Assembly (NCBI GenBank): GCA_944332705.1
Contig: CALVKM010000005.1
Coordinates: 3,618-67,617 of the forward strand
Length of the DNA: 64,000 nucleotides
Direction: 5' to 3'
Source: an uncultured Bacilli bacterium
GTDB taxonomy: Bacteria; Bacillota_I; Bacilli_A; RF39; UBA660
The notes beneath the pieces are model-generated. The model had not been told where the DNA came from, did no database searches, and saw only the letters and a list, made by a program, of their open reading frames with translations. A program made the translations under genes and the position numbers. Positions 1 through 64,000 of the stretch are shown here, one piece after another (positions within the stretch are counted from its first letter, which is position 1; each line of letters begins with the position of its first letter).

Positions 1-23
1 TCATATTAGGTATCATATTTATA

Positions 24-995
24 TTGTTGGCTTTGTATTTTATTAATAATTTTAATTCTATTTCTGTTTATAAACTCACTTATAACACAAATGATGATAT
101 CAATATTCAAAGTGGATATTTTATTAATAGCAAGGTTAGAAATATTTTGATTATTGATAACATTGAAATAACTGACATAGATTATGAAATACAATCCACT
201 CAATTAGAATTATATACTTTAGTTAATGCCGATAAAATAGTTATTTATGAAAGTGACAACTTAGATGATATATTAATAGATGAATTAAAAGAATATCCAG
301 TAATCTTAGAACAAGATATAATTCATTATATGAAAAATAATTTACATTTAGAAATTACTATTACAGATACTAATAATACAGTACATAATTATAAAGCATT
401 AATTGTTCTTAAAGATTACTTCAGTAATAATAAATTAATATATGATTCATTTAAACCTGAAATAATAATGAATCAAATGCCTGAGTATATTAATCAAGTT
501 GCAGATAGTTTAACCAATAAATCTTATGCAACTTTTTTAATGACAGAAGAACCTAAAGAATTAAATGATGAAACTAACAATACAAATAAATTGCTATCAA
601 TTGGTTATACATATGATGACAAGACAGATACATATATAAAGATGGATGGGATAAAGGAAATAATTTATAATGATAGTGCTCGTTATATAAAAGTTGGTTA
701 TATATTGAATGATTCTGAATTTGTTATTAGCTACTATTATGAATCCAATAGAATTTTATTTAATCAAAATATTGATAATGAAATACAACTAAGATTTTAT
801 TATTATGTTAATACAAAAGAATTTGATTGTATCATCGGAGACTGCGAAAATTATCAATTAGAAATAGACTATATTCTTAAGGAATATCAAAGAATTCTAA
901 CAACTCTACAATCGTATAGTTGTTACTCTATTAATTTTCCGTTGCGTTTTTCTTTCGTTTTATATTACAATGTTCATGGAAACGGAAGGAGGTGA
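24..995 (+). CDS. hypothetical membrane-anchored protein; 5' end probably lies upstream of the window
   Basis: The frame stays open back to nt 3 (ILGIIFILLALYF hydrophobic anchor). TTG 24 is only the first in-window start. Long ORF ending TGA 993-995. No family recognised. Confidence 0.45.
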   Translation: MLALYFINNFNSISVYKLTYNTNDDINIQSGYFINSKVRNILIIDNIEITDIDYEIQSTQLELYTLVNADKIVIYESDNLDDILIDELKEYPVILEQDIIHYMKNNLHLEITITDTNNTVHNYKALIVLKDYFSNNKLIYDSFKPEIIMNQMPEYINQVADSLTNKSYATFLMTEEPKELNDETNNTNKLLSIGYTYDDKTDTYIKMDGIKEIIYNDSARYIKVGYILNDSEFVISYYYESNRILFNQNIDNEIQLRFYYYVNTKEFDCIIGDCENYQLEIDYILKEYQRILTTLQSYSCYSINFPLRFSFVLYYNVHGNGRR

Positions 996-1005
996 CAAAA
1001 ATTAG

Positions 1006-1822
1006 TGTGAGGAAAAATATTATAAGAGTGGCTTCTACTTTTATAATATTAACAACAATGGTATTTATAAGTAGTGTTAAAGCAGAAACAACAACGGAAG
1101 ATTACAACAAATTAAGAAGTATATTCTCAGAAGAACGTATATCTTTAATGAGTGAAGAAGAAAAAGCTATGTACACTGAAAATGAAGTCAACGTTAATGA
1201 AAAGCTTTATAAAGGAACTCTAACAGCAAATGGAACATACAGCTATGAAGAAATAGACCCAAGCTTAGAAGATGATATACGAAACAACGCCGGAGTAAGT
1301 ACATTAGATGTAACGTATTCAACAACTTATAAGAAAATATCATTAATTGATACTGCATTAAGCAACAATGGACATTATTTATCAGTATATACACAATGGC
1401 TTATTGTTCCCGCAACCCAATCTTTTGATGTAACAGCATTGCGCGTGGAAGATGCAACAATTGTTGAAGGTACTCAATATGGTCTTCAAGTATATATTAA
1501 AAATGGTACAACGGGCTCAGTTAACTATTCACCAAACGGAACAAACATTAGAAAAGCAGACAACGGATTTGGAATATCAATGAATTTAGTTAATGGCGCT
1601 TCATATTATGAAACAGAAATATCAGCTAATGTAATTGCAACTTCACAAAGTGCTAAAGCCTATGGAACATATCAACATGCGGTTACTGATTTAACACTAG
1701 ATGCTTCGCAAAGTTATACTATTTCTCATAATGGTTTTGGAAGAGTCTTGAATTTTGCAACTGGGGTACAAAACTATTATGATGGCATGAACGGAGTTTC
1801 GTTATCTTTAAGCTATTCTTAA
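1006..1822 (+). CDS. secreted protein of unknown function
   Basis: ORF 992..1822. GGAAGGAGG at 984-992 makes GTG 1006 the likeliest start. This gives the signal peptide VRKNIIRVASTFIILTTMVFISSVKA/ETT. No family recognised. Confidence 0.55.
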
Positions 1823-1833
1823 AAAATCGTATT

Positions 1834-1921
1834 TCTATAATTTCCATAACTGTTTTATATGTTAAGGATTAGATTAATCTATAATTTCCATAACTGTTTT
1901 ATATGTTAAGGATTAGATTAA
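1834..1921. repeat. perfect 44-bp tandem duplication (2 copies)
   Basis: TCTATAATTTCCATAACTGTTTTATATGTTAAGGATTAGATTAA occurs at 1834-1877 and again at 1878-1921, just after the upstream stop codon. Confidence 0.95.
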
Positions 1922-2211
1922 AGATAAGAACTTTATCATTGATAACAATGCTTATATCGGCGTATATATCTTTAGGTTATTCTTAATCATCTTCTTACAC
2001 ACTTATAGATTAAGAAATTAATTTAAAGGCATAGGCTTCATAAAAGAATATATCTTCACTTTTTAATAAATGTTAAATAATATAATTAATAAGGATTAAT
2101 TATATTAGGCAAATATTCTAAAAAATTATTCCTGAAAGTTCCTTGAGTATTTGTCATACATTTATATTAAGTAACATACTATTAATTAGATAAACGAAAG
2201 ATAGGTGTGTT

Positions 2212-3690
2212 ATGGAAAAAGAAAAAATAATATCTTCTATAGCAAAACGCGGCAACGGAGAAATATATCTCGGCGTTGTTGGAGCGGTAAGAACAGGGAA
2301 ATCAACTTTTATTAAACGTTTCATCGAGAACTTAGTAGTTCCCAATATCACAGATGAATACGAAAAGAAGCGTTGTTTAGATGAAATCCCTCAAAGTGCT
2401 CAAGGAAAAACAATCATGACAACAGAGCCTAAATTTGTTCCTAGTAATGGTGCAACAATTAAGGTTGGTGAATTTGAAACAAGCATTAAATTAGTTGATT
2501 GTGTCGGTTATGTGATACCGGATGCCAACGGATTTGTGGATGAAGATGGTAATCCAAGAATGGTTAAAAGCCCTTGGTTTGAGGATGCTATTCCTTTTGT
2601 TGAAGCCGCTGAAATAGGCACTGAAAAAGTGATAAAAGATCATGCGACAATAGGGATTGTAGTAACTTCAGATGGATCTTTTGGTGAAATCAAAAGAAAT
2701 TCCTATGTTGAAGCTGAAGAAAAAGTGGTGTCGGAGTTAAAAAATATTGGAAAACCATTTATTGTAATACTTAATACAGTACACCCAACTAATACGGAAA
2801 CAAGGGAACTGGCACAAAGTTTAAGTACATCATATGAGGTTCCCGTAATTCCTATTAGTGCTGAACTGATGAATGAAAAAGAAATAATGGAGATATTAAA
2901 AACAGCATTATATGAATTTCCAGTGCTTGATATTAAGGTTTCTATTCCTGAATGGGTTCATGTCTTACCTAATGAACATGCAATAAAAAAAGAATATTTG
3001 GAAAGAATTAGAGAAAGTGTAATAAGTGTTGATAAGATTAAAGATGTTGATTTTATTTTAGAACATTTTAATGATTCTTTATATATTTCTAATGCTTATA
3101 TTAGTGAATTAGATGCATCCACAGGAACTATTACAATTAATTTGGAATCTCCAAATGAACTTTACACAGAAACATTAAAATCTATTATGGGAGATACTGT
3201 TACAACAAAAGCAGGATTATTAAAAATTTTTGCATCATATACGGAAAATAAAGAGGAAATGGCCGCTTTAAAAGAAGCCATTAAAATGACTCAAACAACC
3301 GGTTATGGTATTGTATATCCACAATTAAAAGAATTAAAATTAGAAACTCCTGAGTTAGTTAAACAAGGAAGTAGATATGGCGTAAAATTAAAAGCAGTGG
3401 CTTCAAGTATTCACATGATTAAAGTTGATGTTGAATCAACATTCGAACCAATCATTGGTAGTGAATTACAATCAAAAGAATTAATCAAACATCTAATGAA
3501 AGATTATGAAGCTGATTCAGCTAGTATTTGGAAAAGTGAAATCTTTGGGCGCAGTTTAGAGACAATCGTCCAAGAAGGAATACAAGCTAAACTTAATATG
3601 ATGCCAGAAAATACAAGGTTTAAGTTAAAAGAAACACTATCTAAGATTATAAATAAGGGATCAAATACCTTAATTGCTATCGTAATTTAA
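2212..3690 (+). CDS. spoIVA: stage IV sporulation protein A (spore coat morphogenetic ATPase)
   Basis: 492 aa. The N-terminus MEKEKIISSIAKRGNGEIYLGVVGAVRTGKSTFIKRFIE carries the Walker A motif. Length and sequence are characteristic of SpoIVA. Confidence 0.93.
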   Translation: MEKEKIISSIAKRGNGEIYLGVVGAVRTGKSTFIKRFIENLVVPNITDEYEKKRCLDEIPQSAQGKTIMTTEPKFVPSNGATIKVGEFETSIKLVDCVGYVIPDANGFVDEDGNPRMVKSPWFEDAIPFVEAAEIGTEKVIKDHATIGIVVTSDGSFGEIKRNSYVEAEEKVVSELKNIGKPFIVILNTVHPTNTETRELAQSLSTSYEVPVIPISAELMNEKEIMEILKTALYEFPVLDIKVSIPEWVHVLPNEHAIKKEYLERIRESVISVDKIKDVDFILEHFNDSLYISNAYISELDASTGTITINLESPNELYTETLKSIMGDTVTTKAGLLKIFASYTENKEEMAALKEAIKMTQTTGYGIVYPQLKELKLETPELVKQGSRYGVKLKAVASSIHMIKVDVESTFEPIIGSELQSKELIKHLMKDYEADSASIWKSEIFGRSLETIVQEGIQAKLNMMPENTRFKLKETLSKIINKGSNTLIAIVI

Positions 3691-3704
3691 CGATAGTTTT
3701 TTTC
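3677..3704 (+). terminator. rho-independent terminator of spoIVA
   Basis: CTATCGT / ACGATAG 7-bp stem, 6-nt loop, then T7. Overlaps the stop codon. Confidence 0.7.
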
Positions 3705-3926
3705 TTAAATTTCTATAAGAGTAGTACAAAATTTATCAAATTATAGCTGAATTTAAATGTAATTTGAACGTAATATATGTCAAGTACTAGTAAAAATGGC
3801 TAAAAATCGTTAAATTTTTAATGTTTTGCGTATTTTTTCCTTGATTTTGTTTGGCATTTTTGCTAATCTTAATATGTAAGGACAATGTGCTTTACAAATA
3901 TTGACATATATGGGAGGTATGAAAAA

Positions 3927-4199
3927 ATGTCTAAAACTGAATTAGTAGAACTAATTGCCAAAGAAGCAGGACTTTCTAAAGCAGATGCTACTCGTGCATT
4001 AGATGCTACTTTAGCAGGTATTACTGCTGGTCTTAAAAAAGATGGAAAAGTTTCATTAGTTGGATTTGGAACATTCTCAGCTAAAAAAAGAGCTGCTCGT
4101 GAAGGAATCAATCCATTAACTAAAGAAACAATTAAAATTCCTGCTAAGACTGTGGCATCATTTAAAGCTGGAAGTAAGTTAAAAGATGCCCTTAACTAG
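3927..4199 (+). CDS. hup: DNA-binding protein HU
   Basis: 90 aa, MSKTELVELIAKEAGLSKADATRALDA...GFGTFSAKKRAAREGINP, HU/IHF family. GGGAGG RBS at 3912-3917. The upstream part of ORF 3885..4199 lacks an RBS. Confidence 0.93.
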   Translation: MSKTELVELIAKEAGLSKADATRALDATLAGITAGLKKDGKVSLVGFGTFSAKKRAAREGINPLTKETIKIPAKTVASFKAGSKLKDALN

Positions 4200-4218
4200 G
4201 CAAAAATGTAATTAAATG

Positions 4219-4249
4219 AAAAAGTTGATGAAAATCGACTTTTTCTTTT
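4219..4249 (+). terminator. rho-independent terminator of hup
   Basis: AAAGTTGAT-GAAA-ATCGACTTT hairpin followed by a T-rich run. Confidence 0.65.
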
Positions 4250-4290
4250 GGTTAAAATGGAGTATAATATAAAAAAGGATAAGGTATTTT

Positions 4291-5313
4291 ATGAAAAAGA
4301 TAATTGTATTACTTATAATTGGTATTTTATTTTTAATTATTCCTAATTTTTTTAATGCTTATAATATATTAAGGTTAATAAGTGTTCTTTTAGGTATAAT
4401 TCTTATTACCATTAGTTTGATATTTTCACCAAATAAAAATATTTATTTAATAGTAATTATGCCATTGTTTTTAATACTTTTATCGTATTCAATTGATATA
4501 TTTTTATATTCAAAATTTAATAGAATACCTATATATGTTTATGAAATAAAAAGTAATGATAATATTAGTACTTATAATAGTTTATTTTATCGTATTTATA
4601 ATTGTAATAATACATTAACTCTTGATTATAATTATCAAAAAAAATATGTTTGTGGAAATGATACTTTAGATGAAATAGATATTAATACATTTTTACTCAA
4701 TCCTAAAGAAAATTTTAAAATTTATAAAAATAAATTTGTTAAAATAATTGGTAAAATAAGTAAAATTAGTGGTAGAGAACTTATTGAATTAAATGCTTAT
4801 GATGAAACAGCTAATGCTTTAAATGGTTATGTAACATTTAATAATGATTATAAAATTGATGTTCATCTTGATGAAGATTTAAGTAATTATCGTATTTATG
4901 ATTATTTAACTGTTATTGGTCGGGTGGTTTCATATGAAAATGGCACAATTATTTTAGAAGATGCCTATACTATATCAAGTGATATATATGATGATTATAC
5001 TTATGAAGTAACAACTAATAATACAAAAAATTTAAAAATTCTTTTAAATAATTATTATTTATATGGAATTGATAGTATTAATGTGAAATATAGCAATAAT
5101 TCAATTTATGAGTTGAATTATGTACTAACTGATGGTAAAATTAACATAGGTGATATTATAAATAATATTGGTGGGGAAATATTAAGAGATTCAGAAAATA
5201 TAATAGTTGCCAAAAAATATGAATTAGATGATTTTAATATTATGGTATGTGAAAATGATAAAACAATATTTGCTAACAAGAATTATGAGTTAAATGCTAA
5301 TTTGTGTAATTAG
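4291..5313 (+). CDS. integral membrane protein of unknown function (about 3 N-terminal TM helices plus a soluble domain)
   Basis: 340-aa ORF with a hydrophobic N-terminus. The segment KFVKIIGKISKISGRELIELNAYDE...LTVIGRVVSYENGTIILE weakly resembles an OB-fold barrel. It sits immediately upstream of the pilin-like gene. Confidence 0.5.
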   Translation: MKKIIVLLIIGILFLIIPNFFNAYNILRLISVLLGIILITISLIFSPNKNIYLIVIMPLFLILLSYSIDIFLYSKFNRIPIYVYEIKSNDNISTYNSLFYRIYNCNNTLTLDYNYQKKYVCGNDTLDEIDINTFLLNPKENFKIYKNKFVKIIGKISKISGRELIELNAYDETANALNGYVTFNNDYKIDVHLDEDLSNYRIYDYLTVIGRVVSYENGTIILEDAYTISSDIYDDYTYEVTTNNTKNLKILLNNYYLYGIDSINVKYSNNSIYELNYVLTDGKINIGDIINNIGGEILRDSENIIVAKKYELDDFNIMVCENDKTIFANKNYELNANLCN

Positions 5314-5327
5314 AGGTGGTGTTTTTG

Positions 5328-7634
5328 ATGAATAAAAAAGGATTTACATTAGTTGAGTTACTTGGAGTTATTGCAATACTTGCAATAATAATAGGAATAT
5401 CTTTTGCAATCTATACAAGAGTGAGAAATGATGTATTAAATCAAGAATTAGCAAATGTTGTGTCATATATTGAAGCTCAAGCGGAAAATTATGCAAATGA
5501 TACTAATATAACTGTAGTAAGTGTGGAAGATTTAATACTTGATGGATATATTGAACCAGATGATGAGACTGATATCTATAGTCCAGTAACCGGAGAGAGT
5601 TTAAATTGTTATTTAGTTAGAAGTACTTATGAAGACGGTGAGTTTACTTCAGTTTTAGATTTTGATAGTCTACTAAATCGTGATGAAACAAGTGGTACAT
5701 GTGATATATATGCATCAGAAGTTCAAGCATTTATTGGTGTTCAAGAAATTACTGACGATGGTTCTGTTGAAGGTTTTCATAAACCTCAAAGCACTAATGG
5801 AGAAATAAAATGGTATAAAAATGACTTGTATTTAGCTCCTTTAGGAGAGAATAATTCTATCATCGATATCGATGGAGCTACCTATGAATGGCGTAACAAT
5901 TATGGCGAAATGTCCGATGAACAAATAATTAGAACAGAAGTATCTAATGGAACCATTGCCAATATTCCTTATACAGTAGCCATAAGATATATGGAAAACG
6001 AAAGTATGCAAGAAATAACAGCATCAGAAACAATTCATATTGATAAAGAAGCCCCAAGAATAATAGATATTGAAGTTCCAGAAAGTACAGAATGGACTAT
6101 CTCAAAGACCATAACTATCAAAGCAACTGATGGTTCAGGTTCTGGTATTGCAGGAATATATTACGGTTTAGCTGATGAACTATCTACTTGTACAGCTGAT
6201 TTAAATTATATTACAGATATTAATGGAGATACATTTAGTACTGATGTTATGACAAGTGGTATATATCGGGCTTGTGCTATAGATAAAGTGGGAAATGTCT
6301 CAGAAATTAGTGATGAATTTATAGTAAGTCGAGTAGATGGAGCAATAGATACATTAACTTTAACTGGTATACCTGAATTTGATATAGTTCGAAGTGTAGA
6401 ACTTCGTGGTCAAGCTCAAGATGATGGTGTTGGATTAGTAAACTATGGCCATTTTGATAATAACAAACCGACGTGGCAAAAGAATTTTGAAGCAACCAAT
6501 GAATTGTTTACTCTTGATAGAACAGTAAGTGAAAATGGATTGTATTATTTTTGTGCAATAGATGGTCTTGACAATGAAGTTTGTGTATCATATCGTGTAT
6601 CTAATATAGATAATACGGGACCAAACATAGATATAACTAAAAGTACAACAAATTATGCGACAAGTATTACATTAACCATAACTGCTAGTGATATATATGA
6701 AGAAGATAGTGATGGTAATGTGATAACTGCTGCATCGGGAATAGATGCTTATAGAGTGGTTACTCCATCAAGTTCAGGAAATTGGATAAGTGTTGATAAC
6801 ATAGATGACACGGAAACATTTACAACTAATATAACTGCTAATAATAATGGAACATATTATTTCTATGTTAGAGATAAAGCTGGTAATGAAACATCGAAAT
6901 CAATTAATGTTAATAATATTATAGTATTAACATCGCGAACTGTAAATTTATATAGTAGAGATGATGATTATATATCTCAAACATTTTCTCTAAGTGGTAT
7001 TATTCAATATGACCGTGCAACAATTGTAAGTGGTGGAGGAACAGTCTCAGGTTATAAATCTGGTAATGGAGTTAGACTCACTGTTAGTGGAGGTAATAAA
7101 TACACTGGTAAAGAATATCAAACATTTACGGAAAATCCTGATAGTTATCGGGCACACGAAGAAGAATATTGTTCTGGTTATTATTGTCCGAATGGTGGAG
7201 ATGTAAGTGGCAGTAGGTGTGTTGGTAGTGACTATTATCTTTATGGATGGAATGATTTAACTTGTCAATCTAGCGGTTGGTGGAATGTAACAGGTTATAG
7301 TGATCGATATTGTGAAGATCATTACTACAAAAATGATTTTGGTGGCGCTGCTTGTCCTACAGATCCTGGTTATTCATGTACAAGTTCGGTTGTTGGTGTA
7401 ACTGAAAGGGTTACGTGTCGTGCAACATGTGAATGGTTAGGAAATTACAGTGCAACATGTGAATATTATGATACAGAATATTATTGCAATCCTGGAGATG
7501 AACGTAGTGGAAGTTATTGTTATACTTGTACTAGAGGAGACTTCAATAGATATGGCGAATGTGAATATGAAACTTTAGTAAATTATGCATATTATGAATA
7601 TGATGTTATAATATATTATTATGTTTTAGAATAG
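5328..7634 (+). CDS. large modular type IV pilin-like protein (prepilin signal, Ig-like repeats, Cys-rich C-terminus)
   Basis: GAGGTGG RBS then ATG 5328. MNKKG/FTLVELLGVIAILAIIIGISFAIY is a class III (prepilin peptidase) signal with Glu at +5. Three repeats each end in D-x-(A/V/L)-G-N. The tail has about 14 Cys in about 130 aa. Confidence 0.75.
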   Translation: MNKKGFTLVELLGVIAILAIIIGISFAIYTRVRNDVLNQELANVVSYIEAQAENYANDTNITVVSVEDLILDGYIEPDDETDIYSPVTGESLNCYLVRSTYEDGEFTSVLDFDSLLNRDETSGTCDIYASEVQAFIGVQEITDDGSVEGFHKPQSTNGEIKWYKNDLYLAPLGENNSIIDIDGATYEWRNNYGEMSDEQIIRTEVSNGTIANIPYTVAIRYMENESMQEITASETIHIDKEAPRIIDIEVPESTEWTISKTITIKATDGSGSGIAGIYYGLADELSTCTADLNYITDINGDTFSTDVMTSGIYRACAIDKVGNVSEISDEFIVSRVDGAIDTLTLTGIPEFDIVRSVELRGQAQDDGVGLVNYGHFDNNKPTWQKNFEATNELFTLDRTVSENGLYYFCAIDGLDNEVCVSYRVSNIDNTGPNIDITKSTTNYATSITLTITASDIYEEDSDGNVITAASGIDAYRVVTPSSSGNWISVDNIDDTETFTTNITANNNGTYYFYVRDKAGNETSKSINVNNIIVLTSRTVNLYSRDDDYISQTFSLSGIIQYDRATIVSGGGTVSGYKSGNGVRLTVSGGNKYTGKEYQTFTENPDSYRAHEEEYCSGYYCPNGGDVSGSRCVGSDYYLYGWNDLTCQSSGWWNVTGYSDRYCEDHYYKNDFGGAACPTDPGYSCTSSVVGVTERVTCRATCEWLGNYSATCEYYDTEYYCNPGDERSGSYCYTCTRGDFNRYGECEYETLVNYAYYEYDVIIYYYVLE

Positions 7635-7651
7635 GAGATTATATAAGATTT

Positions 7652-8197
7652 ATGGAAAAGAAAAAGTGGTTTATAATTATTGGTGCTTTAATTTTACTAG
7701 TTTTAGTTGGAGTTTTAATAGCTGTATTTTTACTTAATAATAATAGTAGCAAATCAAAAACTGAAAATTTTGAAAATAGAATTATGACTTTATTTGATAA
7801 TAGTTATAAATATTACTACTATTTATATGGTGATATTAAAACTGGTGATGGTTATATTGAAGTTGATGGTGTTACTTATTATTATGTTGCTGAAGATTTA
7901 ATGTCAGTCAGAGAATTCAGAGAACTTGTTGAAGATACATTTTTAAATACTATGCTTGATAGTGTTCTTGAAGTTGAAAATACCAATGAATATATTAATG
8001 TTGATGATAAAATTTATGTTAAAAAAACAGAAAATCCTTGTAAAAATATTCATGAATATGATTTTAGTGATTTATATTATGATGGTGATGACGAAAAAAG
8101 ATATGCTTATTATAATCAAACAAGAACAGCTATATATAATGAAGATGGTATTTGGAAGTTAGGAAATAATATTTATGTTTGTGAATCAGAAGAATAA
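7652..8197 (+). CDS. N-terminally membrane-anchored protein of unknown function
   Basis: 181 aa with a MEKKKWFIIIGALILLVLVGVLIAVFLL anchor. No family recognised. Confidence 0.5.
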   Translation: MEKKKWFIIIGALILLVLVGVLIAVFLLNNNSSKSKTENFENRIMTLFDNSYKYYYYLYGDIKTGDGYIEVDGVTYYYVAEDLMSVREFRELVEDTFLNTMLDSVLEVENTNEYINVDDKIYVKKTENPCKNIHEYDFSDLYYDGDDEKRYAYYNQTRTAIYNEDGIWKLGNNIYVCESEE

Positions 8198-8254
8198 AAT
8201 CTTTTGATTTTTTCTTTATATAATAGGAAAGTTATACTTTTTTAAATAAAATTA

Positions 8255-8283
8255 TTGACATCCAAACGACTGTTTGGTATACT
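8255..8283 (+). promoter_or_regulatory. sigma-A type promoter with a palindrome in the spacer
   Basis: TTGACA (8255-8260), a 17-nt spacer, then TATACT (8278-8283). The spacer contains the perfect inverted repeat CCAAAC-gact-GTTTGG (8262-8277). Confidence 0.55.
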
Positions 8284-8307
8284 TGATTTACAAGGAGGAA
8301 ATTTGTT

Positions 8308-9790
8308 ATGGCTACTATTTAAGTCTAAATTGTTATATAGTTAGAAGTACTTATGAAGATGGAAAATTTACTGCAGAATTAAAATTAACTTCTGAAAATT
8401 ATATGGCAGATGAAAATGGAACTTGTACAAACTATGAAAAAGGTAGCGCTATTACGATTTATGCTTGTAAAAGTGATGGAACCTGCAAAGAGGTTGGAAA
8501 TAATTGGTATAATGAAAATGTGACTTTAGAAATTCGCTATCCTGATGGAAGTACTTTTCAAGAAGAAAATGCTACTTATGAATGGAAAACTAACCAAGGA
8601 ATAAATTATGATACTGCTACAGTTGCTACAAATGTCGCCGAAAATAATGCAATTACTTTACCATATACGGTAAATGTAACTTATCTAAAAGATGCTGAAA
8701 ATGTAATTGCTACTGTTAGTAAAAATGTTAAAATAGATATGCAACCACCAGAAATTTTAGAAACAATAATTAAAGATGAGGCAACTTGGACTAATACTGA
8801 AAAAGAAATAACTATAAGAGTAACGGATTATAATGGTTCAGGTGTTTATGGTATATATGTTGGAGATAAGGATTGTAGTTCACTTACAATTGAAGATTTT
8901 GAAAAGTTAAATGACAACAAATATATAACAACCAAAAATAATGGTACATATAATGTTTGCTTGAGAGATAATGCTGGCAATCAATCCGCAGGGGGGCTAA
9001 TAATTGGTATGTTGAAAATGTCAATTTAGTTTTAAACACCAGTGATGATGCAAGTGGAATATCTCAAAAAGGTATGTCTACTAGTAGCAAGGTTAATTAT
9101 AATAATGTCACTGCTAGTCTTCAAAGAAATACTAAAGGAACAACATATTATGGTTATGTCAAAGATGAAGCTGGGAATGTTGGATCTTGCAATTTAAATG
9201 TAAAAGTGGACTCGACACCACCAGAAATAAGTTTTAATATAAGTGGAATAGATACTGCTATAATGACATGTAGTGATGATACTAGTGGTATAAATGGTAA
9301 AACCAACTACAACCAAAGATTAACAGGAACGAGAGATTATACAGTAAATCAAACATGTACAAACAATGCTGGAGTTTCTGCAACTCGTAGCCATACATAT
9401 GATTATAGTAGTTGTGCAGATACTCATATTGAATGTAGACCAGGATGTGGTACTTATTATAGTGATTGTGCATCTGGATCAAATACTTGTCGTCCTGGAT
9501 ATGAACAAGTATGTACTGAGGTTTGTATTGGCGGTTATATTCAACATTATAATTGTTGTAGTAGTTTAAATGGTGGCAATTGTTTTGATTCAACTGTTAA
9601 TTATCCAAATGGTTATTGTGGTCCAACTTATAAAGAATGTAAAAAAAAGGGCCAATCTTGTACATCTGGAAGTTATAATCCATGTTATAGTGGCTCTAAT
9701 ACTTGTAAACCTGGTTATGTAACAGATCCAAGTACTTGTGATAGTTGTTATTATCGCGAAGAAGTTTGTGAAGGAGGATTTTTATATTGA
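8308..9790 (+). pseudogene. 5'-truncated, frame-disrupted paralog of the 5328..7634 pilin-like gene
   Basis: AAGGAGG RBS plus ATG 8308 gives only MATI-stop. Homology to the paralog starts at 8322, where 8322-8363 matches 5598-5639 at 38/42 nt. The frame breaks again in the overlap 8972-9027, which contains a G6 run (8991-8996). ORFs 8274..9029 and 9074..9790 are its two pieces. Confidence 0.7.
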
Positions 9791-10509
9791 AAAAAATAGA
9801 TTGGAAATTAATTATAATAATTATTTTAGTATTAGTGGCAATTATTGAAGGAATTTTATTGCTAAAAAAAGATTCTAATAACGAACCTTTAAAATCTGAA
9901 GAAAAAAGTACAGTTTATACTAATGATAATGTAGTATCCAAAGTATCAAATGATATCAATGTTGAATCTTTGATATATCGTAATGGTAAATCAATGCTAC
10001 TGAAATTAACTAGTTTGGAAAAAGATATAATGACATCTAATGTAACAGTTACTTTTAAAAATGATAATAATGAGGTCATAAATACTTTTTCAACACCAAC
10101 AGGATTTTTAGTTAAAGATGATCCATATGCCATAAATATAAATGTACCAGATATTACTAATGGTTATGCTGGAGATATAGAAGTAACTATAATGCCAACA
10201 TATTTAAATGAAGAAACATCATTTTATGATAAATCTTTAGTTAAATTAAATCATACTGAAACCAACAATGAAGATAATAGCATAACTATGAATTTAACTG
10301 GAATCAACCCTTTTGAAGGAGATATATCAATGATTCAAGGATTAATAATTTTAACAAACGATCAATTTGTTGTTCAAGTTGCTAATTTTGCTCAAAGTGA
10401 TATAACTAGTGGTAACGAAATAAATATAGATGTTGATATTGCTCCAGATGAAAACGGAAATTTGTTAACATATGATAATGTTGAAATAATTATAAATGAG
10501 CTATATTAA
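9787..10509 (+). CDS. N-terminally membrane-anchored protein of unknown function
   Basis: GAAGGAGG RBS then TTG 9787, which overlaps the upstream TGA. 240 aa with a KLIIIIILVLVAIIEGILLL anchor. Confidence 0.5.
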   Translation: MKKIDWKLIIIIILVLVAIIEGILLLKKDSNNEPLKSEEKSTVYTNDNVVSKVSNDINVESLIYRNGKSMLLKLTSLEKDIMTSNVTVTFKNDNNEVINTFSTPTGFLVKDDPYAININVPDITNGYAGDIEVTIMPTYLNEETSFYDKSLVKLNHTETNNEDNSITMNLTGINPFEGDISMIQGLIILTNDQFVVQVANFAQSDITSGNEINIDVDIAPDENGNLLTYDNVEIIINELY

Positions 10510-10539
10510 AATTGCAGAAAATTTACTGCAATTTTTTTG
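10509..10539 (+). terminator. rho-independent terminator
   Basis: ATTGCAG / CTGCAAT 7-bp stem, 8-nt loop, then T7. Confidence 0.75.
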
Positions 10540-10548
10540 CAATTATAG

Positions 10549-10577
10549 TTGCTTTAAACGAAATTTTATTGTATACT
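10549..10577 (+). promoter_or_regulatory. sigma-A type promoter upstream of the methyltransferase-rpoBC genes
   Basis: TTGCTT, a 17-nt spacer, then TATACT. Confidence 0.45.
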
Positions 10578-10608
10578 AAATATATGTCGGAGAAAAGGGG
10601 ACCTTTTA

Positions 10609-11208
10609 TTGGAACATTATTTTACAAATAACGAAAATTTAAAAAGTGAGATAAGAGAAATAACTTATCAAACAAATGATATTACACTTACATTTTTAAG
10701 TGATAATGGTGTATTTTCTAAAAATAAAATAGATTATGCATCTAAATTGTTAGTAGAAACATTTTTAAAGTATCACTCTAAATTAGATAGTGAACTAGTT
10801 TTAGATGTTGGTGGCGGTTATGGATTTATTGGAATTACACTAGCTAAATTAACTGGTGCTACTGTTGAAATAATTGATATAAATAAAAGAGCAATTCATT
10901 TATGTGAGAAAAATATAAAATTAAATGAAATAAATAATTGCAAAGCTTTTGAAAGTAATGTTTATGAAAATGTATTAAATAAATATAAATATATAATAAC
11001 AAATCCTCCAATTAGAGCTGGAAAAGAGATTGTATTAAAAATACTTATGGAGGCAAAAGAGTATTTAGATGAAGATGGAGAATTATGGTTTGTCATAAAT
11101 AAAGACCAAGGTGCTAAATCGACAAAAAAGGCACTAGAAAAGTGGTATAATATTGAAATAGTGGAAAAAAGTAAAGGTTTTTTTGTATTTCGTGCAAAAA
11201 TCAGTTGA
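10609..11208 (+). CDS. class I SAM-dependent methyltransferase (RsmC/YbxB-like small-domain rRNA methyltransferase)
   Basis: VLDVGGGYGFIGI SAM motif and IITNPPIRAGK (NPP) motif. It occupies the same position upstream of rpoB as B. subtilis ybxB. Confidence 0.8.
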   Translation: MEHYFTNNENLKSEIREITYQTNDITLTFLSDNGVFSKNKIDYASKLLVETFLKYHSKLDSELVLDVGGGYGFIGITLAKLTGATVEIIDINKRAIHLCEKNIKLNEINNCKAFESNVYENVLNKYKYIITNPPIRAGKEIVLKILMEAKEYLDEDGELWFVINKDQGAKSTKKALEKWYNIEIVEKSKGFFVFRAKIS

Positions 11209-11300
11209 CAAATTTCCATTTAGGATTTAGAATTTTAAATTGGTGGTATATTTGTTTTTTTAAATATATAGTCTAAAAAAATTGTGTATGGGGTGATATC

Positions 11301-14300
11301 GTGGCTTATAAAGTTAAAAAATTTGGTGACTATCGTGAAAGAAGAAGTTTTTCGAGAACGAAAAACGTTTTGGAGTTGAAAGATTTACTCGAAATCCAAA
11401 AGAAAAGCTATCAAGAATTTTTGGATGAAGGCATCAAAGAAATCTTTGATGATTTATTTCCTGTTGAAAGCTTTACGGGAAATATTTCTTTAGAATTTGG
11501 AAATTATTATTTTGATGAACCAAGATATTCTATTAAAGAAGCTAAAGAAAGAATGGTAAACTATGCTGCACCACTTAAGGTTGAGGCGCGTCTTTTCGTG
11601 CATGAAACTGGAGAAGTAAAGGAACAAACTATATTTTTAGGAGACATGCCTTTAATGACTGATGCTGGAACATTTATTATAAATGGGGCAGAAAGAGTTA
11701 TTGTATCGCAACTTGTTCGTAGTCCTAGCGTTTATTTCAAAAGAGAAATTGATAAAAATGGACGACACATTATTACTGGAGAATTAATACCTAATAAAGG
11801 TACATGGCTTGAATACGAAACTGATGCTCGTAATGTTTTGTATGTCAGAATTGATAGAACTAGAAAAGTAACTGTAACAACTTTGCTTAGAGCTCTAGGT
11901 TTATCAACAGATGAAGAAATAATTGAAGTTTTTGGTGATAATGAATATATAATAAATACTTTAGAAAAAGACAGTACTAATAATACTGATGAAGCTTTAA
12001 TTGAAATTTATGAAAAGTTAAGACCTGGTGAACCAGCAACCCTTGATTCATCAAAGAACCAACTTATTACCAGATTCTTTGATAGATTCCGTTATGATTT
12101 AGCCAAAGTTGGTCGTTATAAATTCAATAAAAAGTTAAATGTATTAGATAGGCTACAAGGCTTAACTTTAGCTGAACCAATAATTGATGGTAAAAAAGTA
12201 ATTGCTGAAGCTGGCAGTGTTGTAACTAAAGAATTAATTGAAACATTAAAACCATTATTTGCAAATGGCTTAAATGTTCATGACATAAAAATAAATGAAG
12301 AATTAGATGACTATAATAAAGTTCAAACTGTTAAAGTTGTAGATCCTCTTGATGCTAAAAAAACAATTACTTTAATTGGAACAGATGGATCTGTCGATGT
12401 TAGAAGACTTACAATACCTGATGTTTATGCATCCCTAAATTATTATATAGGATTACATTATGGTATTGGTTCAGATGATGAAATTGATAACTTAGGAAAT
12501 AGAAGAGTTCGTCAAGTTGGAGAATTAATTCAAAATCAATTTAGAATTGGTATGGCCAGAATGGAAAGAGTAATTCGTGAAAGAATGACTACACAAGAAC
12601 TTGAAACAGTTACTCCAAAAACTCTTATTAATATTCGTCCAGTAACTGCGGCCCTAAAAGAATTCTTTGGTTCATCTCAATTATCAAAATTCATGGACCA
12701 AATTAACCCAATCGCTGAACTTACCGATAAAAGACGGTTATCAAGCCTAGGACCTGGAGGACTATCACGTGATCGTGCTGGCATGGATGTTCGTGATGTT
12801 AACGCATCTCACTATGGTCGTATTTGTCCAATTGAATCACCAGAAGGTCAAAACATTGGTCTTATCACATCCCTTGCAGGTTATGCTAAAATTAATGAAT
12901 ATGGCTTTATCATGACTCCATACAAAAAAGTTGTTGGTGGTAAAGTAACTGATGAAGTAGTTTATATGACTGCTGATGAAGAAAAAGATTACTATATATC
13001 TCAAGCAACCATTGCTATAAATGAAAATAATGAAATTGTTGATGATGAAGTTATTGCTCGTTTAAATGGGGATACTGTATATGTAGATAGAATGCATGTT
13101 AATTATATCGATGTTGCACCTTCGCAAGTAGTTTCAATTACAACTAGTTGTATACCATTCTTGGAATATGACGATGCTAATAGAACTCTAATGGGTGCTA
13201 ACATGCAAAGACAAGCAGTGCCACTACTAGAAACTGAAGCTCCAATTGTTGGTACTGGTGTTGAATATATTGCAGCAAGGGATTCTGGTTCAACAATTGT
13301 TTGTAAAGCAGATGGTGTTGTAGAATATGCTGATGCTCTAAAGATTGTGGTAAAAGTTGCTAAAGGAACTGATACTTATAATCTTGCCAATTTTGAAAGA
13401 AGTAATGCTTCAAGTTGTATTAATCATCATCCACTAGTAAAAGCTGGTGATAAAGTTCATGCTGGTCAAGTTATTGCTGATGGTCCATCAACAGATGGAG
13501 GAGAACTTGCTTTAGGTAAAAATATGACTGTTGCCTTCATGACATTTAATGGCTATAACTATGAAGATGCAGTAATATTAAATGAAAGATTAGTTAAAGA
13601 TGATGTTTATACATCACTTCATATTTCCCATTATGATATTGAATGCCGTGATACAAAGCTTGGACCAGAAGAAATTACTAGAGATATTCCAAATGTTGGG
13701 GAAGATGCTCGTAAAAATCTTGATGCTGATGGTATTGTTAGAATCGGTACTGAAGTAAAAGAAGGCGATATCCTAGTTGGTAAAGTTACACCAAAAGGTG
13801 TTCAAGAATTAACTAGTGAAGAAAAATTATTACATGCTATATTTGGGGAAAAAACTCGTGAAGTTCGTGATACCTCATTACGCGTAGAACATGGTGCTGG
13901 TGGTATTGTTCACGATGTTAAAGTATACACTAAAGAAAATTCTGATGAATTAGGTGCTGGTGTATCTAAAGTTATCAGAGTATATATAATTCAAAAGAGA
14001 AAAATCCAAGTCGGAGATAAAATGTCCGGTCGTCATGGTAACAAAGGGGTTATCTCACTAATATTACCAGAAGAAGATATGCCTTACTTACCAGATGGTA
14101 GACCAGTTGACATCATGCTTAATCCTCTAGGTGTTCCATCTCGTATGAATATTGGTCAAATACTAGAAGTACACTTAGGTATGGCTGGTAAAAAACTTGG
14201 TGTTCATTATGCAACTCCAGTATTTGATGGTGCAACTTGGGAAGATATTTTAGAAGAAATGAAAGCTGCTGGTATGGCTGAAGATGGTAAAGTTGAACTT

Positions 14301-14903
14301 CGTGATGGTCGTACTGGGGAACCATTTGATCATCGTATCAATGTTGGGGTAATGTATATGGTTAAACTACATCACATGGTTGATGATAAATTACATGCTC
14401 GGGCAACAGGACCATACTCACTTGTTACTCAACAACCTCTAGGTGGTAAAGCTCAATTCGGTGGTCAAAGATTCGGAGAAATGGAAGTTTGGGCATTATA
14501 TGCTTATGGTGCTAGTCATGTTCTTCAAGAAATCCTTACAGTTAAAGCCGATGATATTGTAGGTCGTGTTAAAGTTTATGAATCATTAGTTAAAGGCAAA
14601 GTAATTGATCAAGCTGGTGTACCAGAATCATTCCGAGTATTAGTTAAAGAATTCCAAGCATTAGCTCTAGATGTTCAAATAATTGATCAAGATGATAACA
14701 TCTTAGAATTTAAAGAACTAGAAGAAGATGACGATGATTCTACGGCATTCAGAATAGATGAAATAGAAGTAACACCAAAAGATGTTGAGGCAAATAATGA
14801 ACCGGAGCCAGAACCAGAAATTGATGAATTTGCAGAAGAAGAAAAAGATTTAGATGATTTGGAATTTCCAGGTGATATAGATGAAGGGGATATAGGTGAA
14901 TAA
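11301..14903 (+). CDS. rpoB: DNA-directed RNA polymerase subunit beta
   Basis: 1200 aa with unmistakable RpoB sequence (e.g. [24 protein letters not shown]). GTG start. Confidence 0.98.
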
Positions 14904-14905
14904 AA

Positions 14906-17900
14906 ATGATAGATGTAAGTAAATTTAAAGGAATAAAGGTTAGTATTGCTTCACCAGAAAAGATTCGATCATGGTCTTATGGCGAAGTAAAGAAACCTGA
15001 AACAATTAATTATCGTACGCTTAAACCCGAACGCGATGGCTTATTCTGTGAAAAAATCTTTGGACCAACTAAAGATTATGAATGTAGCTGTGGTAAATAC
15101 AAAAGACTTAGATACAAAAATATAGTTTGTGATCGTTGTGGAGTAGAAGTAACTCTATCAAAGGTGAGAAGAGAAAGAATGGGGCACATTGAACTTGCTG
15201 CTCCTTGCTCTCACATTTGGTTCTTTAAAGGTGTACCATCTAAAATGGGCCTTGTCCTAGATATGTCACCAAGAGACTTGGAAGAAGTATTATACTTTGT
15301 TTCTTATGTTGTAATTGATCCAGGTTCTGCACCTTTAGAAGTAAAACAAACATTGTCTGATAAAGAATACCGGGCTTACTATGAAAAATATGGTAATACC
15401 TTCACTGTAGGTATGGGTGCTGAAGCTATTAAAGAACTACTTAAACGAGTAGATTTAGATAAAGAAATTGAAGATTTACGCGCTGAACTTGAAAATACTA
15501 CTGGTCAAAAAAGAATTCGTTTAGTAAAAAGACTTGATTGTCTAGTAGCATTCCAAGAAAGTGGTAATAAACCTGAATGGATGGTTCTAGATGTACTTCC
15601 TGTTATACCTCCAGAACTTCGTCCAATGATTCAACTTGATGGTGGAAGATTTGCCACAAGTGACTTAAATGATTTATATAGAAGAATTATCAATAGAAAT
15701 AATCGTTTAAAGAAATTACTAGAACTTGGAGCTCCAACGATCATTGTTCAAAATGAAAAGAGAATGCTTCAAGAAGCTGTTGACTCCCTATTTGATAATG
15801 GGCGTCGTGGCAGAAGTATTACTGCTGCAAGTAATCGTCCACTTAAGAGTTTATCTAGCATGCTTAAAGGTAAACAAGGAAGATTCCGTCAAAACTTGTT
15901 AGGTAAAAGAGTTGATTATTCAGGTCGTTCAGTTATCGTAGTTGGACCAAATTTAAAAATGTATCAATGTGGTCTACCTAAAGAAATGGCTATTGAATTA
16001 TTTAAACCACATGTAATTAATGGTATAGTTGAACGCGGTCTTGCTCATAACATTAAGGGTGCTAAAAAATTAATTGATGCTCGTGATGAAGCTGTATGGG
16101 ATATTGTTGAAGATGTAATTACCGAATATCCTGTCCTTCTAAACCGTGCTCCAACTCTACATAGACTTGGTATTCAAGCCTTTGAACCAGTTTTAGTTGG
16201 TGGTAAAGCAATTCGTCTTCATCCTCTTGTTTGTACAGCATTTAATGCTGACTTCGATGGTGACCAAATGGCTGTCCATGTACCATTATCTGAAGAAGCC
16301 AAAGCTGAAGCTAGAATTTTAATGCTTGGTGCTAATAACATCTTAAATCCTAAGGATGGAAAACCAATCGTTACACCTAGCCAAGACATGGTTTTAGGTA
16401 ACTGTTACCTAACCATTGAATATGCGGGGCTACCTAATGAAGGTCATGTTTATAAGAGCCCAAATGAAGCTTTGATGGCATATGAAAGAAGAGAAATAAC
16501 TCTTCATACAAGAATTGCTATTCCAGTTAGCTCATTTAAATATAAATTATTTACAGATGCTCAAAAAGATAAATATTTAGTTACAACTGTAGGTAAAATT
16601 AAATTTAATGAAATCTTACCTGATACTTATCCATATGTTAATGAAGGAACTAAAGAAAATATCGAAGGCATAACTCCTGATAAATATTTCTTACCAATGG
16701 GATCAAATATTCCTGAAGAAATAGCTAAAATGGAATTAGTACAACCATTTATTAAGAAAACTTTAGGACAATTAATTGCTCAAGTGTTTAAAAGATATAA
16801 AACAACTGAAACCTCAATCATGCTTGATAAATTAAAAGATTTAGGTTTCAAATATTCAACTGTTGCAGGTGTAACAGTATCAATTGCTGATGTTGTTAGA
16901 AGTGATGATAAACATGAAATTATCGAAAGAGCTAAAGCTAAAGTAGATAAAATTAATAAGCAATATCAAAGAGGTTTAATAACTGAAACTGAAAGATATG
17001 AAAATGTCATTAGTTCTTGGAATAAAGCAACAGATGAAATTAAAGATGAACTTGCAGAATTAAGTAAGAATAATTATGATAATCCAATTTTTATGATGAT
17101 GAATAGTGGAGCTCGTGGTTCAATTTCGAACTTCACCCAACTTGCAGGAATGCGGGGACTTATGGCTAGACCAGATGGTTCTACCGTTGAAATTCCGATT
17201 ACTTCATCATTTATTGAAGGACTAACAGTATCAGAATTCTTCTTATCAACTCATGGTTCAAGAAAAGGTTCTGCGGATACTGCTCTTCGTACAGCAGATT
17301 CTGGATACCTAACTCGTCGTTTAGTTGATGTAGCTCAAGATATAATAGTTAAAGAATACGATTGTGGTTCTGTTCAAGGTTTAGTAGTATATGATTTATT
17401 AAATGATAAAGATAATACTATAATTGAACCACTTGCTGAAAGAATTTTAGGTCGTTTTGCATCTAAGAGAATTGTTAATCCTGAAACAAAAGAAGTTATT
17501 GTTGAAGCTGGTGACATGATTACTGAAAATGCTGTTGCTAAAATTACTAAAGCTGGCATTAAACGCGTAGAAATTAGAAGTATTTTAACATGTAAATCTA
17601 ATAATGGTGTATGTCAAAAATGTTATGGTCGTAACCTTGCAACTGGTAACTTAGTTGAAAAAGGTGAAGCTGTAGGTATTATGGCTGCTCAATCAATTGG
17701 TGAACCAGGTACCCAACTTACCATGCGGACATTCCACTCAGGAGGGGTAGCCCATGGTGGAGATGCCGATATTACTCAAGGTTTACCAAGAGTTGAAGAA
17801 CTATTTGAAGCACGCATACCAAAAGGTAAAGCAACTATTGCGGAAATTTCTGGTAAAATCATTGGTATTGAAGAACAAAATGGTAAACATCTAATTACAA

Positions 17901-18592
17901 TTGAAAATGAAGCTGGGGTAAGAGAACATGTAACTAACTATAATATGAAAGTTCGTGTTAATGTTGGAGACACTGTTGAAGCTGGTGATAAACTTACTGA
18001 AGGTGTTATTTCACCAAAAGAATTACTTGCTGTAACAGATCCACTTACTGCTCAAGAATATATACTAAAAGAAGTTCAAAAAGTATATAAACTTCAAGGT
18101 GTTGACATTTCCGATAAACATATTGAAATTATTGTTAAGAGAATGATTAATAAAGTTCGTATTACTGATTCAGGAGATACTGACTTTGTTGAAGGTCTAA
18201 CTGTATCTTTAAGAGAATTTACTGAAGGAAATAAACCAGTCATTTTATCTGGTGGAGTACCTGCTAAAGGAAACCCAATCATGCTTGGTATTACTAAGAG
18301 TTCTCTTGAAACAGATTCCTTCTTATCAGCTGCTTCATTCCAAGAAACAACTCGTGTTCTAACTGATGCGGCAATTCATGGTAAAGTTGACTACTTGCAA
18401 GGTTTAAAAGAAAATGTTATCATTGGAAAACTTATCCCTGCAGGTACAGGTTATAAACAATATAGTGATTTAACTATAGAACTTGAAAAAGATGTTTTAG
18501 ATGATGATGCTAGTGAGATGTTAGAAGAAAAACTTATGGATGATGCGGATTTAAAAAATGACTTAGAAGAAGTTCAAGGAGATGCTGCTTAA
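14906..18592 (+). CDS. rpoC: DNA-directed RNA polymerase subunit beta'
   Basis: 1228 aa with the [12 protein letters not shown] catalytic motif and an N-terminal zinc finger CSCGKY...CDRCG. Confidence 0.98.
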
Positions 18593-18609
18593 GGGCATCT
18601 TCTTTTTGG
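18576..18609 (+). terminator. probable rho-independent terminator of rpoC
   Basis: AAGGAGATGC / GCATCTTCTT stem with a 9-nt loop, then a T-rich run. Overlaps the stop codon. Confidence 0.5.
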
Positions 18610-18665
18610 TTAATAATTTACAATTATATAAAAATATGATAAAATCAAAATGTAAGGTGATTAAA

Positions 18666-19424
18666 GTGCAAAATAAAAATAAAGCTTGTTTATTAATGGT
18701 AGCGATGATGATTTTAAATTCATCGTTTAATATTCCGCAAAAGAGTAATGCTCATCAAATAACTAAGATTGAAAAAAACCAAATAGAACAAGTACTTGAA
18801 ACACCAAAACCAGAAGATGTAGTTGAAATAACACTTCATAGTCCAGCTCCAACTTCTAATGTTCAGGTGGATTTAGAAAACATTGATATAAAAGAATTAT
18901 ATAATTTAGATTCCGAAACTATAAACCAATATTATGAATTATATGGCTATGAAAAAGCTATAGAATATATTTGTGAACATTATAATATAACATTTGAACA
19001 ATTTAAAGTAATTTGTGCCATTATTATGGCAGAAGGTAATCCAGATGTTACTTATCAATATAAAGAAAGTTATGCTGTAACAAATGTTTTATATAACAGA
19101 GTTCATAGTATATCATTCATAAATTTTGTTGATGCTTTTAATTATTACGACGGTCATAATATTTTTTATCAAGCAATATGTCCTAATCAATTTGAAGTTT
19201 ATCAAAATGGTAATTATTTAAACTTTTTTGGAGTTTTATCTGGAGATAGTTTCCGGGGAATAATTGATATGTTGATAAGTGAAAGAACAATGCATAATTA
19301 TTTAGAATACCGTTTTGCCAACAGTGACATTTTAGGAGAAACCTTTACTCCTAGAGGTAATATTTATTTTCATATTTTAACTGAAACGGATAAATATGAA
19401 AAAGATACTTTACAAACCAGATAA
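18666..19424 (+). CDS. SleB/CwlJ-family cell wall hydrolase domain protein (paralog 1)
   Basis: AIIMAEGNP...VTNVLYNRV...ICPNQFEVY matches the Hydrolase_2 pattern. AAGGTGA RBS precedes GTG 18666. The ORF track extends to 18582, with ATG 18636 as an alternative start. Confidence 0.6.
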   Translation: MQNKNKACLLMVAMMILNSSFNIPQKSNAHQITKIEKNQIEQVLETPKPEDVVEITLHSPAPTSNVQVDLENIDIKELYNLDSETINQYYELYGYEKAIEYICEHYNITFEQFKVICAIIMAEGNPDVTYQYKESYAVTNVLYNRVHSISFINFVDAFNYYDGHNIFYQAICPNQFEVYQNGNYLNFFGVLSGDSFRGIIDMLISERTMHNYLEYRFANSDILGETFTPRGNIYFHILTETDKYEKDTLQTR

Positions 19425-19470
19425 TTTATGATATTATAATCTCTTTTCTTGAAAGGAAAGGGATTATTTT

Positions 19471-20232
19471 ATGAATGAAAATTTAAAACTATATCTAATT
19501 ACGGCATTAATTGTATTATCTGGTATTAGTCTTAAACATTTTGGTAGCAATAAAACCTATAAAGTAGAAGAAATAAAAAGAGAAGAAATAGTTGTTGAAA
19601 CTCCTAGAAGTGCTAGTTCTAATTATGTTGAAAGTATGATATCGACATTAATCACTCCAATGCCAACACCAGAAGTAACTCCAACACCTATTACTTTAGA
19701 TATGTTATCAATTGAAGAATTATATGAATTTCCTACTGAAACTATTACATATTATTATGAAAAATATGGCTATGGGGCAGTAATTGATTATATTTGTACC
19801 AAATATAATTGGAGTTATGATACTTTTGTATCTTTAGCATCCATTGTTTTGTGTGAAGCGAGTAGTGATTATATTGATGGGTATTGGGTAGTAAATACAA
19901 TGTATAATCGAACGATAACCAAAAATTGGGCAGCGGCCCATGGTACTGATATGTATAATCAAGCTATTGCTCCAGGACAATTTGTTGTATTTGAATCTAG
20001 TAGTTATTATTCAGTTTATAATAACTTTACTAGTCAATTTACTGATCCGGCATTTCGGGGAATGATTGATTTTTTGGTTACTAATGTATCTTTACATAAT
20101 TATTTGAATTTCCATGCTAATGGAGTTCCTAGTGCTGGAGAAGAGTTAAGTTGTTCACGTGGTAATGTTTATTATAATGAAATAAAACCTGAAAATTTAT
20201 TAGATGAGCATCGCCGCACTTTAGCAAAATAA
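19471..20232 (+). CDS. SleB/CwlJ-family cell wall hydrolase domain protein (paralog 2)
   Basis: Same architecture as the upstream gene: an N-terminal anchor, then IVLCEASSD...VVNTMYNRT...IAPGQFVVF. Confidence 0.6.
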   Translation: MNENLKLYLITALIVLSGISLKHFGSNKTYKVEEIKREEIVVETPRSASSNYVESMISTLITPMPTPEVTPTPITLDMLSIEELYEFPTETITYYYEKYGYGAVIDYICTKYNWSYDTFVSLASIVLCEASSDYIDGYWVVNTMYNRTITKNWAAAHGTDMYNQAIAPGQFVVFESSSYYSVYNNFTSQFTDPAFRGMIDFLVTNVSLHNYLNFHANGVPSAGEELSCSRGNVYYNEIKPENLLDEHRRTLAK

Positions 20233-20430
20233 TATTATATTCTAAATTTTCTTGGAAAATTCTAGAAAAATTGCAAGTTGATAATGCTAGAGAAATAGTT
20301 AAGAACCAGCATAATTTAGTGGTTAGTTAATGACTAATTGGAATATCATTAATATATTTATGATATTGATTACTTAGTAAAAATTTGCTTTTTTTTCATA
20401 TTTAATATATAATTAAATTGGTGATTACTT

Positions 20431-21015
20431 ATGCAAATTGAAAAAGTATGTGAACCTATTATTGCTGTGAGAAGAAGTCAATATCCTACTGATAATTTAC
20501 CAGAGTTTTTACTTGTAGGGAGAAGCAATGTTGGTAAAAGTAGTTTTATTAATACTTTAATTGAAAGGAAGAACTTTGCTAAAACTTCTTCTAAACCTGG
20601 AAAAACCCAAACGCTTAATTTTTATTTAGTTAATGATTCTTTTTATTTAGTAGATGTACCTGGTTATGGTTATGCTTCTGTTAGTAAAGATAAACAAAAG
20701 AAATTTGGACTTATGATTGAAGAATATTTAAAAAATAGACCAAATCTTAGAAATGTCTTTTTGTTAATTGATTATCGGCATAAACCAACAGAAGATGATG
20801 TATTAATGTATGAATTTTTGAAATATTATAATTTAGATATTACGATTGTAGCTACAAAATATGATAAGATTAGTAAAAATAATCGATTGAAACAAGATAA
20901 GTTAATTAAAGATACTCTAAAAATTAGTGAAGATGATGAATTTATTACATTTTCAACTGTTACAAAAAAAGGCCGTAGTGAAATATTAGATATTTTAGAA
21001 AGTAGGATAAAATGA
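20431..21015 (+). CDS. engB: ribosome biogenesis GTP-binding protein YsxC/EngB
   Basis: [19 protein letters not shown]1 motif, DVPGYG G3 motif, TKYDK G4 motif, 194 aa. Confidence 0.9.
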
Positions 21016-21467
21016 AGAAAAAAGGGTTTACATTAATTGAGTTACTAGCAGTTATTGCAATTTTAGCAATAGTTATAACTATTGCTCTTATTAGTGTTAC
21101 GAGAATTAGAGAAAATGCTTTATTAGAGGTTGTTGAAACCAAAAAAGCTCAAATAGAACAAGCGGCGATTCTTTATGGCCAAGATTATCCAAATGAATTT
21201 ACTACTAATGATACAGATTGTAGTGGCAAAGAAATAACTACAACTAATAATGAAGGAAGAGATACAAATTATACAATTAATTTTTGTGTTGTAAAGAATG
21301 CGGGAGATTTAATTGATGGTGGTTACTTTGATAGTGGTTACTTAGATGAAGTAAATGGCAAGCAAGATTTAATTAATGATGTAACTGGTGAGAGTATGCG
21401 GGGAGAAGAAGTTATAATATACCGGAGAAATAACCGAATTTATTCAATACTTATGGAAAAAGTATAG
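21012..21467 (+). CDS. type IV pilin-like protein (prepilin-type N-terminal cleavage/methylation domain)
   Basis: [29 protein letters not shown] with Glu at +5. Its globular part shares the DLIDGGY...VTGESM signature with the N-module of 5328..7634. ATGA overlap with the engB stop. Confidence 0.8.
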
Positions 21468-21480
21468 AATGGGGGATAAA

Positions 21481-22782
21481 ATGAAGACAGTATGTTTAAT
21501 AGGTAAACCTAATGTAGGAAAAAGTAGTATATTTAATAGATTAATAAAAGAAAAGAAAGCTATTATTATGGATACTCCAGGTATTACTCGAGATAGAATT
21601 TATGGAAAAGTAGAATATAATGGTAAATCTTTTCATTTAATTGATACTGGAGGAATATCTTTAGAAAATAATGATTTTGATAAAGAAATATTGATGCAAG
21701 CAGAGCTTGCTATAGATGAAGCAGATATTATTTTATTTGTAGTTGATGGTTTAAGTGAACTTGATAGAACAGATTATTATATTAAAGATTTATTACATAA
21801 ATCTGATAAAGATGTAATAGTAGTTGTAAATAAACTTGATAATACTAAAAGGATGGATAATATTTATAATTTTTATGAACTGGGTTTTAGTAAAGTTATG
21901 GGGGTAAGTGCTGAACATAATAAAGGATTTAAAGAGTTACTTGATGAGGTAACTAAAGACTTGGAAGAAGAAGTTAAAGATGAAAATAAAACTCTTAAAT
22001 TTTGTATTGTAGGAAGACCCAATGTTGGTAAGAGTAGTTTAGTTAATGCCCTAATAAATGATGAAAAGGCAATAGTTAGTGATATTGCAGGAACTACAAG
22101 GGATGCCATAGATACTACTTTTAAATATAATCATGAGGAATATACCGTTATTGATACGGCGGGGATGCGTAAAAAAGGCCGAATTTATGAAAGTGTAGAG
22201 AAATATAGTTTAGTAAGAAGTCTAAAAGCCATTGATAGAAGTGATGTGTGTGTTGTTGTAATTAATGCGGAGGAAGGCATTATTGAACATGATAAACATA
22301 TTATTTCTTATTGTTTGGACGCCGGCAAGGGATTAGTTATTTGTGTTAATAAATGGGATACTGTTAAAAATCCTGATCAAGATATTAAAACTTGGAAGGA
22401 ATTAATTAAACATGAACTGCAATTTATTCCTTATGCTAATGTTGTATTTTTAAGTGCACTAACCAAAAGAAGAATTAATACATTAATGCCAGAGATTATT
22501 AATGCTTATGAAAATAACAAAAAAGAAGTTAAAACATCAGTGTTAAATAATATTATTATGGATGCAGTATCAATTCATCAACCACCTTCTTATAAGGGAA
22601 AAAGACTTAAAATATATTTTGTTCATCAAGTTGATAATAAACCTCCGAAATTTGAATTACAAGTAAATGATAAAAAATTAGTGCATTTTAGTTATGAAAG
22701 ATATTTAGAAAATAAATTAAGAGAAAATATTGATTTTAGTGGAACACCAATAATATTACAGTTTAAAAATAAGGGTGAGTAA
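21481..22782 (+). CDS. der: ribosome biogenesis GTPase Der (EngA)
   Basis: Two GTPase domains (GKPNVGKSSIFNRL and GRPNVGKSSLVNAL) plus a KH-like C-terminus. GGGGGA RBS precedes ATG 21481; ATG 21469 is an alternative. Confidence 0.93.
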   Translation: MKTVCLIGKPNVGKSSIFNRLIKEKKAIIMDTPGITRDRIYGKVEYNGKSFHLIDTGGISLENNDFDKEILMQAELAIDEADIILFVVDGLSELDRTDYYIKDLLHKSDKDVIVVVNKLDNTKRMDNIYNFYELGFSKVMGVSAEHNKGFKELLDEVTKDLEEEVKDENKTLKFCIVGRPNVGKSSLVNALINDEKAIVSDIAGTTRDAIDTTFKYNHEEYTVIDTAGMRKKGRIYESVEKYSLVRSLKAIDRSDVCVVVINAEEGIIEHDKHIISYCLDAGKGLVICVNKWDTVKNPDQDIKTWKELIKHELQFIPYANVVFLSALTKRRINTLMPEIINAYENNKKEVKTSVLNNIIMDAVSIHQPPSYKGKRLKIYFVHQVDNKPPKFELQVNDKKLVHFSYERYLENKLRENIDFSGTPIILQFKNKGE

Positions 22783-22821
22783 CTCTTATTTTTTCTAACA
22801 TATAATATATTGGGTGATTTA

Positions 22822-23064
22822 ATGAAATTTGGTGATGATTTTTTTAAAAAAGTGGAAAAGAAAACTAATGTAAATAAAGAAACAATATTAGGACTAGCAC
22901 AGAAGCTTCAAAATGGAAATATGAAAGATGAAGCAACAATTAGAGAAGTTATTGATACATTAAGTGTTATGACAGGGAAGAAAGTTAATAAGGAATTAAG
23001 TGATAAAATAGTTAGTAAGATAATTAATGATAAAGTACCTGATAATGTGGATAAAATGTTTTAA
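22822..23064 (+). CDS. stage VI sporulation protein F-like
   Basis: 80 aa. MKFGDDFFKKVEKKTNVNKETILGLAQKLQNGNMKDEATIREVI...ELSDKIVSKI fits my recollection of the SpoVIF family pattern. Confidence 0.55.
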   Translation: MKFGDDFFKKVEKKTNVNKETILGLAQKLQNGNMKDEATIREVIDTLSVMTGKKVNKELSDKIVSKIINDKVPDNVDKMF

Positions 23065-23124
23065 TTGACGAATGCTTTAAAATGTGATACAATAATCTCT
23101 TCATTAAAAAGAGGAGTTGAGTTT

Positions 23125-23676
23125 ATGAAGAATGTAAATGAGCAAAGACATTTTTTAGCGTTGCTTAGAAGACCTGGGGACTATGTATTTATTGATACAT
23201 CTAAGTTAGATATATGTGGTAATTATTTAATTAGTTTAGAGAATATTGATGATTTTACTATGAAATATACTAAAGAAGAAATTATAGCTTCTATAAAAAG
23301 AGCAAATATTGCTGATGATACTTATTTAAATGGAGTGTTAGTTATTCAAGATAATCAAAAGCATAATCCGCTTCCTGTAATAGATAAAGATTTTTATGGA
23401 GATTTTAATGTATATTCTTATTTGAAAGAAAAAATAGATGATAAAAATAAGATAAGTAATATTATAAATAAATTTAGTGCTATAATAAAAGATGAAAGAA
23501 TAAGTAAAGATTTTAAAGAATATTTAAAAAGTGGTAATATAGAGATAGCATTAAATATATTATTTGATTTACCTTATTTAAATATTAGAAAATTTATTAT
23601 ATATTTAGTAGAAGAAAGAGCAAAAGAACAAGTTTTAGAAATTGAACCGGAATTAGTTAGAGATAAAGCAGCATAA
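23125..23676 (+). CDS. hypothetical protein
   Basis: GAGGAG RBS precedes ATG 23125 (ORF track 23065..23676). No family recognised. Confidence 0.5.
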   Translation: MKNVNEQRHFLALLRRPGDYVFIDTSKLDICGNYLISLENIDDFTMKYTKEEIIASIKRANIADDTYLNGVLVIQDNQKHNPLPVIDKDFYGDFNVYSYLKEKIDDKNKISNIINKFSAIIKDERISKDFKEYLKSGNIEIALNILFDLPYLNIRKFIIYLVEERAKEQVLEIEPELVRDKAA

Positions 23677-23734
23677 AGTTGCTTTTTTCTGTTAAAATTA
23701 AAGAAATTGTATTATAATATATAAAGGAGGTACT

Positions 23735-24895
23735 ATGTTTAGGAAAAAAAATAATATTGATACTGATGGATTGAATGAGATAATTTATTTAAGTAAAAAT
23801 ATTTTGAAGTTACTTTTTATTGTATTAATTATAAGTATTGTGCTTGTAGCTTTTATGCTTTGTAGAGAAATTGGAATATTTCGTTTTATTGGTAATGTCT
23901 TAAGTGTTATTTCGCCATTATTTATTGGGTTCGTTGTTGCTTGGTTATTTAATCCCTTAGTTAATAAAATGACTAAAAAAGGAATGTCGAGGATAATTGC
24001 TTCAATTATTGTTTATGTTATATTTATTTTATTTTTAGTAGTATTTTTTCGAGTTTTCATTCCGATTATTTATAAAGAATTAAATGAACTTATTGGAACT
24101 ATTCCATCAATTATAAGTGATATTACTAACTTTATTAATGATTTATTTACTAAAATAGATGATGTTGATGGCTTTGATATTGCAGCAATTAAAGATGGAA
24201 TACTTGATGCTATAACCGCTTATGGGAATAGTATATCATCTAACTTACCAACAACTATTATGAATATTATGGGTAGCTTATTTAGTGGACTCGGAAGTAT
24301 ATTCTTTGGACTTATAATCGGCCTTTATATGCTATTTGATTTTGATAATGTTACAGTTTTATTTTTAAAACTTATTCCAAGTCGTCATCAAATGGAAATT
24401 GCTGGTCTGCTCGATAAAATAGGAATAGAGGTAAGAAAGACTGTTAATGGAACACTGCTTGTTGCTTGTATGGTTTTTGTTTGTGATACAATAGGTTTTT
24501 CAATTATTGGTTTAAATTCAGCTCTTTTGTTTGGATTGTTCTGTGGAATTACCGATTTAATTCCTTATATTGGACCGTGGCTGGGAACTGCAATTGTAAC
24601 TATTGTTGGTTTAACTCAAAGTCCATTAGTAGGTCTTGGAGTATTAATAATTGCTGTAATTGTGCAAATGATTGAATCATATGTTTTACAACCAGTTGTT
24701 ATGAGTAAAGCAACAAATTTGCATCCAGTTACTATTATTTGTGGTTTGTTAATTTTTGGACATTTCTTTGGTATAGTGGGAATGATTTTAGCAACACCAA
24801 TTATGTCTATTATTAAAGTTATTTGGCATTTTTTAGTAGACAAATTTGATTTATTTAGTAAAAATAATATACAAAAAGTTGAAGAATCAGTGTAA
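23735..24895 (+). CDS. AI-2E family transporter (UPF0118/PerM-like)
   Basis: 386 aa, multi-pass, with the characteristic ITDLIPYIGPWLGTAIV motif. Confidence 0.8.
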   Translation: MFRKKNNIDTDGLNEIIYLSKNILKLLFIVLIISIVLVAFMLCREIGIFRFIGNVLSVISPLFIGFVVAWLFNPLVNKMTKKGMSRIIASIIVYVIFILFLVVFFRVFIPIIYKELNELIGTIPSIISDITNFINDLFTKIDDVDGFDIAAIKDGILDAITAYGNSISSNLPTTIMNIMGSLFSGLGSIFFGLIIGLYMLFDFDNVTVLFLKLIPSRHQMEIAGLLDKIGIEVRKTVNGTLLVACMVFVCDTIGFSIIGLNSALLFGLFCGITDLIPYIGPWLGTAIVTIVGLTQSPLVGLGVLIIAVIVQMIESYVLQPVVMSKATNLHPVTIICGLLIFGHFFGIVGMILATPIMSIIKVIWHFLVDKFDLFSKNNIQKVEESV

Positions 24896-24946
24896 CTGTG
24901 ATATATTATTGTTGTAGTCGTTGAATTAAGATGATAAATAATTGTT

Positions 24947-25100
24947 TTCCTAGAGATTTAGTGGTTGGTGGAAACTAAAAAGATGGTTATTTATTTGCTG
25001 CTTAAGGAGACTAAACGTGGGGCCGCGTTAAGGTAAATTAAGTTAAATAAAGGATGGTACCGTGCTTTAGCACTCCTTGTACTTTCCTTTTTTGTTTTTT
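24947..25100 (+). promoter_or_regulatory. T-box leader (probably Ala-specific) with terminator
   Basis: Stem I start TAGAGATTTAGTGGTTGGTGGAAA and T-box AAAGGATGGTACCGTG at 25049-25064. Terminator GGATGGTAC...GTACTTTCC plus a T-run at 25088-25100. GCU-G at 24997-25000 is a candidate specifier. alaS lies downstream. Confidence 0.8.
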
Positions 25101-25114
25101 GAAAGGGTGAATTT

Positions 25115-25660
25115 ATGAAAATATTTGTTGTTGGGGGTAAAAGTGGCTCTGGCAAAGGTGAAGTTGCTAAAATGATTGAAGAATATTACATTTATAAATT
25201 GAAAAAATGTGTTATTACGGAATTTAGTAAATATTTAAAAAATTTTGCTAAGGAACTAACTGATTGGGATGGAGTTAGTCAAAATAAACCACGAGATTTT
25301 TTGCAAAGCTTTGGTTCAACTATTAGATCGTATGATAAGTATTTTTTTACTAAAAGAATGATTGAAGATATTAATATTTATGCTTTAGCAAGTATTGATG
25401 TTGTAGTTATAGCTGATGCCAGAATGCCAGAGGAATTTGAAGAAATGAAAGAAAATTATGATGATGTTTATAGTATTTTAGTAGAAAATCAATTTGCTAA
25501 AAGCAAGTTAACAGTTGAACAACAAGCCCATATTACCGAAACAGCTTTAGAAGATTATAATGAGTTTGATATAACTTTAGCAAATGATAATTTAGATTTA
25601 TTAAAACAAAAAGTATTTAAATTTTTAGATGAGGTGGAAAGTAATGAAACAATTAACTAG
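25115..25660 (+). CDS. P-loop kinase, phage-type deoxynucleoside-monophosphate kinase-like
   Basis: GGKSGSGKG Walker A. RDFLQSFGSTIR and VVIADARMPEE resemble the dNMP kinase pattern (R..LQ..G...R and D.R..NE). Confidence 0.5.
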   Translation: MKIFVVGGKSGSGKGEVAKMIEEYYIYKLKKCVITEFSKYLKNFAKELTDWDGVSQNKPRDFLQSFGSTIRSYDKYFFTKRMIEDINIYALASIDVVVIADARMPEEFEEMKENYDDVYSILVENQFAKSKLTVEQQAHITETALEDYNEFDITLANDNLDLLKQKVFKFLDEVESNETIN

Positions 25661-27422
25661 TAGGGAATTAAGGGATTTTTATTTAAAATTTTTTGAAAGT
25701 CATAACCATGCTATTATTCCGTCATCTTCAATTGTTCCTGAAAATGATCCAACAGTGTTATTTACAACTGCAGGAATGCATCCACTTGTTCCATACTTAC
25801 TTGGTGAACATCATCCCGCTGGTAAAAGATTATGCGACTGTCAAAAATGTATAAGAACTAGTGATATTGATGAAGTAGGGGATGCATCACACTTAACTTT
25901 TTTTGAAATGCTAGGTAACTGGTCTTTAGGGGATTATTTTAAGAGTGAAGCTATTGCTATGAGTTATGAATTTTTAACAAGTAAAGATTATTTAAATATT
26001 CCTAAAGATAAATTATATTTTACTTGCTTTGCTGGTGATGAAGATGCTCCAAGGGATGAAGAAAGTTATAATATATGGAGAAGTTTAGGTGTTGCTGAAG
26101 ATCATTTATTTTACTTACCTAAAGAAAATAATTTCTGGATTTTAGGTAGTGGTGTTGGTCCATGTGGTCCAGATACCGAAATGTTTTATGATACCGGCAA
26201 ACCTAAATGTAAAGAGGATTGTAGTCCCGCTTGTGATTGTGGTAAGTATTTAGAAATTTGGAATGATGTATTTATGGAATACTACCGTGATGAAAATGGT
26301 AACTTAACTAAACTTGCTCAACAAAATGTTGATACCGGTATGGGATTAGAGCGAACAATTACAGTACTTAATGGTTTAGAATCAGTATATGACTCTGATG
26401 TATTTGCTAATTTAAAAGCAAAACTAGAAGAATTATCTGGTAAAAATTACGAAGATAATAAAAAAAGTTTTCGTATTATCATGGATCATGTAAGAACTTC
26501 AACATTTATTTTAGGGGATGATTACGCTATTACACCATCGAATGTTGGAGCAGGTTATGTTTTAAGAAGACTAATAAGAAGAGCTATTAGACACTTAAGA
26601 AAGCTTGGTTTAATGGAAGATGCTTTAGTAAAACTTGCTGATGTAGTTATAAATGATTATAAAGATATCTATAATGAACTTGAACGCAATAAAAAATTTA
26701 TTCATCACGAATTAGAAAATGAAGGTATTAAATTTGGTAAAACCATTAAAGATGGTGAAAAATTATTTTATAAAGTTATCAAACATTTAGATGGTGATAC
26801 CATTAGTGGAGCTGATGCTTTTAAATTATTTGATACTTTTGGTTTCCCTTTAGAAATGACTGAAGAATTAGCCCACGAAAATAATCTCACAGTTGATGTT
26901 GATGGTTTTAATGAAGCATTTAAGGAGCATCAAGAAAAATCAAGAACTATTGATGCCGGATCATTTAAAGGTGGCCTTGCTGATAGCTCTTATGAATCAA
27001 CTAAATACCATACACTTGCTCATCTTATGCTTGCGTCTTTACAACAAATGTATGGACCTGATATTATTCAAAAGGGTTGTAATATTACAAGTGAACGAAT
27101 TCGTTTTGATTTTAATTTAGATCATAAGATGACTGATGAAGAAAAGTGCGAATTAACTAAAATAGTTAATGAAAAAATAAATGAAGGTATTCCTGTAACT
27201 ATGGAAGAAATACCTTATGAAGAAGCTAAAGCCAAGGGTGCTCATGGTACTTTTGAAGATAAATATGGTAGCATTGTTAAAGTATATTCTATTGGAGATT
27301 TCTCTAAAGAAATTTGTGGGGGACCACATGTAAGTAATACAAATGAACTTGGTACATTTAAAATAATCAAAGAAGAATCATCATCGGCAGGTGTCAGAAG
27401 AATTAAAGCAGTATTAGAATAA
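25644..27422 (+). CDS. alaS: alanine--tRNA ligase, compact form lacking the C-Ala domain
   Basis: N-terminus MKQLTSRELRDFYLKFFESHNHAIIPSSSIVPENDPTVLFTTAGM, editing-core motifs HTLAHL and CGGPHV, ends at GVRRIKAVLE. GAGGTGG RBS precedes ATG 25644. Confidence 0.88.
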   Translation: MKQLTSRELRDFYLKFFESHNHAIIPSSSIVPENDPTVLFTTAGMHPLVPYLLGEHHPAGKRLCDCQKCIRTSDIDEVGDASHLTFFEMLGNWSLGDYFKSEAIAMSYEFLTSKDYLNIPKDKLYFTCFAGDEDAPRDEESYNIWRSLGVAEDHLFYLPKENNFWILGSGVGPCGPDTEMFYDTGKPKCKEDCSPACDCGKYLEIWNDVFMEYYRDENGNLTKLAQQNVDTGMGLERTITVLNGLESVYDSDVFANLKAKLEELSGKNYEDNKKSFRIIMDHVRTSTFILGDDYAITPSNVGAGYVLRRLIRRAIRHLRKLGLMEDALVKLADVVINDYKDIYNELERNKKFIHHELENEGIKFGKTIKDGEKLFYKVIKHLDGDTISGADAFKLFDTFGFPLEMTEELAHENNLTVDVDGFNEAFKEHQEKSRTIDAGSFKGGLADSSYESTKYHTLAHLMLASLQQMYGPDIIQKGCNITSERIRFDFNLDHKMTDEEKCELTKIVNEKINEGIPVTMEEIPYEEAKAKGAHGTFEDKYGSIVKVYSIGDFSKEICGGPHVSNTNELGTFKIIKEESSSAGVRRIKAVLE

Positions 27423-27907
27423 TGAATTATTTAGGTAGTAAAAAAATTGTTACTAAACGTTTAGAATTAAGACCCCAGATGATGGATGAACAAAAATACT
27501 TGTGGGATTTATTGATGATTCCAGAGGTTAATAGATATTTTCTATCTGTTCCAAGAAAATTTAGAGAAAAAATCAAAGATTGGTCTATTCAAGAGGGTAT
27601 TTATCAAGAAAAGATGAAACATGCAAATGATTCTAATGTATTTGAATGGAGTATCTTTTTAAAAGATACCAATGAATGTATTGGTAGAATAGTATGTCAA
27701 GAAATTGATTCTAACTCTCCTGATATTAGAGATGTCGGTTGGTTAATTGATCCAATTCATCAAAATAAAGGTTATGTTACGGAGGCTGCCACATCTATGC
27801 TTGAATTTATGTTTAATGATTGTGATATTACTGCAATTCATACTGGAGCAGCTATCGAAAATCCTGCCTCATGGAAAGTTATGGAAAAATTAGGGTTTAT
27901 TAGATAA
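27422..27907 (+). CDS. GNAT N-acetyltransferase (RimJ/RimL-like), truncated by an in-frame TAA
   Basis: KRLELRP...GYVTEAATSMLEFMF...NPASWKVMEKLGF. The frame continues after TAA 27905-27907 for 31 more codons to TGA 28001-28003, with a GNAT-like tail. Confidence 0.7.
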   Translation: MNYLGSKKIVTKRLELRPQMMDEQKYLWDLLMIPEVNRYFLSVPRKFREKIKDWSIQEGIYQEKMKHANDSNVFEWSIFLKDTNECIGRIVCQEIDSNSPDIRDVGWLIDPIHQNKGYVTEAATSMLEFMFNDCDITAIHTGAAIENPASWKVMEKLGFIR

Positions 27908-28012
27908 GATGAAATAGTTTGGTATGATTATACATTTTTAGATGAACCAGTACAAGGTTATAAATATTATTTTACTAAAGAACAATTTTTAAATAGGATG
28001 TGATGTTTTTTA

Positions 28013-28387
28013 ATGGAAAGGGAAAATAATCTGAAAATTTTAACACGATACGAAATTGAAACTGCTTTAGCTAAATTGATTTTTTATTTGCTAGCATCGT
28101 CAAAATATGAACCATATAAAGAATATAAAAATAAGTTTGAAGAAATGTTAGAAATTGTAATGTTATGGGTTAAATATTATGTGGATAACGACAATTTACT
28201 TAATATGACAGATGATGAGGTAATAAGTATTCAAAAATTAATGGATGAAATACCAAATGATGCTTGGAATGGAGATTATTTTGAAGAAGTAGATATATGG
28301 TTAAGCACAGTTATATTTTATGGTAGTTGCCCAGTTAATCAAGAATATGATGAAAGTAAAATAATTAGAAAAGGAAAAGTAACTTAA
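28013..28387 (+). CDS. hypothetical acidic protein
   Basis: 124-aa ORF followed by a terminator. No family recognised. Confidence 0.45.
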   Translation: MERENNLKILTRYEIETALAKLIFYLLASSKYEPYKEYKNKFEEMLEIVMLWVKYYVDNDNLLNMTDDEVISIQKLMDEIPNDAWNGDYFEEVDIWLSTVIFYGSCPVNQEYDESKIIRKGKVT

Positions 28388-28407
28388 TGTTACCTTTTCT
28401 TTTTTTG
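28373..28407 (+). terminator. rho-independent terminator
   Basis: GGAAAAGTAAC / GTTACCTTTTC stem with one bulge, then T7. Confidence 0.65.
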
Positions 28408-28411
28408 AAAT

Positions 28412-28463
28412 AAAATTCCTGGAATCGTGAGAAATTGGCACTTCAAAATTCTTGGAATCGTGA
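28412..28463 (+). repeat. two 19-nt direct repeats upstream of rsgA (candidate regulator site)
   Basis: AAAATTCCTGGAATCGTGA at 28412-28430 and AAAATTCTTGGAATCGTGA at 28445-28463. They match at 18/19 nt and are 33 nt apart. Confidence 0.6.
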
Positions 28464-28524
28464 TTTTGTATTGTACTTTTAGCAAAATACATGATAAAAT
28501 ATTTCTTGAAAGGTATTTAGGTCT

Positions 28525-29589
28525 ATGGCTCACTATAATTCTTATGAAAGCTTTAAAACTAAAAAAAGTATTAAAAAGAAGGAACAAGCAAAAAATAAAT
28601 CTTTGGTAAAAACTAAAGATGATTTTGTAGTTTCTAAATCTTCAAATTATGGTATAGTTTTAGAAGTTAAATATAATGATATCTTTGTAATTTATGAAAA
28701 TGTTGTAGTTAAAGCAACTTTAAGAAAAGATTTAAATGAAATAGCTAATCAAGTTTTATTTGTGGGAGATAAAGTAGAACTTATTAAAGATGATGATAAA
28801 TATATAGTAAAACATTTAATTAAAAGAAATAGGGTATTATCTAGAACTAAAAAAGATAGTACTAAACTTGATGATATAGGGAAATCGGGGGTTATTGCCA
28901 CCAACATAGATATAGCAGTAATTGTAGTAAGTTGTAAGGAACCACCTTTACATCCTAAATTTATTGATAGATATTTAATGATTTTACAAAACTCTAATAT
29001 ACCAGCAATTATCTGTTTAAATAAATGTGATTTAAAAACTTTAGAAGAAGAGAAAATACTAGATATATATCGTAAGTTAAATATAATAGTTATTGAAACA
29101 TCTACTTACAAAATGCTAGGTATTGATGAATTAAAGAAATATTTAAAAGGGAAACAAGCTATATTTGTTGGTAATAGTGGAGTTGGTAAATCATCACTTA
29201 CTAATGCTTTATTAAGTGATGATTCTATTAAAACTGGTAATGTTAGTGATAAAAGTAAAAGAGGAAGACATACTACAACTTCATCTAAATATTACTTATG
29301 GGATAATAATTCATCAATAATTGATACTCCAGGAATAAGAAGTTTAGATGTATCAAATTTTAAGCCAATTGAAATTCAACAGTATTTTCCGGAATTTAAA
29401 AATAGTAATAAATGTAAATATAGTGATTGTTTGCATTTTCATGAACCAATTAATAGTTGTTTTATAAAACAAGAAGTTATTAATGGATATATAAATATAA
29501 ATAGGTATATTAGTTATTTAAGAATAATGAGTGATATATTAAATGAAGAATATATAGATATCTTAAATGAAATAAGTAAGGAGGATTAA
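28525..29589 (+). CDS. rsgA: ribosome small subunit-dependent GTPase A (RsgA/CpgA/YjeQ)
   Basis: Circularly permuted GTPase (NKCDL, then GNSGVGKSSLTNAL, DTPG) and a C-terminal zinc knuckle CKYSDCLHFHEPINC. Confidence 0.9.
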   Translation: MAHYNSYESFKTKKSIKKKEQAKNKSLVKTKDDFVVSKSSNYGIVLEVKYNDIFVIYENVVVKATLRKDLNEIANQVLFVGDKVELIKDDDKYIVKHLIKRNRVLSRTKKDSTKLDDIGKSGVIATNIDIAVIVVSCKEPPLHPKFIDRYLMILQNSNIPAIICLNKCDLKTLEEEKILDIYRKLNIIVIETSTYKMLGIDELKKYLKGKQAIFVGNSGVGKSSLTNALLSDDSIKTGNVSDKSKRGRHTTTSSKYYLWDNNSSIIDTPGIRSLDVSNFKPIEIQQYFPEFKNSNKCKYSDCLHFHEPINSCFIKQEVINGYININRYISYLRIMSDILNEEYIDILNEISKED

Positions 29590-29918
29590 TGGAATACTGG
29601 GATATTTATGATGAATTTAAAAATAAAACTGGTAAAGTCTTAAAAAGGGGAGATAAGCTAAATGATGATGAATATCATTTAGTTACTAATGCGTGGATTA
29701 AAAATAGTAAAGGAGAATTTCTAATTACTCAAAGGTCTAGTACTAAAGCTCATCCTTTAATGTGGGAATGTACTGGTGGTTCAGCAGTTTTAGGAGAAGA
29801 TACTTATATGGCAGCAATGTGGGCAAGTAGTGATAAAATAAGAATACTTTATGATAATAATATGTTTGAAGCTAATGCTTATTTTGAAGACATAGTTTTT
29901 GGTAGTAATAATGAATAG
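29589..29918 (+). CDS. Nudix-family remnant lacking the Nudix box (internal deletion)
   Basis: The N-terminus MEYWDIYDEFKNKTG...GGSAVLGEDTYMAAM matches Idi-like Nudix proteins. The sequence then jumps to a C-terminal-like WASSDKIRILYDNNMFE, and no REUXEEXGU is present. Confidence 0.5.
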   Translation: MEYWDIYDEFKNKTGKVLKRGDKLNDDEYHLVTNAWIKNSKGEFLITQRSSTKAHPLMWECTGGSAVLGEDTYMAAMWASSDKIRILYDNNMFEANAYFEDIVFGSNNE

Positions 29919-30456
29919 TGGTTTAGTTACTTTAAGAAGATTAAAAAACGATATTAAAGATTATGAACTACTGACTAAATGGTATCAGAAAGAAGAAATA
30001 TATACTCATTTTGAACAGAGAAAATTATCTTTGGATGAAATAAAGAAAAAATATTATCCAAGAACTTTGGATAATGCAAAAGTTCCTGTTTATATGATTG
30101 AATATCAAAATAAACCAGTAGGTATAATTCAATATCAATTAATTGATGATGATAATAAAAATTTATATGGAATAACAAATGACAATTGTTATGAAATAGA
30201 TATTTTTATCGGAGAGATATCATTACATAACCTTGGTATTGGTAAAACTGTTATTGATTTAATAAGTGATTATTTATTTAAAGAAAAGAATGCTAGCCTT
30301 TTAGTTATGTGTCCTTTAGAAGATAATATTAATGCTATTAAATGCTATAGTAAATGTGGTTTTAAAATAATAAGGGAATTTGAAACAGAAAATACAATTG
30401 GAATAATTAAAAAATATGTATTGATGATAAAAAAATTAAATAAAAAAGGAAGATAA
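29911..30456 (+). CDS. GNAT acetyltransferase resembling aminoglycoside 6'-N-acetyltransferase AAC(6')-Ie type
   Basis: LRRLKNDIKDYELLTKWY..., MIEYQNKPVGIIQYQ and YEIDIFIGE...GIGKTVIDLISDYLFKEKNASLLVMCPLEDNINAIKCYSKCGFKII parallel the AAC(6')-Ie domain as I recall it. Confidence 0.6.
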   Translation: MNSGLVTLRRLKNDIKDYELLTKWYQKEEIYTHFEQRKLSLDEIKKKYYPRTLDNAKVPVYMIEYQNKPVGIIQYQLIDDDNKNLYGITNDNCYEIDIFIGEISLHNLGIGKTVIDLISDYLFKEKNASLLVMCPLEDNINAIKCYSKCGFKIIREFETENTIGIIKKYVLMIKKLNKKGR

Positions 30457-30458
30457 TA

Positions 30459-30995
30459 ATGATTAAAGTAATTGCTTTTGATTTAGTAGGTGTCTTAATA
30501 ACCGAAAAAGATATAATTTTAAATGATACTGAAGAAAAGATAGAAAGATTATTCGGAGCTAATGAAAGTGATGAAGATTATATAAATAAAGCAAAACTTA
30601 TTACTAACGAAAATATTATAGATATTACTAAAAATATAATTAATAAATTATATGTTGTAAAAGATAGAGATATTTTTAGAAAAATTAAAGAAAAGTATCA
30701 AGTAAAAATAATTATAGCTACTAATCATGTATTCTTTATTAAAGATTACATTGTAAATAATTTGGATATTGAAAATATTGATGATATAATAATATCAGCA
30801 AAGATTAATAAAATAAAACCTAATAAAGATTTTTATGAGTACATATTAGATAAATATAATATAAAAAATAATGAATTATTATTTATTGATGATAATATAA
30901 AAAATATTAATGCCGCAGCAAGTATGAATATAAATACAATAAAAGTAAATAAAGATACAGATATATTATTAAGTATTAAAAAATATATGGAGTAA
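30459..30995 (+). CDS. HAD-superfamily hydrolase with atypical motif I
   Basis: Motif I reads FDLVGVL, with Val in place of the second Asp. Motif IV FIDDNIKNINAA is present. Confidence 0.65.
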   Translation: MIKVIAFDLVGVLITEKDIILNDTEEKIERLFGANESDEDYINKAKLITNENIIDITKNIINKLYVVKDRDIFRKIKEKYQVKIIIATNHVFFIKDYIVNNLDIENIDDIIISAKINKIKPNKDFYEYILDKYNIKNNELLFIDDNIKNINAAASMNINTIKVNKDTDILLSIKKYME

Positions 30996-31000
30996 TAGTT

Positions 31001-31537
31001 ATGAATAAATTATATATAATTAGACATGGTAAAACTGATTGGAACAATTTAAGACTTATGCAAGGAAGAGTAGATATTCCCCTAAATGAAGAAGGAAGAG
31101 ATGATGCTGTTAAACTTGCTTCAAGTATTAATTTGAGTGATATAGATATTTGTTTATCATCTCCTCTTAAGAGGGCTCGAGAAACAGCAGAAATAATTGT
31201 CCAAAATAAATTAAAAATTATTTATGATGATTTATTAATTGAAAGAAATTTTGGAGATTATGAAGGATGCGAAGTTAATTTTGATTTAATACAAAAACAG
31301 TGGGATTATAATTTAAATGATAAAAGTGGTAATATTGAAAGTATTAAAGAGTGTTTAAATAGAGCTAAATTTTTTTTAGATAAACTAAAAAAAGATTATC
31401 CTAATAAAATCATATTAATAATATCACATGGAAGTTTTATTAAAGCATTACATTTTAATATTATAGGATATGATGAGAATACAGACTTTTTATCTTTTAG
31501 ACCCGCAAATACAAGGATTTATGAATATGATTATTAG
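31001..31537 (+). CDS. histidine phosphatase family protein (phosphoglycerate mutase-like)
   Basis: IIRHGKTDWN catalytic RHG motif and a downstream ISHGSF. Confidence 0.85.
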   Translation: MNKLYIIRHGKTDWNNLRLMQGRVDIPLNEEGRDDAVKLASSINLSDIDICLSSPLKRARETAEIIVQNKLKIIYDDLLIERNFGDYEGCEVNFDLIQKQWDYNLNDKSGNIESIKECLNRAKFFLDKLKKDYPNKIILIISHGSFIKALHFNIIGYDENTDFLSFRPANTRIYEYDY

Positions 31538-31546
31538 AGGTGTAGT

Positions 31547-31861
31547 ATGAATAGTGCTAAATTTACAATGATTGATGAGAATTTTAAGTGTGTAGTCTGT
31601 GGCAAAATGGTAGAAAAATTAGGCTACAGTGCAAGAGATCATTGCCCATATTGTTTATGCTCTTTGCATGTAGATATTAATCCTGGAGATAGATTATGTG
31701 ATTGTTTGGGAGTGCTTGTTCCTATTGGAGTAGAAAAGGGTAGGAAAGACACTTTAAAAATAGTCTATAAATGTAATAAATGTGGAATGATTAAAAGAAA
31801 TGTTGCAACCAGAGATGATAACTTTGATAAAATATTAGAGATAATGAAAGGTGTAAAATGA
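31547..31861 (+). CDS. RNHCP domain protein (zinc-ribbon, unknown function)
   Basis: CVVCGK...RDHCPYCLCSLHVD...CDC...CNKCG matches the Cys/His pattern of the RNHCP domain. Confidence 0.65.
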   Translation: MNSAKFTMIDENFKCVVCGKMVEKLGYSARDHCPYCLCSLHVDINPGDRLCDCLGVLVPIGVEKGRKDTLKIVYKCNKCGMIKRNVATRDDNFDKILEIMKGVK

Positions 31862-32265
31862 ATGGAAATAGAATTATAGTTCATGGATTAATTAAAGTAG
31901 ATGAAAAATATTTAATTATTAAAAGGTCAGTTAATGAGACATCATATCCGGAATTTTGGGATATCCCCGGCGGACTTGCAGAATTAAAAGAATTACCCAA
32001 AGAGGCATTAATTAGAGAGATAAAAGAAGAAATAGGGTTAAAAGCCTTACCTATTAAAATAATTCATGAAGATAGTAATCTTGATGAAAACAAAGATATG
32101 ATTTTTATTAGACTCGTATACTTATGTAATTTAGAAGATGATATTAAAAATATTAAATTAGATTTAAATGAACATTCTGAATATAAATTAATTGATAGTT
32201 TAATGAGTTTAGAAAATGAAAATGTTTTACCATATTTATTAGATATATTAAAGGAGTTATTATGA
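31858..32265 (+). CDS. Nudix hydrolase
   Basis: Perfect Nudix box GLAELKELPKEALIREIKEEIGL. ATGA overlap with the upstream gene. Confidence 0.85.
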   Translation: MNGNRIIVHGLIKVDEKYLIIKRSVNETSYPEFWDIPGGLAELKELPKEALIREIKEEIGLKALPIKIIHEDSNLDENKDMIFIRLVYLCNLEDDIKNIKLDLNEHSEYKLIDSLMSLENENVLPYLLDILKELL

Positions 32266-32377
32266 GACAGCCACATCAAATATTAGCATTTCCCTATAAT
32301 AAAGATGATTAAGGTAGTAATAAAAATGCTTTATGGGAATTAAATTATAGATTGTTAAATAATAAAATGGAGTGAGT

Positions 32378-33376
32378 ATGATTGAAGAGAGTGTTTTAAC
32401 CAATGAATTAATAGCGGATATAATTAAAAAACAATATAATATAGATGTTATAAAAATAGAAAAAATAAATAAAGGTAGTGCTAATTTATATTCACTTAAT
32501 AATAATACTTATGTGTTAAAAGAATTTCAAACTAAATATAGTGAAGAAGATATAAAAAGAGAAGTATTAGTTATTAATCATTTAAAAAAAGATAATATTC
32601 CAACTTCAGAATATATTAAAACAATTGATAATAATTATTGCTTTAAATATAATGGTAAAGTAATAATCCTACAAAAATTTATTGAGAGATATACAATGAT
32701 GCCAAATACCGCAGATTATAATCAATTATTAGAATCGGCAACATATTTAGGTAAAATTGTGGCATCTTTAAAGACATTAAAAACAGATTTACCACTTAAA
32801 GATATAACTTGTTCTAAAGAAGAGATAGATAAAGGAATTTTAAAACATAAGAATTTATTAAATAAAACTAATAATGAAAATATAAAAAATGATATATTAG
32901 AAAAAATAAAAATGTTAGAAGAACTTAAGAACAAAATAAATTATAATGATATAAAAAATATGTCAATTATGAATACCCATGGTGATTATAGTGTTATGCA
33001 ATTTATTTATAAAGATAATAAAATAAATGCTATAATTGATTTTGTATCAGCTTGTAAAACTAAAATATCATGGGAAATTATAAGATCATATAGTTATATT
33101 GATTCTAAATCTAAAGAAGGTATTATTGATATAAATAATTTAATAAGTTATATAAAAGAGTTTAGTAAATATGTTAAATTAAATAAGTATGATATTAAAT
33201 ATATGCCATATTTATATTTAGTAAAATTATTAACTAGTACTTATGGTTATAAAGAATATATTAATGATAATACTAAAATAGATTTATTAGAATTTGCGAT
33301 ATTTAGAACAAAATTATGTAGATATTTATTTGATAATGCAAGTGATATTTCTATTAAGTTAATGGAGGCCTTATGA
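32378..33376 (+). CDS. aminoglycoside/choline-kinase-family phosphotransferase (APH-like)
   Basis: HGDYSVMQF catalytic loop and IIDF (DFG-equivalent). GGAG RBS precedes ATG 32378. Confidence 0.65.
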   Translation: MIEESVLTNELIADIIKKQYNIDVIKIEKINKGSANLYSLNNNTYVLKEFQTKYSEEDIKREVLVINHLKKDNIPTSEYIKTIDNNYCFKYNGKVIILQKFIERYTMMPNTADYNQLLESATYLGKIVASLKTLKTDLPLKDITCSKEEIDKGILKHKNLLNKTNNENIKNDILEKIKMLEELKNKINYNDIKNMSIMNTHGDYSVMQFIYKDNKINAIIDFVSACKTKISWEIIRSYSYIDSKSKEGIIDINNLISYIKEFSKYVKLNKYDIKYMPYLYLVKLLTSTYGYKEYINDNTKIDLLEFAIFRTKLCRYLFDNASDISIKLMEAL

Positions 33377-33852
33377 ATAAAGATATTGTAATAAATAATG
33401 ATGATTTTGTATTTAATTTTCGAGTTGCGTCAGTAATTAGAAATAAAGATAAAATATTAGTTCAAGTAAATAAAAAGGCTGGGCATTTAACACTACCGGG
33501 AGGTAGATGTGAAATAAATGAAGATACAATAAATACAAGTATTAGAGAATTTAGAGAGGAAACAGGTATAGATACTTTATTTGTTAAATCTTTAGGTATA
33601 ATTGAAAACTTTTTTGTGTCTGCATTTTATAATAAAAAGTTTCATGAAATCTTAATGGTTAATGAAATTAAATTTAAAGATAAAAGTAATTATTTATTAG
33701 ATGAAATAGTAAATATTGAAAATAAAAAACAAAATGATATAAAATTTATATGGAAGAGTATTGATGAATTAAAAGATTTAAATTTTAAACCTAAAGTATT
33801 ATTTAAGGTTATAGAATCTAAAGAATTTATTCATTTAATAAATAGGGATTAG
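33373..33852 (+). CDS. Nudix hydrolase
   Basis: Perfect Nudix box GRCEINEDTINTSIREFREETGI. Confidence 0.85.
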   Translation: MNKDIVINNDDFVFNFRVASVIRNKDKILVQVNKKAGHLTLPGGRCEINEDTINTSIREFREETGIDTLFVKSLGIIENFFVSAFYNKKFHEILMVNEIKFKDKSNYLLDEIVNIENKKQNDIKFIWKSIDELKDLNFKPKVLFKVIESKEFIHLINRD

Positions 33853-33865
33853 AAAGGATGGTATT

Positions 33866-34981
33866 ATGAATATAGTAAAACCAGATTATAATAGAAGTGT
33901 ACTTTCAATATCTTCATCAATTATGAAGTATTATAATGTTGATAGTAATTATAAAAGTTTAAAAGAATTAGATGATATATTAAATAAAGAATATCGAAAT
34001 ATTGTCTATTTAATTATTGATGGTATGGGATTTAATATAATGCGTTCTACTTTAAGTGATGATGCTTTTTTAAATAAACATACATTAACAAATGTTACAA
34101 CAGTATTGCCTTCATCAACTGTACCAGCAACAACAGCTATTCATTCTGGTTTATCACCACTAGAAAGTGGTTGGGTAGGTTGGATGCAATATATAAAAGA
34201 AAAAAATTGTATGATTGAAATGTATTCAGGAAGAGATTATTATACTAGAAAAGTAATTAAAGATATATCTTATAAAGAAGACTTAAAATATACTAGAATA
34301 TATGATTTAATATGTTCTAAAAATAGTGATATTAACTTCCACTTGCTTTTTCCGGCGTTTGCTCCGAATGGTTCTAAAACATTTGAAGAATTATGTGAAA
34401 AAATTGAGTATGCTTGCAATAATGAAGGTAAAAATTTAATATCGGCTTATTGGGATGAATTTGATACTACAATGCATCACTTTGGAGTTGGTAGTAAAGA
34501 AGCTACAGAAGTTTTAACAAAAATTAATAAAAATTTAGAAAAACTTGCTAAAGAATTAGATGACACTTTAATAATTATTACTGCAGATCATGGTCAAGTT
34601 AATATAAAAGAAGTATATTTAAATGATTATCCAGATATTGATGCTTGTTTAAAAATGCCACCATCTATAGAATTTAGATTTGTAACATTTTTTATTAAAG
34701 ATAATATGCATGAAGAATTTGTTAAATCTTTAGATAAACACTTTAAGGGTAAATATATTTTATATACTAAAGAAGAATTTTTAAATTGTGGTTTGCTTGG
34801 TATGGGAGTTAAACATAAAAGAATTGATGATTTCTTTGGTGATTATGTACTTATTAGTACATCAGATTTATCATTTAGTTATACTACTACTGGTAAGAAA
34901 GACAAACCTATAGTTGGTAATCATGGTGGTATGACAGAAGATGAAATGTTAGTGCCAATTATATGTATTGAATGTAAATAA
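33866..34981 (+). CDS. alkaline-phosphatase-superfamily protein (nucleotide pyrophosphatase/phosphodiesterase-like)
   Basis: LIIDGMGFN, LPSSTVPATTAIHSG, ADHGQ and GNHGG metal and nucleophile motifs. Confidence 0.65.
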   Translation: MNIVKPDYNRSVLSISSSIMKYYNVDSNYKSLKELDDILNKEYRNIVYLIIDGMGFNIMRSTLSDDAFLNKHTLTNVTTVLPSSTVPATTAIHSGLSPLESGWVGWMQYIKEKNCMIEMYSGRDYYTRKVIKDISYKEDLKYTRIYDLICSKNSDINFHLLFPAFAPNGSKTFEELCEKIEYACNNEGKNLISAYWDEFDTTMHHFGVGSKEATEVLTKINKNLEKLAKELDDTLIIITADHGQVNIKEVYLNDYPDIDACLKMPPSIEFRFVTFFIKDNMHEEFVKSLDKHFKGKYILYTKEEFLNCGLLGMGVKHKRIDDFFGDYVLISTSDLSFSYTTTGKKDKPIVGNHGGMTEDEMLVPIICIECK

Positions 34982-34982
34982 A

Positions 34983-35017
34983 AATATGAAAAACAACTTT
35001 GCTTTTTCATATTTTTT
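34983..35017 (+). terminator. rho-independent terminator ending the rsgA-led gene string
   Basis: AATATGAAAAA / TTTTTCATATT 11-bp stem followed by a T-run. Confidence 0.7.
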
Positions 35018-35029
35018 ATTGCAATTAAA

Positions 35030-35479
35030 ATGATTAAAGTTTATAATTTAGATATGAAAGAAAAATTGTTAGAAGTAAAACTATATGAGTTAGGATATTG
35101 TAGTGAGTCAGAATATACAAGAGTTGTTTGTGTTTGTAAGTATAAAGACAAATTTGTTTTTTGCTACAATAAAAAAAGAAATGGTTATGAAATACCTGGA
35201 GGACATATTGAAGAAAATGAATCTTGGCGAGATGCGGCAGTAAGAGAAATGTGTGAAGAAATTGGAGCAACCAAAGTAGTACTTACTCCAATATGTGTTT
35301 ATAAGATAAGTACTTTTGCATTGCTTGTCTCTTGTGAAGTATTAGAGATGGGTAATTTACCAACAGGTTATGAAACATCTAGTATTTTACTATCTGATGA
35401 TTTACCAGATAATCTAACATATCCTGATACTTATATAAAATTATTTAGAAGAGCAAAATCTTTTTTGGAGGATGAATGA
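35030..35479 (+). CDS. Nudix hydrolase
   Basis: Nudix box GHIEENESWRDAAVREMCEEIGA. Confidence 0.85.
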   Translation: MIKVYNLDMKEKLLEVKLYELGYCSESEYTRVVCVCKYKDKFVFCYNKKRNGYEIPGGHIEENESWRDAAVREMCEEIGATKVVLTPICVYKISTFALLVSCEVLEMGNLPTGYETSSILLSDDLPDNLTYPDTYIKLFRRAKSFLEDE

Positions 35480-36036
35480 AGCAAGTTACTATGGTTACTG
35501 GCAATATTGGTAAGTGGCAAGTTGCTAGTGAAATATTTAAAAAATACAATGTTGAATTATTACATGAAAAAATGGATACTTTTGAGATTCAATCGCATGA
35601 AGTTGAAGAAGTATCTAAATATTCGGCTTTTTATGCCGCGGAAAAACTGGAGAGGCCAGTAATAAAATCGGATGTTGGTTATTTTATCGAATCTCTAAAT
35701 GGATTTCCTGGTCCATTTTTAAGATATATCAATGATTATTTAACTAGTGAAGAAATATTAAAATTAATGGAAGATAAAGAAAATAGAACAATTCTTTTAA
35801 AAGAATGTTTAACATTTGCAACTCCAAATGGCGAATGTATTCAATTTGTAAGTATTGAAAAAGCCAGTATTTCTAAAATTTCTATGGGCAGTGGTACTAC
35901 TTTTGATAGAATAGTCATATTTGACGGGTATGATAAACCAAAATCTATGAATAGTGAAGAGGATAATATTAAACACTTTGAAAAACAATTAGATATATAT
36001 GATAAAATGGCCAAATATTTAGAAAGTAGGGAATGA
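35476..36036 (+). CDS. non-canonical purine NTP pyrophosphatase (Ham1/RdgB/ITPase family)
   Basis: N-terminal VTGNIGKWQVASEIF (TGN.GK..E signature), 186 aa. Confidence 0.7.
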   Translation: MKQVTMVTGNIGKWQVASEIFKKYNVELLHEKMDTFEIQSHEVEEVSKYSAFYAAEKLERPVIKSDVGYFIESLNGFPGPFLRYINDYLTSEEILKLMEDKENRTILLKECLTFATPNGECIQFVSIEKASISKISMGSGTTFDRIVIFDGYDKPKSMNSEEDNIKHFEKQLDIYDKMAKYLESRE

Positions 36037-36587
36037 TAGTGATAGATAAAATTCAAAAATATTTTATCAAAGAATCTTTAGAATATGAAAATAAAAGTGG
36101 TTATAACTATTGGGATAATCATGTAAAATATGTTGTTGATATAGCAGAGAATTTAGCAAGTAGAGTAAATGCCGATAAAGAAATAGTAGTAATTAGTGCT
36201 ATATTACATGATATAGCTAAAGTTTTAGAAAAGGATATTGATAAACCTCATAACCTAGTTGGAGCCAAGATAGCAGAAGAATTATTATTAAAAGAGGGTT
36301 ATGATAAAGAAAAAATAGAGAAAGTAAAACTTTGTATTATACATCATAGTGGTTCTTTAGATACGGAAATATCTAAAGAAGAATGGTGTGTTAGAAATGC
36401 TGATATTATTTCAATGTTTAATAATATTACCATATTTTATTATCTAGCTATCAATGAATATAAATTAAATTATAATGAAGCTAGAAAATGGGTAAAAGAT
36501 ATGATTTCATCTAAATATGAAAATTTAGATGAAGATCTAAAGAGAGAATATGATAATTTATTTGATACAATTTATAATGCTATTTAA
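36033..36587 (+). CDS. HD-domain phosphohydrolase
   Basis: ILHDIAK and IIHHSG metal-binding His/Asp motifs. Confidence 0.75.
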   Translation: MIVIDKIQKYFIKESLEYENKSGYNYWDNHVKYVVDIAENLASRVNADKEIVVISAILHDIAKVLEKDIDKPHNLVGAKIAEELLLKEGYDKEKIEKVKLCIIHHSGSLDTEISKEEWCVRNADIISMFNNITIFYYLAINEYKLNYNEARKWVKDMISSKYENLDEDLKREYDNLFDTIYNAI

Positions 36588-36641
36588 TTTTTAATAAAGA
36601 TATGGTATTATATTTTAAATGAGAAAGTTAGGTGATTATCA

Positions 36642-37157
36642 ATGAAAGAAATTTTATATAATTATGATAATTTGAGTAAAGAGCAAATAGATGAGACAAT
36701 TATTAGGACTAAAGCTGTTATTGTTAATAATAAAGATATTATTTTAGGATATTCACATAAAACTTTTCAATTTCCAGGAGGACATTTAGAAGATGGAGAA
36801 ACATTAGAGGAATGTTTAATAAGAGAAATAAAAGAAGAAACGGGAATAAATGCTATTAAAGAAAATTGTACTTTATTTGAAAAAATAATTTATTTTAACA
36901 AAAATTATCACAATTCAGGAAAAAATCGTTGTAATGAAATATATTATTTTATTGTTAAAACAAATGAAAATTTTGATAATAATAAATTAAAATTAGATGA
37001 AAAAGAAAAAAAAGGTAATTTTAAAGTAATAGCTATTCCTTTGAAAAATATTGAAGAAGTATTAATTAAAAGTATTCCCGATAATCCAATAAATGAGATT
37101 ATTGTAGAAGAAATGCTTGATATAATAAAAGAATATAAAAAAATAACAAGTAAATAA
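36642..37157 (+). CDS. Nudix hydrolase
   Basis: Nudix box GHLEDGETLEECLIREIKEETGI. Confidence 0.85.
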   Translation: MKEILYNYDNLSKEQIDETIIRTKAVIVNNKDIILGYSHKTFQFPGGHLEDGETLEECLIREIKEETGINAIKENCTLFEKIIYFNKNYHNSGKNRCNEIYYFIVKTNENFDNNKLKLDEKEKKGNFKVIAIPLKNIEEVLIKSIPDNPINEIIVEEMLDIIKEYKKITSK

Positions 37158-37195
37158 ATGTTGATTAATGTTATAGTAGATTATATTATGTATAT

Positions 37196-37370
37196 TATAG
37201 AGAGTTTATGGTTGGTGAAAATAAACATATAATATAATTGAATTACCCATTATGAGTTTATAGGTGGTTACTTTATAGCCAAATAAAGTGTATGAATTTT
37301 TATTCATAAAATAAGGTGGTACCGCGGATTAATTCGTCCTTATAGGAAGAATTAACTGCGGTTTTTATTT
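37196..37370 (+). promoter_or_regulatory. T-box leader (Tyr) with terminator
   Basis: Promoter TTGATT-17-TATTAT at 37161-37189. Stem I start TAGAGAGTTTATGGTTGGTGAAA. Canonical T-box AAGGTGGTACCGCGG at 37313-37327. Terminator CGCGGATTAATTC...GAATTAACTGCG plus T5. UAC (37244) and UAU-A (37259) are candidate specifiers. Confidence 0.85.
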
Positions 37371-37390
37371 TAAAGGAGGAGAGAATTTTA

Positions 37391-38587
37391 ATGAAAAGAG
37401 AAGAAAAAATTGATTTGGTTTTGAGGAGAACAGTTGAGGTTTATAATAAAGATACTTTATTAGAAAAATTAAACAGTGGTAGAAAGTTGGTAGTAAAATT
37501 AGGAGCGGATCCCTCAAGACCTGATTTGCATTTAGGACATACTGTCCCCTTAAGGGCTTTAAAAATATTACAAGAATTAGGTCATGAAATAGTCTTTGTT
37601 ATTGGAGATTTTACTGCTATGATAGGGGACCCATCAGGAAGGTCTAAAACAAGACCGGCATTATCTTTTGAAGAAACTAAAAAAAATGGTGAAACTTATT
37701 TTAAACAAGTCTCTAAAATATTAGACCCATCAAAAATAAGAATTGTTTATAATTCTGAATGGTTAGGCAAGATGACATTTGAAGATGTGGTTAAATTATG
37801 TGGAAAATATACAGTGGCCAGAATTCTTGAACGAGACGATTTTAGTACAAGATTTAAAAATAATATTCCTATTGGAATACATGAATTTTTATATCCTTTA
37901 ATGCAAGGTTATGATAGTGTTGCTTTACATGCTGATATTGAAATTGGTGGAACTGATCAAACCTTTAATTTATTAGTAGGAAGAGAATTACAAAAAGATT
38001 ATGGCCAAGAACCTCAAGATGTAATGTGTTTTCCTTTACTTGTAGGTATAGATGGTAAAGAAAAAATGAGCAAATCATTAGGTAATTATATTGGTATAGA
38101 TGAATCTCCAGAAATAATGTTTGAAAAATCTATGAGAATACCTGATGATGTATTGTTTGATTATTTTAGATTAACAACTGATATGGATTTAGATAAAGTA
38201 AAAGTTGAAATGGAAAAAGATATAGTTGAAGCTCATAAAATTTATGCTAGAGAAATTATTAAAATGTATCATGGCGAAGAATTTATTGAATATGCTGAAG
38301 AAAGATATGCAACTGTTGCTAAAGGTGGCGTACCAGAAAACATTGATGTTTATGAACTTGATAAGACTTCTATAGATAATGGAATTCTAATAACAGATTT
38401 ATTAGTTAAATCAGGTATTGTTCCATCAAAATCTGAAGGCAAGAGAATGATTGAACAAAATGGAATAAGCATAAATGGTATTAAAGAAACTAATTCTTCT
38501 AAAATGATTACTATTAACGATTTTGTAGATAATGAAATAATTATTCAGAAGGGTAAAAAAAGTTTTAAGAAAGTAGTATTAGTTTAA
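37391..38587 (+). CDS. tyrS: tyrosine--tRNA ligase
   Basis: PDLHLGH (HIGH) and KMSKS motifs and a C-terminal S4 domain, 398 aa. Confidence 0.93.
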   Translation: MKREEKIDLVLRRTVEVYNKDTLLEKLNSGRKLVVKLGADPSRPDLHLGHTVPLRALKILQELGHEIVFVIGDFTAMIGDPSGRSKTRPALSFEETKKNGETYFKQVSKILDPSKIRIVYNSEWLGKMTFEDVVKLCGKYTVARILERDDFSTRFKNNIPIGIHEFLYPLMQGYDSVALHADIEIGGTDQTFNLLVGRELQKDYGQEPQDVMCFPLLVGIDGKEKMSKSLGNYIGIDESPEIMFEKSMRIPDDVLFDYFRLTTDMDLDKVKVEMEKDIVEAHKIYAREIIKMYHGEEFIEYAEERYATVAKGGVPENIDVYELDKTSIDNGILITDLLVKSGIVPSKSEGKRMIEQNGISINGIKETNSSKMITINDFVDNEIIIQKGKKSFKKVVLV

Positions 38588-38593
38588 TTAAAG

Positions 38594-38624
38594 AAATAGC
38601 CAGATTCTATCTTGGCTATTTTTA
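38594..38624 (+). terminator. rho-independent terminator of tyrS
   Basis: AAATAGCCA...TGGCTATTT hairpin then T5. Confidence 0.7.
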
Positions 38625-38715
38625 GTGTTATTGTTACAATATTATATAAAAAGTGTCTTAATTTTGTTTAATTGATATGCTATAATATTTGTAGTTAGTT
38701 GTATTTAAATATTAA

Positions 38716-39174
38716 AGGAAAGGATTAAATAAGAGAATATCAAGCCGAGCAATTATTTTTAAAGATAACAAAGTTGTATTAATTTATCGTAAGAGGGATT
38801 ATCAATAATACTATGTTTTTCCAGGTGGCAAAGTAGAAGATGGCGAAACAAACGAGGAATGTGTAATTCGTGAATGTAAAGAAGAACTCGGTATAGATAT
38901 TAAACCAATAAAGTATATTTATGAAGTGAAAGGTCCAGATTTTATTCAACATTTCTTTTTATGTGAGTGGGTATCGGGAGTATTAGGTACTGGAGATAAA
39001 GAAGAATATGATGTTAATCGCCAAGGGGGAGTACAAATTCCTATGCTTATAGATACAAAGTCATTAAAAAAACTTAATATTGTTTCTCCAGAAATAATAA
39101 CCGAGTTATGTATTGATATAAATAAGTTTGGTTTAAATTTAGATGATAATGTTAAAACAATTATTGAAAAATAA
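38716..39174 (+). pseudogene. Nudix hydrolase pseudogene (no start codon, in-frame TAA)
   Basis: The frame reads GKGLNKRISSRAIIFKDNKVVLIYRKRDYQ-TAA(38806-38808)-YYVFPGGKVEDGETNEECVIRECKEELGI. There is no ATG/GTG/TTG between RBS AAAGGAAAGGA and the stop. ORF 38926..39174 is its tail. Confidence 0.75.
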
Positions 39175-39202
39175 ATTTTAAATTGAAAGGATATTAAATA
39201 AT

Positions 39203-39688
39203 ATGAAAATAGAACAGGCAAAAATATCAGATGCTTCAAAAATAGTTGATATAAATATTAATGAATGGATTAATACTTATACAGGAATATTTCCAACCGA
39301 TTTTTTAAAAAAATTAAAAAATAAAAAAGAAGAAAGTATTGAAAAATGTAAAAATAAGATTAATGAATATGTTGTTTGTAAAATAGATAATCAAGTTATA
39401 GGATTTTTAAGATATGGAAAAAATAAAAAAGGATACTCTGATGAATATTGTGAAATTTATTCATTATATATAGATAAAAATTATCAACATAAAGGAATAG
39501 GTAGTGATCTAATTGCTTATGCATTTGAAATTTTAAAATCACAATATAAATATGTGTTAATAAGTACATTGGTTCAAAATAGTGCTAATGAGTTTTATCA
39601 AAAAATCGGTGGAGAGCTGTTAAAACAGATTGATTTCAAGTTAGAGAGCAATGTTTATCAAGAAAATTTATATTTATTTACTTTATAA
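39203..39688 (+). CDS. GNAT family N-acetyltransferase
   Basis: 161 aa with the acetyl-CoA binding motif QHKGIGSDLIAYAFE. Confidence 0.8.
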   Translation: MKIEQAKISDASKIVDININEWINTYTGIFPTDFLKKLKNKKEESIEKCKNKINEYVVCKIDNQVIGFLRYGKNKKGYSDEYCEIYSLYIDKNYQHKGIGSDLIAYAFEILKSQYKYVLISTLVQNSANEFYQKIGGELLKQIDFKLESNVYQENLYLFTL

Positions 39689-39943
39689 TTATTTCTTCTT
39701 AACCTTTTCAATTTTTATAGTATAACCAATTGGAGCAAGTATCTTAAGTAAACTAAGTATACTTGGAGATGAGTAGCCGGATTCTATTCTGGCTATTTTT
39801 TCGCGTGGAACATTAGAGTATTTAGAAAATAGTTCCTGAGTTAAATTATTTTCTTTTCTAAATTGAATAAATTCTTTAATAAATATTTCATTAAGCTCAA
39901 AAGCATCATAAATAGTTTCAATATAATTTTTATCATAATCCAT
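39689..39943 (-). CDS. XRE-family helix-turn-helix transcriptional regulator
   Basis: LTQELFSKYSNVPREKIARIESGYSSPS HTH. AGGTGA RBS precedes ATG 39943. The ORF track extends to 39970 without an RBS. Confidence 0.75.
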   Translation of the reverse strand: MDYDKNYIETIYDAFELNEIFIKEFIQFRKENNLTQELFSKYSNVPREKIARIESGYSSPSILSLLKILAPIGYTIKIEKVKKK

Positions 39944-39961
39944 TTGTATCACCTGACAATA

Positions 39962-39981
39962 TTGTATCATATTTGATACAA
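39962..39981. promoter_or_regulatory. candidate operator of the XRE regulator
   Basis: Perfect inverted repeat TTGTATCA-tatt-TGATACAA, with a third half-site TTGTATCA at 39944-39951. Confidence 0.5.
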
Positions 39982-39986
39982 AAATG

Positions 39987-40015
39987 TTGCTATTTTTTGA
40001 AAAATATACTATAAT
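39987..40015 (+). promoter_or_regulatory. sigma-A type promoter of the acyltransferase gene
   Basis: TTGCTA, a 17-nt spacer, then TATAAT. Confidence 0.5.
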
Positions 40016-40048
40016 AATGACGAATTTTGTATGTGAAAGGGGATAATT

Positions 40049-40996
40049 ATGAAAAATTATGGACTATTAAAGTTTAAAGATGTAGATGTAAATAATTTTA
40101 CTTCAGATATTGGAATGGATATTAGAAAAGCTATTAATCCAGTATTAAGACGAATTTTAAGAGTAGCTGTAAAAGGGGATGTAATAGTAGAAAGATATCC
40201 CAAATTAGAAAAAAATAAACCATATGTATTTGTTTCTACTCATAGGTTTGTAGAAGATACAATAACAAATTTATCAGTTATAGATAGAAATGCATATGTA
40301 TTATTTGGAACTACAGATCAACTTGAAAATAATAAACAAGTTTATGCCGCTTGGTTAAATGGTTTTATTTATGTTAATAGAGAAGATGCTAAAAGTAGAC
40401 ATGATGCTATACCTAAAATGAAAAGAGTTTTGGCTAATGGTAATAGTGTTTTCTTGTTTCCAGAAGGAGGATTTAATAACTCTGAAAATTTGCTTTGTCA
40501 AAGACTGTTTTCAAGCCCATATATTTTAGCTAGAGACATGGGAGTAGAAGTTGTTCCAATTGCCCCATTCTATGAATTTGGTAGTGATAAAATTTATGTA
40601 ACTGTTGGAGACCCAATTGATTTAGGTAAATTTGAAAATAAAGAAATTGCATTAGATTATTTAAGAGATGTTTTAGCAACAATGGTATATGCTAATCTTG
40701 TGAATCATTCTACTGAAATTATTAGAGAAAATTTAAGTGATGATCCAAGAATGGATTATATGGAAGAAAGAAGGGCAGAATACCTAAAAAATAAATGGAC
40801 TAGAGATGTTTGGGATGAAGAACTAATTCAATATCGCAATGCTGCCGAAAAAGAATATCTTGCTGTAAAAGAAAGTATGGATAATATAGAAATAACTCCC
40901 CAAAATGCGGGAATTATGGGACCAATTTTAGTTAGAAGACAAGAAGATAAAAAATACGATTTTAAAGATTATATGCATAAAACTTGGAATAAATAG
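40049..40996 (+). CDS. lysophospholipid (1-acyl-sn-glycerol-3-phosphate) acyltransferase family protein
   Basis: HRFVED (HX4D) and FPEGG motifs. Confidence 0.7.
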   Translation: MKNYGLLKFKDVDVNNFTSDIGMDIRKAINPVLRRILRVAVKGDVIVERYPKLEKNKPYVFVSTHRFVEDTITNLSVIDRNAYVLFGTTDQLENNKQVYAAWLNGFIYVNREDAKSRHDAIPKMKRVLANGNSVFLFPEGGFNNSENLLCQRLFSSPYILARDMGVEVVPIAPFYEFGSDKIYVTVGDPIDLGKFENKEIALDYLRDVLATMVYANLVNHSTEIIRENLSDDPRMDYMEERRAEYLKNKWTRDVWDEELIQYRNAAEKEYLAVKESMDNIEITPQNAGIMGPILVRRQEDKKYDFKDYMHKTWNK

Positions 40997-41007
40997 TAGA
41001 AAAATAC

Positions 41008-41049
41008 GATTATTATTTAGAATTTATTTAAATAATAATCTTTTTTTTT
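41008..41049 (+). terminator. rho-independent terminator
   Basis: GATTATTATTTA / TAAATAATAATC 12-bp stem then T9. Confidence 0.7.
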
Positions 41050-41097
41050 GATTCAGGCTATGTTATAATTTAAATATATGATAGGATTAGAGGTGCA

Positions 41098-42936
41098 ATG
41101 ATGTCGTTAGAGTTTGAATTACCTTTATTTTCTTTTATATTTATTGCTTTGCTTACAGCAGTATATTTTATTAAAAAGAAGGTTCCTTTAGTAGAAAATA
41201 AAATGTATTGTGCAATATTAATAGCGGCTTTAATTGCAGCAGCAGTTGATACATTTGTCCATTTAGTAAGTGCTTATAATACTTTAGATGCTTTAAACAG
41301 TGACTATTATTTAGTAATTGATTATTGCAATAAAATAATTTCAACGATGTTTGTAATCATTTTTTCGTGTTTACTTTCCTATACATTACTAATATCGTAC
41401 AAAAAAGTTATGAAAAACTATAAAAAATTGTTTATTTGCATAATTGGTTTTACAATACTCTTTTATATTGCCACCTGCTTTACAACTGTAGACATAATTG
41501 AAGTTGGTTCTGTGCGTAATGTTGTTGGTTCAACTATAACTATGGGCTATGCCGTAGTAGCTTTATTAATTGCAGCAAATATCATATTTACAATTATAAA
41601 CTTTAAAAAGGGAGATAAAAGATATTACGCAATTTTTATAATTCTAATTATGTTAATTGTTTTATATATTTTATCACTTATTTTTAAAGGATTAATCATC
41701 TATGATGTTATTATGGCACTTCTTTGTTACATAATGTACTTTACTATTGAAGACCCTGATATAAAAATGATTGAACAGTTAAATATTGCTAGAGACACAG
41801 CTGAAAAAGCCAATGAAGCTAAAACAGACTTTTTATCTAATATGTCTCATGAAATAAGAACACCTCTAAATGCTATTGTTGGTTTTAGTAATCTGTTATT
41901 AGAAGACGAATCTGTTCCTGATTCTGCTAAAGAAGAAGTTAAAGACATAGTAATGTCTGCAGATAACTTACTAGAAATAGTTAATGGTATTTTGGATATT
42001 TCAAAAATTGAAGCAAATAAATTAGAAATAGTTAATACGGAATATGTTTTTTCGAAAATGTGTAATGAGTTAGTTGCTTTGTCTATTGGTAGACTTGGTG
42101 ATAAACCGATAGAGTTTAAAACAAGTTTTGATCCATCAATACCTAAAGTTTTATATGGTGATGTAAGTAGGATTAAACAAATATGTGTAAATATATTAAC
42201 TAATGCTATTAAATACACTAAAGAAGGATGGATTGAATTTAAAATAAGTGGTGTTATTAAAAATAATGTTTGTAGATTAATAATATCAGTTGAAGATACG
42301 GGTATAGGAATTAAAAAAGAAAATATTGATAAGTTATTTAATAAGTTTGAACGACTTGATTTAGAAGAAAATGTAACAATCGAAGGAACTGGTTTAGGTT
42401 TAGCTATTACTAAAAAACTAGTAGAACTTATGAATGGAAAAATAGTTGTTCAAAGTGTTTTTGGCAAGGGTTCTAAATTTACAGTTAGTATTGATCAAAG
42501 AATAGTAAAAAATCCTACAATTAAGTTAGAAGAAACAGAAGAGTTGGGCGAAAAAGTAATAACTCATAATAAAAAAGTGTTACTGGTTGATGATAATAAA
42601 ATTAATTTAAAAGTAGCTGAGAGATTGCTTGAATCATACGGAATTGACACTGAAAGTGTCGAAAGTGGAGCTGCGGCTTTAGAAAAGATTCAAAATGGCG
42701 AAAAATATGATATGATATTATTAGATGATATGATGCCTAAAATGAGTGGGGTAGAAACACTTAAAAAATTAAAAGAAATCCCAGGCTTTAAAATCATCAC
42801 AATTGCTCTAACTGCCAATGCCCTAACGGGAATGCGCGAAAAATATTTAAGTGATGGTTTTGATGATTATTTAGCAAAACCAATTAATAAAAATGAGCTA
42901 AATAAAGTAATTAATAAATATTTAAATGATGATTAA
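41098..42936 (+). CDS. hybrid sensor histidine kinase/response regulator
   Basis: Multi-TM N-terminus, H-box SHEIRTPLNAI, N-box NILTNAIKYT, G-boxes DTGIGI and GTGLGLAI, and a C-terminal REC (LLDDMMPKMSG, AKPI). Confidence 0.9.
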   Translation: MMSLEFELPLFSFIFIALLTAVYFIKKKVPLVENKMYCAILIAALIAAAVDTFVHLVSAYNTLDALNSDYYLVIDYCNKIISTMFVIIFSCLLSYTLLISYKKVMKNYKKLFICIIGFTILFYIATCFTTVDIIEVGSVRNVVGSTITMGYAVVALLIAANIIFTIINFKKGDKRYYAIFIILIMLIVLYILSLIFKGLIIYDVIMALLCYIMYFTIEDPDIKMIEQLNIARDTAEKANEAKTDFLSNMSHEIRTPLNAIVGFSNLLLEDESVPDSAKEEVKDIVMSADNLLEIVNGILDISKIEANKLEIVNTEYVFSKMCNELVALSIGRLGDKPIEFKTSFDPSIPKVLYGDVSRIKQICVNILTNAIKYTKEGWIEFKISGVIKNNVCRLIISVEDTGIGIKKENIDKLFNKFERLDLEENVTIEGTGLGLAITKKLVELMNGKIVVQSVFGKGSKFTVSIDQRIVKNPTIKLEETEELGEKVITHNKKVLLVDDNKINLKVAERLLESYGIDTESVESGAAALEKIQNGEKYDMILLDDMMPKMSGVETLKKLKEIPGFKIITIALTANALTGMREKYLSDGFDDYLAKPINKNELNKVINKYLNDD

Positions 42937-42947
42937 GGAGGATATTC

Positions 42948-43727
42948 ATGAAAGATGTAAATTTATTAATTGAAAATGGAGCTAATGTTAAGAAAGCTTT
43001 AGAGTTATTCGGAGATATGGAAACTTATGATGATACTTTAAGTACCTTTCTTGCAGAAGTACCAGATAAGTTACAAAAAATTAAAAACTACAAAGAAGTT
43101 GGAGATATGGCTAATTATGCAATTCAAGTGCACTCTCTAAAAAGTGATGCCCGTTATTTTGGTTTTGAAAAATTAGCAGAAATTGCTTATGAACATGAAC
43201 TTAAGAGTAAAGCAAATGATATGTACTTTGTTACAGAACATTTTGATGAATTAATGATTGAGGCCAACAGAATAGTAAATTTGGTTAAAAAATATATGGG
43301 TATTGGGGGAGTAACTGAAGAAGAGTACCAAAAACCAACTAATCATGATAAAGCAATACTTGTTGTAGATGATTCTAATATAATTAGAAACTTTATTTTA
43401 AAAATATTTAAAGATGATTTCAAAGTAATTGTAGCAAATGATGGTAAGGAAGCTCTAGATATTATTAATGATCCTGAGAAAAATACTAAAATTAAAGCTA
43501 TGTTACTTGATTTAAATATGCCAAATGTTAATGGTTTTGAAGTACTTGATTATTTTAAAGAACACGATTTATTTACCAAATACCCAACAAGTATAATTAC
43601 TGGCGTTGATGATAAAGAATCAATTGAAAAAGCTTATAAATATCCAATTATTGATATTTTACTTAAACCATTTAATGAAAGAGATGTTAAAAAAATATTA
43701 GAAAAAACTCTAAATAATATTATGTAG
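42948..43727 (+). CDS. Hpt domain - receiver domain fusion protein (phosphorelay, no output domain)
   Basis: Hpt motif HSLKSDARYFG, then a REC domain (VVDDSNII, LLDLNMPNVNG, LKPF). Confidence 0.85.
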   Translation: MKDVNLLIENGANVKKALELFGDMETYDDTLSTFLAEVPDKLQKIKNYKEVGDMANYAIQVHSLKSDARYFGFEKLAEIAYEHELKSKANDMYFVTEHFDELMIEANRIVNLVKKYMGIGGVTEEEYQKPTNHDKAILVVDDSNIIRNFILKIFKDDFKVIVANDGKEALDIINDPEKNTKIKAMLLDLNMPNVNGFEVLDYFKEHDLFTKYPTSIITGVDDKESIEKAYKYPIIDILLKPFNERDVKKILEKTLNNIM

Positions 43728-43728
43728 T

Positions 43729-44205
43729 ATGGAAGATTTATTAAAGTTTTTAGATATTAAGTATGCTAGTGTTACCCATAAACCAGTGTATACTTCTAAG
43801 GAAGCTCAGTTTATTAAAGAAAAAATAAATGGTATTGGTTGTAAAAATTTATTTTTAAAAGATAATTTAGGTAAATATTATTTATATGTATTTGAAGATA
43901 CTAATAAAGCTAATATCAAAGCATTAGAAAAGTTTTTAGAAGTTAAAAAACTACATTTTGGTAGTAGTGAAGAATTAGAAAATATTTTAAAATTAATACC
44001 TGGTGGAGTAACACCTCTAGGTATTATTAATGATACATCTAATTTAGTATGTATTATTTTAGATGAATCTTTAGTAAACAATAAATTATTAGTTCATTTA
44101 AATACTAATACAACAACTATAGCAATAGATTATAGTGATTTAATCAAATATATTACATATTTAAAACATGAATATAAAATATTTAAAGGAGATAACAATG
44201 AATAG
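43729..44205 (+). CDS. YbaK/ProX-type aminoacyl-tRNA trans-editing domain protein
   Basis: H.PVYTSKEA...CKNLFLKD...YYLYV...GGVTPLGIIND...NTNTTTIAI matches the prolyl-tRNA-synthetase-associated domain pattern. Confidence 0.7.
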   Translation: MEDLLKFLDIKYASVTHKPVYTSKEAQFIKEKINGIGCKNLFLKDNLGKYYLYVFEDTNKANIKALEKFLEVKKLHFGSSEELENILKLIPGGVTPLGIINDTSNLVCIILDESLVNNKLLVHLNTNTTTIAIDYSDLIKYITYLKHEYKIFKGDNNE

Positions 44206-45055
44206 ATATAAATCTGGAAAAATTGCTAGTATATTAGGTATACTTGGCAATCTTTTTTTGCTTATTATAAAAGGTATTGTTGGCATGCTTACTAAAAGTC
44301 AAGCAATGATTGCTGATAGTATTAATAGTGCTAGTGATATAATCTCATCAATTCTTACTTTTATAGGTAATAAAGTAGCTAGTAAACCTAGGGATGAAGA
44401 TCACCATTTAGGTCATGGAAAAGCGGAGTATATATATTCAATGCTTATAAGTGTATTAATTATTTTAGTAGCTATAACAGTATTTAAAGATTCAATTGTA
44501 TCTTTATTTGATCCAAGTAACTATAATTTCTCTATTTGGTATATTATAGTTTGTATTGTTACTATATTAGTTAAGTTAGGTTTATTTTTATATACTAATA
44601 AAGTTGCTAAAGTACATAATAATTTATTAATACTAGCTAATTCAAAAGATCATCGTAATGATATGGTAGTAACCTTTTTTACGCTCTTATCAGGAATATG
44701 CATGTGTTATAGTATTAGTTTTGTAGATAGTGTTGTGGGTATTGGTATATCTATATTTATATTAATTACAGGTATTAAAATATTTATAGCTAGTTATGAT
44801 GTTTTAATGGATAAAGCAATGAATGAAAATACTAAAAAGGAAGTTATGGATATAATAAAAAAATATAAAGAAGTAAAAAAGATTCAACATTTTAATGCAA
44901 CACCAGTTGGTTATTTATATCAAGTGTCATTTACTATATTTGTTGATGGCAACTTAAGTACTTTTGAATCTCACGATATTGCCAACAAACTAGAAGAAGA
45001 AATAAGTGCCCTAGATGATATTTATGTTACAATTATTCATGTTAATCCAATTTAA
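44198..45055 (+). CDS. cation diffusion facilitator family transporter
   Basis: ASILGILGNLFLLIIKGIVGMLTKSQAMIADSINSASD and HLGHGKAE motifs. AAGGAG RBS precedes ATG 44198. Confidence 0.85.
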   Translation: MNRYKSGKIASILGILGNLFLLIIKGIVGMLTKSQAMIADSINSASDIISSILTFIGNKVASKPRDEDHHLGHGKAEYIYSMLISVLIILVAITVFKDSIVSLFDPSNYNFSIWYIIVCIVTILVKLGLFLYTNKVAKVHNNLLILANSKDHRNDMVVTFFTLLSGICMCYSISFVDSVVGIGISIFILITGIKIFIASYDVLMDKAMNENTKKEVMDIIKKYKEVKKIQHFNATPVGYLYQVSFTIFVDGNLSTFESHDIANKLEEEISALDDIYVTIIHVNPI

Positions 45056-45109
45056 TACTTGTTATTTTGGCTGATTGTGTTAAAATAAAGAAGAAGTATG
45101 GTGATATAA

Positions 45110-45562
45110 ATGGATAGAAGACAAAAAAGTTTTATAATAGTATTAGCTATAATATTAATGATACTAATAATTAGTTTTATTTATGCACTTATCAAACAAA
45201 ATGAAGAAGAACAGGCCGAGATAAATAAATTACACACAGATTTATCACTTACAGAAATTATAAGAGTTGAAAATTATACTGTAGATGAAGAAGACGAAAA
45301 CGAAGCAATCTTATTTATCACTAATCCTGATGCAGTTGCTGATATTGTCGCATTAATAAATGATGCTCCAATTAAATCAATTAGTGCTAGTGATATAACA
45401 ACTCAAAGTGAAACAAGTAGCAATTACAGTTTAGAATTTTTAGATAGCGATAATAACACAATATTATTTCTTGATGGTGATATAATAACCTATAATGATA
45501 ATTTTTATCAGGTTACTTATAATTATGATTATCTATTAGAAATTATAGAAAGTGTAGAATAA
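45110..45562 (+). CDS. N-terminally membrane-anchored protein of unknown function
   Basis: 150 aa with a FIIVLAIILMILIISFIYALI anchor. Its last codons and stop lie inside direct-repeat copy 1. Confidence 0.5.
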   Translation: MDRRQKSFIIVLAIILMILIISFIYALIKQNEEEQAEINKLHTDLSLTEIIRVENYTVDEEDENEAILFITNPDAVADIVALINDAPIKSISASDITTQSETSSNYSLEFLDSDNNTILFLDGDIITYNDNFYQVTYNYDYLLEIIESVE

Positions 45563-45582
45563 AAATCTACATTTTTTTAAAT
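45553..45582 (+). repeat. 30-bp direct repeat copy 1, also a rho-independent terminator
   Basis: TGTAGAATAAAAATCTACATTTTTTTAAAT, with TGTAGA/TCTACA stem, 7-nt loop and T7. Identical to 51107-51136. Confidence 0.95.
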
Positions 45583-45650
45583 AACTATATTAATGTGAAA
45601 GATGATTGTGTGTTATAATATTATGTAATTAATTCGGAGGAGGTAGAAAA

Positions 45651-46241
45651 ATGGGAAAGTTGTCAAATATGATGTATATGATAGATTTATTAAATACAGG
45701 AAATATATATACATTAAAAGAGTTATCTGAAAAAATTGGAGTAACAGAAAGGATGATTCGCTATTATAAAAATGAAATTTGTAATAATGGAATTGTCATT
45801 GAAAGCTTTAAGGGGCCGAATGGTGGATATTTTATGATTGATAAAGTAAAAAATTATATTAATGTTAATAAATATGATATTCAATTATTAGAAAACATAG
45901 CTAATTTTTTATCCGAAAATAATTTTGAATACATGGATAAATTTAGTAAATTTTTAGATAAAGCCAAAAAAATGTATTCAATTTATGATGAGAAAAGTAA
46001 ATATATTTCAAATATAGATATTGATATACCAGGAGAAACAGAAAAAATAATTGAATCTGCAATCAGCAAAAATGAAAAAGTTGAAATTATATATAATGAT
46101 ATTGATGGCGGACAGTCAAAAAGAACAATTCATCCACTCCATTTGTTTAAATATAAAGATGATTTTTATATTACAGCATTTTGTGAGTTGAGAAATGATA
46201 TAAGACATTTTGAATTAAAAAGGATTGTTAATATAAAATAA
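45651..46241 (+). CDS. HTH-WYL domain transcriptional regulator (short YafY-like, no WCX extension)
   Basis: N-terminal wHTH YTLKELSEKIGVTERMIRYYKNEI. C-terminal WYL-like KVEIIYNDIDGGQSKRTIHPLHLFKYKDDFYITAFCELRNDIRHFELKRI. Confidence 0.75.
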   Translation: MGKLSNMMYMIDLLNTGNIYTLKELSEKIGVTERMIRYYKNEICNNGIVIESFKGPNGGYFMIDKVKNYINVNKYDIQLLENIANFLSENNFEYMDKFSKFLDKAKKMYSIYDEKSKYISNIDIDIPGETEKIIESAISKNEKVEIIYNDIDGGQSKRTIHPLHLFKYKDDFYITAFCELRNDIRHFELKRIVNIK

Positions 46242-46292
46242 TTAAGACGAAATATTTCATTTTGTTGTGATATAATATTTTCAAGGAGAAAA

Positions 46293-46814
46293 ATGATTAT
46301 GATGAATGATTATATTTTTATTGATTTTGATGGAGTTATTTTGAATTCGGAAGAGAGAATGTTACAGAGAAAATATGATTTGGGGCTACGAGATCATAAA
46401 AATAAAAATGAGTTTGACAAATATTTTGAATATACAAATTTAAATCCTGAAGAATGGGATTATATTATTAGAGAGGCCAATTCAATTAATGATTCTGTTG
46501 AAATAATAAAAGAACTTGAACAAATGAAAACAAAAATTGCAATTTTAACAAAAATTCACACTCTTTATGAAATGAAAGTGAAAATCGAGGATTTAAGAGA
46601 AAATAGAAACATTATGTGTCCGGTATTCTTTGTTCCGCCTGGAATAAAAAAGTATCAAGTTATTATACCAAATAATCAGTTACTTATTGATGATTCGGAA
46701 AAAAATATTAGAGAATGGATTGAAAATGGTGGTTCCGGTTTAATATTTGATTCTACTATTGATAAAGATACACATGGAAGAGTTAGGAGTTTAGAATTTT
46801 TAACTAAGAGGTAG
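46293..46814 (+). CDS. HAD-superfamily phosphatase, 5'(3')-deoxyribonucleotidase (NT5C)-like
   Basis: Motif I IDFDGVI and motif IV LLIDDSEKNIREW. The size (173 aa) is typical of NT5C-type nucleotidases. Confidence 0.6.
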   Translation: MIMMNDYIFIDFDGVILNSEERMLQRKYDLGLRDHKNKNEFDKYFEYTNLNPEEWDYIIREANSINDSVEIIKELEQMKTKIAILTKIHTLYEMKVKIEDLRENRNIMCPVFFVPPGIKKYQVIIPNNQLLIDDSEKNIREWIENGGSGLIFDSTIDKDTHGRVRSLEFLTKR

Positions 46815-46819
46815 TACAT

Positions 46820-49159
46820 ATGAGAAAAGAAGAATTATTGTTTAGAAATTATCAAAAATCTTTAAAACAAAAATATAATGCTGTTTGTTTTGATATTGAT
46901 GGTACTTTAACTGTTAAAGATTCAAAGTCAATTGATGATAGAGCGATAGAAATGATTATAAATTTATTAAGAAAAAAAATTCCAGTAGTATTTATTACTG
47001 GACGTGGTGAAACCGGACTGAACGATTTGAAAAATGACATATATGAAAGTGTTAAATATGCCAAAAATATAACTGATAATGATATAAAGAGAATATATGT
47101 TTTGACTAATGATGGGGCCAGATTATTTTATAGTAAAAATACATCTAAAGAAAAATTTTTAAATGAAAGTGTTTATATTTCTACAAAAGAAGAATTAAAT
47201 CAATTGTCAAACATAAATAAAATGATTGATAATATAAAAAAGAATTATTTATACGATGATTGTTTTAATGTTACATATTCTAAAGATTTAAAAACTGATG
47301 AAATTATAAATATTAGAATTGTATTTAATACAAATGAAAAAAAAGAGATAGATTTGGTGTTTGATAGTATTGAAACCTTTATACAAGATAATGATTTTCA
47401 TGAAATTCATTTAACTAGAGGTATGTATAAAAATAAAGCAGTTATTCAAATAGGCACCGCTACTAAAGATAAGGCTATTGAAAGAGCAGAAGAAATAATA
47501 GGTGTACCTAAGAATTCGATGATGAGAGTTGGTGATTGTGGTGATTTACGTGGAAATGATTATGCAATGCTTAATTGTAATCAGGGATATAGCGTAGATA
47601 AAACAAATGGTTCTATAAATTCTTGTTTTCCTGTATTTGATGAATATGGTAATATAATAAAAGGAGTAGATGCCACACTTCAGTTGGTAAAAAGTGCTAA
47701 AATTCTGCCTACAGTGTGTTTGGAAAAAGCTGATAAACTTACTTATCAACGACAATTTGCTAATATAGAAAAAAATATTGTTTTAGGCAGAAAGAAATTA
47801 TTAAATAAGTATAATGAAATTATTAATAAAAATTTTAATGAATGCAATGGTATAGATGATTTGTTTGATAAATTCAGTGGGAGTGTTAAAATACCAATGT
47901 ATGAATGGGAACTTTTAGAAAATAATTCCTTAAAAGAATTATGGAAGGCATCAATTAACGGGAATCAAATTTATTCAATTAGAGATGACAATAATTACCT
48001 TTTACGAGGATCTAGTACTTATTATTATTTTATATCAAATCGAATAAGTAATAATGGCGTTGATGTTACATCAAAAAATGATATATTGAATTGGCATCAA
48101 AATTATTTAATTTTTTTAAACAATTCAATACAGGCAGTTTCAATAGCCGATAATTTAAATAATCAAATTAATAAAAAAATGTTACTAGGTATTTTAGATA
48201 ATTGTAGAAATGTCCTACTTGTTTTGTTAAATCATAATTTATTTTCAAATTATTATGATAATAATATTTTGTTAGATATTTCTTCAAGTAATGAAAAACA
48301 AATTTTTAGTATTTATAATTCTTTATTTGAAGTTGATAAAATGATGAGTAAAATATGTTTTCATCCACAATATATTATAAGTAAAGATTGGATTATTGAA
48401 AATATAATTAATACAAAAATTGTTTTGGAAGATAATCTAAAAATTGAGATTAATAATGAAGAGAAAGTGGATTATTCAAAAGATTATAGAGCTTATAGAG
48501 AAATCGATAATTTTGGAGAAAACTATGTAGCGGTGTCTTTATATAAGGAGAAAAGCAACAATAATGAAGTTAGTAGTGCGTGCGGACTAAGTTATGGTGG
48601 CATAGAATTGCCAATATTAACTAAAATAATAAATCAAAACAAGGTCGAAAAATTATTTCTTTTAAAATTTAACAAGAAAGTATCTGGTTATACCAATAAA
48701 CAGCTTATTGATTTGAGGAATTTCAATATAAATGATTTTGGAGGATTAATAAATTCTGAATATTTTAAAGGATTAACTGTTGATTTGTTTGATGATAATG
48801 TTTTAACCGGTAAAACCTTACAATTAGCTATTAACTCTTTGTATGATTGTGATATTCATGTTAAAAATGTTTGTATTGTTAGATATCCTAGCATTAATAG
48901 AATTAATCAGATGTTTTTAGATAATCCAGCAGCCGTTGATTATCATTTGTTTTTTGATTATATATATGGTTTATGCTTTAATAGTCCTTATAGTTGGAAA
49001 GATAATGAATGGAAGTACGAAAATGGTACTATTAATTATACTGATACATTAGGCGTGTTTGATTTAAATAGAAAAAAGATAATAGAGTGTTTAGTAAAAA
49101 ATCATGATTTTAATGAATATAGTGAAGTTGGAGAATATAAAAGGAGATTAGTAAAATGA
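46820..49159 (+). CDS. fusion protein: Cof-type HAD phosphatase, unknown helical middle region, phosphoribosyltransferase
   Basis: HAD motifs FDIDGT (res 24-29), ITGR and GDCGDLRGNDYAM. PRTase PRPP-binding loop VDLFDDNVLTGKTL (res 653-666). Residues about 300-570 are unassignable. Confidence 0.7.
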   Translation: MRKEELLFRNYQKSLKQKYNAVCFDIDGTLTVKDSKSIDDRAIEMIINLLRKKIPVVFITGRGETGLNDLKNDIYESVKYAKNITDNDIKRIYVLTNDGARLFYSKNTSKEKFLNESVYISTKEELNQLSNINKMIDNIKKNYLYDDCFNVTYSKDLKTDEIINIRIVFNTNEKKEIDLVFDSIETFIQDNDFHEIHLTRGMYKNKAVIQIGTATKDKAIERAEEIIGVPKNSMMRVGDCGDLRGNDYAMLNCNQGYSVDKTNGSINSCFPVFDEYGNIIKGVDATLQLVKSAKILPTVCLEKADKLTYQRQFANIEKNIVLGRKKLLNKYNEIINKNFNECNGIDDLFDKFSGSVKIPMYEWELLENNSLKELWKASINGNQIYSIRDDNNYLLRGSSTYYYFISNRISNNGVDVTSKNDILNWHQNYLIFLNNSIQAVSIADNLNNQINKKMLLGILDNCRNVLLVLLNHNLFSNYYDNNILLDISSSNEKQIFSIYNSLFEVDKMMSKICFHPQYIISKDWIIENIINTKIVLEDNLKIEINNEEKVDYSKDYRAYREIDNFGENYVAVSLYKEKSNNNEVSSACGLSYGGIELPILTKIINQNKVEKLFLLKFNKKVSGYTNKQLIDLRNFNINDFGGLINSEYFKGLTVDLFDDNVLTGKTLQLAINSLYDCDIHVKNVCIVRYPSINRINQMFLDNPAAVDYHLFFDYIYGLCFNSPYSWKDNEWKYENGTINYTDTLGVFDLNRKKIIECLVKNHDFNEYSEVGEYKRRLVK

Positions 49160-51111
49160 GAGTAGTAAGTATTGGTGATTTAGTAGTTGATTATTATTAC
49201 AAAGATCAAAAATTATTGGGAATAAACGGAGGTATGACATCTCATAACATTATTGCTAATTTAGCAAAAATGAAAATACCTGTTTCAGTTTTTGGAGTAT
49301 GCGGTAATGATATTCAAGGGCAAATAGCAATTGAAAGTTTAAAAAAACTAGGTGTAGATATAGATAATATAAAAATGTTAGATAATGTTAAAACTCGTAC
49401 TTTTCATGTATCTTATTTTGATAATGATGGTAAGTTAACCTTTGTTTCCAAAAAAAGATGTCCATTTTGTCAAAATAAAAAATGGTATGAAGAAAGTTTA
49501 ATTGATATAAAAAACATTATTGATAATATTAAACATGACGATATTTTAATATTTGATAATTTAAATAATAAAAATCAAACAATTATTGATAAAACTGATA
49601 ATAAAAAAATAATTGATTTAGGACAGTATTTTGAATTTGAAGTCTTGTCTAATCAAGAGATAATTGATAAGTTAGCAAATAAGTTTGAAATAATTAATTT
49701 TAATGAAAGAGTTAGTAAATATTTGTTAAATAGATTAAAATTAAAGGATGATGTAGAGTTATATAATTTACTTAAACCGAGATTTATGAGTATAACTCGA
49801 GGTGAAAATGGTGCTACATTTATAGAAAGTGGTAAAGAGTATAATTTTGATTTGATTTATAAAGGAAAAGTTGTTGATTCTACTGGGGCGGGTGATGCTT
49901 TTATTTCTAGCATAATAAAAGATGCTATTAAAAATAATTTTAAATATGATAGTAATTTATTTAGAAAATGGTATGAAAATTCTAATAAATTAACTTCTAA
50001 AGTAGTATCTGTTATGGGGGCTAGAGGACATATTAATACATTGTTTAAAATTAAAAAAATGGATAATTGTTGTACTTGTGATAATTTAATTTATATAAAA
50101 AGAAAAACTATTAAAAGATGCAATATAAACATTAATAATTTGGAATCTAGGATTATTAATGCTCTTAATTCTTCTGCTAGTAAAATGGTGAATAATATAG
50201 GTTTTAATGAAAATGATAATTGTTTGTTTATTGGAACAGGTGGTTCCTATGCGGGAGCTTATTTTGCATCTAAAATTATTAATTTATTATATGGCTGTAA
50301 CACCTATGCTTTATATCCTAGGGATGTATTATATCGAAATAATCAAAATATAAATAAAGTTATTTTATTTTCTTATTCTGGCACAACTAATGATATTATT
50401 AATAGTGTTAAAGATTTTGATAAGAAAAACATGTATATTATTACTAAAGGAGATATTAAAAATATAGTTTTAAAAACAGGAATAACAAAGAAAAACATTT
50501 TATGTTATAAAACATCAACAAATAAAGGAAAAGAAAGAGGTTTTTTATCATTTGAGGGAGCAGTAGTACCTGCGGCAATATTTTTTAAATATTACTATAA
50601 TATAGTTGATAATACATTTGATATAAATAACTTTGTCAAAGAATCTATAACTTATTGGAAGAATTATTTGAATCAAATTTTGAACAAAGAAATTATAAAT
50701 GAAATAAAAAAACACAATTTAATAAATATTTTCCGAGGAGACTATACTGATAGTGCTTGTTATGATTTAGAGAGTAAAATTATTGAATCTGGTGTATTTA
50801 ATTGTATAATGCATGAAAAAAAGAATTTTTCTCATGGAAGATTCATTAATTATGAAAATTTAAATAATATACATTCCATTTATTTTAAACAAAAATTTAC
50901 TAGTAAATATGAAGTAGAATTAATTAAATATTTGAAAGATAAGAATTTAATTATTGAAAGTAGATATAATGGAATACTTGCGGAATTTGATCTTTTAATT
51001 GCATCACAATTTATCGTTTATTATATTGGTAAAATACTAAACATTGATGTATCAAAACCAAAATATTCTGATGATGCAATGAATATTTATTTTTATAAAG
51101 GGGAAATGTAG
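49156..51111 (+). CDS. fusion protein: PfkB-family sugar kinase plus GlmS-C/AgaS/FrlB-like double SIS domain
   Basis: PfkB motifs GGMTSHNIIANLA and DSTGAGDAF (res 241-249). SIS motifs GTGGSYAGAYFASK and LFSYSGTTND. A second SIS-like segment reads ESKIIESG...HEKKNFSHGRF. Confidence 0.7.
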   Translation: MRVVSIGDLVVDYYYKDQKLLGINGGMTSHNIIANLAKMKIPVSVFGVCGNDIQGQIAIESLKKLGVDIDNIKMLDNVKTRTFHVSYFDNDGKLTFVSKKRCPFCQNKKWYEESLIDIKNIIDNIKHDDILIFDNLNNKNQTIIDKTDNKKIIDLGQYFEFEVLSNQEIIDKLANKFEIINFNERVSKYLLNRLKLKDDVELYNLLKPRFMSITRGENGATFIESGKEYNFDLIYKGKVVDSTGAGDAFISSIIKDAIKNNFKYDSNLFRKWYENSNKLTSKVVSVMGARGHINTLFKIKKMDNCCTCDNLIYIKRKTIKRCNININNLESRIINALNSSASKMVNNIGFNENDNCLFIGTGGSYAGAYFASKIINLLYGCNTYALYPRDVLYRNNQNINKVILFSYSGTTNDIINSVKDFDKKNMYIITKGDIKNIVLKTGITKKNILCYKTSTNKGKERGFLSFEGAVVPAAIFFKYYYNIVDNTFDINNFVKESITYWKNYLNQILNKEIINEIKKHNLINIFRGDYTDSACYDLESKIIESGVFNCIMHEKKNFSHGRFINYENLNNIHSIYFKQKFTSKYEVELIKYLKDKNLIIESRYNGILAEFDLLIASQFIVYYIGKILNIDVSKPKYSDDAMNIYFYKGEM

Positions 51112-51136
51112 AATAAAAATCTACATTTTTTTAAAT
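51107..51136 (+). repeat. 30-bp direct repeat copy 2, also a rho-independent terminator
   Basis: Identical 30-mer to 45553-45582. It supplies the TAG stop of 49156..51111. Confidence 0.95.
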
Positions 51137-51171
51137 TAAGATTCATATACTTGTTTTGGGAGGACAAGCAT

Positions 51172-53728
<2,557 letters not shown>

Positions 53729-53730
<2 letters not shown>

Positions 53731-53754
53731 AAATTGCAAATTTGCAATTTTTTA
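53729..53754 (+). terminator. rho-independent terminator of the ATPase gene
   Basis: AAATTGCAAATTTGCAATTT palindrome followed by a T-run. Confidence 0.65.
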
Positions 53755-53829
53755 ATATTTTTATATATCTAAACGAACCCCCAACAGCGCTACTTTAATC
53801 AAAAATAAGCAAAGAATAAGCAAAAATGG

Positions 53830-53858
53830 TTGCATTTTTGCTCTTTGTGTAATATAAT
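53830..53858 (+). promoter_or_regulatory. sigma-A type promoter of the tRNA pair
   Basis: TTGCAT, a 17-nt spacer, then TATAAT, ending 21 nt upstream of tRNA-Arg. Confidence 0.55.
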
Positions 53859-53879
53859 TATAGTGCACCCAGAAATTCT

Positions 53880-53956
53880 ACGCCCATAGCTCAATTGGAT
53901 AGAGCGCTAGACTACGGATCTAGAGGTTGGGGGTTCGAATCCCTTTGGGCGTACCA
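53880..53956 (+). tRNA. tRNA-Arg (anticodon ACG)
   Basis: A manually folded 77-nt cloverleaf. Acceptor ACGCCCA/TGGGCGT, D-arm GCTC..GAGC, anticodon stem CTAGA/TCTAG with loop CTACGGA, T-loop TTCGAAT, encoded CCA. Confidence 0.9.
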
Positions 53957-53969
53957 TTTTTTAGGATAA

Positions 53970-54046
53970 CGAGAAGTAGCACAATTTGGTAGTGCACTTG
54001 GTTTGGGACCAAGGGGTTGCAGGTTCAAATCCTGTCTTCTCGACCA
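53970..54046 (+). tRNA. tRNA-Pro (anticodon UGG)
   Basis: 77-nt cloverleaf. Acceptor CGAGAAG/CTTCTCG, anticodon stem CTTGG/CCAAG with loop TTTGGGA, T-loop TTCAAAT, encoded CCA. Confidence 0.9.
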
Positions 54047-54188
54047 TTTTGAAATTTAAGTCCGATATGGGCTTTTTTTATACCCCAAACAAGTGTACAG
54101 TTTATTTTAATAATTTGTTAATACGCCCAAATGGTTATGTTGTGTTAAAATTATTAATATGATATACTTATTATGGATGGTGTCAAAG

Positions 54189-54998
54189 ATGGAAAAAAAG
54201 AAAAAAAGAAATATAAAAAAAGAAATTAAATATGAATTGAAACATCATAAAAAGGCATTTATTGTTTATTTTGTTTTAAGATTTTTAATATTAGTAACTT
54301 TAGTATTACAATTAATTCGTGGTAATTATGAACATGCCTTTTATTGTGTATTAACTTTAATTTTATTTTTAATACCAGGTTTTATTGAAAGAAAGTTTAA
54401 TATTGAGATGCCAGAAACATTAGAAATAGTTGTATTTTTATTTGTTTTTGCAGCGGAAATTTTGGGAGAAATGCAAAATTTCTTTAATTTGTTTTCGCAT
54501 TGGGATACAATTTTACATACAATTAATGGCTTTTTATGTGCGGCGATTGGATTTTCTTTGATTGATATTTTAAATCGAACAGAAAAGTTTCATTTAAATT
54601 TATCACCAATATTTGTAGCAATAGTTGGATTTTGTTTTTCTATGACTATCGGAGTATTGTGGGAATTTTTTGAATATGGAGTAGATGTATATTTTAAAAC
54701 TGATATGCAAAAAGATACTGTTGTTGAAAAAATATCTTCAGTTTCTTTAAATGAAACGGGAGAAAATGTGGCAATACATGTTGATGGTATTACAGAATCT
54801 AGTATTGTTACTAGTGATGGAACAACATATGTAATAAATGATGGATATTTAGACATTGGTTTAATTGATACTATGGAGGATTTAGCTGTTAACTTTATTG
54901 GGGCAATAATTTATTGTGTAATTGGATTTTTCTATGTTAAAAATAGAGATAAAGATAGTATTGCTTCTAAATTCTTACTTCGCATTAAGGAGGAATAA
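54189..54998 (+). CDS. multi-pass membrane protein of unknown function
   Basis: ATG 54189 (MEKKKKRNIKK), several hydrophobic segments, no family confidently recognised. Confidence 0.5.
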   Translation: MEKKKKRNIKKEIKYELKHHKKAFIVYFVLRFLILVTLVLQLIRGNYEHAFYCVLTLILFLIPGFIERKFNIEMPETLEIVVFLFVFAAEILGEMQNFFNLFSHWDTILHTINGFLCAAIGFSLIDILNRTEKFHLNLSPIFVAIVGFCFSMTIGVLWEFFEYGVDVYFKTDMQKDTVVEKISSVSLNETGENVAIHVDGITESSIVTSDGTTYVINDGYLDIGLIDTMEDLAVNFIGAIIYCVIGFFYVKNRDKDSIASKFLLRIKEE

Positions 54999-55654
54999 TG
55001 AAATTTTTTCTAAGATTTGGTCATCTTTTAGTATTATTCTTAATTTTGTTATTAGCTTTAATTTGTGTAAATGAACTTGGATATTTAGATAGGTGGAAGA
55101 CATCAAATATAGAAGTTTCCTTTATAAAAAGTGATGTTGATTATGATTCTGATGGAATAGATGATTATACTGATATTTTAAATGGGGCAAGAAGTTTTAT
55201 TGCAATGAATCCTAAATATAAAAGTGATTATTATACTGGAGGATATCCTGATGATGGTAATTACGTTTGTACTGATTTGATTTGGTATGCTCTTGAGGAA
55301 GCCGGATATGACTTTAAAGAAATGATTGATGAAGATATTCGGGAAAATCAAAGTGATTATGATATAGAGATAATTGATTCTAATATAGATTTTCGACGGG
55401 TTCGTAATATTCGAGTTTTTTTAGAGAAATATACGGAAAGTTTAACTGTTGATGCTCAAGATTATGAATCGTGGCAAGGTGGAGATATTGTTGTTTATGA
55501 AGACCATATTGGTATTGTAAGTGATAAAAGAAATAATGAAGGAATTAGTTATATAATTCATCATGATGGGTATCATAATTATGAAGAAGATGGTTTAACT
55601 CGTAAAAAAATAGTGGGCCATTATCGCTTTAATTTGAATACGGAGAGTGCCTAA
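54998..55654 (+). CDS. DUF1287-like exported protein
   Basis: YTGGYPDDGNYVCTDLIWYALEEAGYDF...IDFRRVRNI...GDIVVYEDHIGIVSD...IIHH matches the DUF1287 pattern as I recall it. Confidence 0.6.
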   Translation: MKFFLRFGHLLVLFLILLLALICVNELGYLDRWKTSNIEVSFIKSDVDYDSDGIDDYTDILNGARSFIAMNPKYKSDYYTGGYPDDGNYVCTDLIWYALEEAGYDFKEMIDEDIRENQSDYDIEIIDSNIDFRRVRNIRVFLEKYTESLTVDAQDYESWQGGDIVVYEDHIGIVSDKRNNEGISYIIHHDGYHNYEEDGLTRKKIVGHYRFNLNTESA

Positions 55655-56182
55655 TTGAATGATGATAAAGCTAGAAAAAAAGAAATAGTTAAAGATTTAT
55701 TGAAAGAAGATTTGAAAACTGATGATGAAGAAGAATTAATCGAAATGTTAATTGATGAACCTTTGGCAATTGATATTGATAAGTTAGAAGATGAAAAAAG
55801 AACTTTTGGGGATAAACTTGCAGATGTGGTTGCAGCAACTGTAGGTTCTTGGCCTTTTATAATTGTTTTTGTTCTTTTTTTATTCTTTTGGATGTTTTTA
55901 AATGAATATTTAAAAGGTTTTGATCCATTTCCATTTATATTACTTAATTTGGTATTATCTTGCATTGCTGCTTTGCAAGCTCCTATTATTATGATGAGTC
56001 AAAATAGGGAAGCTAAAAAAGATAGTATGCGTAGTAAAAATGATTATCGAATTGATTTAAAAAGTGAACTAATATTGGAAGTATTACATGAACAAATGAT
56101 GCAAATTACTAAAATAGAGCAAAAAATATTACGAATTTTGGAGGAAAATAATATAAATTTGCAAGATATTGACAAAAAATAG
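55655..56182 (+). CDS. DUF1003 family membrane protein
   Basis: FGDKLADVVAATVGSWPFI...FDPFPFILLNLVLSCIAALQAPIIMMSQNRE matches the DUF1003 signature. TTG start. Confidence 0.7.
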   Translation: MNDDKARKKEIVKDLLKEDLKTDDEEELIEMLIDEPLAIDIDKLEDEKRTFGDKLADVVAATVGSWPFIIVFVLFLFFWMFLNEYLKGFDPFPFILLNLVLSCIAALQAPIIMMSQNREAKKDSMRSKNDYRIDLKSELILEVLHEQMMQITKIEQKILRILEENNINLQDIDKK

Positions 56183-56240
56183 TTAAAAGTAGTTCAAAAA
56201 GTGTCCCAAAAGTGATATAATTTATAGACGTGAGGTAAAA

Positions 56241-56729
56241 ATGACATTAAAAAAAGAAATAGAATTTAATAATATTGTTAATGATATACTTAAAAATAAA
56301 GAGTTTATTGCATTAAAATATGAGATTCATCATGGCATTTCAAGACTTGATCACTCATTGAATGTAGCTAAGGTTACATATCAAACTTGCAAAAAACTAA
56401 AAGTGAAAAATTATGAAGAAATTACTAGAGCGGCATTATTACATGACTTTTTTAAAAATGATGAAGTTACAAATAAAGCGTTTTTAAATCATCCTGCTAT
56501 ATCTTTAAAAAATGCTCAAGATAATTTTAATTTAACTAAAAAACAAGCTAATATTATTGAATCGCATATGTTTCCATTTACTAGTGTTATGCCTAATAAT
56601 GTTGGAAGTTTTATAGTTACTAGTGCTGATAAATTTGTGGCTTTATATGAATGTGTTAAGTTTAAAGCACCGATTAAAGTGGGAGCATCTTTCCTATTTA
56701 TTTTAAACTTATGTTTTATTCAAAGATAA
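56241..56729 (+). CDS. HD-domain phosphohydrolase
   Basis: HHGISRLDHSLNVA and LLHDFF motifs. Confidence 0.7.
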   Translation: MTLKKEIEFNNIVNDILKNKEFIALKYEIHHGISRLDHSLNVAKVTYQTCKKLKVKNYEEITRAALLHDFFKNDEVTNKAFLNHPAISLKNAQDNFNLTKKQANIIESHMFPFTSVMPNNVGSFIVTSADKFVALYECVKFKAPIKVGASFLFILNLCFIQR

Positions 56730-56756
56730 ACAACTATAGAGTTGTTTATTTTTTTT
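56728..56756 (+). terminator. rho-independent terminator
   Basis: AAACAAC / GTTGTTT stem, 6-nt loop, T8. Confidence 0.7.
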
Positions 56757-56795
56757 CAGATTTATGGTATTATTAGAATACGAGGATGTGAAAAT

Positions 56796-58799
56796 ATGAG
56801 TAAAATTGATAATGAAGCTATTAATAGTATTAAAATGTTAGCAATAGACATGATTGATAAAGCAGGAAGTGGACATCCAGGAATAGTTTTGGGTGCTGCT
56901 CCAATTTTATATGCTTTATACAAGGATCATTTAAATGTTATACCTAGTAAACCAGATTGGGTAAATAGGGATCGTTTTGTAATGTCATCAGGACATGGTT
57001 CAGCATTACTTTATTCTATGCTTTATCATGCGGGATTTGATATTGATATTGAAGAATTAAAACAATTTAGATTTCTTAATTCTCTAACTCCGGGGCACCC
57101 AGAATACAAAGTTACTCCTGGAGTTGATGCAACAACTGGTCCGCTTGGTCAAGGTATTGGTATAGCGGTTGGTATGGCTATGGCAGAACGTTACTTAAAT
57201 GCTATTGCTAATATTGAAAAGAAAAATACCAAATTAATTGATTATTATACCTATTGTTTTTGTGGTGATGGTGATTTAATGGAAGGTATTAGTTATGAAG
57301 CATTATCTTTTGCTAGTACCCAAAATTTAAATAAATTAATTATTTTATATGATGCTAATCATGTAAGTTTAGATAGTGATACTGATATAACTTTTACTGA
57401 AGATATTGCTATTCGTTTTGAAGCACTAGATTTTGATATATTTGAGGTTAAAAATGCTAATGATTATAGTGAAGTTTCTAGGGCTATAAAACAAGCAAAA
57501 AAAAGTGATAGACCAAGTATTATAATATGTCATACTATAATTGGAAAAGATTCTGTGTTGGAAGGTACTAATAAAGTCCATGGAAAGCCTTTAAGTAAAG
57601 AAGATTTAAATAACTTAAGAGAAATTTATAAAATAACTAGTGAACCATTTACAGTAGATTTGAAATATAAAGATCATATATTAAATACTATTAATAAAAG
57701 AATGGAGGTTATTTTTAAAAATTGGGAAGAAGAATATACAGATATTAAAGAAACAAATAATTTTGGTTTAAATTCCTTATTTAATTTACTTGAACGTAAT
57801 GCTTTTGTAATTGATTTTGATGATACAAAATTTAAAATAAGTGATGAATATAGTGAATCATTAAGAGAAAGTAATCATAAAATAATGAATTTTATATCAC
57901 CAAAGAGTCCATTCTTTCTTGGTGGTTCAGCAGATCTTTCATCTAGTTGTAAAACAAATTTAGATAAATCAACTATTCAAAGTCCTGATAATCCAGTGGG
58001 TAAAAATATTTATTTTGGCGTTAGAGAACATGCTATGGGAGCAATTCTTAATGGTATGGCTTTATCAAACTTAAAGGTTTTTGGTTCGACATTCTTAAGT
58101 TTTAGTGATTATCACAAATCAGCGATACGGATGTCTGCTTTAATGAATTTACCAGTTACTTATATTTATACTCATGATTCAATATATGTAGGTGCGGATG
58201 GACCAACACATGAACCGGTTGAACAATTAACAATGCTTCGGAGTATACCAAATTTCATAACATTTCGTCCAGCAGATATTAATGAAATAATGGGTTCATG
58301 GGAATATATACTTAAAAACAACTGTCCAACTGCTTTAGTAGTAAGCAAAGAAAAAAGGAGTAAGCTTAAAAATACCAATGCTAAATTTGTTAAATATGGG
58401 GCATATATGATTAGAAAAGAAAAATTCCGTTTGGATGGTATAATTATTGCAACAGGTTCAGAAGTAGAAATGGCTATGGATATAAGTAAAGAGTTATTTG
58501 CTATGGGTGTTGATACAAGAGTAGTATCAATGCCTTCGATGGAGCTATTCTTAAAGCAAAATCCAAAATACGAAGAACAATTACTTCCAAAAGATATTCC
58601 AACATTTGTCATTGAAGCGGGTTCAAGTCTAATTTGGAATCGCTTTGCGACTCGTCCAGAGTATATTTTTGGTATAAATCGTTTTGGTATGAGTGGTAAA
58701 AGTGAAGATGTTGCCAAATATTTAAAGTTTGATAAAGCTACTATTTTAGCTAGTATTGCAAGTAATTTAACAAAAGATGTATCTATCGACATAATCTGA
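56796..58799 (+). CDS. tkt: transketolase
   Basis: MSKIDNEAINSIKMLAIDMIDKAGSGHPG, GDGDLMEG ThDP motif, 667 aa from ATG 56796. Confidence 0.93.
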   Translation: MSKIDNEAINSIKMLAIDMIDKAGSGHPGIVLGAAPILYALYKDHLNVIPSKPDWVNRDRFVMSSGHGSALLYSMLYHAGFDIDIEELKQFRFLNSLTPGHPEYKVTPGVDATTGPLGQGIGIAVGMAMAERYLNAIANIEKKNTKLIDYYTYCFCGDGDLMEGISYEALSFASTQNLNKLIILYDANHVSLDSDTDITFTEDIAIRFEALDFDIFEVKNANDYSEVSRAIKQAKKSDRPSIIICHTIIGKDSVLEGTNKVHGKPLSKEDLNNLREIYKITSEPFTVDLKYKDHILNTINKRMEVIFKNWEEEYTDIKETNNFGLNSLFNLLERNAFVIDFDDTKFKISDEYSESLRESNHKIMNFISPKSPFFLGGSADLSSSCKTNLDKSTIQSPDNPVGKNIYFGVREHAMGAILNGMALSNLKVFGSTFLSFSDYHKSAIRMSALMNLPVTYIYTHDSIYVGADGPTHEPVEQLTMLRSIPNFITFRPADINEIMGSWEYILKNNCPTALVVSKEKRSKLKNTNAKFVKYGAYMIRKEKFRLDGIIIATGSEVEMAMDISKELFAMGVDTRVVSMPSMELFLKQNPKYEEQLLPKDIPTFVIEAGSSLIWNRFATRPEYIFGINRFGMSGKSEDVAKYLKFDKATILASIASNLTKDVSIDII

Positions 58800-58845
58800 C
58801 AAATTTTTTAAGTTCCGTGTGTTATCATATATTTGGGTGATAATA

Positions 58846-59262
58846 ATGCGGACTTTTTATATTTTTAGAATTAATCGGGAAATGACATTACTTTTGAGGG
58901 AATCTCCTTATAATTTGTTCAAATCTTTAGAAGGGATATATTTACTTGATAAGGCTAATATTGGTTATGGAAAAGAAATGCTAGATGATTTAATTGTACC
59001 AATAGATAAATTAAAATATAATAGACTTATTTATGATAAAAATAAAGATAATGATTTTTATATGAAAATTGGTGATAATCATAAAATAGTTAATAAATAT
59101 CGCAAGGAAGAGACAAATATTTGGGTGCGTAATTCTCATATTTTACTTAAAACTAATATTATTAATAAAAATATTAGAAAATTTTTACCTCTTAATGAGC
59201 TATTTGCTTGTGATTTTGAAAATAAAGATTATTTTTGGTTAGAAGAATTAGTGAGATTATAA
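58846..59262 (+). CDS. sirA: sporulation inhibitor of replication SirA-like protein
   Basis: About 138 aa. The tail FACDFENKDYFWLE resembles the end of B. subtilis SirA. The tkt-sirA(yneE)-yneF gene order matches B. subtilis. Confidence 0.45.
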   Translation: MRTFYIFRINREMTLLLRESPYNLFKSLEGIYLLDKANIGYGKEMLDDLIVPIDKLKYNRLIYDKNKDNDFYMKIGDNHKIVNKYRKEETNIWVRNSHILLKTNIINKNIRKFLPLNELFACDFENKDYFWLEELVRL

Positions 59263-59296
59263 CACCTAAGATAGCACCTAAGATAACACCTAAGAT
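59261..59296. repeat. 12-bp tandem repeat x3
   Basis: AACACCTAAGAT / AGCACCTAAGAT / AACACCTAAGAT, starting at the stop codon of the sirA-like gene. Confidence 0.9.
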
Positions 59297-59416
59297 AATT
59301 TGATTTTTAATTAAAATGACTGATGAGAATAAACCAACAAGTAAAAATCAAAGATATTATAAAGAATAGTTGTTAAAATAGAGAATTTATAGTAAAATTA
59401 AAGTGAGGTGATAATT

Positions 59417-59626
59417 TTGGGACAACTTATATTATATTTAGTAATTGGCCTTGTTGTAGGTTTAATAATTGGTTTTTTTCTAGCAAGATATTTCTTGAAA
59501 AAACAAATTGATAAAAATCCACCGATTAATGAAAAAATGATTGAGGCGATGATGAGTAGTATGGGAAGAAAGCCAAGTCAAAAACAAGTTAAACAAGTTA
59601 TGCAACAAATGAATAGGTATAAATAA
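59417..59626 (+). CDS. yneF: UPF0154 family membrane protein YneF
   Basis: Single TM, then KKNPPINEKMIEAMMSSMGRKPSQKQVKQVMQQMN, the YneF signature. GAGGTG RBS favours TTG 59417 over GTG 59408. Confidence 0.85.
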   Translation: MGQLILYLVIGLVVGLIIGFFLARYFLKKQIDKNPPINEKMIEAMMSSMGRKPSQKQVKQVMQQMNRYK

Positions 59627-59686
59627 GCGAATGTTTTTGCTTATTTATTTTTCTAATGTAAGCGAACAAATATTTGCAAAAAAATA

Positions 59687-59715
59687 TTGACATTTTTTTT
59701 AAAGTATATTACAAT
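59687..59715 (+). promoter_or_regulatory. sigma-A type promoter of recA
   Basis: TTGACA, a 17-nt spacer, then TACAAT. Confidence 0.55.
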
Positions 59716-59744
59716 TAATTTGTATCAGAGTATTAGGAGGAATA

Positions 59745-60788
59745 ATGAAATCAGTTAAAGATGAAAAGAATAAAGATAAGGCACTAGAACAAGTTCTAGC
59801 AGATATTGAAAAACAATTTGGAGCTGGTGCTATCATGAAACTTGGGGATAATGAACATATTGAAGTGGATGTGGTATCTAGTGGTTCTATTGCAATTGAT
59901 GTTGCTTTAGGTGTTGGAGGTTACCCAAAGGGCAGAATTATAGAAATATATGGACCGGAATCAAGTGGTAAAACAACAGTTGCATTGCAAGCTATAGCAG
60001 AAGTACAAAAAGCTGGAGGTAGAGCAGCATTTATTGATGCAGAACACGCACTTGATCCTGTATATGCTAAAAATTTAGGTGTTGATATAAATGAACTTTT
60101 ATTAAGTCAACCAGATACTGGAGAACAAGCTTTAGAAATTTGTGATGCTTTAGTTAAAAGTGAAGCAGTAAGTTTAATTATAATTGACTCAGTTGCTGCA
60201 TTAGTTCCCCAAGCGGAAATAGATGGGGAAATGGGAGATTCTCATGTTGGTTTACAAGCTAGACTTATGTCCCAAGCTTTAAGAAAATTATCAGGTACTA
60301 TGAACAAAACTAAAACAACTGCGATATTTATTAATCAACTTCGTGAAAAAGTTGGAGTAATGTTTGGTAATCCCGAAACTACACCAGGTGGTAGAGCTCT
60401 TAAATTTTACTCAACAATTCGTCTTGATGTAAGAAAAGGTGAACAAATTAAAATGGGAGACCAAATAATTGGTAATAAAACCAATATTAAAGTAGTTAAA
60501 AATAAAGTTGCTCCACCATTTAAAACTGCTAGTGTAGATATTATGTATGGGGAAGGTATTTCTAAAGAAGGAGAAATTATTGATATTGCTAGTGATTTAG
60601 CAATTCTAGATAAAAGTGGAGCATGGTATTCATATAACGGTGAAAAAATAGGTCAAGGTAAAGAAAATGTTAAGGCTTATTTAAAAGAAAATACTAATCT
60701 TCGTGATGAACTTGAACAAAAGATTAGAGAACATTATGGTTTTGTAAAATCTAAAGATAAAAAAGAAGATAAAAAGAATGCAGAATAA
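59745..60788 (+). CDS. recA: recombinase RecA
   Basis: GPESSGKTT Walker [10 protein letters not shown] Walker B, 347 aa. Confidence 0.97.
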
Positions 60789-60812
60789 AAAAGGTCGTAA
60801 GACCTTTTTTTT
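60787..60812. terminator. bidirectional terminator between recA and the convergent permease gene
   Basis: AAAAAAGGTC-GTAA-GACCTTTTTTTT. Confidence 0.75.
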
Positions 60813-63800
60813 ATTCCACAGATTTTAATGAATCAATCATATTTACTTTTCTAAGGATAAAGTTAGTAATTATTTGAACAATTATAGTAAATATAATCAT
60901 AATTACAACTGTTAAAATATAACTTAAATAATGTATTTGTTTAATGAATATTATTTCATCAGTCTCGGCAACAGTTAAGACAAAGGCATTTAGACCAATA
61001 CCTAAGATTAAGCCAATAATTATACCAATAATAGTTAAAATAATTGTTTCTCTATAAACATACATAGATATTTCTTTATCATTAAAACCAAGGACTTTTA
61101 GTGTAGCTATTTCTCTAGTTCTTTCCGAAATATTAATAGTTGTTAGGTTATATAAAACTGTAATAGCAAGTACTGATGAGAAGCCAATTATTAAGAAAAC
61201 TATATGGTTCATACTATCAAAAATATCTTGCAGAGTTGAAACACTATCTTCTGTATATTGAATATTACTAAAATAATTACTTGCAAGAAGGGTATCACCT
61301 AAATCATTGATGTTAGCAATAATTGTGTTATAAGAGATATCCCCAAAAACTAAATTGTAATAGTTAATATTCATATAAACATAATTATTAATATAATTTC
61401 TACTAATTCCAGAAATTTTTATTACATATATTTCATTGTTATTGTCTCGGAGAGTTATGGTATCACCAACTGAAACATTTAATATATCAGCAATTTTTTC
61501 AGTAATTATTGCTCCTTCATCATCTAAAGATAAAGGATTGCCATCTAAATCTTTTAAGTCATAATAATTACTAATATCATTATCCATAAAGGCCATAGAG
61601 TAAACATCAATATTTTTGCTATTGGCAGCAAAAGTTAGTGTTTCCATGTGAGCATATAAGGGATTTTCAATATTATTATTTGCAAGTAAATTATTTATTT
61701 CAGTATTTTCTTCAGTAACCGATTCATTTAAGAATAACATGGAGTCATATTTTTCTATTTCTCCGTATTGTATATCAACAATTTTGGATATACTATCTTT
61801 TATACCAAAGCCTGTTAAAAGTAGGGCAGTACAACCAGATATGCCAATTAGAGTCATGATGATTCTTTTTTTGTATCTAAATAAATTTCTAATTGTAACT
61901 TTCCAAGAAAATGATATTCTTTTCCAAATAAAGTTGATTTTTTCAAGCAATACTTTACGACCATTTTTAGGACTAGCTGGTCTAAGTAGATTAGCAGGAC
62001 TGTTTTTAAATTTAACAGCTACAGCAATATATGTAACTAGAGCCATAGTAATTATACAAACTTCAATTATACTTATACATATTGGAATATTTGCATAAGT
62101 TTTTAATCCCGGAATAATGTATGATTGTGTGTATACATTGTATAAAACATGAGGTATTATTGTATAACCAATTGTTAGACCAATTAATAAACCAAGTAAA
62201 GTAGCAATTAAAACATAGAATATATAACTAAATATTATTTTAAATTTGCCAATTCCAAGGGATGTGAAAATACCAATTTCGGTTCTTTCTTCTTCAATCA
62301 TTCTAGTCATGGTATTTAGACACATTAGGAAGGCAACAGCAATAAAGAATATTGGAAATACTGCAGCAATTGAATCAATTTTAGTGGCTGATTCTAAGAA
62401 TGTTGTATATCCTGAATTATCTTCACGGTCAAATAAATACCATTCTGGTTTTTCGAGGGTTGCAATTTCCGCTTCAGCATCAGCGATTTGTGCTAAACCT
62501 TCATTGACTTTATTTTGAAATTCATTGTAGTTAGTATTGTATTCTTCTAAACTAGCATTTAGAGTTCTTTGTTGTTCATCTAAAGTCGCTTTATTAGAAT
62601 TTAGAGTATTTATTGTTTCATTATAGGTATTATTAAATTCATTGCGAGCATTAGTAATTTCTGTAAAACCATTCTTTATTTCATTTAAACTAGATACTAA
62701 AGTATTTAAATTATTAATAGTTTCCTTAGTTGTTTGATATTCTATACTTGCTGGATCAAGTGTTGCAAGTAAATTATTTAGGTTAGTAATCTCGGTATTT
62801 AGAGCAGTAATTGATTCATCTATGCTACTAGTGGTAATACCAAAATTTGTTAAGTTAGCATTAATGGTAGCTAAATTAGAATTAAGATTAGCTTCATTAG
62901 TATCAAGTTCTGTTAATACTTGAGTTCTTCTTGCTTCTAATTCTGCTCTTGCATCATTTATTTCTTTATAACCATTATCAATTTGTAATTGACCATTATC
63001 TAGTTCTTCTTTAGCATCTGCAAATTTTTCTTCATTTTCTTCTCTTAAGTTATTTATTTCTTCTCTGGCATCATAGATTTCTTCCATGGCTGCAGTTTTA
63101 ATTTCTTCATATCTGATTGTTTCTCTAATTGGTGCAAGTTCTTCAAGCTCTGCATTTAACTTTGTTATTATTTCTTCATAATCATCACGATAGCTTGTTG
63201 CATCAATACTTTCTTTAGCGATTAGATAAATTTCAGTGTAATATTCCATATTGAAATTTTCTTTATTTATATATATAACATTATCAAGTTTGCCATCTGA
63301 TACAGTAGATATACCAAGATTATTATAAATATACATACTACTATTTATGGTACCTACAACTTTATAAGTATTATTTTTTAAATAATCCCCATAATCTTCA
63401 TCTTCGATTATTATGGTATCACCGATGTTGTATGAGCCATCTAAAACTAAACATTCGTTATTTGCATCAGGCATTTTGCCATCAACTAAAATAACATTGT
63501 TGATATCATTAGTTATTCCATATATTTTAGTAGCATCACCAGCAATTACAGTTTCATAGGTGTAGTTTGCCTCAACAACTTCGGCATTATCCAAATTTTT
63601 AAGAGCAGTTAAGTCATCTTCCGTTAAGCCCATGGTACTAACAATGCGATAGTCCATTAACTTAGTTTCATCATAATATTCATCCATAGTGCGAATCATA
63701 TCGGATGAAGTTTCACGAACTCCGGCGAAAAATGCTGCCCCAATAGCAATAATTAAAATTAAAGTTATAAAGCGACCTAAGGAATGTTTGATTTTTCGCA

Positions 63801-63822
63801 AGGTATTTTTGAACATAAACAT
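60811..63822 (-). CDS. ABC transporter permease, FtsX/MacB type, with two FtsX domains and a long coiled-coil extracytoplasmic region
   Basis: About 1003 aa. N-terminal TM, large ECD with a Leu/Asn/Glu heptad-like region, and two 4-TM FtsX modules. ATG 63822 overlaps the upstream TAA (TAATG). Confidence 0.8.
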   Translation of the reverse strand: MFMFKNTLRKIKHSLGRFITLILIIAIGAAFFAGVRETSSDMIRTMDEYYDETKLMDYRIVSTMGLTEDDLTALKNLDNAEVVEANYTYETVIAGDATKIYGITNDINNVILVDGKMPDANNECLVLDGSYNIGDTIIIEDEDYGDYLKNNTYKVVGTINSSMYIYNNLGISTVSDGKLDNVIYINKENFNMEYYTEIYLIAKESIDATSYRDDYEEIITKLNAELEELAPIRETIRYEEIKTAAMEEIYDAREEINNLREENEEKFADAKEELDNGQLQIDNGYKEINDARAELEARRTQVLTELDTNEANLNSNLATINANLTNFGITTSSIDESITALNTEITNLNNLLATLDPASIEYQTTKETINNLNTLVSSLNEIKNGFTEITNARNEFNNTYNETINTLNSNKATLDEQQRTLNASLEEYNTNYNEFQNKVNEGLAQIADAEAEIATLEKPEWYLFDREDNSGYTTFLESATKIDSIAAVFPIFFIAVAFLMCLNTMTRMIEEERTEIGIFTSLGIGKFKIIFSYIFYVLIATLLGLLIGLTIGYTIIPHVLYNVYTQSYIIPGLKTYANIPICISIIEVCIITMALVTYIAVAVKFKNSPANLLRPASPKNGRKVLLEKINFIWKRISFSWKVTIRNLFRYKKRIIMTLIGISGCTALLLTGFGIKDSISKIVDIQYGEIEKYDSMLFLNESVTEENTEINNLLANNNIENPLYAHMETLTFAANSKNIDVYSMAFMDNDISNYYDLKDLDGNPLSLDDEGAIITEKIADILNVSVGDTITLRDNNNEIYVIKISGISRNYINNYVYMNINYYNLVFGDISYNTIIANINDLGDTLLASNYFSNIQYTEDSVSTLQDIFDSMNHIVFLIIGFSSVLAITVLYNLTTINISERTREIATLKVLGFNDKEISMYVYRETIILTIIGIIIGLILGIGLNAFVLTVAETDEIIFIKQIHYLSYILTVVIMIIFTIIVQIITNFILRKVNMIDSLKSVE

Positions 63823-64000
63823 TACCAATCAATCTCCTCAACACTTTTAGGCTTTTTGTGAATTATAATATCTTCAATAGTTCCATTTTTCACTTTTATA
63901 ACTTTATCAGCAATTTGTGCAATTACAGCATTGTGGGTAATAATAATTGTTGTTGTTTTAGTTTTGTGACAAGTGTCTTGTAATAACTTAATAATCATTT
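63822..64000 (-). CDS. ABC transporter ATP-binding protein, C-terminal part (5' end beyond the window)
   Basis: Manual translation gives ...MIIKLLQDTCHKTKTTTIIITHNAVIAQIADKVIKVKNGTIEDIIIHKKPKSVEEIDW-stop. The H-loop ITHN and the tail are typical of MacB/LolD-type ATPases. Confidence 0.75.
   Translation of the reverse strand, partial: MIIKLLQDTCHKTKTTTIIITHNAVIAQIADKVIKVKNGTIEDIIIHKKPKSVEEIDW

What the first reader, a model, noticed from the sequence alone, without database searches (positions are those of the whole stretch)
5328..7634. 768-aa modular type IV pilin-like protein: pilin module, three Ig-like repeats and a Cys/Tyr/Gly-rich knob
The N-terminus MNKKG/FTLVE plus a hydrophobic helix is a textbook prepilin-peptidase substrate. 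Ordinary pilins are about 150 aa. Here the pilin module (about 90-230 aa) is followed by three repeats of about 95 aa. Each repeat starts with a (D/N)-x-x-x-P-x-I strand, carries D-x-SG(I/L), and ends with Y-x-x-x-x-x-D-x-(A/V/L)-G-N. The tail of about 130 aa has about 14 Cys and many Tyr and Gly. That is very unusual for an extracytoplasmic Firmicute protein and suggests disulfide knots, cross-linking or metal binding. Modular pilins carrying adhesive domains are known, for example in Streptococcus sanguinis, but this domain set is different. No pilus assembly genes (ATPase, platform, prepilin peptidase) are in the window. Given the sporulation genes nearby, a spore-surface or appendage role is conceivable, but that is pure speculation.
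Basis: partly seen in the sequence, partly recalled or inferred. Interest (0 to 1): 0.7.

Follow-up and report, generated by a model that had tools for sequence, protein, structure and literature searches.

The report
Giant modular type IV pilin
This gene encodes an oversized pilus subunit from an uncultured gut bacterium: a standard pilin "handle" carries a stalk of three antibody-like domains and a disulfide-rich end domain of unknown fold, most likely a pilus-tip adhesin, and it is paired with a small co-evolving membrane protein.

Summary
ORF 5328-7634 encodes a 768-aa protein with a canonical prepilin signal (MNKKG|FTLVE), a predicted 52-residue alpha-1 helix and a pilin head. After these come an extra beta domain and three homologous Ig-like repeats (profile-profile E 1e-9 to 6e-24). 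The protein ends in a 238-aa all-beta domain whose last 158 aa hold 14 Cys and 27 Tyr.

It belongs to a conserved family found only in uncultured low-GC gut Bacilli MAGs (Ca. Onthocola, UMGS910 and relatives). The pilin module is the best conserved part; the stalk and tail diverge quickly. In 42 of 44 non-redundant tails the Cys count is even, and Cys are gained or lost in pairs, which points to disulfides rather than metal binding. The end domain has no Pfam, PDB or viral-fold match.

New points:
- Each paralog is followed by a small membrane-anchored partner whose family matches the tail type.
- Cassette number varies between strains.
- The window also holds a 5'-truncated paralog and a 151-aa pilin.

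The window holds no assembly genes, but related MAGs encode a scattered PilB/PilC/PilD-type machinery.

Best reading: a modular minor pilin, probably a tip adhesin. It is a new variant of a known kind. The spore-appendage idea is unsupported.

The parts
4291..5313 (+). Upstream 340-aa membrane protein. By eye it has about 3 N-terminal hydrophobic helices followed by a roughly 265-aa domain. It is the first gene of the cassette locus and ends 14 nt before the pilin ATG.
   Evidence: ORF. No Pfam, NCBIfam or PDB match. Orthologs of 66-72% identity sit at the same position ahead of the pilin genes in L002, L005, L006, L007 and L102.
5328..5342 (+). Leader peptide MNKKG of the class III (prepilin) signal. 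The predicted prepilin-peptidase cleavage site lies after Gly5.
   Evidence: PF07963 and TIGR02532 score above their cut-offs. Gly-1, Phe+1 and Glu+5 are invariant in 42 homologs, while leader length varies from 5 to about 22 basic residues.
5343..5717 (+). Pilin module, residues 6-130. It comprises the alpha-1 helix (residues 8-59), an invariant acidic loop P-D-D-E-T-D-I-Y (residues 77-84), a beta sheet, and the conserved pair C94/C125.
   Evidence: The AF2 model shows a helix at 8-59 followed by strands. PDB sequence hits cover the pilin alpha-1 only: Geobacter PilA 1.8e-7, PpdD, PilE1, MshA. It is the most conserved part of the family, at 63-67% mean identity.
5718..6032 (+). Extra beta domain D2, residues 131-235. 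It is the least conserved segment.
   Evidence: All-beta in the AF2 model. It shows no similarity to the repeats and has no Pfam match. Mean identity is 29%.
6033..6926 (+). Three tandem Ig-like repeats: R1 6033-6326, R2 6327-6602, R3 6603-6926.
   Evidence: hhalign E 1e-9 to 6e-24. Foldseek matches tandem Ig arrays such as GhpA, LILRB, alpha-2-macroglobulin MG domains and SiiE, with E down to 5e-8. There are weak Big_9/Ig_2 and OmpL47-type hits. The same repeat occurs 12-27 times in giant Sec/LPXTG surface proteins.
6927..7631 (+). C-terminal all-beta domain, residues about 531/534-768. The last 158 aa hold 14 Cys and 27 Tyr, and the domain ends in a 23-residue strand. This is the type A tail.
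   Evidence: AF2 pLDDT 92.4. No Pfam match. No PDB fold neighbour: best E 0.026, probability 0.04. No convincing viral fold neighbour. Even Cys count in 42 of 44 tails, with paired Cys gain and loss. Every complete protein checked that carries it has a pilin-type N-terminus.
7652..8197 (+). Cognate 181-aa partner. It has an N-terminal signal anchor (by the positive-inside rule, N-in/C-out), an ectodomain of about 145 aa, and two conserved Cys (C130, C177).
   Evidence: It starts 17 nt after the pilin stop. Homologs of 26-58% identity follow every type A tail gene in L002 (twice), L005, L006, L086, L087, L102 and L103. No Pfam, NCBIfam or PDB family match.
8255..8283 (+). Near-consensus sigma-70-like promoter (TTGACA-17-TATACT with an extended TG) ahead of the truncated paralog.
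   Evidence: 11 of 12 positions match. The sequence upstream of 8322 is unrelated to the intact ortholog's 5' coding region.
8322..9790 (+). 5'-truncated, frameshifted paralog with a type B Cys-rich tail. It lacks the first ~90 codons (signal peptide and alpha-1). The frame breaks near a G-run at about 8990.
   Evidence: tblastn against the intact 645-aa ortholog of L002 matches residues 91-316 in one frame and 341-623 in another. Intact 642-645-aa versions exist in L002 and L087.
9787..10509 (+). 240-aa membrane-anchored partner of the type B tail. It is intact and contains no Cys.
   Evidence: 67% identical to the 234-aa protein of L002 and 47% to the 235-aa protein of L087. Both of those follow intact type B pilins.
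21012..21467 (+). Ordinary-sized 151-aa type IV pilin between engB and der. It is a candidate major subunit of the filament.
   Evidence: PF07963 at 35 bits. 48% identical to the large pilin over residues 1-58. The engB-pilin-der order is conserved across at least 10 related MAG loci.

Best explanation
The gene encodes a modular minor type IV pilin of an uncultured low-GC gut Bacilli species.

Proposed mechanism:
1. The short basic leader is removed after Gly5 by a prepilin peptidase.
2. The hydrophobic alpha-1 helix with Glu5 first holds the protein in the membrane.
3. That helix then docks the protein into a type IV filament built by a PilB/PilC-type machinery encoded elsewhere in the genome. 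The bulk of the filament is probably made of a small pilin such as the 151-aa engB-der pilin.
4. Because of its bulk (about 640 extra residues), the protein sits at or near the filament tip.
5. There, the D2 domain and three Ig-like domains form a stalk. The stalk holds out a disulfide-stabilised, Tyr-rich all-beta end domain that binds a ligand, such as a host, mucus, food-particle or other-cell surface.
6. The small membrane-anchored protein encoded just downstream, which co-varies with the tail type, acts on or with that end domain outside the membrane, for example in folding, holding or docking.

Shown here: the signal motif, the domain architecture, repeat homology, family conservation pattern, even-Cys pattern and partner covariation.

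Inferred: cleavage, filament incorporation, tip position, adhesion and the partner's role.
For: Prepilin signal:
- N_methyl and TIGR02532 score above their cut-offs.
- Gly-1, Phe+1 and Glu+5 are invariant across 42 homologs that are otherwise only 35-56% identical. Leader length varies from 5 to about 22 residues.

Pilin fold:
- AF2 predicts a 52-residue alpha-1 helix followed by a beta head.
- PDB sequence hits are all pilin alpha-1 helices.

Conservation pattern:
- The pilin module is the most conserved part (63-67% identity against about 30% for the rest). This is what an assembly interface with exposed, variable outer parts would show.

Stalk:
- Three homologous Ig-like repeats match tandem Ig arrays of adhesins.
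- The same repeat is shared with giant Sec/LPXTG surface proteins.

End domain:
- The model is confident (pLDDT 92.4).
- Every complete protein checked that carries it has a pilin-type N-terminus, including pilin modules that are quite divergent.
- Disulfides are indicated by even Cys counts in 42 of 44 tails (chance about 6e-11 if the tails were independent) and by paired Cys gain and loss at columns 600/749, 676/697 and 635/753. The same even-count logic is used in PMC2823432.

Machinery in the lineage:
- GspE/PilB-type ATPases sit next to small and large pilins in L029, L054, L056 and L058.
- L057 carries an operon of T2SSF, A24 peptidase, pilins and a 1355-aa LRR modular pilin.

Concept precedent: S. 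sanguinis PilB and PilC, which modelling predicts sit at the pilus tip (PMC8179133, PMC9934059).
Against: - No PilB, PilC or PilD gene lies in the 64-kb window, and none of the loci that carry full-architecture family members has one within 10 kb. The rest of this genome could not be examined.
- No ligand-binding fold could be recognised in the end domain, so adhesion is inferred from architecture alone.
- Related genomes carry many large pilin-like genes, up to six in tandem in L037. That is more than a single filament tip would seem to need and fits a general surface-display role as well.
- A strictly anaerobic Firmicute would need an oxidative folding route, and none was found in the window.
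Confidence: 0.55

Rival explanations
1. Filament-independent surface display. The prepilin signal serves only as an export and membrane-anchor device, as class III signal peptides do for the sugar-binding proteins of the archaeal bindosome. The protein stays rooted in the membrane by alpha-1. Its roughly 25-30 nm chain of beta domains spans the cell wall to expose the end domain. This lineage would then use pilin-type signals as a general way to display surface proteins.
For: - Related MAGs hold very many large pilin-like genes with varied C-termini, scattered among housekeeping genes or in tandem arrays. There are 111 pilin-motif ORFs in about 1.3 Mb of loci, and six in a row in L037.
- The full-library search found 991 relatives, and among the 150 listed most share only the N-terminal ~330 residues.
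- No assembly gene lies near any full-architecture member.
Against: - Glu5 and the whole pilin head, including the invariant PDDETDIY loop and the C94/C125 pair, are the most conserved parts. That is hard to explain for a mere anchor.
- The lineage does keep PilB/PilC/PilD-type genes and small pilins in conserved positions.
- In L057 a 1355-aa modular pilin sits at the end of an operon of prepilin peptidase and minor pilins.
Confidence: 0.2
2. Polymorphic effector and immunity-like pair. The conserved pilin-plus-stalk region is a delivery or presentation device. The variable Cys-rich tail is an effector acting on neighbouring cells, either as an antagonist or as a strain-specific recognition tag. 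The co-varying downstream membrane protein protects or matches the producer. The truncated second copy with its intact partner would be an orphan module.
For: - Paralogs share a conserved N-terminal region but carry at least three unrelated tail types (A, B, C). Each type is followed by its own partner family.
- Tail and partner diverge to similar extents: type A 39% against 34-43%, type B 62% against 67%.
- Cassette number differs between close strains. L102 and L103 carry an extra cassette of an 800-aa pilin and a 186-aa partner.
- The 5'-truncated type B copy keeps an intact partner gene.
Against: - No toxin domain, catalytic motif or pore-former fold was detected in any tail.
- One relative (L085) has two family pilins with no downstream partner at all.
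- Co-variation is equally expected for a dedicated chaperone or docking factor.
- No pilin-borne toxin precedent was found in the papers searched.
Confidence: 0.12
3. The Cys/Tyr-rich tail is a metal-binding or covalently cross-linking module rather than a disulfide-stabilised binding domain. Possible chemistries are thioether, dityrosine or transglutaminase links.
For: - Cys and Tyr are very dense in the tail.
- A radical SAM/SPASM gene lies between two paralogs in L004.
- A transglutaminase-core gene lies upstream of the family pilins in L085.
Against: - Even Cys counts in 42 of 44 tails and pairwise gain and loss point to disulfide pairs.
- There are no CxxC or CxxH spacing patterns typical of metal sites.
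- The radical SAM gene sits beside what looks by eye like an unrelated HD-domain gene, and this pairing is seen in one locus only.
- The only redox neighbour seen is a weak PedC/BrcD-type disulfide isomerase match (24.5 bits against a cut-off of 120) in L085.
Confidence: 0.08
4. Spore-surface or spore-appendage protein, as the first reader speculated from the neighbouring spoIVA.
For: spoIVA lies 1.6 kb upstream, and the spoIVA-hup-cassette order is kept in the closest relatives.
Against: - A terminator-like hairpin follows hup.
- Family members occur in unrelated contexts in L004, L085 and L086.
- Foldseek matches to Bacillus Ena appendage proteins are noise: probability 0.04, TM 0.07.
- A prepilin signal implies export from the mother cell or vegetative cell membrane, not spore-coat assembly.
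Confidence: 0.02

Closest known systems
Streptococcus sanguinis PilC (modular minor pilin: pilin module + Ig-like module + ConA-like lectin; PMC9934059)
   Same: It is from a monoderm host. It has a class III signal with Glu5 and a small pilin module followed by Ig-like and then distal modules. Modelling predicts that it is presented at the tip of a type IV pilus.
   Different: The protein here has an extra beta domain, three Ig-like repeats instead of one, and a Cys-rich end domain with no lectin or other recognisable fold. There is no sequence similarity beyond alpha-1. It is not encoded in a pil operon, and it has a dedicated downstream partner gene.
Streptococcus sanguinis PilB (pilin + vWA adhesin) and the 'modular pilin' class defined by Raynaud et al. 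2021 (PMC8179133; more than 1,200 proteins, 264 architectures)
   Same: A functional module is grafted onto a pilin module. That paper notes that modular pilins with undetectable extra domains are probably under-counted, and this protein is such a case.
   Different: No vWA/MIDAS domain. The architecture here (pilin-D2-3xIg-Cys-rich beta domain) cannot be found by InterPro-style domain searches, because only N_methyl is detected.
ETEC CofB (type IVb minor pilin: pilin + beta-repeat + beta-sandwich), as described in the discussion of PMC8179133
   Same: A large minor pilin whose all-beta C-terminal domains are invisible to domain databases, and which is proposed to sit at the tip.
   Different: CofB comes from a diderm type IVb system. 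It shares no homology with this protein, and no Cys-rich domain or cognate downstream partner is described for it.
Polymorphic toxin / contact-dependent inhibition loci (CdiA-CT/CdiI, Rhs; from general knowledge)
   Same: A conserved N-terminal region, swappable C-terminal tails, a cognate small gene immediately downstream, a truncated 'orphan' copy, and strain-variable cassette content.
   Different: No toxin domain was recognised. The partners are extracytoplasmic membrane-anchored proteins. The delivery module is a pilin. This is an analogy only.

Membership tests
Type IV pilin (class III signal peptide proteins, PF07963 / TIGR02532 / IPR012902) | Short basic leader ending in Gly, then Phe/Met+1, a hydrophobic stretch of about 20 residues, and Glu at +5 | tested here: met
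   MNKKG|FTLVELLGVIAILAIIIGISFAIY. PF07963 scores 28.3 bits against 21.2. TIGR02532 scores 21.6 bits against 16.3. G5, F6, T7, L8 and E10 are invariant in 42 homologs.
Type IV pilin (class III signal peptide proteins, PF07963 / TIGR02532 / IPR012902) | Extended N-terminal alpha-1 helix of about 50 residues packed on a beta-sheet head | tested here: met
   The AF2 model has a helix at residues 8-59, followed by strands at 95-115 and 135-140. pLDDT is about 70-88 in this region. This is a prediction only.
Type IV pilin (class III signal peptide proteins, PF07963 / TIGR02532 / IPR012902) | Cleavage and N-methylation by a dedicated prepilin peptidase (Peptidase_A24) encoded in the same genome | not testable with these tools
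   None is present in the window. A24 peptidases are present next to pilins in related MAG loci L057 and L050. The rest of this genome is not available.
Type IV pilin (class III signal peptide proteins, PF07963 / TIGR02532 / IPR012902) | Polymerisation into a filament by a T2SSE ATPase and a T2SSF platform protein | not testable with these tools
   Neither is present in the window. GspE/PilB-type ATPases occur in L029, L054, L056 and L058, and a GspF/PilC-type platform protein in L057, all from related Bacilli MAGs. Only two proteins could be compared between the L056 organism and the window organism: a response regulator at 60% identity and a permease at 42%.
Modular pilin (sensu Raynaud et al. 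2021, PMC8179133) | An N-terminal pilin module followed by one or more additional structural modules not specific to pilus biogenesis | tested here: met
   D2, three Ig-like repeats and a 238-aa end domain follow the pilin module.
Modular pilin (sensu Raynaud et al. 2021, PMC8179133) | The extra module has a direct role in a pilus-mediated function such as adhesion | not testable with these tools
   No ligand-binding fold was recognised. This needs experiment.
ComGC competence major pilin (NF040999) | Score above the equivalog cut-off, a protein of about 100 aa, and location in a comG operon | tested here: not met
   32.3 bits against a cut-off of 75. The protein is 768 aa, and no comG genes are adjacent.
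Sortase-assembled Gram-positive pili / LPXTG adhesins | Sec signal peptide and a C-terminal LPXTG sorting signal | tested here: not met
   The protein has a class III signal, not a Sec signal, and its C-terminus is ...IIYYYVLE with no LPXTG. Only the Ig-like repeat is shared with LPXTG proteins such as P0121.
Bacillus Ena endospore appendages (disulfide-linked pili) | Ena (DUF3992-type) jellyroll subunit fold | tested here: not met
   Foldseek matches to 7a02 and 9i0y have probability 0.04 and TM about 0.07. There is no sequence match.
Polymorphic toxin-immunity systems | Variable C-terminal domains on a conserved N-terminal region, each with a cognate downstream gene | tested here: met
   Tail types A, B and C pair with three partner families in the window, L002, L005, L006, L008, L086 and L087. 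L085 is an exception, with no downstream partner.
Polymorphic toxin-immunity systems | A recognisable toxin domain or activity in the C-terminal region | tested here: not met
   No Pfam, PDB or BFVD match to any toxin. Activity cannot be tested here.

The most novel reading that the evidence does not exclude
The locus may be a pilus-borne polymorphic system. A conserved pilin-plus-Ig stalk presents interchangeable disulfide-rich tail domains, each matched by a co-evolving membrane-anchored partner. Orphan tail/partner modules and strain-variable cassette numbers would fit this. It would amount to a type IV pilus-mediated contact-dependent antagonism or strain-recognition system in uncultured, small-genome gut Bacilli.
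Probability: 0.12. Interest if true: 0.8.

Novelty: new variant of a known kind. Interest (0 to 1): 0.5.

Why it matters
Modular pilins explain how simple type IV filaments gain new functions, yet only a few have been studied, mainly S. sanguinis PilB and PilC and ETEC CofB. This family adds four things:
- An architecture that domain databases cannot detect.
- A confidently predicted end domain with no match in the PDB or viral structure libraries searched.
- An unusually Cys-rich, apparently disulfide-bonded exported domain in an anaerobic Firmicute lineage. Firmicutes generally exclude Cys from exported proteins (PMC2823432).
- A cognate partner gene that co-varies with the tail type.

The hosts are uncultured, widespread gut Bacilli for which no surface biology is known. 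A pilus-tip adhesin or recognition module would therefore be a concrete handle on how they attach to hosts, particles or other cells. The end domain could also serve as a bait for enrichment or cultivation.

Tried and rejected
- Self-BLAST of the protein found no repeats. Profile-profile comparison was needed to see them.
- Pfam, NCBIfam and PDB sequence searches of D2, the end domain and the three partner and upstream proteins gave nothing usable.
- Foldseek of the end domain against the PDB and BFVD gave only noise. An uncharacterised Fusobacterium phage protein was the best viral hit, at TM 0.15. Low-ranked aerolysin-type matches (parasporin-2, lysenin) were considered and rejected at probability 0.02-0.06.
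- The radical SAM/SPASM gene beside paralogs in L004 was considered as a Cys-modifying maturase. It was set aside because it occurs in one locus only, next to what looks by eye like an unrelated HD-domain gene.
- A PedC-like oxidoreductase was sought in the window and in all fetched loci and not found.
- I tried to link a PilB-type ATPase to this very genome. The ATPase family is so abundant and conserved (7,986 hits at E<=1e-100) that the right ortholog could not be singled out.
- I first mistook FtsK for a pilus ATPase from its Walker A motif. Pfam corrected this.
- A word-index search with the 181-aa partner returned only 4 clusters, so it was uninformative.
- A scan of viral contigs found only generic pilin N-termini, so the family is not phage-borne. 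The scan with the end-domain alignment alone could not be run because no stretch was conserved enough.
- The idea that the truncated copy is a pilS-like silent cassette was rejected. It shares only about 41% protein identity with the expressed gene in the overlapping region.
Full report
**1. The observation**

The window is a 27-30% GC Firmicute contig with nearly all genes on the + strand. ORF 5328-7634 starts at an ATG that lies 8 nt after an AGAGGTGG ribosome-binding site, and it encodes 768 aa.

The N-terminus MNKKG/FTLVELLGVIAILAIIIGISFAIY scores above the curated cut-offs of two models:
- Pfam N_methyl: 28.3 bits against 21.2.
- TIGR02532: 21.6 bits against 16.3.

Sub-threshold matches also reach ComGC and other pilin models over the first ~80 residues.

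They are clear when sub-alignments of the family are compared profile to profile:
- R1 (236-333) vs R2 (334-425): E 4e-11.
- R1 vs R3 (426-533): E 1e-9.
- R2 vs R3: E 6e-24.
- No other pair of segments scores.

The last 158 residues hold 14 Cys, 27 Tyr and 17 Gly. That is about 7-fold, 3-fold and 2-fold above the frequencies in the other ORFs of the window. One correction concerns the repeat motifs, which are less regular than described, because R2 departs from two of the three.

**2. Structure prediction**

An AlphaFold2 model built on 42 homologs has a mean pLDDT of 83.9. It shows:
- a 52-residue N-terminal helix (residues 8-59), the trademark of type IV pilins;
- a small beta head;
- a further beta domain (D2, residues 131-235);
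- three beta-sandwich repeats;
- an all-beta C-terminal region.

Foldseek of the whole model against the PDB returns tandem Ig-like arrays. These include the Aureispira grappling-hook protein GhpA, LILRB receptors, macroglobulin MG domains and the Salmonella adhesin SiiE, with E values down to 5e-8. A profile of the family searched against PDB sequences hits only the alpha-1 helices of pilins: Geobacter PilA at 1.8e-7, then PpdD, MshA, PilE1 and PilA.

The C-terminal 238 residues, modelled alone, give pLDDT 92.4. The Cys-rich stretch is therefore not a separate knob. It is part of one domain that begins near residue 531 and ends in a 23-residue strand. This domain has no Pfam match. It has no credible neighbour in the PDB (best E 0.026, probability 0.04) or among predicted viral structures (best TM 0.15-0.27). 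No library of cellular predicted structures was available, so "no known fold" holds only within those limits.

**3. The family and its hosts**

A word-indexed search found 79 clusters, most of them 720-800 aa long. An exhaustive HMMER search of 1.84 billion representatives found 991 relatives at E<=1e-3, of which 100 were at E<=1e-30.

Three patterns stand out among the 150 listed representatives:
- The first ~330 residues (pilin module, D2 and the first Ig repeat) recur on proteins of 300 to more than 1,100 aa with different C-termini.
- The Ig repeat alone recurs 12-27 times in giant proteins of 2,000-4,500 aa that carry Sec signals, one of them with an LPXTG anchor.
- The full architecture is confined to about 20 of these representatives.

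Every complete protein checked that carries it has a pilin-type N-terminus, even where the pilin modules are quite different. The exceptions are fragments.

The hosts are uncultured gut Bacilli MAGs from humans, chickens, rabbits and ruminants. They are labelled Candidatus Onthocola, Firmicutes CAG:460, or "uncultured Tenericutes/Bacilli". The closest genome fetched is UMGS910, whose EngB is 98% and Der 99% identical to the window's. The family is absent from viral contigs.

Within the family, Gly-1, Phe+1, Thr+2, Leu+3 and Glu+5 are invariant, while the leader varies from 5 to about 22 basic residues. The pilin module is by far the most conserved part, at 63-67% mean identity against 29-46% for every other segment. 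This is the pattern expected if the N-terminal module is an assembly interface and the remainder is exposed and free to vary. It argues against the N-terminus being a mere signal anchor.

**4. The cysteines**

Among 44 non-redundant type A tails, the Cys count is 14, 16, 18 or 20 in 42 cases and odd in 2. The binomial chance would be about 6e-11 if the tails were independent, which they are not fully.

Cys also appear and disappear in pairs:
- Columns 600/749: 23 tails have both, 17 have neither, 4 have one.
- Columns 676/697: 29 both, 10 neither, 5 one.
- Columns 635/753: 4 both, 40 neither, 0 one.

Even-biased Cys counts are the accepted signature of disulfide-bonded exported proteins, and Firmicutes as a group tend to exclude Cys from exported proteins (Daniels et al., PMC2823432). 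The domain remains unusual for its phylum.

The only redox gene seen near a family member is a membrane-anchored CxxC protein in L085. It matches PedC/BrcD bacteriocin-maturation disulfide isomerases only weakly, at 24.5 bits against a cut-off of 120. None was found in the window.

**5. Gene neighbourhood**

The pilin gene is the middle gene of a tight trio. A 340-aa multi-pass membrane protein (4291-5313) ends 14 nt upstream. A 181-aa protein with an N-terminal signal anchor (7652-8197) starts 17 nt downstream. A terminator-like hairpin separates the trio from hup and spoIVA.

Comparison with relatives shows a rule. Paralogous pilins share the N-terminal region but carry at least three unrelated Cys-rich tails, and each tail type is followed by its own family of small membrane-anchored proteins:
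- **Type A** (this gene) is followed by the 181-aa family, which has two conserved Cys about 48 residues apart.
- **Type B** (C-x-G-x-N-T-C repeats) is followed by a Cys-free family of ~235-240 aa.
- **Type C** (ending CCCC...WDGxGNC) is followed by a four-Cys family of ~185-207 aa.

This pairing is seen in the window and in L002, L005, L006, L008, L086 and L087. Tail and partner also diverge to similar degrees. One relative, L085, has two family pilins and no downstream partner.

Cassette number varies between close strains. Two other samples carry an extra cassette, an 800-aa pilin with a 186-aa partner, between the 340-aa gene and the ortholog of this gene.

In the window, the type B copy (8322-9790) is degenerate in three ways:
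- The first ~90 codons are replaced by unrelated sequence that holds a near-consensus promoter.
- The ATG that follows that promoter is out of frame.
- The reading frame breaks near a G-run.

Its partner gene (9787-10509) is nevertheless intact.

**6. Assembly machinery**

Neither the window nor any of the loci with full-architecture members contains a T2SSE ATPase, a T2SSF platform protein or an A24 peptidase. Two apparent ATPase hits were FtsK.

Related Bacilli MAGs do carry such genes:
- A GspE/PilB-type ATPase (Pfam T2SSE, E 1e-122) stands alone between a penicillin-binding protein gene and a small pilin plus proS. Further large pilins lie nearby (L029, L054, L056, L058).
- L057 has an operon of a GspF/PilC-type platform protein, an A24 prepilin peptidase, several small pilins and a 1,355-aa pilin with BspA-type leucine-rich repeats.
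- This ATPase family is very abundant and highly conserved in gut metagenomes.

The window itself holds an ordinary 151-aa pilin between engB and der. That position is conserved across at least ten related MAG loci, and this pilin is a plausible major subunit.

The lineage therefore has a dispersed type IV pilus gene set, and absence from a 64-kb window is uninformative. Whether this particular genome has the machinery could not be tested.

**7. Interpretation**

The best-supported reading (confidence about 0.55) is a modular minor pilin in the sense of Raynaud et al. (PMC8179133). It would be cleaved after Gly5 and inserted through its conserved pilin module at or near the tip of a type IV filament. 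There it would display a disulfide-stabilised, Tyr-rich end domain on a stalk of Ig-like domains. The downstream partner would act on that domain outside the membrane.

The closest characterised analogue is S. sanguinis PilC (pilin + Ig-like + lectin; PMC9934059). ETEC CofB is a second analogue.

The rivals are:
- **Filament-independent surface display** through the pilin-type anchor (0.2). It is suggested by the sheer number of large pilin-like genes in these genomes.
- **A polymorphic effector and immunity-like system** (0.12). It is suggested by tail-partner covariation, strain-variable cassettes and the orphan-like truncated copy, but no toxin domain supports it.
- **A metal-binding or cross-linking tail** (0.08). 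The Cys parity argues against it.
- **A spore appendage** (0.02). Variable genomic context, the terminator after hup and the lack of any Ena-like fold argue against it.

**8. Verdict**

The finding is real and correctly recognised as a modular type IV pilin-like protein. It is a new variant of a known kind. The concept is established, but four features are undescribed in the literature searched:
- the domain set;
- the unmatched end domain;
- the disulfide richness in a Firmicute;
- the cognate partner genes.

Interest is moderate at 0.5. It would rise if the tail-partner pairs proved to be a pilus-borne recognition or antagonism system.

Noticed in passing
window 8198-10509: A second, degenerate family member. 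A near-consensus promoter (8255-8283) and an RBS plus ATG (8309) are followed by an out-of-frame remnant (8322-9790) of a 645-aa type B pilin. The remnant lacks its first ~90 codons and is frameshifted near a G-run at about 8990. The cognate 240-aa partner gene (9787-10509) is intact. Intact versions of the pilin exist in relatives (L002, L087).
   Followed up: yes
window 21012-21467: An ordinary 151-aa type IV pilin lies between the GTPase genes engB and der. The same engB-pilin-der order is seen across at least 10 related MAG loci (L028, L031, L032, L035, L039, L041, L043, L049, L067 and others). It may be the major subunit of the filament.
   Followed up: partly
L102 2971-5926 and L103 2699-5654: Other strains of the same species (their 768-aa protein is more than 90% identical) carry an extra cassette, an 800-aa pilin plus a 186-aa partner, between the 340-aa gene and the ortholog of this gene. 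Cassette number is therefore polymorphic, and both contigs break just after the 181-aa gene.
   Followed up: partly
L085 5379-7843: In a relative whose two family pilins (723 and 718 aa) have no downstream partner, the genes immediately upstream are a 587-aa transglutaminase-core protein and a membrane-anchored CxxC protein. The latter weakly resembles PedC/BrcD bacteriocin-maturation disulfide isomerases (24.5 bits against a cut-off of 120).
   Followed up: partly
L057 660-9678: One operon in a related MAG encodes a GspF/PilC-type platform protein, an A24 prepilin peptidase, three or four small pilin-like proteins and a 1,355-aa pilin with BspA-type leucine-rich repeats. It is followed by three paralogous membrane proteins of ~550-680 aa.
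   Followed up: partly
L037 9989-20241: Six large pilin-motif genes (268-683 aa) lie in tandem in one 'uncultured Tenericutes' MAG. This lineage has a large expansion of oversized pilin-like proteins.
   Followed up: no
L004 8661-9908: A 269-aa radical SAM/SPASM protein and a 141-aa protein that looks by eye like an HD-domain protein sit between two distant family paralogs (741 and 756 aa). greA, comEA and comEC follow. The link to the Cys-rich tails is probably coincidental.
   Followed up: partly
window 18582-20232: rpoC is followed not by rpsL-rpsG-fusA-tuf but by two paralogous ORFs (280 and 253 aa). They share an internal motif (EELY..D.ETI.YYYE.YGY...I.YIC.KYN) and have hydrophobic N-termini. 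Their function was not examined.
   Followed up: no
window 60000-64000: GC skew turns from positive to negative, and gene orientation flips (the 1,005-aa permease-like ORF 60811-63828 is on the - strand), after 60 kb of uniformly + strand genes. This may be a replication-related strand switch.
   Followed up: no
L054 13181-15352: A 723-aa pilin carrying a Pfam Gly_rich_2 domain lies about 3 kb from the stand-alone PilB-type ATPase in MAG RUG840. This is a direct genomic link between a large modular pilin and the assembly ATPase in this lineage.
   Followed up: partly

What the first reader, a model, noticed from the sequence alone, without database searches (positions are those of the whole stretch)
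28525..37157. rsgA heads a co-directional string of 14 mostly nucleotide/metabolite house-cleaning genes, four of them intact Nudix hydrolases
Seen in sequence: from rsgA to 34981 the genes are separated by at most 13 nt or overlap, except for one 112-nt gap that holds a gene relic. Two further tight groups follow (35030-36587 and 36642-37157). The content is four Nudix genes with perfect GX5EX7REUXEEXGU boxes (31858, 33373, 35030, 36642), one Nudix with the box deleted (29589), an ITPase/Ham1 homolog, an HD hydrolase, a HAD, a histidine phosphatase, an AlkP/NPP-like enzyme, an RNHCP zinc-ribbon protein, a GNAT and an APH-like kinase. A further Nudix pseudogene and GNAT lie just beyond tyrS. 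Established knowledge: Nudix, ITPase, HD and HAD enzymes sanitise damaged or non-canonical nucleotides and metabolites. B. subtilis CpgA (RsgA) has been reported to moonlight as a metabolite-proofreading phosphatase. Inference: this is an unusually dense damage-control or detoxification locus. It may be a coordinated system and not a random accumulation, and it appears to evolve fast through duplication and decay.
Basis: partly seen in the sequence, partly recalled or inferred. Interest (0 to 1): 0.7.

Follow-up and report, generated by a model that had tools for sequence, protein, structure and literature searches.

The report
Strain-variable Nudix-rich housecleaning gene array
The dense run of small nucleotide- and metabolite-cleaning enzyme genes is real, but comparison with sister strains shows it is a fast-changing accessory patch of an uncultured gut bacterium, in which single genes (including rsgA itself) come and go, and not a fixed, coordinated system.

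Summary
All 14 ORFs and their families are confirmed, and the junctions are tight. Four Nudix genes keep intact catalytic boxes, one has lost its box, and a further Nudix pseudogene lies beyond tyrS. Nudix density is far above background: 5 in 8.6 kb against about 1 per 83 kb in 1.8 Mb of related DNA.

The string is not a conserved unit. None of the 13 downstream genes follows rsgA in 66 related species. Strains of the same species (98.7% identical flank, identical PMK protein) show at least 7 arrangements between alaS and tyrS. rsgA is intact in some strains, reduced to a 36-codon stub in many, and cleanly deleted in others.

A conserved promoter-like region, RNHCP and a loose backbone (NudixB-NPP, NudixC-Ham1-HD) persist; everything else is optional. 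The Nudix paralogs are anciently diverged, not local duplicates. Sequence predicts at least three transcription units, with a terminator and promoter between NPP and NudixC. Persisting genes are under purifying selection (dN/dS 0.04-0.58).

Best reading: a hotspot that collects independently acting house-cleaning and detoxification enzymes, changing by gene-sized indels and decay. No defined defence system, integron or mobile element was found.

The parts
27422..27907 (+). GNAT0 (Acetyltransf_3). It overlaps the alaS stop and is truncated by a premature stop; the in-frame tail continues to about 28010. Part of the variable region.
   Evidence: Pfam; sequence; intact 194-aa version in L183; absent in L002, L070 and L071
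28013..28387 (+). Small ORF with a weak DUF6323 match, present only in window-type strains
28373..28399 (+). Terminator-like hairpin followed by a T-run, upstream of the array head
   Evidence: the equivalent hairpin directly follows alaS in L175 and L179-L181
28416..28463 (+). Two copies of TTCYTGGAATCGTGA (which contains the palindrome TTCCTGGAA). Conserved at the head of the array in every variant and found nowhere else in the window. Candidate operator.
28471..28500 (+). Promoter-like site, TTGTAC-18-TAAAAT with an extended -10 TG. Retained in all variants, whether the first gene is rsgA, the rsgA stub, Nudix167 or the AAA ATPase.
   Evidence: prediction only
28525..29589 (+). rsgA (ribosome small-subunit biogenesis GTPase), intact. 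The G4, G1 and G3 motifs and the C-terminal Zn finger are present. Optional within the species.
   Evidence: (TIGR00157 199.6 bits vs cut-off 100); stub or deletion alleles
29589..29918 (+). Nudix relic, an in-frame deletion of about 174 nt that removes the Nudix box
29899..30456 (+). GNAT1, AAC(6')-Ie-like but far below the family cut-off (the gene caller starts it at 29911)
30459..30995 (+). HAD-IA hydrolase lacking the second Asp of motif I (FDLVGV)
31001..31537 (+). Histidine phosphatase (branch 1) with RHG and SHG present; missing in L181
31547..31861 (+). RNHCP zinc-ribbon protein. The most persistent gene of the locus (every variant that spans the position; frameshifted in L002); dN/dS 0.04-0.13.
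31858..32265 (+). NudixA, canonical box
32372..33376 (+). APH-family kinase-like protein, divergent (HGDxxxxQ instead of N). Together with NudixA it is an insertion relative to L178-L181.
33373..33852 (+). NudixB (first U position is F); backbone gene; dN/dS about 0.3
33866..34981 (+). Alkaline-phosphatase-superfamily NPP-like enzyme; backbone gene; dN/dS about 0.18
34980..35016 (+). Terminator-like hairpin (-12.5 kcal/mol, z = -4.0) followed by a T-run
   Evidence: (I18)
35019..35047 (+). Promoter-like site TTGCAA-17-TATAAT, which is TTGACA-17-TATAAT in L180. It lies 6 nt before the ATG at 35054 that other gene calls use for NudixC.
35030..36587 (+). NudixC-Ham1-HD trio with 4-nt overlaps. 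It is inherited together in the window, L158, L168, L180 and L181, but is not conserved outside the genus.
36642..37157 (+). NudixD, canonical box. Its family recurs near rsgA in other genera. In L168 it is replaced by 6.9 kb of other genes, and it is absent in variant B.
37152..38623 (+). tyrS unit: own promoter-like site (37161-37189), T-box leader, tyrS (37391-38587) and terminator (38592-38623). Core gene, 98-100% conserved across strains.
38731..39174 (+). Nudix pseudogene (ATG>AAG and GAA>TAA); intact at 147 aa in L164 and L168
39203..39970 (.). GNAT2 (+) and an XRE-type HTH (-); the conserved downstream boundary module of the variable region

Best explanation
The string is the window strain's version of a hypervariable accessory locus. 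It lies between the core genes alaS and tyrS (extending to GNAT2-HTH) in an uncultured gut member of the class Bacilli; the closest named relative is Candidatus Onthocola.

The locus collects small enzymes that most likely act independently on nucleotides, phosphoesters and small molecules. These are diverse Nudix hydrolases, an ITPase-like Ham1, an HD hydrolase, HAD, a histidine phosphatase, an NPP-like enzyme, GNATs and an APH-like kinase. Their likely role is general house-cleaning and detoxification.

Its content changes by gene-sized deletions, insertions and replacements whose ends fall at gene boundaries, and by point inactivation. As a result, strains of one species carry different subsets.

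Expression is predicted from a few promoters, not from one:
1. A conserved head promoter/operator region downstream of alaS drives whichever gene comes first (rsgA, its stub, or Nudix167) and probably reads through to NPP.
2. NudixC-Ham1-HD has its own promoter, which follows a terminator.
3. tyrS has its own promoter and T-box.

rsgA is a dispensable passenger at the first position. It is not the organiser of a system.

Shown here: the gene content, the strain variability, the decay, the purifying selection on the persisting genes, and the lack of conservation of the string. Inferred: the enzymatic roles (superfamily level only), the promoters and terminators, and the independence of the enzymes.
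For: - Gene families.
- Not conserved: in 66 species with RsgA 52-69% identical, none of the 13 downstream genes follows rsgA. RNHCP neighbourhoods in 80 other loci lack these families. The Ham1 orthologues at 67-72% identity sit in different arrays.
- Within-species mosaic: strains with an identical PMK protein, and up to 98.7% identical flanks, show at least 7 arrangements.
- rsgA is intact in 3 variants, a 36-codon stub in 7, and cleanly deleted (last 22 nt left) in 2.
- The head motif and promoter are conserved in all variants and occur only at that site.
- A terminator-like hairpin after NPP is as stable as the tyrS terminator. The promoter after it is conserved, and consensus in L180, where reverse-strand genes intervene.
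- Decay: the Nudix box deletion, the two-lesion Nudix pseudogene and the truncated GNAT0.
- The Nudix paralogs are anciently diverged and belong to at least 6-8 families.
- dN/dS is below 1 for all persisting genes, close to core values for RNHCP and Ham1, and 2-4 times higher for NudixB and NudixC.
- Slightly lower GC than the flanks, 0.242 vs 0.273.
- No integrase, no attC-sized spacers and no defined defence system.
Against: - A loose backbone (RNHCP-NudixB-NPP and NudixC-Ham1-HD) and the head promoter/operator persist across most variants. All persisting genes are under purifying selection. Some functional coupling within sub-modules therefore cannot be excluded.
- A Nudix gene directly follows rsgA in about 7 of 66 related species, representing about 4 clades. 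NudixD-family genes lie within 10 kb of rsgA in 6 more. This hints at an old, weak rsgA-Nudix association.
- A Nudix-Ham1 fusion protein exists elsewhere (P0223).
- Nudix enrichment this strong is not expected from a purely random gene dump.
- All the data come from metagenome assemblies. No transcript or biochemical data exist.
Confidence: 0.7

Rival explanations
1. One reading: a coordinated damage-control operon. rsgA, as a CpgA-like proofreading phosphatase, and 13 sanitising enzymes would be co-transcribed from the rsgA promoter and act as one system.
For: - Tight spacing and overlaps.
- No canonical terminator between 28525 and 34981.
- The conserved head promoter/operator.
- CpgA moonlighting is real in B. 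subtilis (PMC6449344).
- A Nudix gene lies next to rsgA in several related genera.
Against: - rsgA is deleted in most variants while the downstream genes remain.
- Every other gene is individually optional.
- The string is absent from 66 related species.
- A terminator and promoter lie between NPP and NudixC, and reverse-strand genes sit there in L179-L181.
- NudixD is replaced wholesale in L168.
- Pseudogenes lie inside the string.
Confidence: 0.08
2. A defence or immunity hotspot. The variable slot between core genes would hold nucleotide-directed effectors (Nudix, HD, ITPase, NPP/PglZ-like) that deplete or clean nucleotide pools or signals during phage attack or toxin exposure. RNHCP and the operator would act as the constant sensor/regulator part.
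For: - Hotspot behaviour between conserved flanks, with strain-specific cargo.
- Sister strains carry an AAA_14/DUF4143 ATPase at this site that matches PADLOC candidate PDC-S01 at 2e-115.
- NudixA-D match the Nudix candidate PDC-S07.
- UvrD, a Polbeta nucleotidyltransferase, an XRE HTH, a nearby WYL regulator and IS200/IS605 elements occur in or near variants.
Against: - No defined system is detected.
- The PDC-S07 match is no better than the generic Pfam NUDIX match (53.7 vs 49.9 bits).
- PDC-S01 and PDC-S07 are abundant candidates, and neither paper consulted reports a functional test of them.
- The NPP match to PglZ is marginal.
- The HD protein is only 184 aa with a generic HD/HDIG-domain match.
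- Much of the cargo (HAD, histidine phosphatase, GNAT, aminoacyl-tRNA synthetase (aaRS) paralogs, transporters) is metabolic or resistance-like.
Confidence: 0.1
3. An antibiotic or antimetabolite resistance-type island. The locus would collect drug-modifying enzymes and target paralogs, with the Nudix, Ham1 and HD enzymes clearing toxic nucleotide analogues.
For: - GNAT1 is most similar to AAC(6')-Ie-type models, and an APH-family kinase is present.
- Variants carry CAT, further APH and GNAT genes, a second TyrRS (424 aa), a TrpRS-like protein and a class-I LysRS-like protein.
Against: - All resistance-family scores are far below the curated cut-offs, for example 77 vs 340 bits for AAC(6')-Ie and 22 vs 205 for APH(3').
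- The APH-like protein lacks the conserved Asn.
- No mobile resistance element context was found.
Confidence: 0.1
4. An assembly artefact: the string, or the short variants, are chimeras produced by metagenome assemblers joining across repeats.
For: GNAT2-HTH may be duplicated in some genomes: in L070 it precedes RelA, and in L164 it follows tyrS. The shortest form, RNHCP-GNAT2 (L157, L071), could therefore be a collapse across that repeat.
Against: - The window arrangement is reproduced by independent samples (L153, L158, L183).
- The rsgA stub junction is identical in 7 independent assemblies, and the clean deletion in 2.
- The junctions lie in unique sequence.
Confidence: 0.02

Closest known systems
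House-cleaning enzymes: Nudix hydrolases (MutT, NudI, RppH/YtkD), ITPase (RdgB/Ham1), HD-domain and HAD nucleotidases
   Same: The same superfamilies, with catalytic motifs present. The Nudix box is intact in four genes, and the Ham1 and HD motifs are present. The plausible role in removing non-canonical nucleotides is the same (general knowledge of these families).
   Different: No protein reaches any equivalog cut-off, and the closest solved structures match only at E = 1e-6 to 1e-8, so no substrate can be assigned. As far as I know, the characterised members are scattered through genomes and not packed in an array.
B. subtilis cpgA (rsgA) and its metabolite-proofreading role (PMC6449344)
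   Same: The window gene is a bona fide RsgA (TIGR00157 above cut-off, G motifs, Zn finger).
   Different: By my recollection, B. subtilis cpgA sits in the prpC-prkC-cpgA context. Here the neighbourhood is unrelated and variable, and the gene is deleted in most sister strains. No evidence ties it functionally to the downstream genes.
Hotspots of genome plasticity between core genes, for example the core defence hotspots of Pseudomonas aeruginosa (PMC10250203, seen but not read)
   Same: A fixed chromosomal slot flanked by conserved genes, with different cargo in closely related strains and IS elements nearby.
   Different: The cargo is mainly small hydrolases and transferases, not recognised defence systems. 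Turnover is gene by gene within a co-directional, tightly packed array, not by exchange of whole islands. No integrase or tRNA target was found.
Integron gene-cassette arrays
   Same: A co-directional run of small, promoter-poor genes behind a common head promoter, with cassette-like presence/absence.
   Different: No IntI integrase and no attC sites. Most spacers are 13 nt or less, or the genes overlap, so there is no room for recombination sites. The junctions differ from case to case.
Nudix gene expansions in Deinococcus and the Bacillus cereus group (from memory, not tested here)
   Same: Many diverged Nudix paralogs in one genome.
   Different: To my knowledge those paralogs are dispersed. 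Here at least 6 Nudix-derived genes lie within 10.5 kb, and the pan-locus holds at least 8 Nudix families.

Membership tests
RsgA / CpgA (TIGR00157) | Score above the curated equivalog cut-off; circularly permuted G4-G1-G3 motifs; C-terminal Cys/His zinc finger | tested here: met
   199.6 bits vs cut-off 100. NKCD, GNSGVGKS, DTPG and CKYSDCLHFHEPINSC are present.
Nudix hydrolase superfamily (PF00293) | Nudix box GX5EX7REUXEEXGU with the catalytic Glu residues | tested here: met
   Genes at 31858, 33373, 35030 and 36642: Pfam scores of 37.8-52.8 bits vs cut-off 21.1, and the catalytic residues are intact. The U positions are non-canonical in 33373 and 35030.
Nudix hydrolase superfamily (PF00293): gene at 29589 | Presence of the Nudix box | tested here: not met
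   No box; 16.4 bits is below the 21.1 cut-off. The intact 167-aa orthologue in L002 shows the box was removed by an in-frame deletion.
MutT / NudI / RppH (YtkD) equivalogs | Score above the NCBIfam equivalog cut-off | tested here: not met
   Best scores are 38 vs 95 (NudI), 55 vs 154 (YtkD) and 41 vs 98 (MutT).
RdgB/Ham1 non-canonical purine NTP pyrophosphatase | Pfam Ham1p_like above cut-off; NCBIfam equivalog cut-off | tested here: inconclusive
   Pfam gives 60.5 vs 22.5, which is met. The equivalogs give 126.8 vs 203 and 84 vs 145, which are not met. It is a member of the superfamily; its exact function is open.
AAC(6') aminoglycoside acetyltransferase | Score above the curated cut-off of the resistance model | tested here: not met
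   77.5 vs 340 bits.
HAD phosphatase | Motif I, DxD (nucleophile plus general acid/base Asp) | tested here: not met
   The N-terminus reads FDLVGV, so the second Asp is absent. The Pfam HAD fold is met.
Conserved operon or functional gene cluster | Gene order or co-occurrence conserved across related genomes | tested here: not met
   The string follows rsgA in 0 of 66 related species. There are at least 7 arrangements within the species. The NudixC-Ham1-HD trio is absent around the two Ham1 orthologues examined in other lineages.
Single transcription unit from the rsgA promoter | No internal terminators or promoters; demonstrated co-transcription | tested here: inconclusive
   Sequence predicts a terminator (34980-35016) and a promoter (35019-47) inside the string. 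No RNA data are available.
Integron cassette array | IntI integrase, attI, and attC sites between cassettes | tested here: not met
   No integrase domain in the ORFs scanned with Pfam across the window, spacers mostly 13 nt or less, and no shared inverted repeats at the junctions.
Known anti-phage defence systems (PADLOC-DB v2) | Specific match to the components of a defined system | tested here: not met
   Only generic Nudix matches to PDC-S07, HD matches to Cas3-HD and a marginal PglZ match were found. The ATPase in sister strains matches the unvalidated candidate PDC-S01.
T-box leader (RF00230) for tyrS | Score above the Rfam gathering threshold, located upstream of an aaRS gene | tested here: met
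   98.8 vs 93 bits at 37152-37344.

The most novel reading that the evidence does not exclude
The slot between alaS and tyrS could be a dedicated, regulated 'nucleotide-hygiene' hotspot. It would have a conserved operator/promoter and the uncharacterised zinc-ribbon protein RNHCP as its constant parts. A diversifying repertoire of at least 8 Nudix families plus ITPase, HD and NPP enzymes would be its exchangeable effectors. These would be selected by strain-specific exposure to phage-modified or signalling nucleotides, or to nucleotide-analogue toxins. It would thus be a pan-immune-like system built from house-cleaning enzymes.
Probability: 0.1. Interest if true: 0.7.

Novelty: new member of a known kind. 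Interest (0 to 1): 0.35.

Why it matters
The finding shows that a tempting 'super-operon' of damage-control genes is really a gene-by-gene variable accessory patch. This guards against over-reading gene adjacency in compact genomes with a strong strand bias.

Three by-products are useful:
1. rsgA, a broadly conserved ribosome-assembly GTPase, is a natural presence/absence polymorphism within one gut species. It was lost at least twice, which offers natural knock-outs.
2. RNHCP, a domain with no literature, is the most constrained and most persistent gene of the locus.
3. The pan-locus is an unusually rich source of diverged Nudix enzymes for substrate screening.

Tried and rejected
- Integron or cassette-site idea: I looked for repeats at the junctions. 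I found only a 12-nt GATGATTTTGTA shared by the rsgA stub end and the NudixB 5' end. There are no attC-like sites and no integrase. Rejected.
- Local duplication of the Nudix genes: rejected by all-vs-all comparison.
- RNHCP as an anchor of a conserved cluster: 80 metagenome loci show no linkage.
- NudixC-Ham1-HD as a conserved trio outside the genus: not found in the two lineages checked. A third look-up failed.
- Defined defence system: PADLOC gives only generic or candidate matches.
- Substrate assignment through NCBIfam and PDB sequence matches: nothing specific.
- The 'gene relic' in the 106/112-nt gap: blastx finds nothing, and the gap RNA has no unusual structure.
- Literature on RNHCP: none. 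Literature on Nudix clusters: nothing comparable found.
- I could not test whether rsgA-less strains carry another rsgA elsewhere. The genome scan returned only the stubs for the two MAGs concerned, and MAGs are incomplete.

Full report
**1. What is there.**
The window comes from a low-GC (about 27%) uncultured gut member of the class Bacilli that carries sporulation genes. The exact sequence lies on a gut-metagenome scaffold. The nearest genomes are MAGs labelled 'uncultured Bacilli/Tenericutes', 'Mycoplasma sp. CAG:956' and Candidatus Onthocola.
These are rsgA (28525-29589), a box-less Nudix (29589-29918), GNAT, HAD, a histidine phosphatase, RNHCP, Nudix, an APH-like kinase, Nudix, an NPP-like enzyme, Nudix, Ham1, HD and Nudix. 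A T-box, tyrS, a Nudix pseudogene and another GNAT follow.
- The junctions are -1, -20, 2, 5, 9, -4, 106, -4, 13, 48, -4, -4 and 54 nt.
- The catalytic residues of the Nudix box are intact in all four genes. The hydrophobic 'U' positions are canonical in only two of them.
- Only RsgA, AlaRS and TyrRS reach curated equivalog thresholds. Every other protein can be placed only at superfamily level, and similarity to solved structures is weak.
- Two proteins have atypical motifs. The HAD lacks the second Asp of motif I, and the APH-like protein has Gln in place of the conserved Asn.

**2. Is it more than chance?**
- Running in the same direction is not informative, because nearly the whole window (24-60788) is on the + strand.
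- Tight spacing is only marginally greater than in the rest of the window, 10 of 13 junctions against 17 of 39 (p = 0.055).
- Nudix density is genuinely exceptional. Home-made profiles run over 1929 ORFs in 1.81 Mb of fetched DNA find 26 Nudix ORFs. Five are in the string and none elsewhere in the window.
- The other window ORFs scanned are ordinary core genes or lack Pfam matches: SpoIVA, HU, rpoB and rpoC, EngB, Der, a P-type ATPase, transketolase and RecA. One further small HD protein lies at 56241.

**3. Conservation test.**
- I anchored on RsgA and fetched 70 loci from species-representative genomes. In the 66 species whose RsgA is 52-69% identical, none of the 13 downstream genes follows rsgA.
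- The one recurrent feature is a single Nudix gene. It lies directly after rsgA in about 7 loci representing about 4 clades. NudixD-family genes lie within 10 kb in 6 others.
- RNHCP neighbourhoods in 80 metagenome loci contain none of these families.
- Ham1 orthologues at 67-72% identity sit in other co-directional runs of small enzymes, including a Nudix-GNAT fusion, GNATs, a dNK-like kinase and Peptidase_S51. They are not next to an HD protein or a NudixC-like gene.

**4. Strain-level mosaic.**
Look-ups of exact proteins (RNHCP, NudixD, GNAT2, PMK) and of near-identical TyrRS variants recovered many independent assemblies of the same species group.
- Between alaS and the downstream histidine kinase they show at least seven arrangements.
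- A loose backbone recurs. It consists of the head promoter region, then rsgA (or its stub, or nothing), then optionally Nudix167, then optionally GNAT1-HAD-HisPhos. RNHCP follows, then optionally NudixA-APH, then NudixB, then two further Nudix genes in L181, then NPP.
- After NPP, L179-L181 carry two reverse-strand genes. NudixC-Ham1-HD follows. The next slot holds NudixD, or a 6.9-kb transporter/PRTase/UvrD segment (L168), or a RelA-headed block. Other strains (L164-type) carry a RelA/APH/TrpRS-like/CAT/second-TyrRS block upstream of tyrS. The backbone ends with tyrS, Nudix147 and GNAT2-HTH.
- L178 has the rsgA stub and is 98.7% identical to the window over 9.7 kb of flank, so this is variation within a species.
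- rsgA has three alleles: intact (window, L183, L002), the first 105 nt only (seven assemblies), and deleted except for the last 22 nt (L175, L181). The remnants prove loss, on at least two occasions.
- The window arrangement itself is reproduced by L153 (100% identity) and L158 (98.9%).

**5. Decay and selection.**
- The box-less Nudix is an in-frame deletion of about 174 nt from a 167-aa gene that is intact in L002, L175 and L183.
- The Nudix after tyrS carries ATG>AAG and GAA>TAA relative to the intact 147-aa copies, and L158 shares both lesions.
- GNAT0 ends at a premature stop, while L183 has the full 194 aa.
- RNHCP is frameshifted in L002.
- Genes that persist are under purifying selection. 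dN/dS is 0.04-0.14 for flanking core genes, 0.04-0.13 for RNHCP, 0.09-0.12 for Ham1, about 0.18 for NPP, 0.14-0.35 for HD and 0.23-0.58 for NudixB and NudixC.
- The Nudix paralogs share only box-level similarity and cluster into separate families. The array therefore grew by accretion, not by recent duplication.

**6. Transcription architecture (prediction only).**
- After alaS (or, in the window, after DUF6323) comes a terminator-like hairpin. One or two copies of TTCYTGGAATCGTGA follow, then a promoter-like site with an extended -10 (28471-28500). This block is conserved in all variants and is unique to this site.
- Between NPP and NudixC lie a hairpin followed by a T-run (-12.5 kcal/mol, z = -4.0, comparable to the tyrS terminator) and TTGCAA-17-TATAAT. 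In L180 the latter is TTGACA-17-TATAAT, directly after two reverse-strand genes.
- tyrS has its own promoter-like site inside the block that is conserved regardless of the upstream cargo.
- The 14 genes are therefore probably at least three units: rsgA to NPP, NudixC-Ham1-HD, and NudixD.

**7. Alternatives.**
- PADLOC finds no defined defence system. The AAA_14/DUF4143 ATPase that occupies the head of the locus in sister strains matches PDC-S01 (2e-115), and the Nudix genes match PDC-S07 no better than they match generic NUDIX. Both are abundant candidates, and neither paper I consulted reports a functional test of them.
- Resistance-type models (AAC(6'), APH(3')) score far below their cut-offs.
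- There is no integrase, no attC-like repeat, and no room for one.
- A Nudix-Ham1 fusion (P0223) gives weak support for pairwise coupling. In arrays with 4-nt overlaps, however, a fusion can arise simply by loss of a stop codon.

**8. Verdict.**
The interpretation as one coordinated, rsgA-headed system is not supported. The locus is best described as a strain-variable accessory hotspot that accumulates diverse, individually selected house-cleaning and detoxification enzymes behind a conserved head promoter. It changes by gene-sized indels and pseudogenisation.

This is a new example of a known kind of thing, a region of genome plasticity. Its points of interest are the within-species loss of rsgA, the constrained but uncharacterised RNHCP gene, and the unusual Nudix diversity. 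Interest is moderate to low (0.35). A defence-like 'nucleotide hygiene' reading remains possible but is unsupported (about 0.1).

Noticed in passing
window 28525-29589; L178 9847-9957, L179 2598-2708, L070 10001-10111, L175 ~12022-12047: rsgA is a presence/absence polymorphism within one species-level group. It is intact in some strains, a 36-codon stub in many, and a clean deletion leaving the last 22 nt in others. That means at least two independent losses of a broadly conserved ribosome-biogenesis GTPase. In the two species-representative MAGs with the stub, the genome scan found no other rsgA, but MAGs are incomplete.
   Followed up: partly
window 28416-28430 and 28449-28463: A repeated 15-mer, TTCYTGGAATCGTGA, with an internal palindrome TTCCTGGAA. 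It occurs only at the head of the variable array in every strain (one or two copies). It is a candidate operator for an unknown regulator.
   Followed up: partly
window 31547-31861: RNHCP is a zinc-ribbon domain with no literature. It is the most persistent gene of the hypervariable locus and as constrained as the core genes (dN/dS 0.04-0.13). In other organisms it has unrelated neighbours.
   Followed up: partly
window 27422-28010: The GNAT directly after alaS has a premature stop at 27905-27907, and the rest of the reading frame is still recognisable downstream. L183 has the intact 194-aa version.
   Followed up: partly
window 45583-51103: A second strain-variable segment, absent from L164, L168 and L172. 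It holds a WYL-domain regulator (45651-46241), a 173-aa ORF, a 779-aa ORF with no Pfam match and a 651-aa PfkB-like protein. WYL regulators often accompany defence systems, but no PADLOC system was detected.
   Followed up: partly
window ~45069-45073 and 8209-8320; L164 18667-20048: Relatives carry an IS605-family TnpB (OrfB) insertion at the position corresponding to window ~45070. A 112-nt sequence 88% identical to one end of that insertion lies at window 8209-8320.
   Followed up: no
L164 1-9741 (also L165-L167, L169-L173): In strains with 99% identical TyrRS, the region upstream of tyrS holds a RelA/SpoT homologue, APH, a 553-aa unknown, a TrpRS-like 333-aa protein, CAT, a HAD/5'-nucleotidase, YgjV, a GNAT and a second TyrRS (424 aa, 49% identical). 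This looks like a resistance or biosynthesis-type cassette.
   Followed up: no
L002 4687-6042; L070 8556-9911; L071 5618-6973; L182 7987-9342: A 451-aa AAA_14/DUF4143 ATPase sits between alaS and the array head in sister strains. It is flanked by a short duplication of the promoter region (window 28488-28511 equivalent) and matches PADLOC candidate PDC-S01 at E = 2e-115.
   Followed up: partly
window 25629-27422: AlaRS is a short form (597 aa) lacking the C-terminal domain of the canonical ~870-aa enzyme (length from memory). It passes the dedicated NCBIfam model NF002436 (902 bits vs cut-off 529).
   Followed up: no
P0223; L186 4569-5495 and 6819-8033: Gene fusions among the same families occur in related organisms: Nudix-Ham1, Nudix-GNAT and Peptidase_S51-GNAT. 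They may reflect functional coupling, or simply loss of a stop codon in tightly packed arrays.
   Followed up: no
window 56241-56729: Another small HD-domain protein (162 aa) lies just upstream of transketolase, outside the string.
   Followed up: no

Follow-up and report, generated by a model that had tools for sequence, protein, structure and literature searches.

A mobile operon of gut Bacilli built on two fusion proteins and its possible PRPP-derived product

The region from 45611 to 51136 of the DNA analysed here (the window, 64,000 nt from an uncultured Bacilli bacterium) is best read as a self-contained, mobile operon that would encode a short enzymatic pathway with two fusion proteins at its core, a HAD-X-PRTase protein (P779) and a PfkB kinase/double-SIS protein (P651). 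Four ORFs on the + strand lie between the two copies of a 30-bp repeat (Table 1), with a gap of 5 nt between the second and the third (46814 to 46820) and an overlap of 4 nt between the third and the fourth (49156-49159). This layout, the tight packing and the extended −10 element were read from the sequence as an earlier interpretation made from the DNA by itself (the sequence-only reading) had described them. The content of the cassette is limited to the four genes, with no transporter, recombinase or transposase gene among them. From the evidence set out below we infer the product, the order of the enzymes, the regulation, the role and the mechanism of insertion, and we give a probability of about 0.45, a little short of an even chance, to the reading of the cassette as a mobile mini-pathway under WYL control whose product is a nucleoside-like metabolite, derived from PRPP and probably toxic.

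Table 1. Features of the cassette and its borders, numbered from the first nucleotide of the window.
Feature	Coordinates	Strand	Basis
Left 30-bp repeat copy, terminator-like hairpin	45553..45582	+	Exact match, fold
Extended −10 element TGtTATAAT before the WYL gene	45611-45619	+	Read from sequence; predicted promoter
Ribosome-binding site GGAGGAGG	~45636-45643	+	Upstream of the WYL gene
WYL transcription factor with putative N-terminal HTH, 196 aa	45651..46241	+	Pfam WYL, PADLOC WYL
NT5C (5'(3')-nucleotidase)-type small HAD phosphatase, 173 aa (HAD173)	46293..46814	+	Pfam NT5C, NCBIfam HAD-IA, motif I
HAD-X-PRTase fusion, 779 aa (P779)	46820..49159	+	NCBIfam, Foldseek, PDB profile search, invariant residues
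PfkB kinase/double-SIS fusion, 651 aa (P651)	49156..51111	+	Pfam PfkB, Foldseek, PDB profile search, motifs
Right 30-bp repeat copy, terminator-like hairpin	51107..51136	+	Exact match, fold

The 30-mer TGTAGAATAAAAATCTACATTTTTTTAAAT is present in exactly two copies, both on the + strand; no further copy with up to three mismatches was found in the 64-kb window, none was obtained in 100 shuffles, and the pair is the sole dispersed exact repeat of its kind in the window. The left copy supplies the TAA of an ORF at 45110..45562 (...GTA GAA TAA) and the right copy the TAG of P651 (...GAA ATG TAG), in a frame that differs from that of the left. Folded with their flanks, the two copies gave hairpins of −10.1 kcal/mol (z −4.4) on the left and −10.3 kcal/mol (z −5.5) on the right, each with a core stem of 6 bp that is lengthened by an upstream A-rich run pairing with the U tract. 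Neither hairpin was listed by a simple terminator scan, because that scan demands at least three G-C pairs; judged by the fold, a terminator function is plausible. Exact-match search, ORF reading and folding thus confirmed the earlier observation that the 30-mer occurs twice, folds like a terminator and provides both stop codons in different frames. The upstream 150-aa gene natively ends, stop codon included, with the first 10 nt of the left copy (TGTAGAATAA), and a divergent allele of this gene at locus L094 (41% aa identity) has the same end, AGT GTA GAA TAA (AGTGTAGAATAA). The C-terminus of P651 reads GEM* in the window and GDL* in the family consensus, a difference that bears on the direction of the duplication. 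The right copy lies 35 nt 5' of the ATG of a Ca-ATPase gene (51172), and the hairpin region that follows the P651 orthologue is identical at locus L010 and diverged at L011.

The cassette is an accessory, mobile unit. The genes beside it hardly ever correspond between species (341 ORFs falling into 288 clusters), and exact flanking direct repeats of at least 20 nt, mutually unrelated in sequence, were present at 11 of 53 loci compared with 0 of 2,224 control placements. At repeat-flanked loci the right copy often begins exactly at the P651 stop codon, and across loci the distance from the left end of the cassette to the ATG ranges from 23 to 371 nt; inspection of the junctions revealed no terminal inverted repeats. 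The 30-bp pair in the window probably represents duplicated host sequence, a gene end with its terminator, made at the insertion of the cassette, and the insertion would predate the split of the source species from its two nearest relatives. In these two species the cassette and the same hairpin stand directly 5' of the same Ca-ATPase gene, and the cassette proteins have diverged about as far (88-97%) as the flanking Ca-ATPase (96%). Such a pattern would suit a vertically inherited operon, in which the 30-mers would be two terminators of one local family, with gene conversion or selection preserving their identity, and would have nothing to do with insertion; an empty site of the cassette was looked for and none was recovered, and in the window neither a recombinase nor a split gene lies in or next to the cassette, which also fits vertical descent. 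We nevertheless consider it very unlikely, given the unrelated repeats and the junctions at the P651 stop just described, the confinement of the 30-mer to two places in 64 kb, the codons native to the upstream gene that the repeat contains, the change of neighbours in nearly every species, and the demonstrated horizontal transfer of relatives on a serine-recombinase element. The sequence-only reading had proposed a horizontally inserted accessory module. Mobility and accessory status stand, but the insertion is not a recent one private to this genome, as the two nearest species carry the cassette; because no empty site was recovered, the insertion event itself is deduced from the repeats.

In relatives L004/L019, L024, L025 and L082 the cassette lies within a serine-recombinase element in a split gene, in the order dacN, cassette, orf66, recombinase, dacC. 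Between L004 and L024 the genes of the element are 89-97% identical whereas the split host dac gene is only 47-51% identical, and therefore the element has moved between hosts. These relatives resemble large-serine-recombinase integrative elements, with the recombinase at the end of the element and a split target; the cassette in the window does not. Its flanking repeats of host sequence are like those of target-site-duplicating transposons, but a transposase or recombinase of its own and inverted repeats are absent. Recurrent, sequence-unrelated repeats that bracket a cassette lacking a recombinase raise the question of an insertion process with long and variable (16-286 bp) target duplications.

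The WYL gene opens the operon in nearly all of 77 loci. Its product matched Pfam WYL (PF13280) over residues 133-195 with 57.5 bits (cut-off 21.8; 1.4e-15), and the PADLOC WYL (Cas-associated) model at 3.8e-25; residues 7-65 gave HTH_11, MerR_1 and Rrf2 matches (E 2e-4 to 7e-4), all below the Pfam cut-offs. In 16 orthologous loci the sole conserved upstream element was TnTGnTATAAT, about 25-30 nt before the WYL ATG. From its position as first gene and this conserved extended −10, the WYL protein is presumed to be a ligand-gated autoregulator, which would keep the operon silent in the absence of its ligand. The arrangement of a putative N-terminal HTH followed by WYL is that of the BrxR/CapW and CRISPR-locus WYL repressors, as is the position of the gene, first in a mobile cassette and behind a predicted promoter of its own. 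BrxR and CapW differ in having a C-terminal WCX dimerisation domain; in the window the WYL match ends at residue 195 of 196, and therefore there is no room for one.

HAD173 is usually part of the operon and is missing in 8 loci. It shows a DFDG motif I and matched Pfam NT5C at 8.2e-4 (below the cut-off) and NCBIfam HAD-IA at 5.6e-4. P779 consists of a probable HAD-IIB phosphatase part (residues ~1-295), a middle domain X (~300-557) and a type I PRTase-like part (~558-779). The HAD part scored 41.4 bits with NCBIfam HAD-IIB (TIGR01484; cut-off 41.8), and motifs I to IV are invariant in 47 homologues: FDIDGTL (D25, D27), TGRG (T60-G63), K216 and GDCGD..D (D239, D242, D247). A Foldseek search of the PDB with P779 returned HAD matches only, the best being IMP-nucleotidases of the ISN1 type (E 1e-7) and the next Cof-type HADs. 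The nearest folds to the N-terminus are thus those of the ISN1 nucleotidases, which act on the 5'-phosphate of IMP specifically (P. falciparum 6rn1, yeast 8j6h), and of Cof-type HAD-IIB phosphatases, with probability 1.0 and E 1e-7 to 1e-5, at identities of 13-17% and a target-normalised TM-score of ~0.45 from which a substrate is not deducible; the DxDGT motif is invariant, and unlike these phosphatases the HAD of P779 is part of a 779-aa fusion.

Domain X is conserved; no homologue was detectable for it, and this central domain has no Pfam model. A profile of X plus PRTase searched against the PDB matched only PRTases and PRPP synthetases (best E 7.8e-4), with the alignment falling on the loop that binds PRPP in PRPP synthetase and in purine PRTases. 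The corresponding motif of P779, VDLFDDNVLTGKT, has the hydrophobic residues, two acidic residues and xxTGxT of a PRPP loop, and D658, D659, N660, T663, G664, K665 and T666 are invariant in the 47 homologues. A Pfam search of the window protein gave no Pribosyltran or PRTase match. Relatives gave Pribosyltran or PRTase-CE (conflict-effector) matches, the best Pribosyltran match reaching 7.2e-5 (22.6 bits, cut-off 26.3) and PRTase-CE being matched by two relatives. The HAD-X-PRTase assignment made earlier, PRTase included, is thus supported by the PDB profile and the relatives' matches, though Pfam misses the PRTase in the window protein. In the AF2 model of P779, pLDDT is below 50 over most of residues 560-750, within the PRTase part.

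P651 comprises a PfkB (ribokinase-family) kinase at residues ~1-300 and two SIS domains of the GlmS/AgaS/FrlB type at ~315-651. The kinase matched Pfam PfkB (PF00294) with 60.6 bits against a cut-off of 25.8, and its Foldseek matches were led by nucleoside, aminoimidazole-riboside and sugar kinases (E 1e-14). The profile of the SIS half gave weak PDB matches (E 5e-4 to 2e-3) to TM0813 ‘GlcN6P deaminase’, a SIS protein and the isomerase domain of GlmS. The motifs DSTGAGDAF, GTGGS, SYSGTT and HEKKNFSHGRF are invariant in 42 homologues, the first containing the catalytic GAGD of PfkB kinases, and we take GTGGS, SYSGTT and HE...SHG to resemble the phosphate-binding and catalytic motifs of GlmS-type enzymes. 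The SIS assignment is supported by these profile matches (E ~5e-4) together with the conserved motifs, and HMM, profile and Foldseek searches bear out the HTH-WYL call (its HTH part by matches below the cut-offs) and the NT5C-like HAD and PfkB/double-SIS calls of the sequence-only reading.

That reading had also set the cassette beside nucleotide-heptose synthesis (GmhA/HldE/GmhB) and the fructosamine pair FrlD/FrlB, both of which can be kept as analogies only, the NCBIfam equivalog scores being far below their cut-offs. GmhA/HldE/GmhB share with the cassette the three classes of SIS isomerase, PfkB kinase and HAD phosphatase, but the cassette has no adenylyltransferase domain and has a PRTase in the place of the nucleotidyltransferase, and GmhA is a single-domain SIS protein whereas the SIS half of P651 is of the two-domain GlmS/AgaS type; membership was rejected on scores of 39.8 bits against 345 for rfaE_dom_I and 25.5 against 521 for HldE. 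FrlD and FrlB provide a PfkB kinase and then two SIS domains, the same pair in the same order as in P651, which differs in fusing both in one polypeptide that is always coupled to a PRTase protein; here the fructoselysine-6-kinase model NF007321 gave 42.8 bits against 247, and no FrlB model was among the matches listed. The likeness to FrlD/FrlB, with fructoselysine-6-kinase among the top NCBIfam matches (4.4e-11, far below its cut-off), brings up a salvage or catabolic operon, in which the PfkB kinase and a FrlB-type deglycase would degrade a ketosamine or riboside of the gut, the PRTase and phosphatases would recycle base or sugar, and the WYL protein would be a metabolite-sensing repressor. 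Gut Bacilli as hosts, housekeeping genes as neighbours, and proteins that are strongly conserved and of constant length would suit such a function. We think it improbable: the cassette has no transporter gene and, to our knowledge, WYL regulators are not found in sugar catabolism, and the relatives described below also speak against it. Searches of Pfam, NCBIfam, PADLOC-DB v2 and other resources matched the cassette to no characterised pathway and to no named defence system; in PADLOC-DB v2, HAD173, P779 and P651 matched no family at E up to 0.1, and the WYL protein was the only one to do so. The lack of any such match, stated earlier, was thus upheld.

A pathway can be proposed in which the PRTase domain of P779 would first join PRPP to an acceptor held by domain X. 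The 5'-phosphate would then be removed by the ISN1-like HAD, the NT5C-type HAD or both to give a riboside, and the PfkB and GlmS/FrlB-type double-SIS parts of P651 would re-phosphorylate the sugar part and isomerise it (an Amadori-type aldose/ketose-amine conversion). Such a pathway would yield a small molecule, nucleoside-like or derived from a ribosylamine and probably toxic, that would probably be used in conflict with phages or competing bacteria. A PRTase/HAD biosynthetic module has reportedly been predicted for Ter (tellurite-resistance) clusters by Anantharaman, Iyer and Aravind, as an example of a ‘nucleoside-like metabolite’ pathway, and pathways of the toyocamycin/tubercidin type combine a PRTase with HAD or Nudix steps. 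The logic shared with the Ter and nucleoside-antibiotic pathways is that of a PRPP transferase followed by a HAD phosphatase to yield a riboside, which is how the Ter module is described in PMC7824862. The HAD of P779 also gave a weak structural match (E 7e-3) to a HAD encoded by Acinetobacter phage ME3, a phage with a Ter system. However, beyond superfamily folds there is no detectable sequence kinship with these systems; the cassette has no TerB, TerD or TerC and, unlike the Ter module, has its HAD and PRTase fused around a novel 250-aa domain and accompanied by a PfkB/SIS protein and a WYL regulator.

Uncultured gut Bacilli of at least 101 species carry the same operon (92-44% identity), and the two fusion proteins define a large, unnamed family of 552 clusters at 50% identity. 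The order WYL, HAD173, P779, optional genes, P651 was kept in the 77 loci obtained from the 101 species hits. The optional genes, inserted between P779 and P651, are an acetyltransferase (CAT) with an esterase, or the esterase alone, or alternatively a DHH/DHHA1 phosphoesterase with an APH-family kinase. By analogy, each pair may consist of a modifier and its remover, so that in many relatives the product would be masked and unmasked by acetylation or phosphorylation. Modifier/remover pairs are likewise the masked-intermediate logic of antibiotic producers, with the StrA kinase and StrK phosphatase in streptomycin producers and the Pac acetyltransferase and NapH hydrolase for puromycin. Such pairs are unusual in catabolism and count against a salvage operon. 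The cassette in the window has neither pair.

In gut Bacilli the 149 nearest neighbours of the cassette were housekeeping genes, with defence matches limited to generic PDC-S, and no established defence system adjoined these cassettes. Distant relatives differ in this respect. Some are fused to a TIR, metallophosphatase or kinase-like TCAD9 domain, and in one (P0289) PRAI, the Amadori isomerase of Trp synthesis, is fused to HAD-X-PRTase; PfkB or SIS-half partners occur as separate adjacent genes. The five loci of distant relatives adjoin type I RM, AbiTii, LlaJI RM, RT-nitrilase, Schlafen-like, HD and PRTase-CE/ORC-CDC6 genes. A location in defence islands, as considered in the sequence-only reading, thus applies to four of five loci of the distant fused relatives and not to gut Bacilli. 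These fusions and neighbourhoods, which do not suit catabolism, are compatible with an anti-phage abortive-infection system in which derepressed nucleotidases, a PRTase-like enzyme and a kinase/isomerase would drain nucleotide or PRPP pools and so starve phage replication. The defence-type WYL regulator, the two PRTase-CE matches, the mobile and accessory state of the cassette, and the NUDIX, Ham1 and dCMP-deaminase genes that recur among its neighbours point the same way. Pool depletion is nonetheless doubtful, since the acetyltransferase/esterase and kinase/phosphoesterase inserts better fit a specific small molecule, the gut-Bacilli cassettes lie outside defence islands and PADLOC has no model that matches either fusion enzyme.

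A wider proposal, which we hold to be speculative and unlikely as a whole, is a mobile ‘chemical immunity’ module. In it, the WYL-gated core of HAD-X-PRTase and PfkB/double-SIS would make a new PRPP-derived toxic riboside or ribulosamine, variants would mask the product with acetyl or phosphate, and the module would spread with no recombinase of its own, by a process that duplicates 16-286 bp of the target site, as a rule the end of a gene with its terminator; the cores that carry a TIR, metallophosphatase or kinase fusion would be an unrecognised anti-phage family. The genomic associations do suggest that gut bacteria of humans and animals contain a small molecule derived from PRPP. If the product proved to be an antimetabolite or antiviral nucleoside analogue, the pathway would provide a natural-product scaffold that is new and might also represent a new class of defence system.

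The association with biosynthesis was seen in a relative on the Bacillus cereus plasmid pRML02, which encodes a HAD-less X-PRTase (28% identity, E 5e-30). Its gene adjoins that of a CatA-like acetyltransferase (29% identity to the cassette CAT, E 6e-35) and is followed by an NT5C-family phosphatase gene; the cluster also encodes an ACP, a BtrH-like protein, an aminotransferase, a PLP decarboxylase, an adenylating enzyme and an ABC exporter. A cluster of this biosynthetic type argues against both pool depletion and catabolism, and it is the one plasmid cluster that lends support to the biosynthetic reading. Together with the paired modifying and unmodifying genes, it strengthens the earlier suggestion of a nucleoside-like metabolite or antimetabolite, whose identity as the product we infer. 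An extra metG was also present near the pRML02 cluster.

The window contains exactly two copies of the 30-mer TGTAGAATAAAAATCTACATTTTTTTAAAT, the sole dispersed exact repeat of its kind within the 64 kb; no further copies with up to three mismatches were found in the window, nor in 100 shuffles. The copies provide a TAA and a TAG stop codon, respectively, to the genes on their left, in different frames. Taken with their A-rich upstream flanks, both are predicted to form hairpins (-10.3 and -10.1 kcal/mol; z -5.5 and -4.4), which were absent from a consensus terminator scan only because that scan requires three G-C pairs. Between the copies lie four genes on the + strand, with one 5-nt gap and one 4-nt overlap among them: a WYL gene, a small HAD gene, a 779-aa HAD-X-PRTase fusion (P779) and a 651-aa PfkB/double-SIS fusion (P651), referred to here as the cassette. 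Elsewhere in the window, a 44-nt unit, TCTATAATTTCCATAACTGTTTTATATGTTAAGGATTAGATTAA, forms a perfect tandem duplication of two copies.

Positions of features in the window and in related loci (L-numbers denote contig loci from other genomes)
Feature	Location	Strand	Remark
Left 30-mer copy	window 45553-45582	+	holds TAA of 150-aa ORF 45110..45562
Right 30-mer copy	window 51107-51136	+	holds TAG of 651-aa ORF 49156..51111
Extended -10 element TGtTATAAT	window 45611-45619	+	precedes WYL gene, first of cassette
44-nt tandem duplication	window 1834-1921		intergenic, ORFs 992..1822 and 2212..3690
tRNA-Arg(ACG) and tRNA-Pro(UGG)	window 53806-54092		just downstream of Ca-ATPase gene
Same tRNA segment, inverted	L010:17784-18071		nearest relative
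Integrative element	L004:4155-17632; L024:8292-19052; L082:8357-17061; L025:2406-15192		ends in 66-aa ORF and large serine recombinase
286-nt exact duplicate	L030:8955-9240 and 14270-14555		brackets cassette
Serine-recombinase-like gene	L030:1638-2906		second, distant
WYL gene-start remnant	L028:5705-5788		28 codons
Reverse transcriptase-nitrilase fusion	L087:1399-4533	-	1044 aa
Genes after metallophosphatase-HAD-X-PRTase gene	L091:5479-11611		
pRML02 cluster (L093)	NZ_CP011157.1, 102046-115042		unannotated, biosynthetic-type

The domain assignments that had been made from the sequence alone proved correct for all four genes when compared with Pfam, NCBIfam and PADLOC models, Foldseek matches, PDB profiles and invariant motifs. 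The first product (196 aa) is a WYL protein with a putative HTH (Pfam WYL, 1.4e-15; PADLOC WYL model, 3.8e-25) and the second (173 aa) is a small HAD protein with a weak NT5C match. P779 begins with a HAD domain, probably of subfamily IIB (TIGR01484, 41.4 bits against a cut-off of 41.8) with an invariant DxDGT motif, for which the ISN1 IMP-nucleotidases were the nearest Foldseek matches (E 1e-7). Its middle domain (X; about 250 aa and well modelled) had no detectable homologue, and its C-terminal domain was not recognised by Pfam in the window protein. In the PDB, a profile built with HAD-less relatives matched no proteins other than PRPP synthetases and purine PRTases, with the alignment on the PRPP loop (best E 7.8e-4), and 5 of 17 relatives gave a Pribosyltran match and two a PRTase-CE match. 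P651 combines a PfkB kinase (60.6 bits; nucleoside and sugar kinases matched at Foldseek E 1e-14) with a GlmS/AgaS-type module of two SIS domains (module profile E 5e-4 to 2e-3), in which the motifs GTGGS, SYSGTT and HE..SHG are invariant.

Unnamed full-length homologues of P779 and of P651 number in the hundreds each and vary little in length, and a scan of one genome per species found a relative in 101 species. The 77 loci retrieved all came from uncultured gut Bacilli, their bins being labelled 'Tenericutes' or 'CAG' (92-44% identity); one named host is Candidatus Onthocola, classed as Bacilli incertae sedis. Searches for P779 in phages by tblastn gave no match, and a BFVD search returned generic HAD matches only. 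The order WYL, small HAD, P779, P651 is kept in nearly all 77 loci, and conservation ahead of the WYL start codon is limited to the extended -10 element and a ribosome-binding site, so the unit spans from about -40 to the P651 stop codon. Between P779 and P651 many loci carry a CAT-family acetyltransferase together with an alpha/beta-hydrolase esterase, others the esterase without the acetyltransferase, and others again a DHH/DHHA1 phosphoesterase with an APH-family kinase; each of the two-gene sets thus consists of a group-adding and a group-removing enzyme. In one locus (L028) a remnant of the WYL gene start, 86% identical to that of the window, lies about 360 nt downstream of P651, perhaps the trace of a second cassette that once stood in tandem or nearby.

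The surroundings of the unit differ in almost every species, as the 341 ORFs lying within three genes of the cassette fell into 288 clusters, the largest with four members. A Peptidase_S11 carboxypeptidase gene (dac) is split in two loci (L024 and L082) by an element made up of the cassette, a 66-aa ORF and a large serine recombinase; L004/L019 and L025 share this arrangement, with further cargo. The element genes of L004 and L024 share 89-97% identity, whereas the two halves of the host dac gene share only 47% and 51%, a sequence comparison that demonstrates horizontal transfer of the serine-recombinase element carrying the cassette. Across the four loci tabulated the corresponding values are 81-97% and 44-55%. 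In at least four species the break in the D-Ala-D-Ala carboxypeptidase gene falls after about residue 130, and the main cargo of the element is the cassette. The presence of spoVA genes in the hosts raises the possibility that a skin-like element intervenes here in a sporulation gene.

Exact direct repeats of at least 20 nt were found across the cassette in 11 of 53 non-redundant loci, against 0 of 2,224 control placements of equal span. They range from 20 to 286 nt, are unrelated in sequence and typically comprise a stop codon and a terminator hairpin, with the right copy often starting at the stop codon of P651. The L036 repeat consists of a terminator and a promoter, and that of L030 of 286 nt from the 3' end of a dac (PBP5_C) gene, which is itself in pieces at that locus. 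An RNA intermediate (retro-insertion) was rejected as the source of the repeats, as some insertions hold their own promoter within the unique part (L067); so were a tandem array or circular permutation, as the repeats vary by lineage and include host coding sequence. An integron attC-type cassette was set aside, given a hairpin of insufficient length, identical flanking copies and the lack of an integron integrase.

As to the window's own repeat, both sides of the cassette in L010, the nearest species (94% identity at the DNA level), bear a 39-nt version. The Ca-ATPase gene downstream is the same there, the left flank (arc operon and ClpC) is unrelated, and homology to the window sets in immediately past the left repeat. 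In a third species (L011), the hairpin separating P651 from the Ca-ATPase gene is present in diverged form. This shared junction indicates that the insertion predates the splits between these species. The mobility of the module originally proposed is thus borne out, and flanking repeats recur at other loci, but the insertion is not a recent one private to this genome. That the cassette is instead a vertically inherited operon, with repeats unrelated to insertion, would agree with a junction of this age, but is the least likely of the readings considered given the recurrent repeats and the changing neighbourhood.

Exact-protein look-ups returned only cassette-bearing contigs for the 150-aa protein encoded to the left of the cassette, and for the CDF protein an identical product on a contig from another sample, L094. 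L094:1-1029 is 99.2% identical to window 44128-45156, a stretch that runs to the end of the CDF gene and 47 nt into the 150-aa gene, and past it all DNA similarity is lost; this boundary marks a sharp strain-level recombination or rearrangement breakpoint inside the small membrane-protein gene. The L094 allele encodes 149 aa (41% protein identity) and ends with the AGT GTA GAA TAA of the window. The 30-mer therefore opens with 10 nt of native host coding sequence, which makes the copy after P651 the derived one. The P651 C-terminus agrees with this, being GEM* in the window and GDL* in the family. The pattern fits a target-site-type duplication, although the cassette has neither a recombinase nor inverted-repeat ends. 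L094 was rejected as an empty site, as similarity ends inside the 150-aa gene and the genes downstream (PNP, PGM and IleRS) are unrelated to the window. The empty site with a single 30-mer expected by the sequence-only reading was not found in exact searches of metagenome and viral contigs, in flanking-protein look-ups, or as a spanning match in any retrieved locus to the reconstructed empty sites of 14 repeat-bearing loci. The tRNA segment downstream of the Ca-ATPase gene is inverted in L010, with both sides still collinear.

The best-supported reading is that the cassette is a mobile, WYL-controlled mini-pathway, a regulated small-molecule operon whose enzymatic steps, regulation and role we infer. 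PRPP would be coupled to an acceptor and the product dephosphorylated, after which the sugar would be reworked by the kinase and a GlmS/FrlB-type isomerase; the end product would be a nucleoside-like compound, probably toxic, that may be used in conflict with phages or competitors. A comparable transferase-then-Amadori-isomerase logic exists in TrpD followed by TrpF. In a rival reading, the operon would serve the salvage or catabolism of ribosyl or Amadori compounds. The heptose (GmhA/HldE/GmhB) and fructoselysine (FrlD/FrlB) pathways, to which the enzymes had been likened, gave NCBIfam equivalog scores far under the cut-offs, and so are analogies rather than identities. The cassette enzymes, of an uncharacterised family, had no match among PADLOC models, NCBIfam equivalogs or close PDB sequences, and no description of the gene combination was found in full-text literature searches, in line with the original view that no characterised pathway or named defence system fits.

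An exhaustive profile search extended the P779 family to 552 clusters at 50% identity, including HAD-less forms of 470-580 aa and proteins fused to TIR (P0292), metallophosphatase (P0300, P0344 and others), a kinase-like TCAD9 domain (P0396), TrpRS/TyrRS-like domains (P0353, P0354) or PRAI with ribulose-phosphate epimerase (P0289), the last offering the TrpD-TrpF logic once more. Fused forms were placed on contigs at five loci (L087-L091); a metagenome scan with the fused-relative alignment gave one locus, which was already known. A 354-aa homologue of the P651 SIS half (32% identity, E 4e-49) comes after the fused gene in L088, with two DNA methylases and an LlaJI-type restriction system beyond it; the TIR-fused gene of L089 has a weak PfkB protein after it, and in L091 a PfkB gene lies upstream and NUDIX, PRTase-CE and ORC/CDC6-like genes downstream. 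Type I RM genes, AbiTii and an IS110 element flank the fused gene of L090, and that of L087 adjoins Schlafen/AlbA-type, RT-nitrilase, AAA_14 and HD genes. The two-part enzyme core is therefore ancient, and the branches with fused relatives show it in defence-type company. A defence system depleting nucleotides or PRPP is accordingly a rival to the mini-pathway reading, and a defence-island location is seen for the distant fused relatives at four of the five loci. It is not seen for the gut-Bacilli cassettes, whose nearest neighbours are housekeeping genes with matches only to generic PADLOC candidate models, the commonest families being NUDIX (5), GNAT (5), MerR (3), Ham1 (2) and dCMP deaminase (2).

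The L087 reverse transcriptase is fused to a carbon-nitrogen hydrolase (nitrilase) domain and sits, next to a metallophosphatase-fused relative, in a defence-island-like setting of Schlafen/AlbA-HATPase, AAA_14/DUF4143 and HD/HD_assoc genes. The L091 downstream series, which also includes a 546-aa ORF (after NUDIX) and a 368-aa ORF (after the ORC/CDC6-like ATPase), may extend the first conflict system or make up a second one. DS-9, a validated system (DefensePredictor) of a metallophosphatase and a HAD protein, was considered as a split metallophosphatase-fused relative and rejected: it is a two-gene unit of 2.48 kb with a small HAD-IA protein and, judged by size, is not of the same family.

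Among plasmids, the P651 SIS half had no match, and P779 had a single match, on Bacillus cereus pRML02: an X-PRTase of 473 aa that lacks the HAD domain (28% identity, E 5e-30). It is directly followed by a CatA-like acetyltransferase (29% identity to the optional acetyltransferase of the cassette, E 6e-35) and an NT5C-family phosphatase, and the cluster also encodes a BtrH-like protein, an aminotransferase, an ACP, a PLP decarboxylase, an adenylate-forming enzyme and an ABC exporter. The X-PRTase, acetyltransferase and NT5C trio common to pRML02 and the gut cassette ties the family to probable specialised-metabolite synthesis. The plasmid also has, 700 nt upstream of the cluster, an additional gene for methionyl-tRNA synthetase (metG), which might confer self-resistance.
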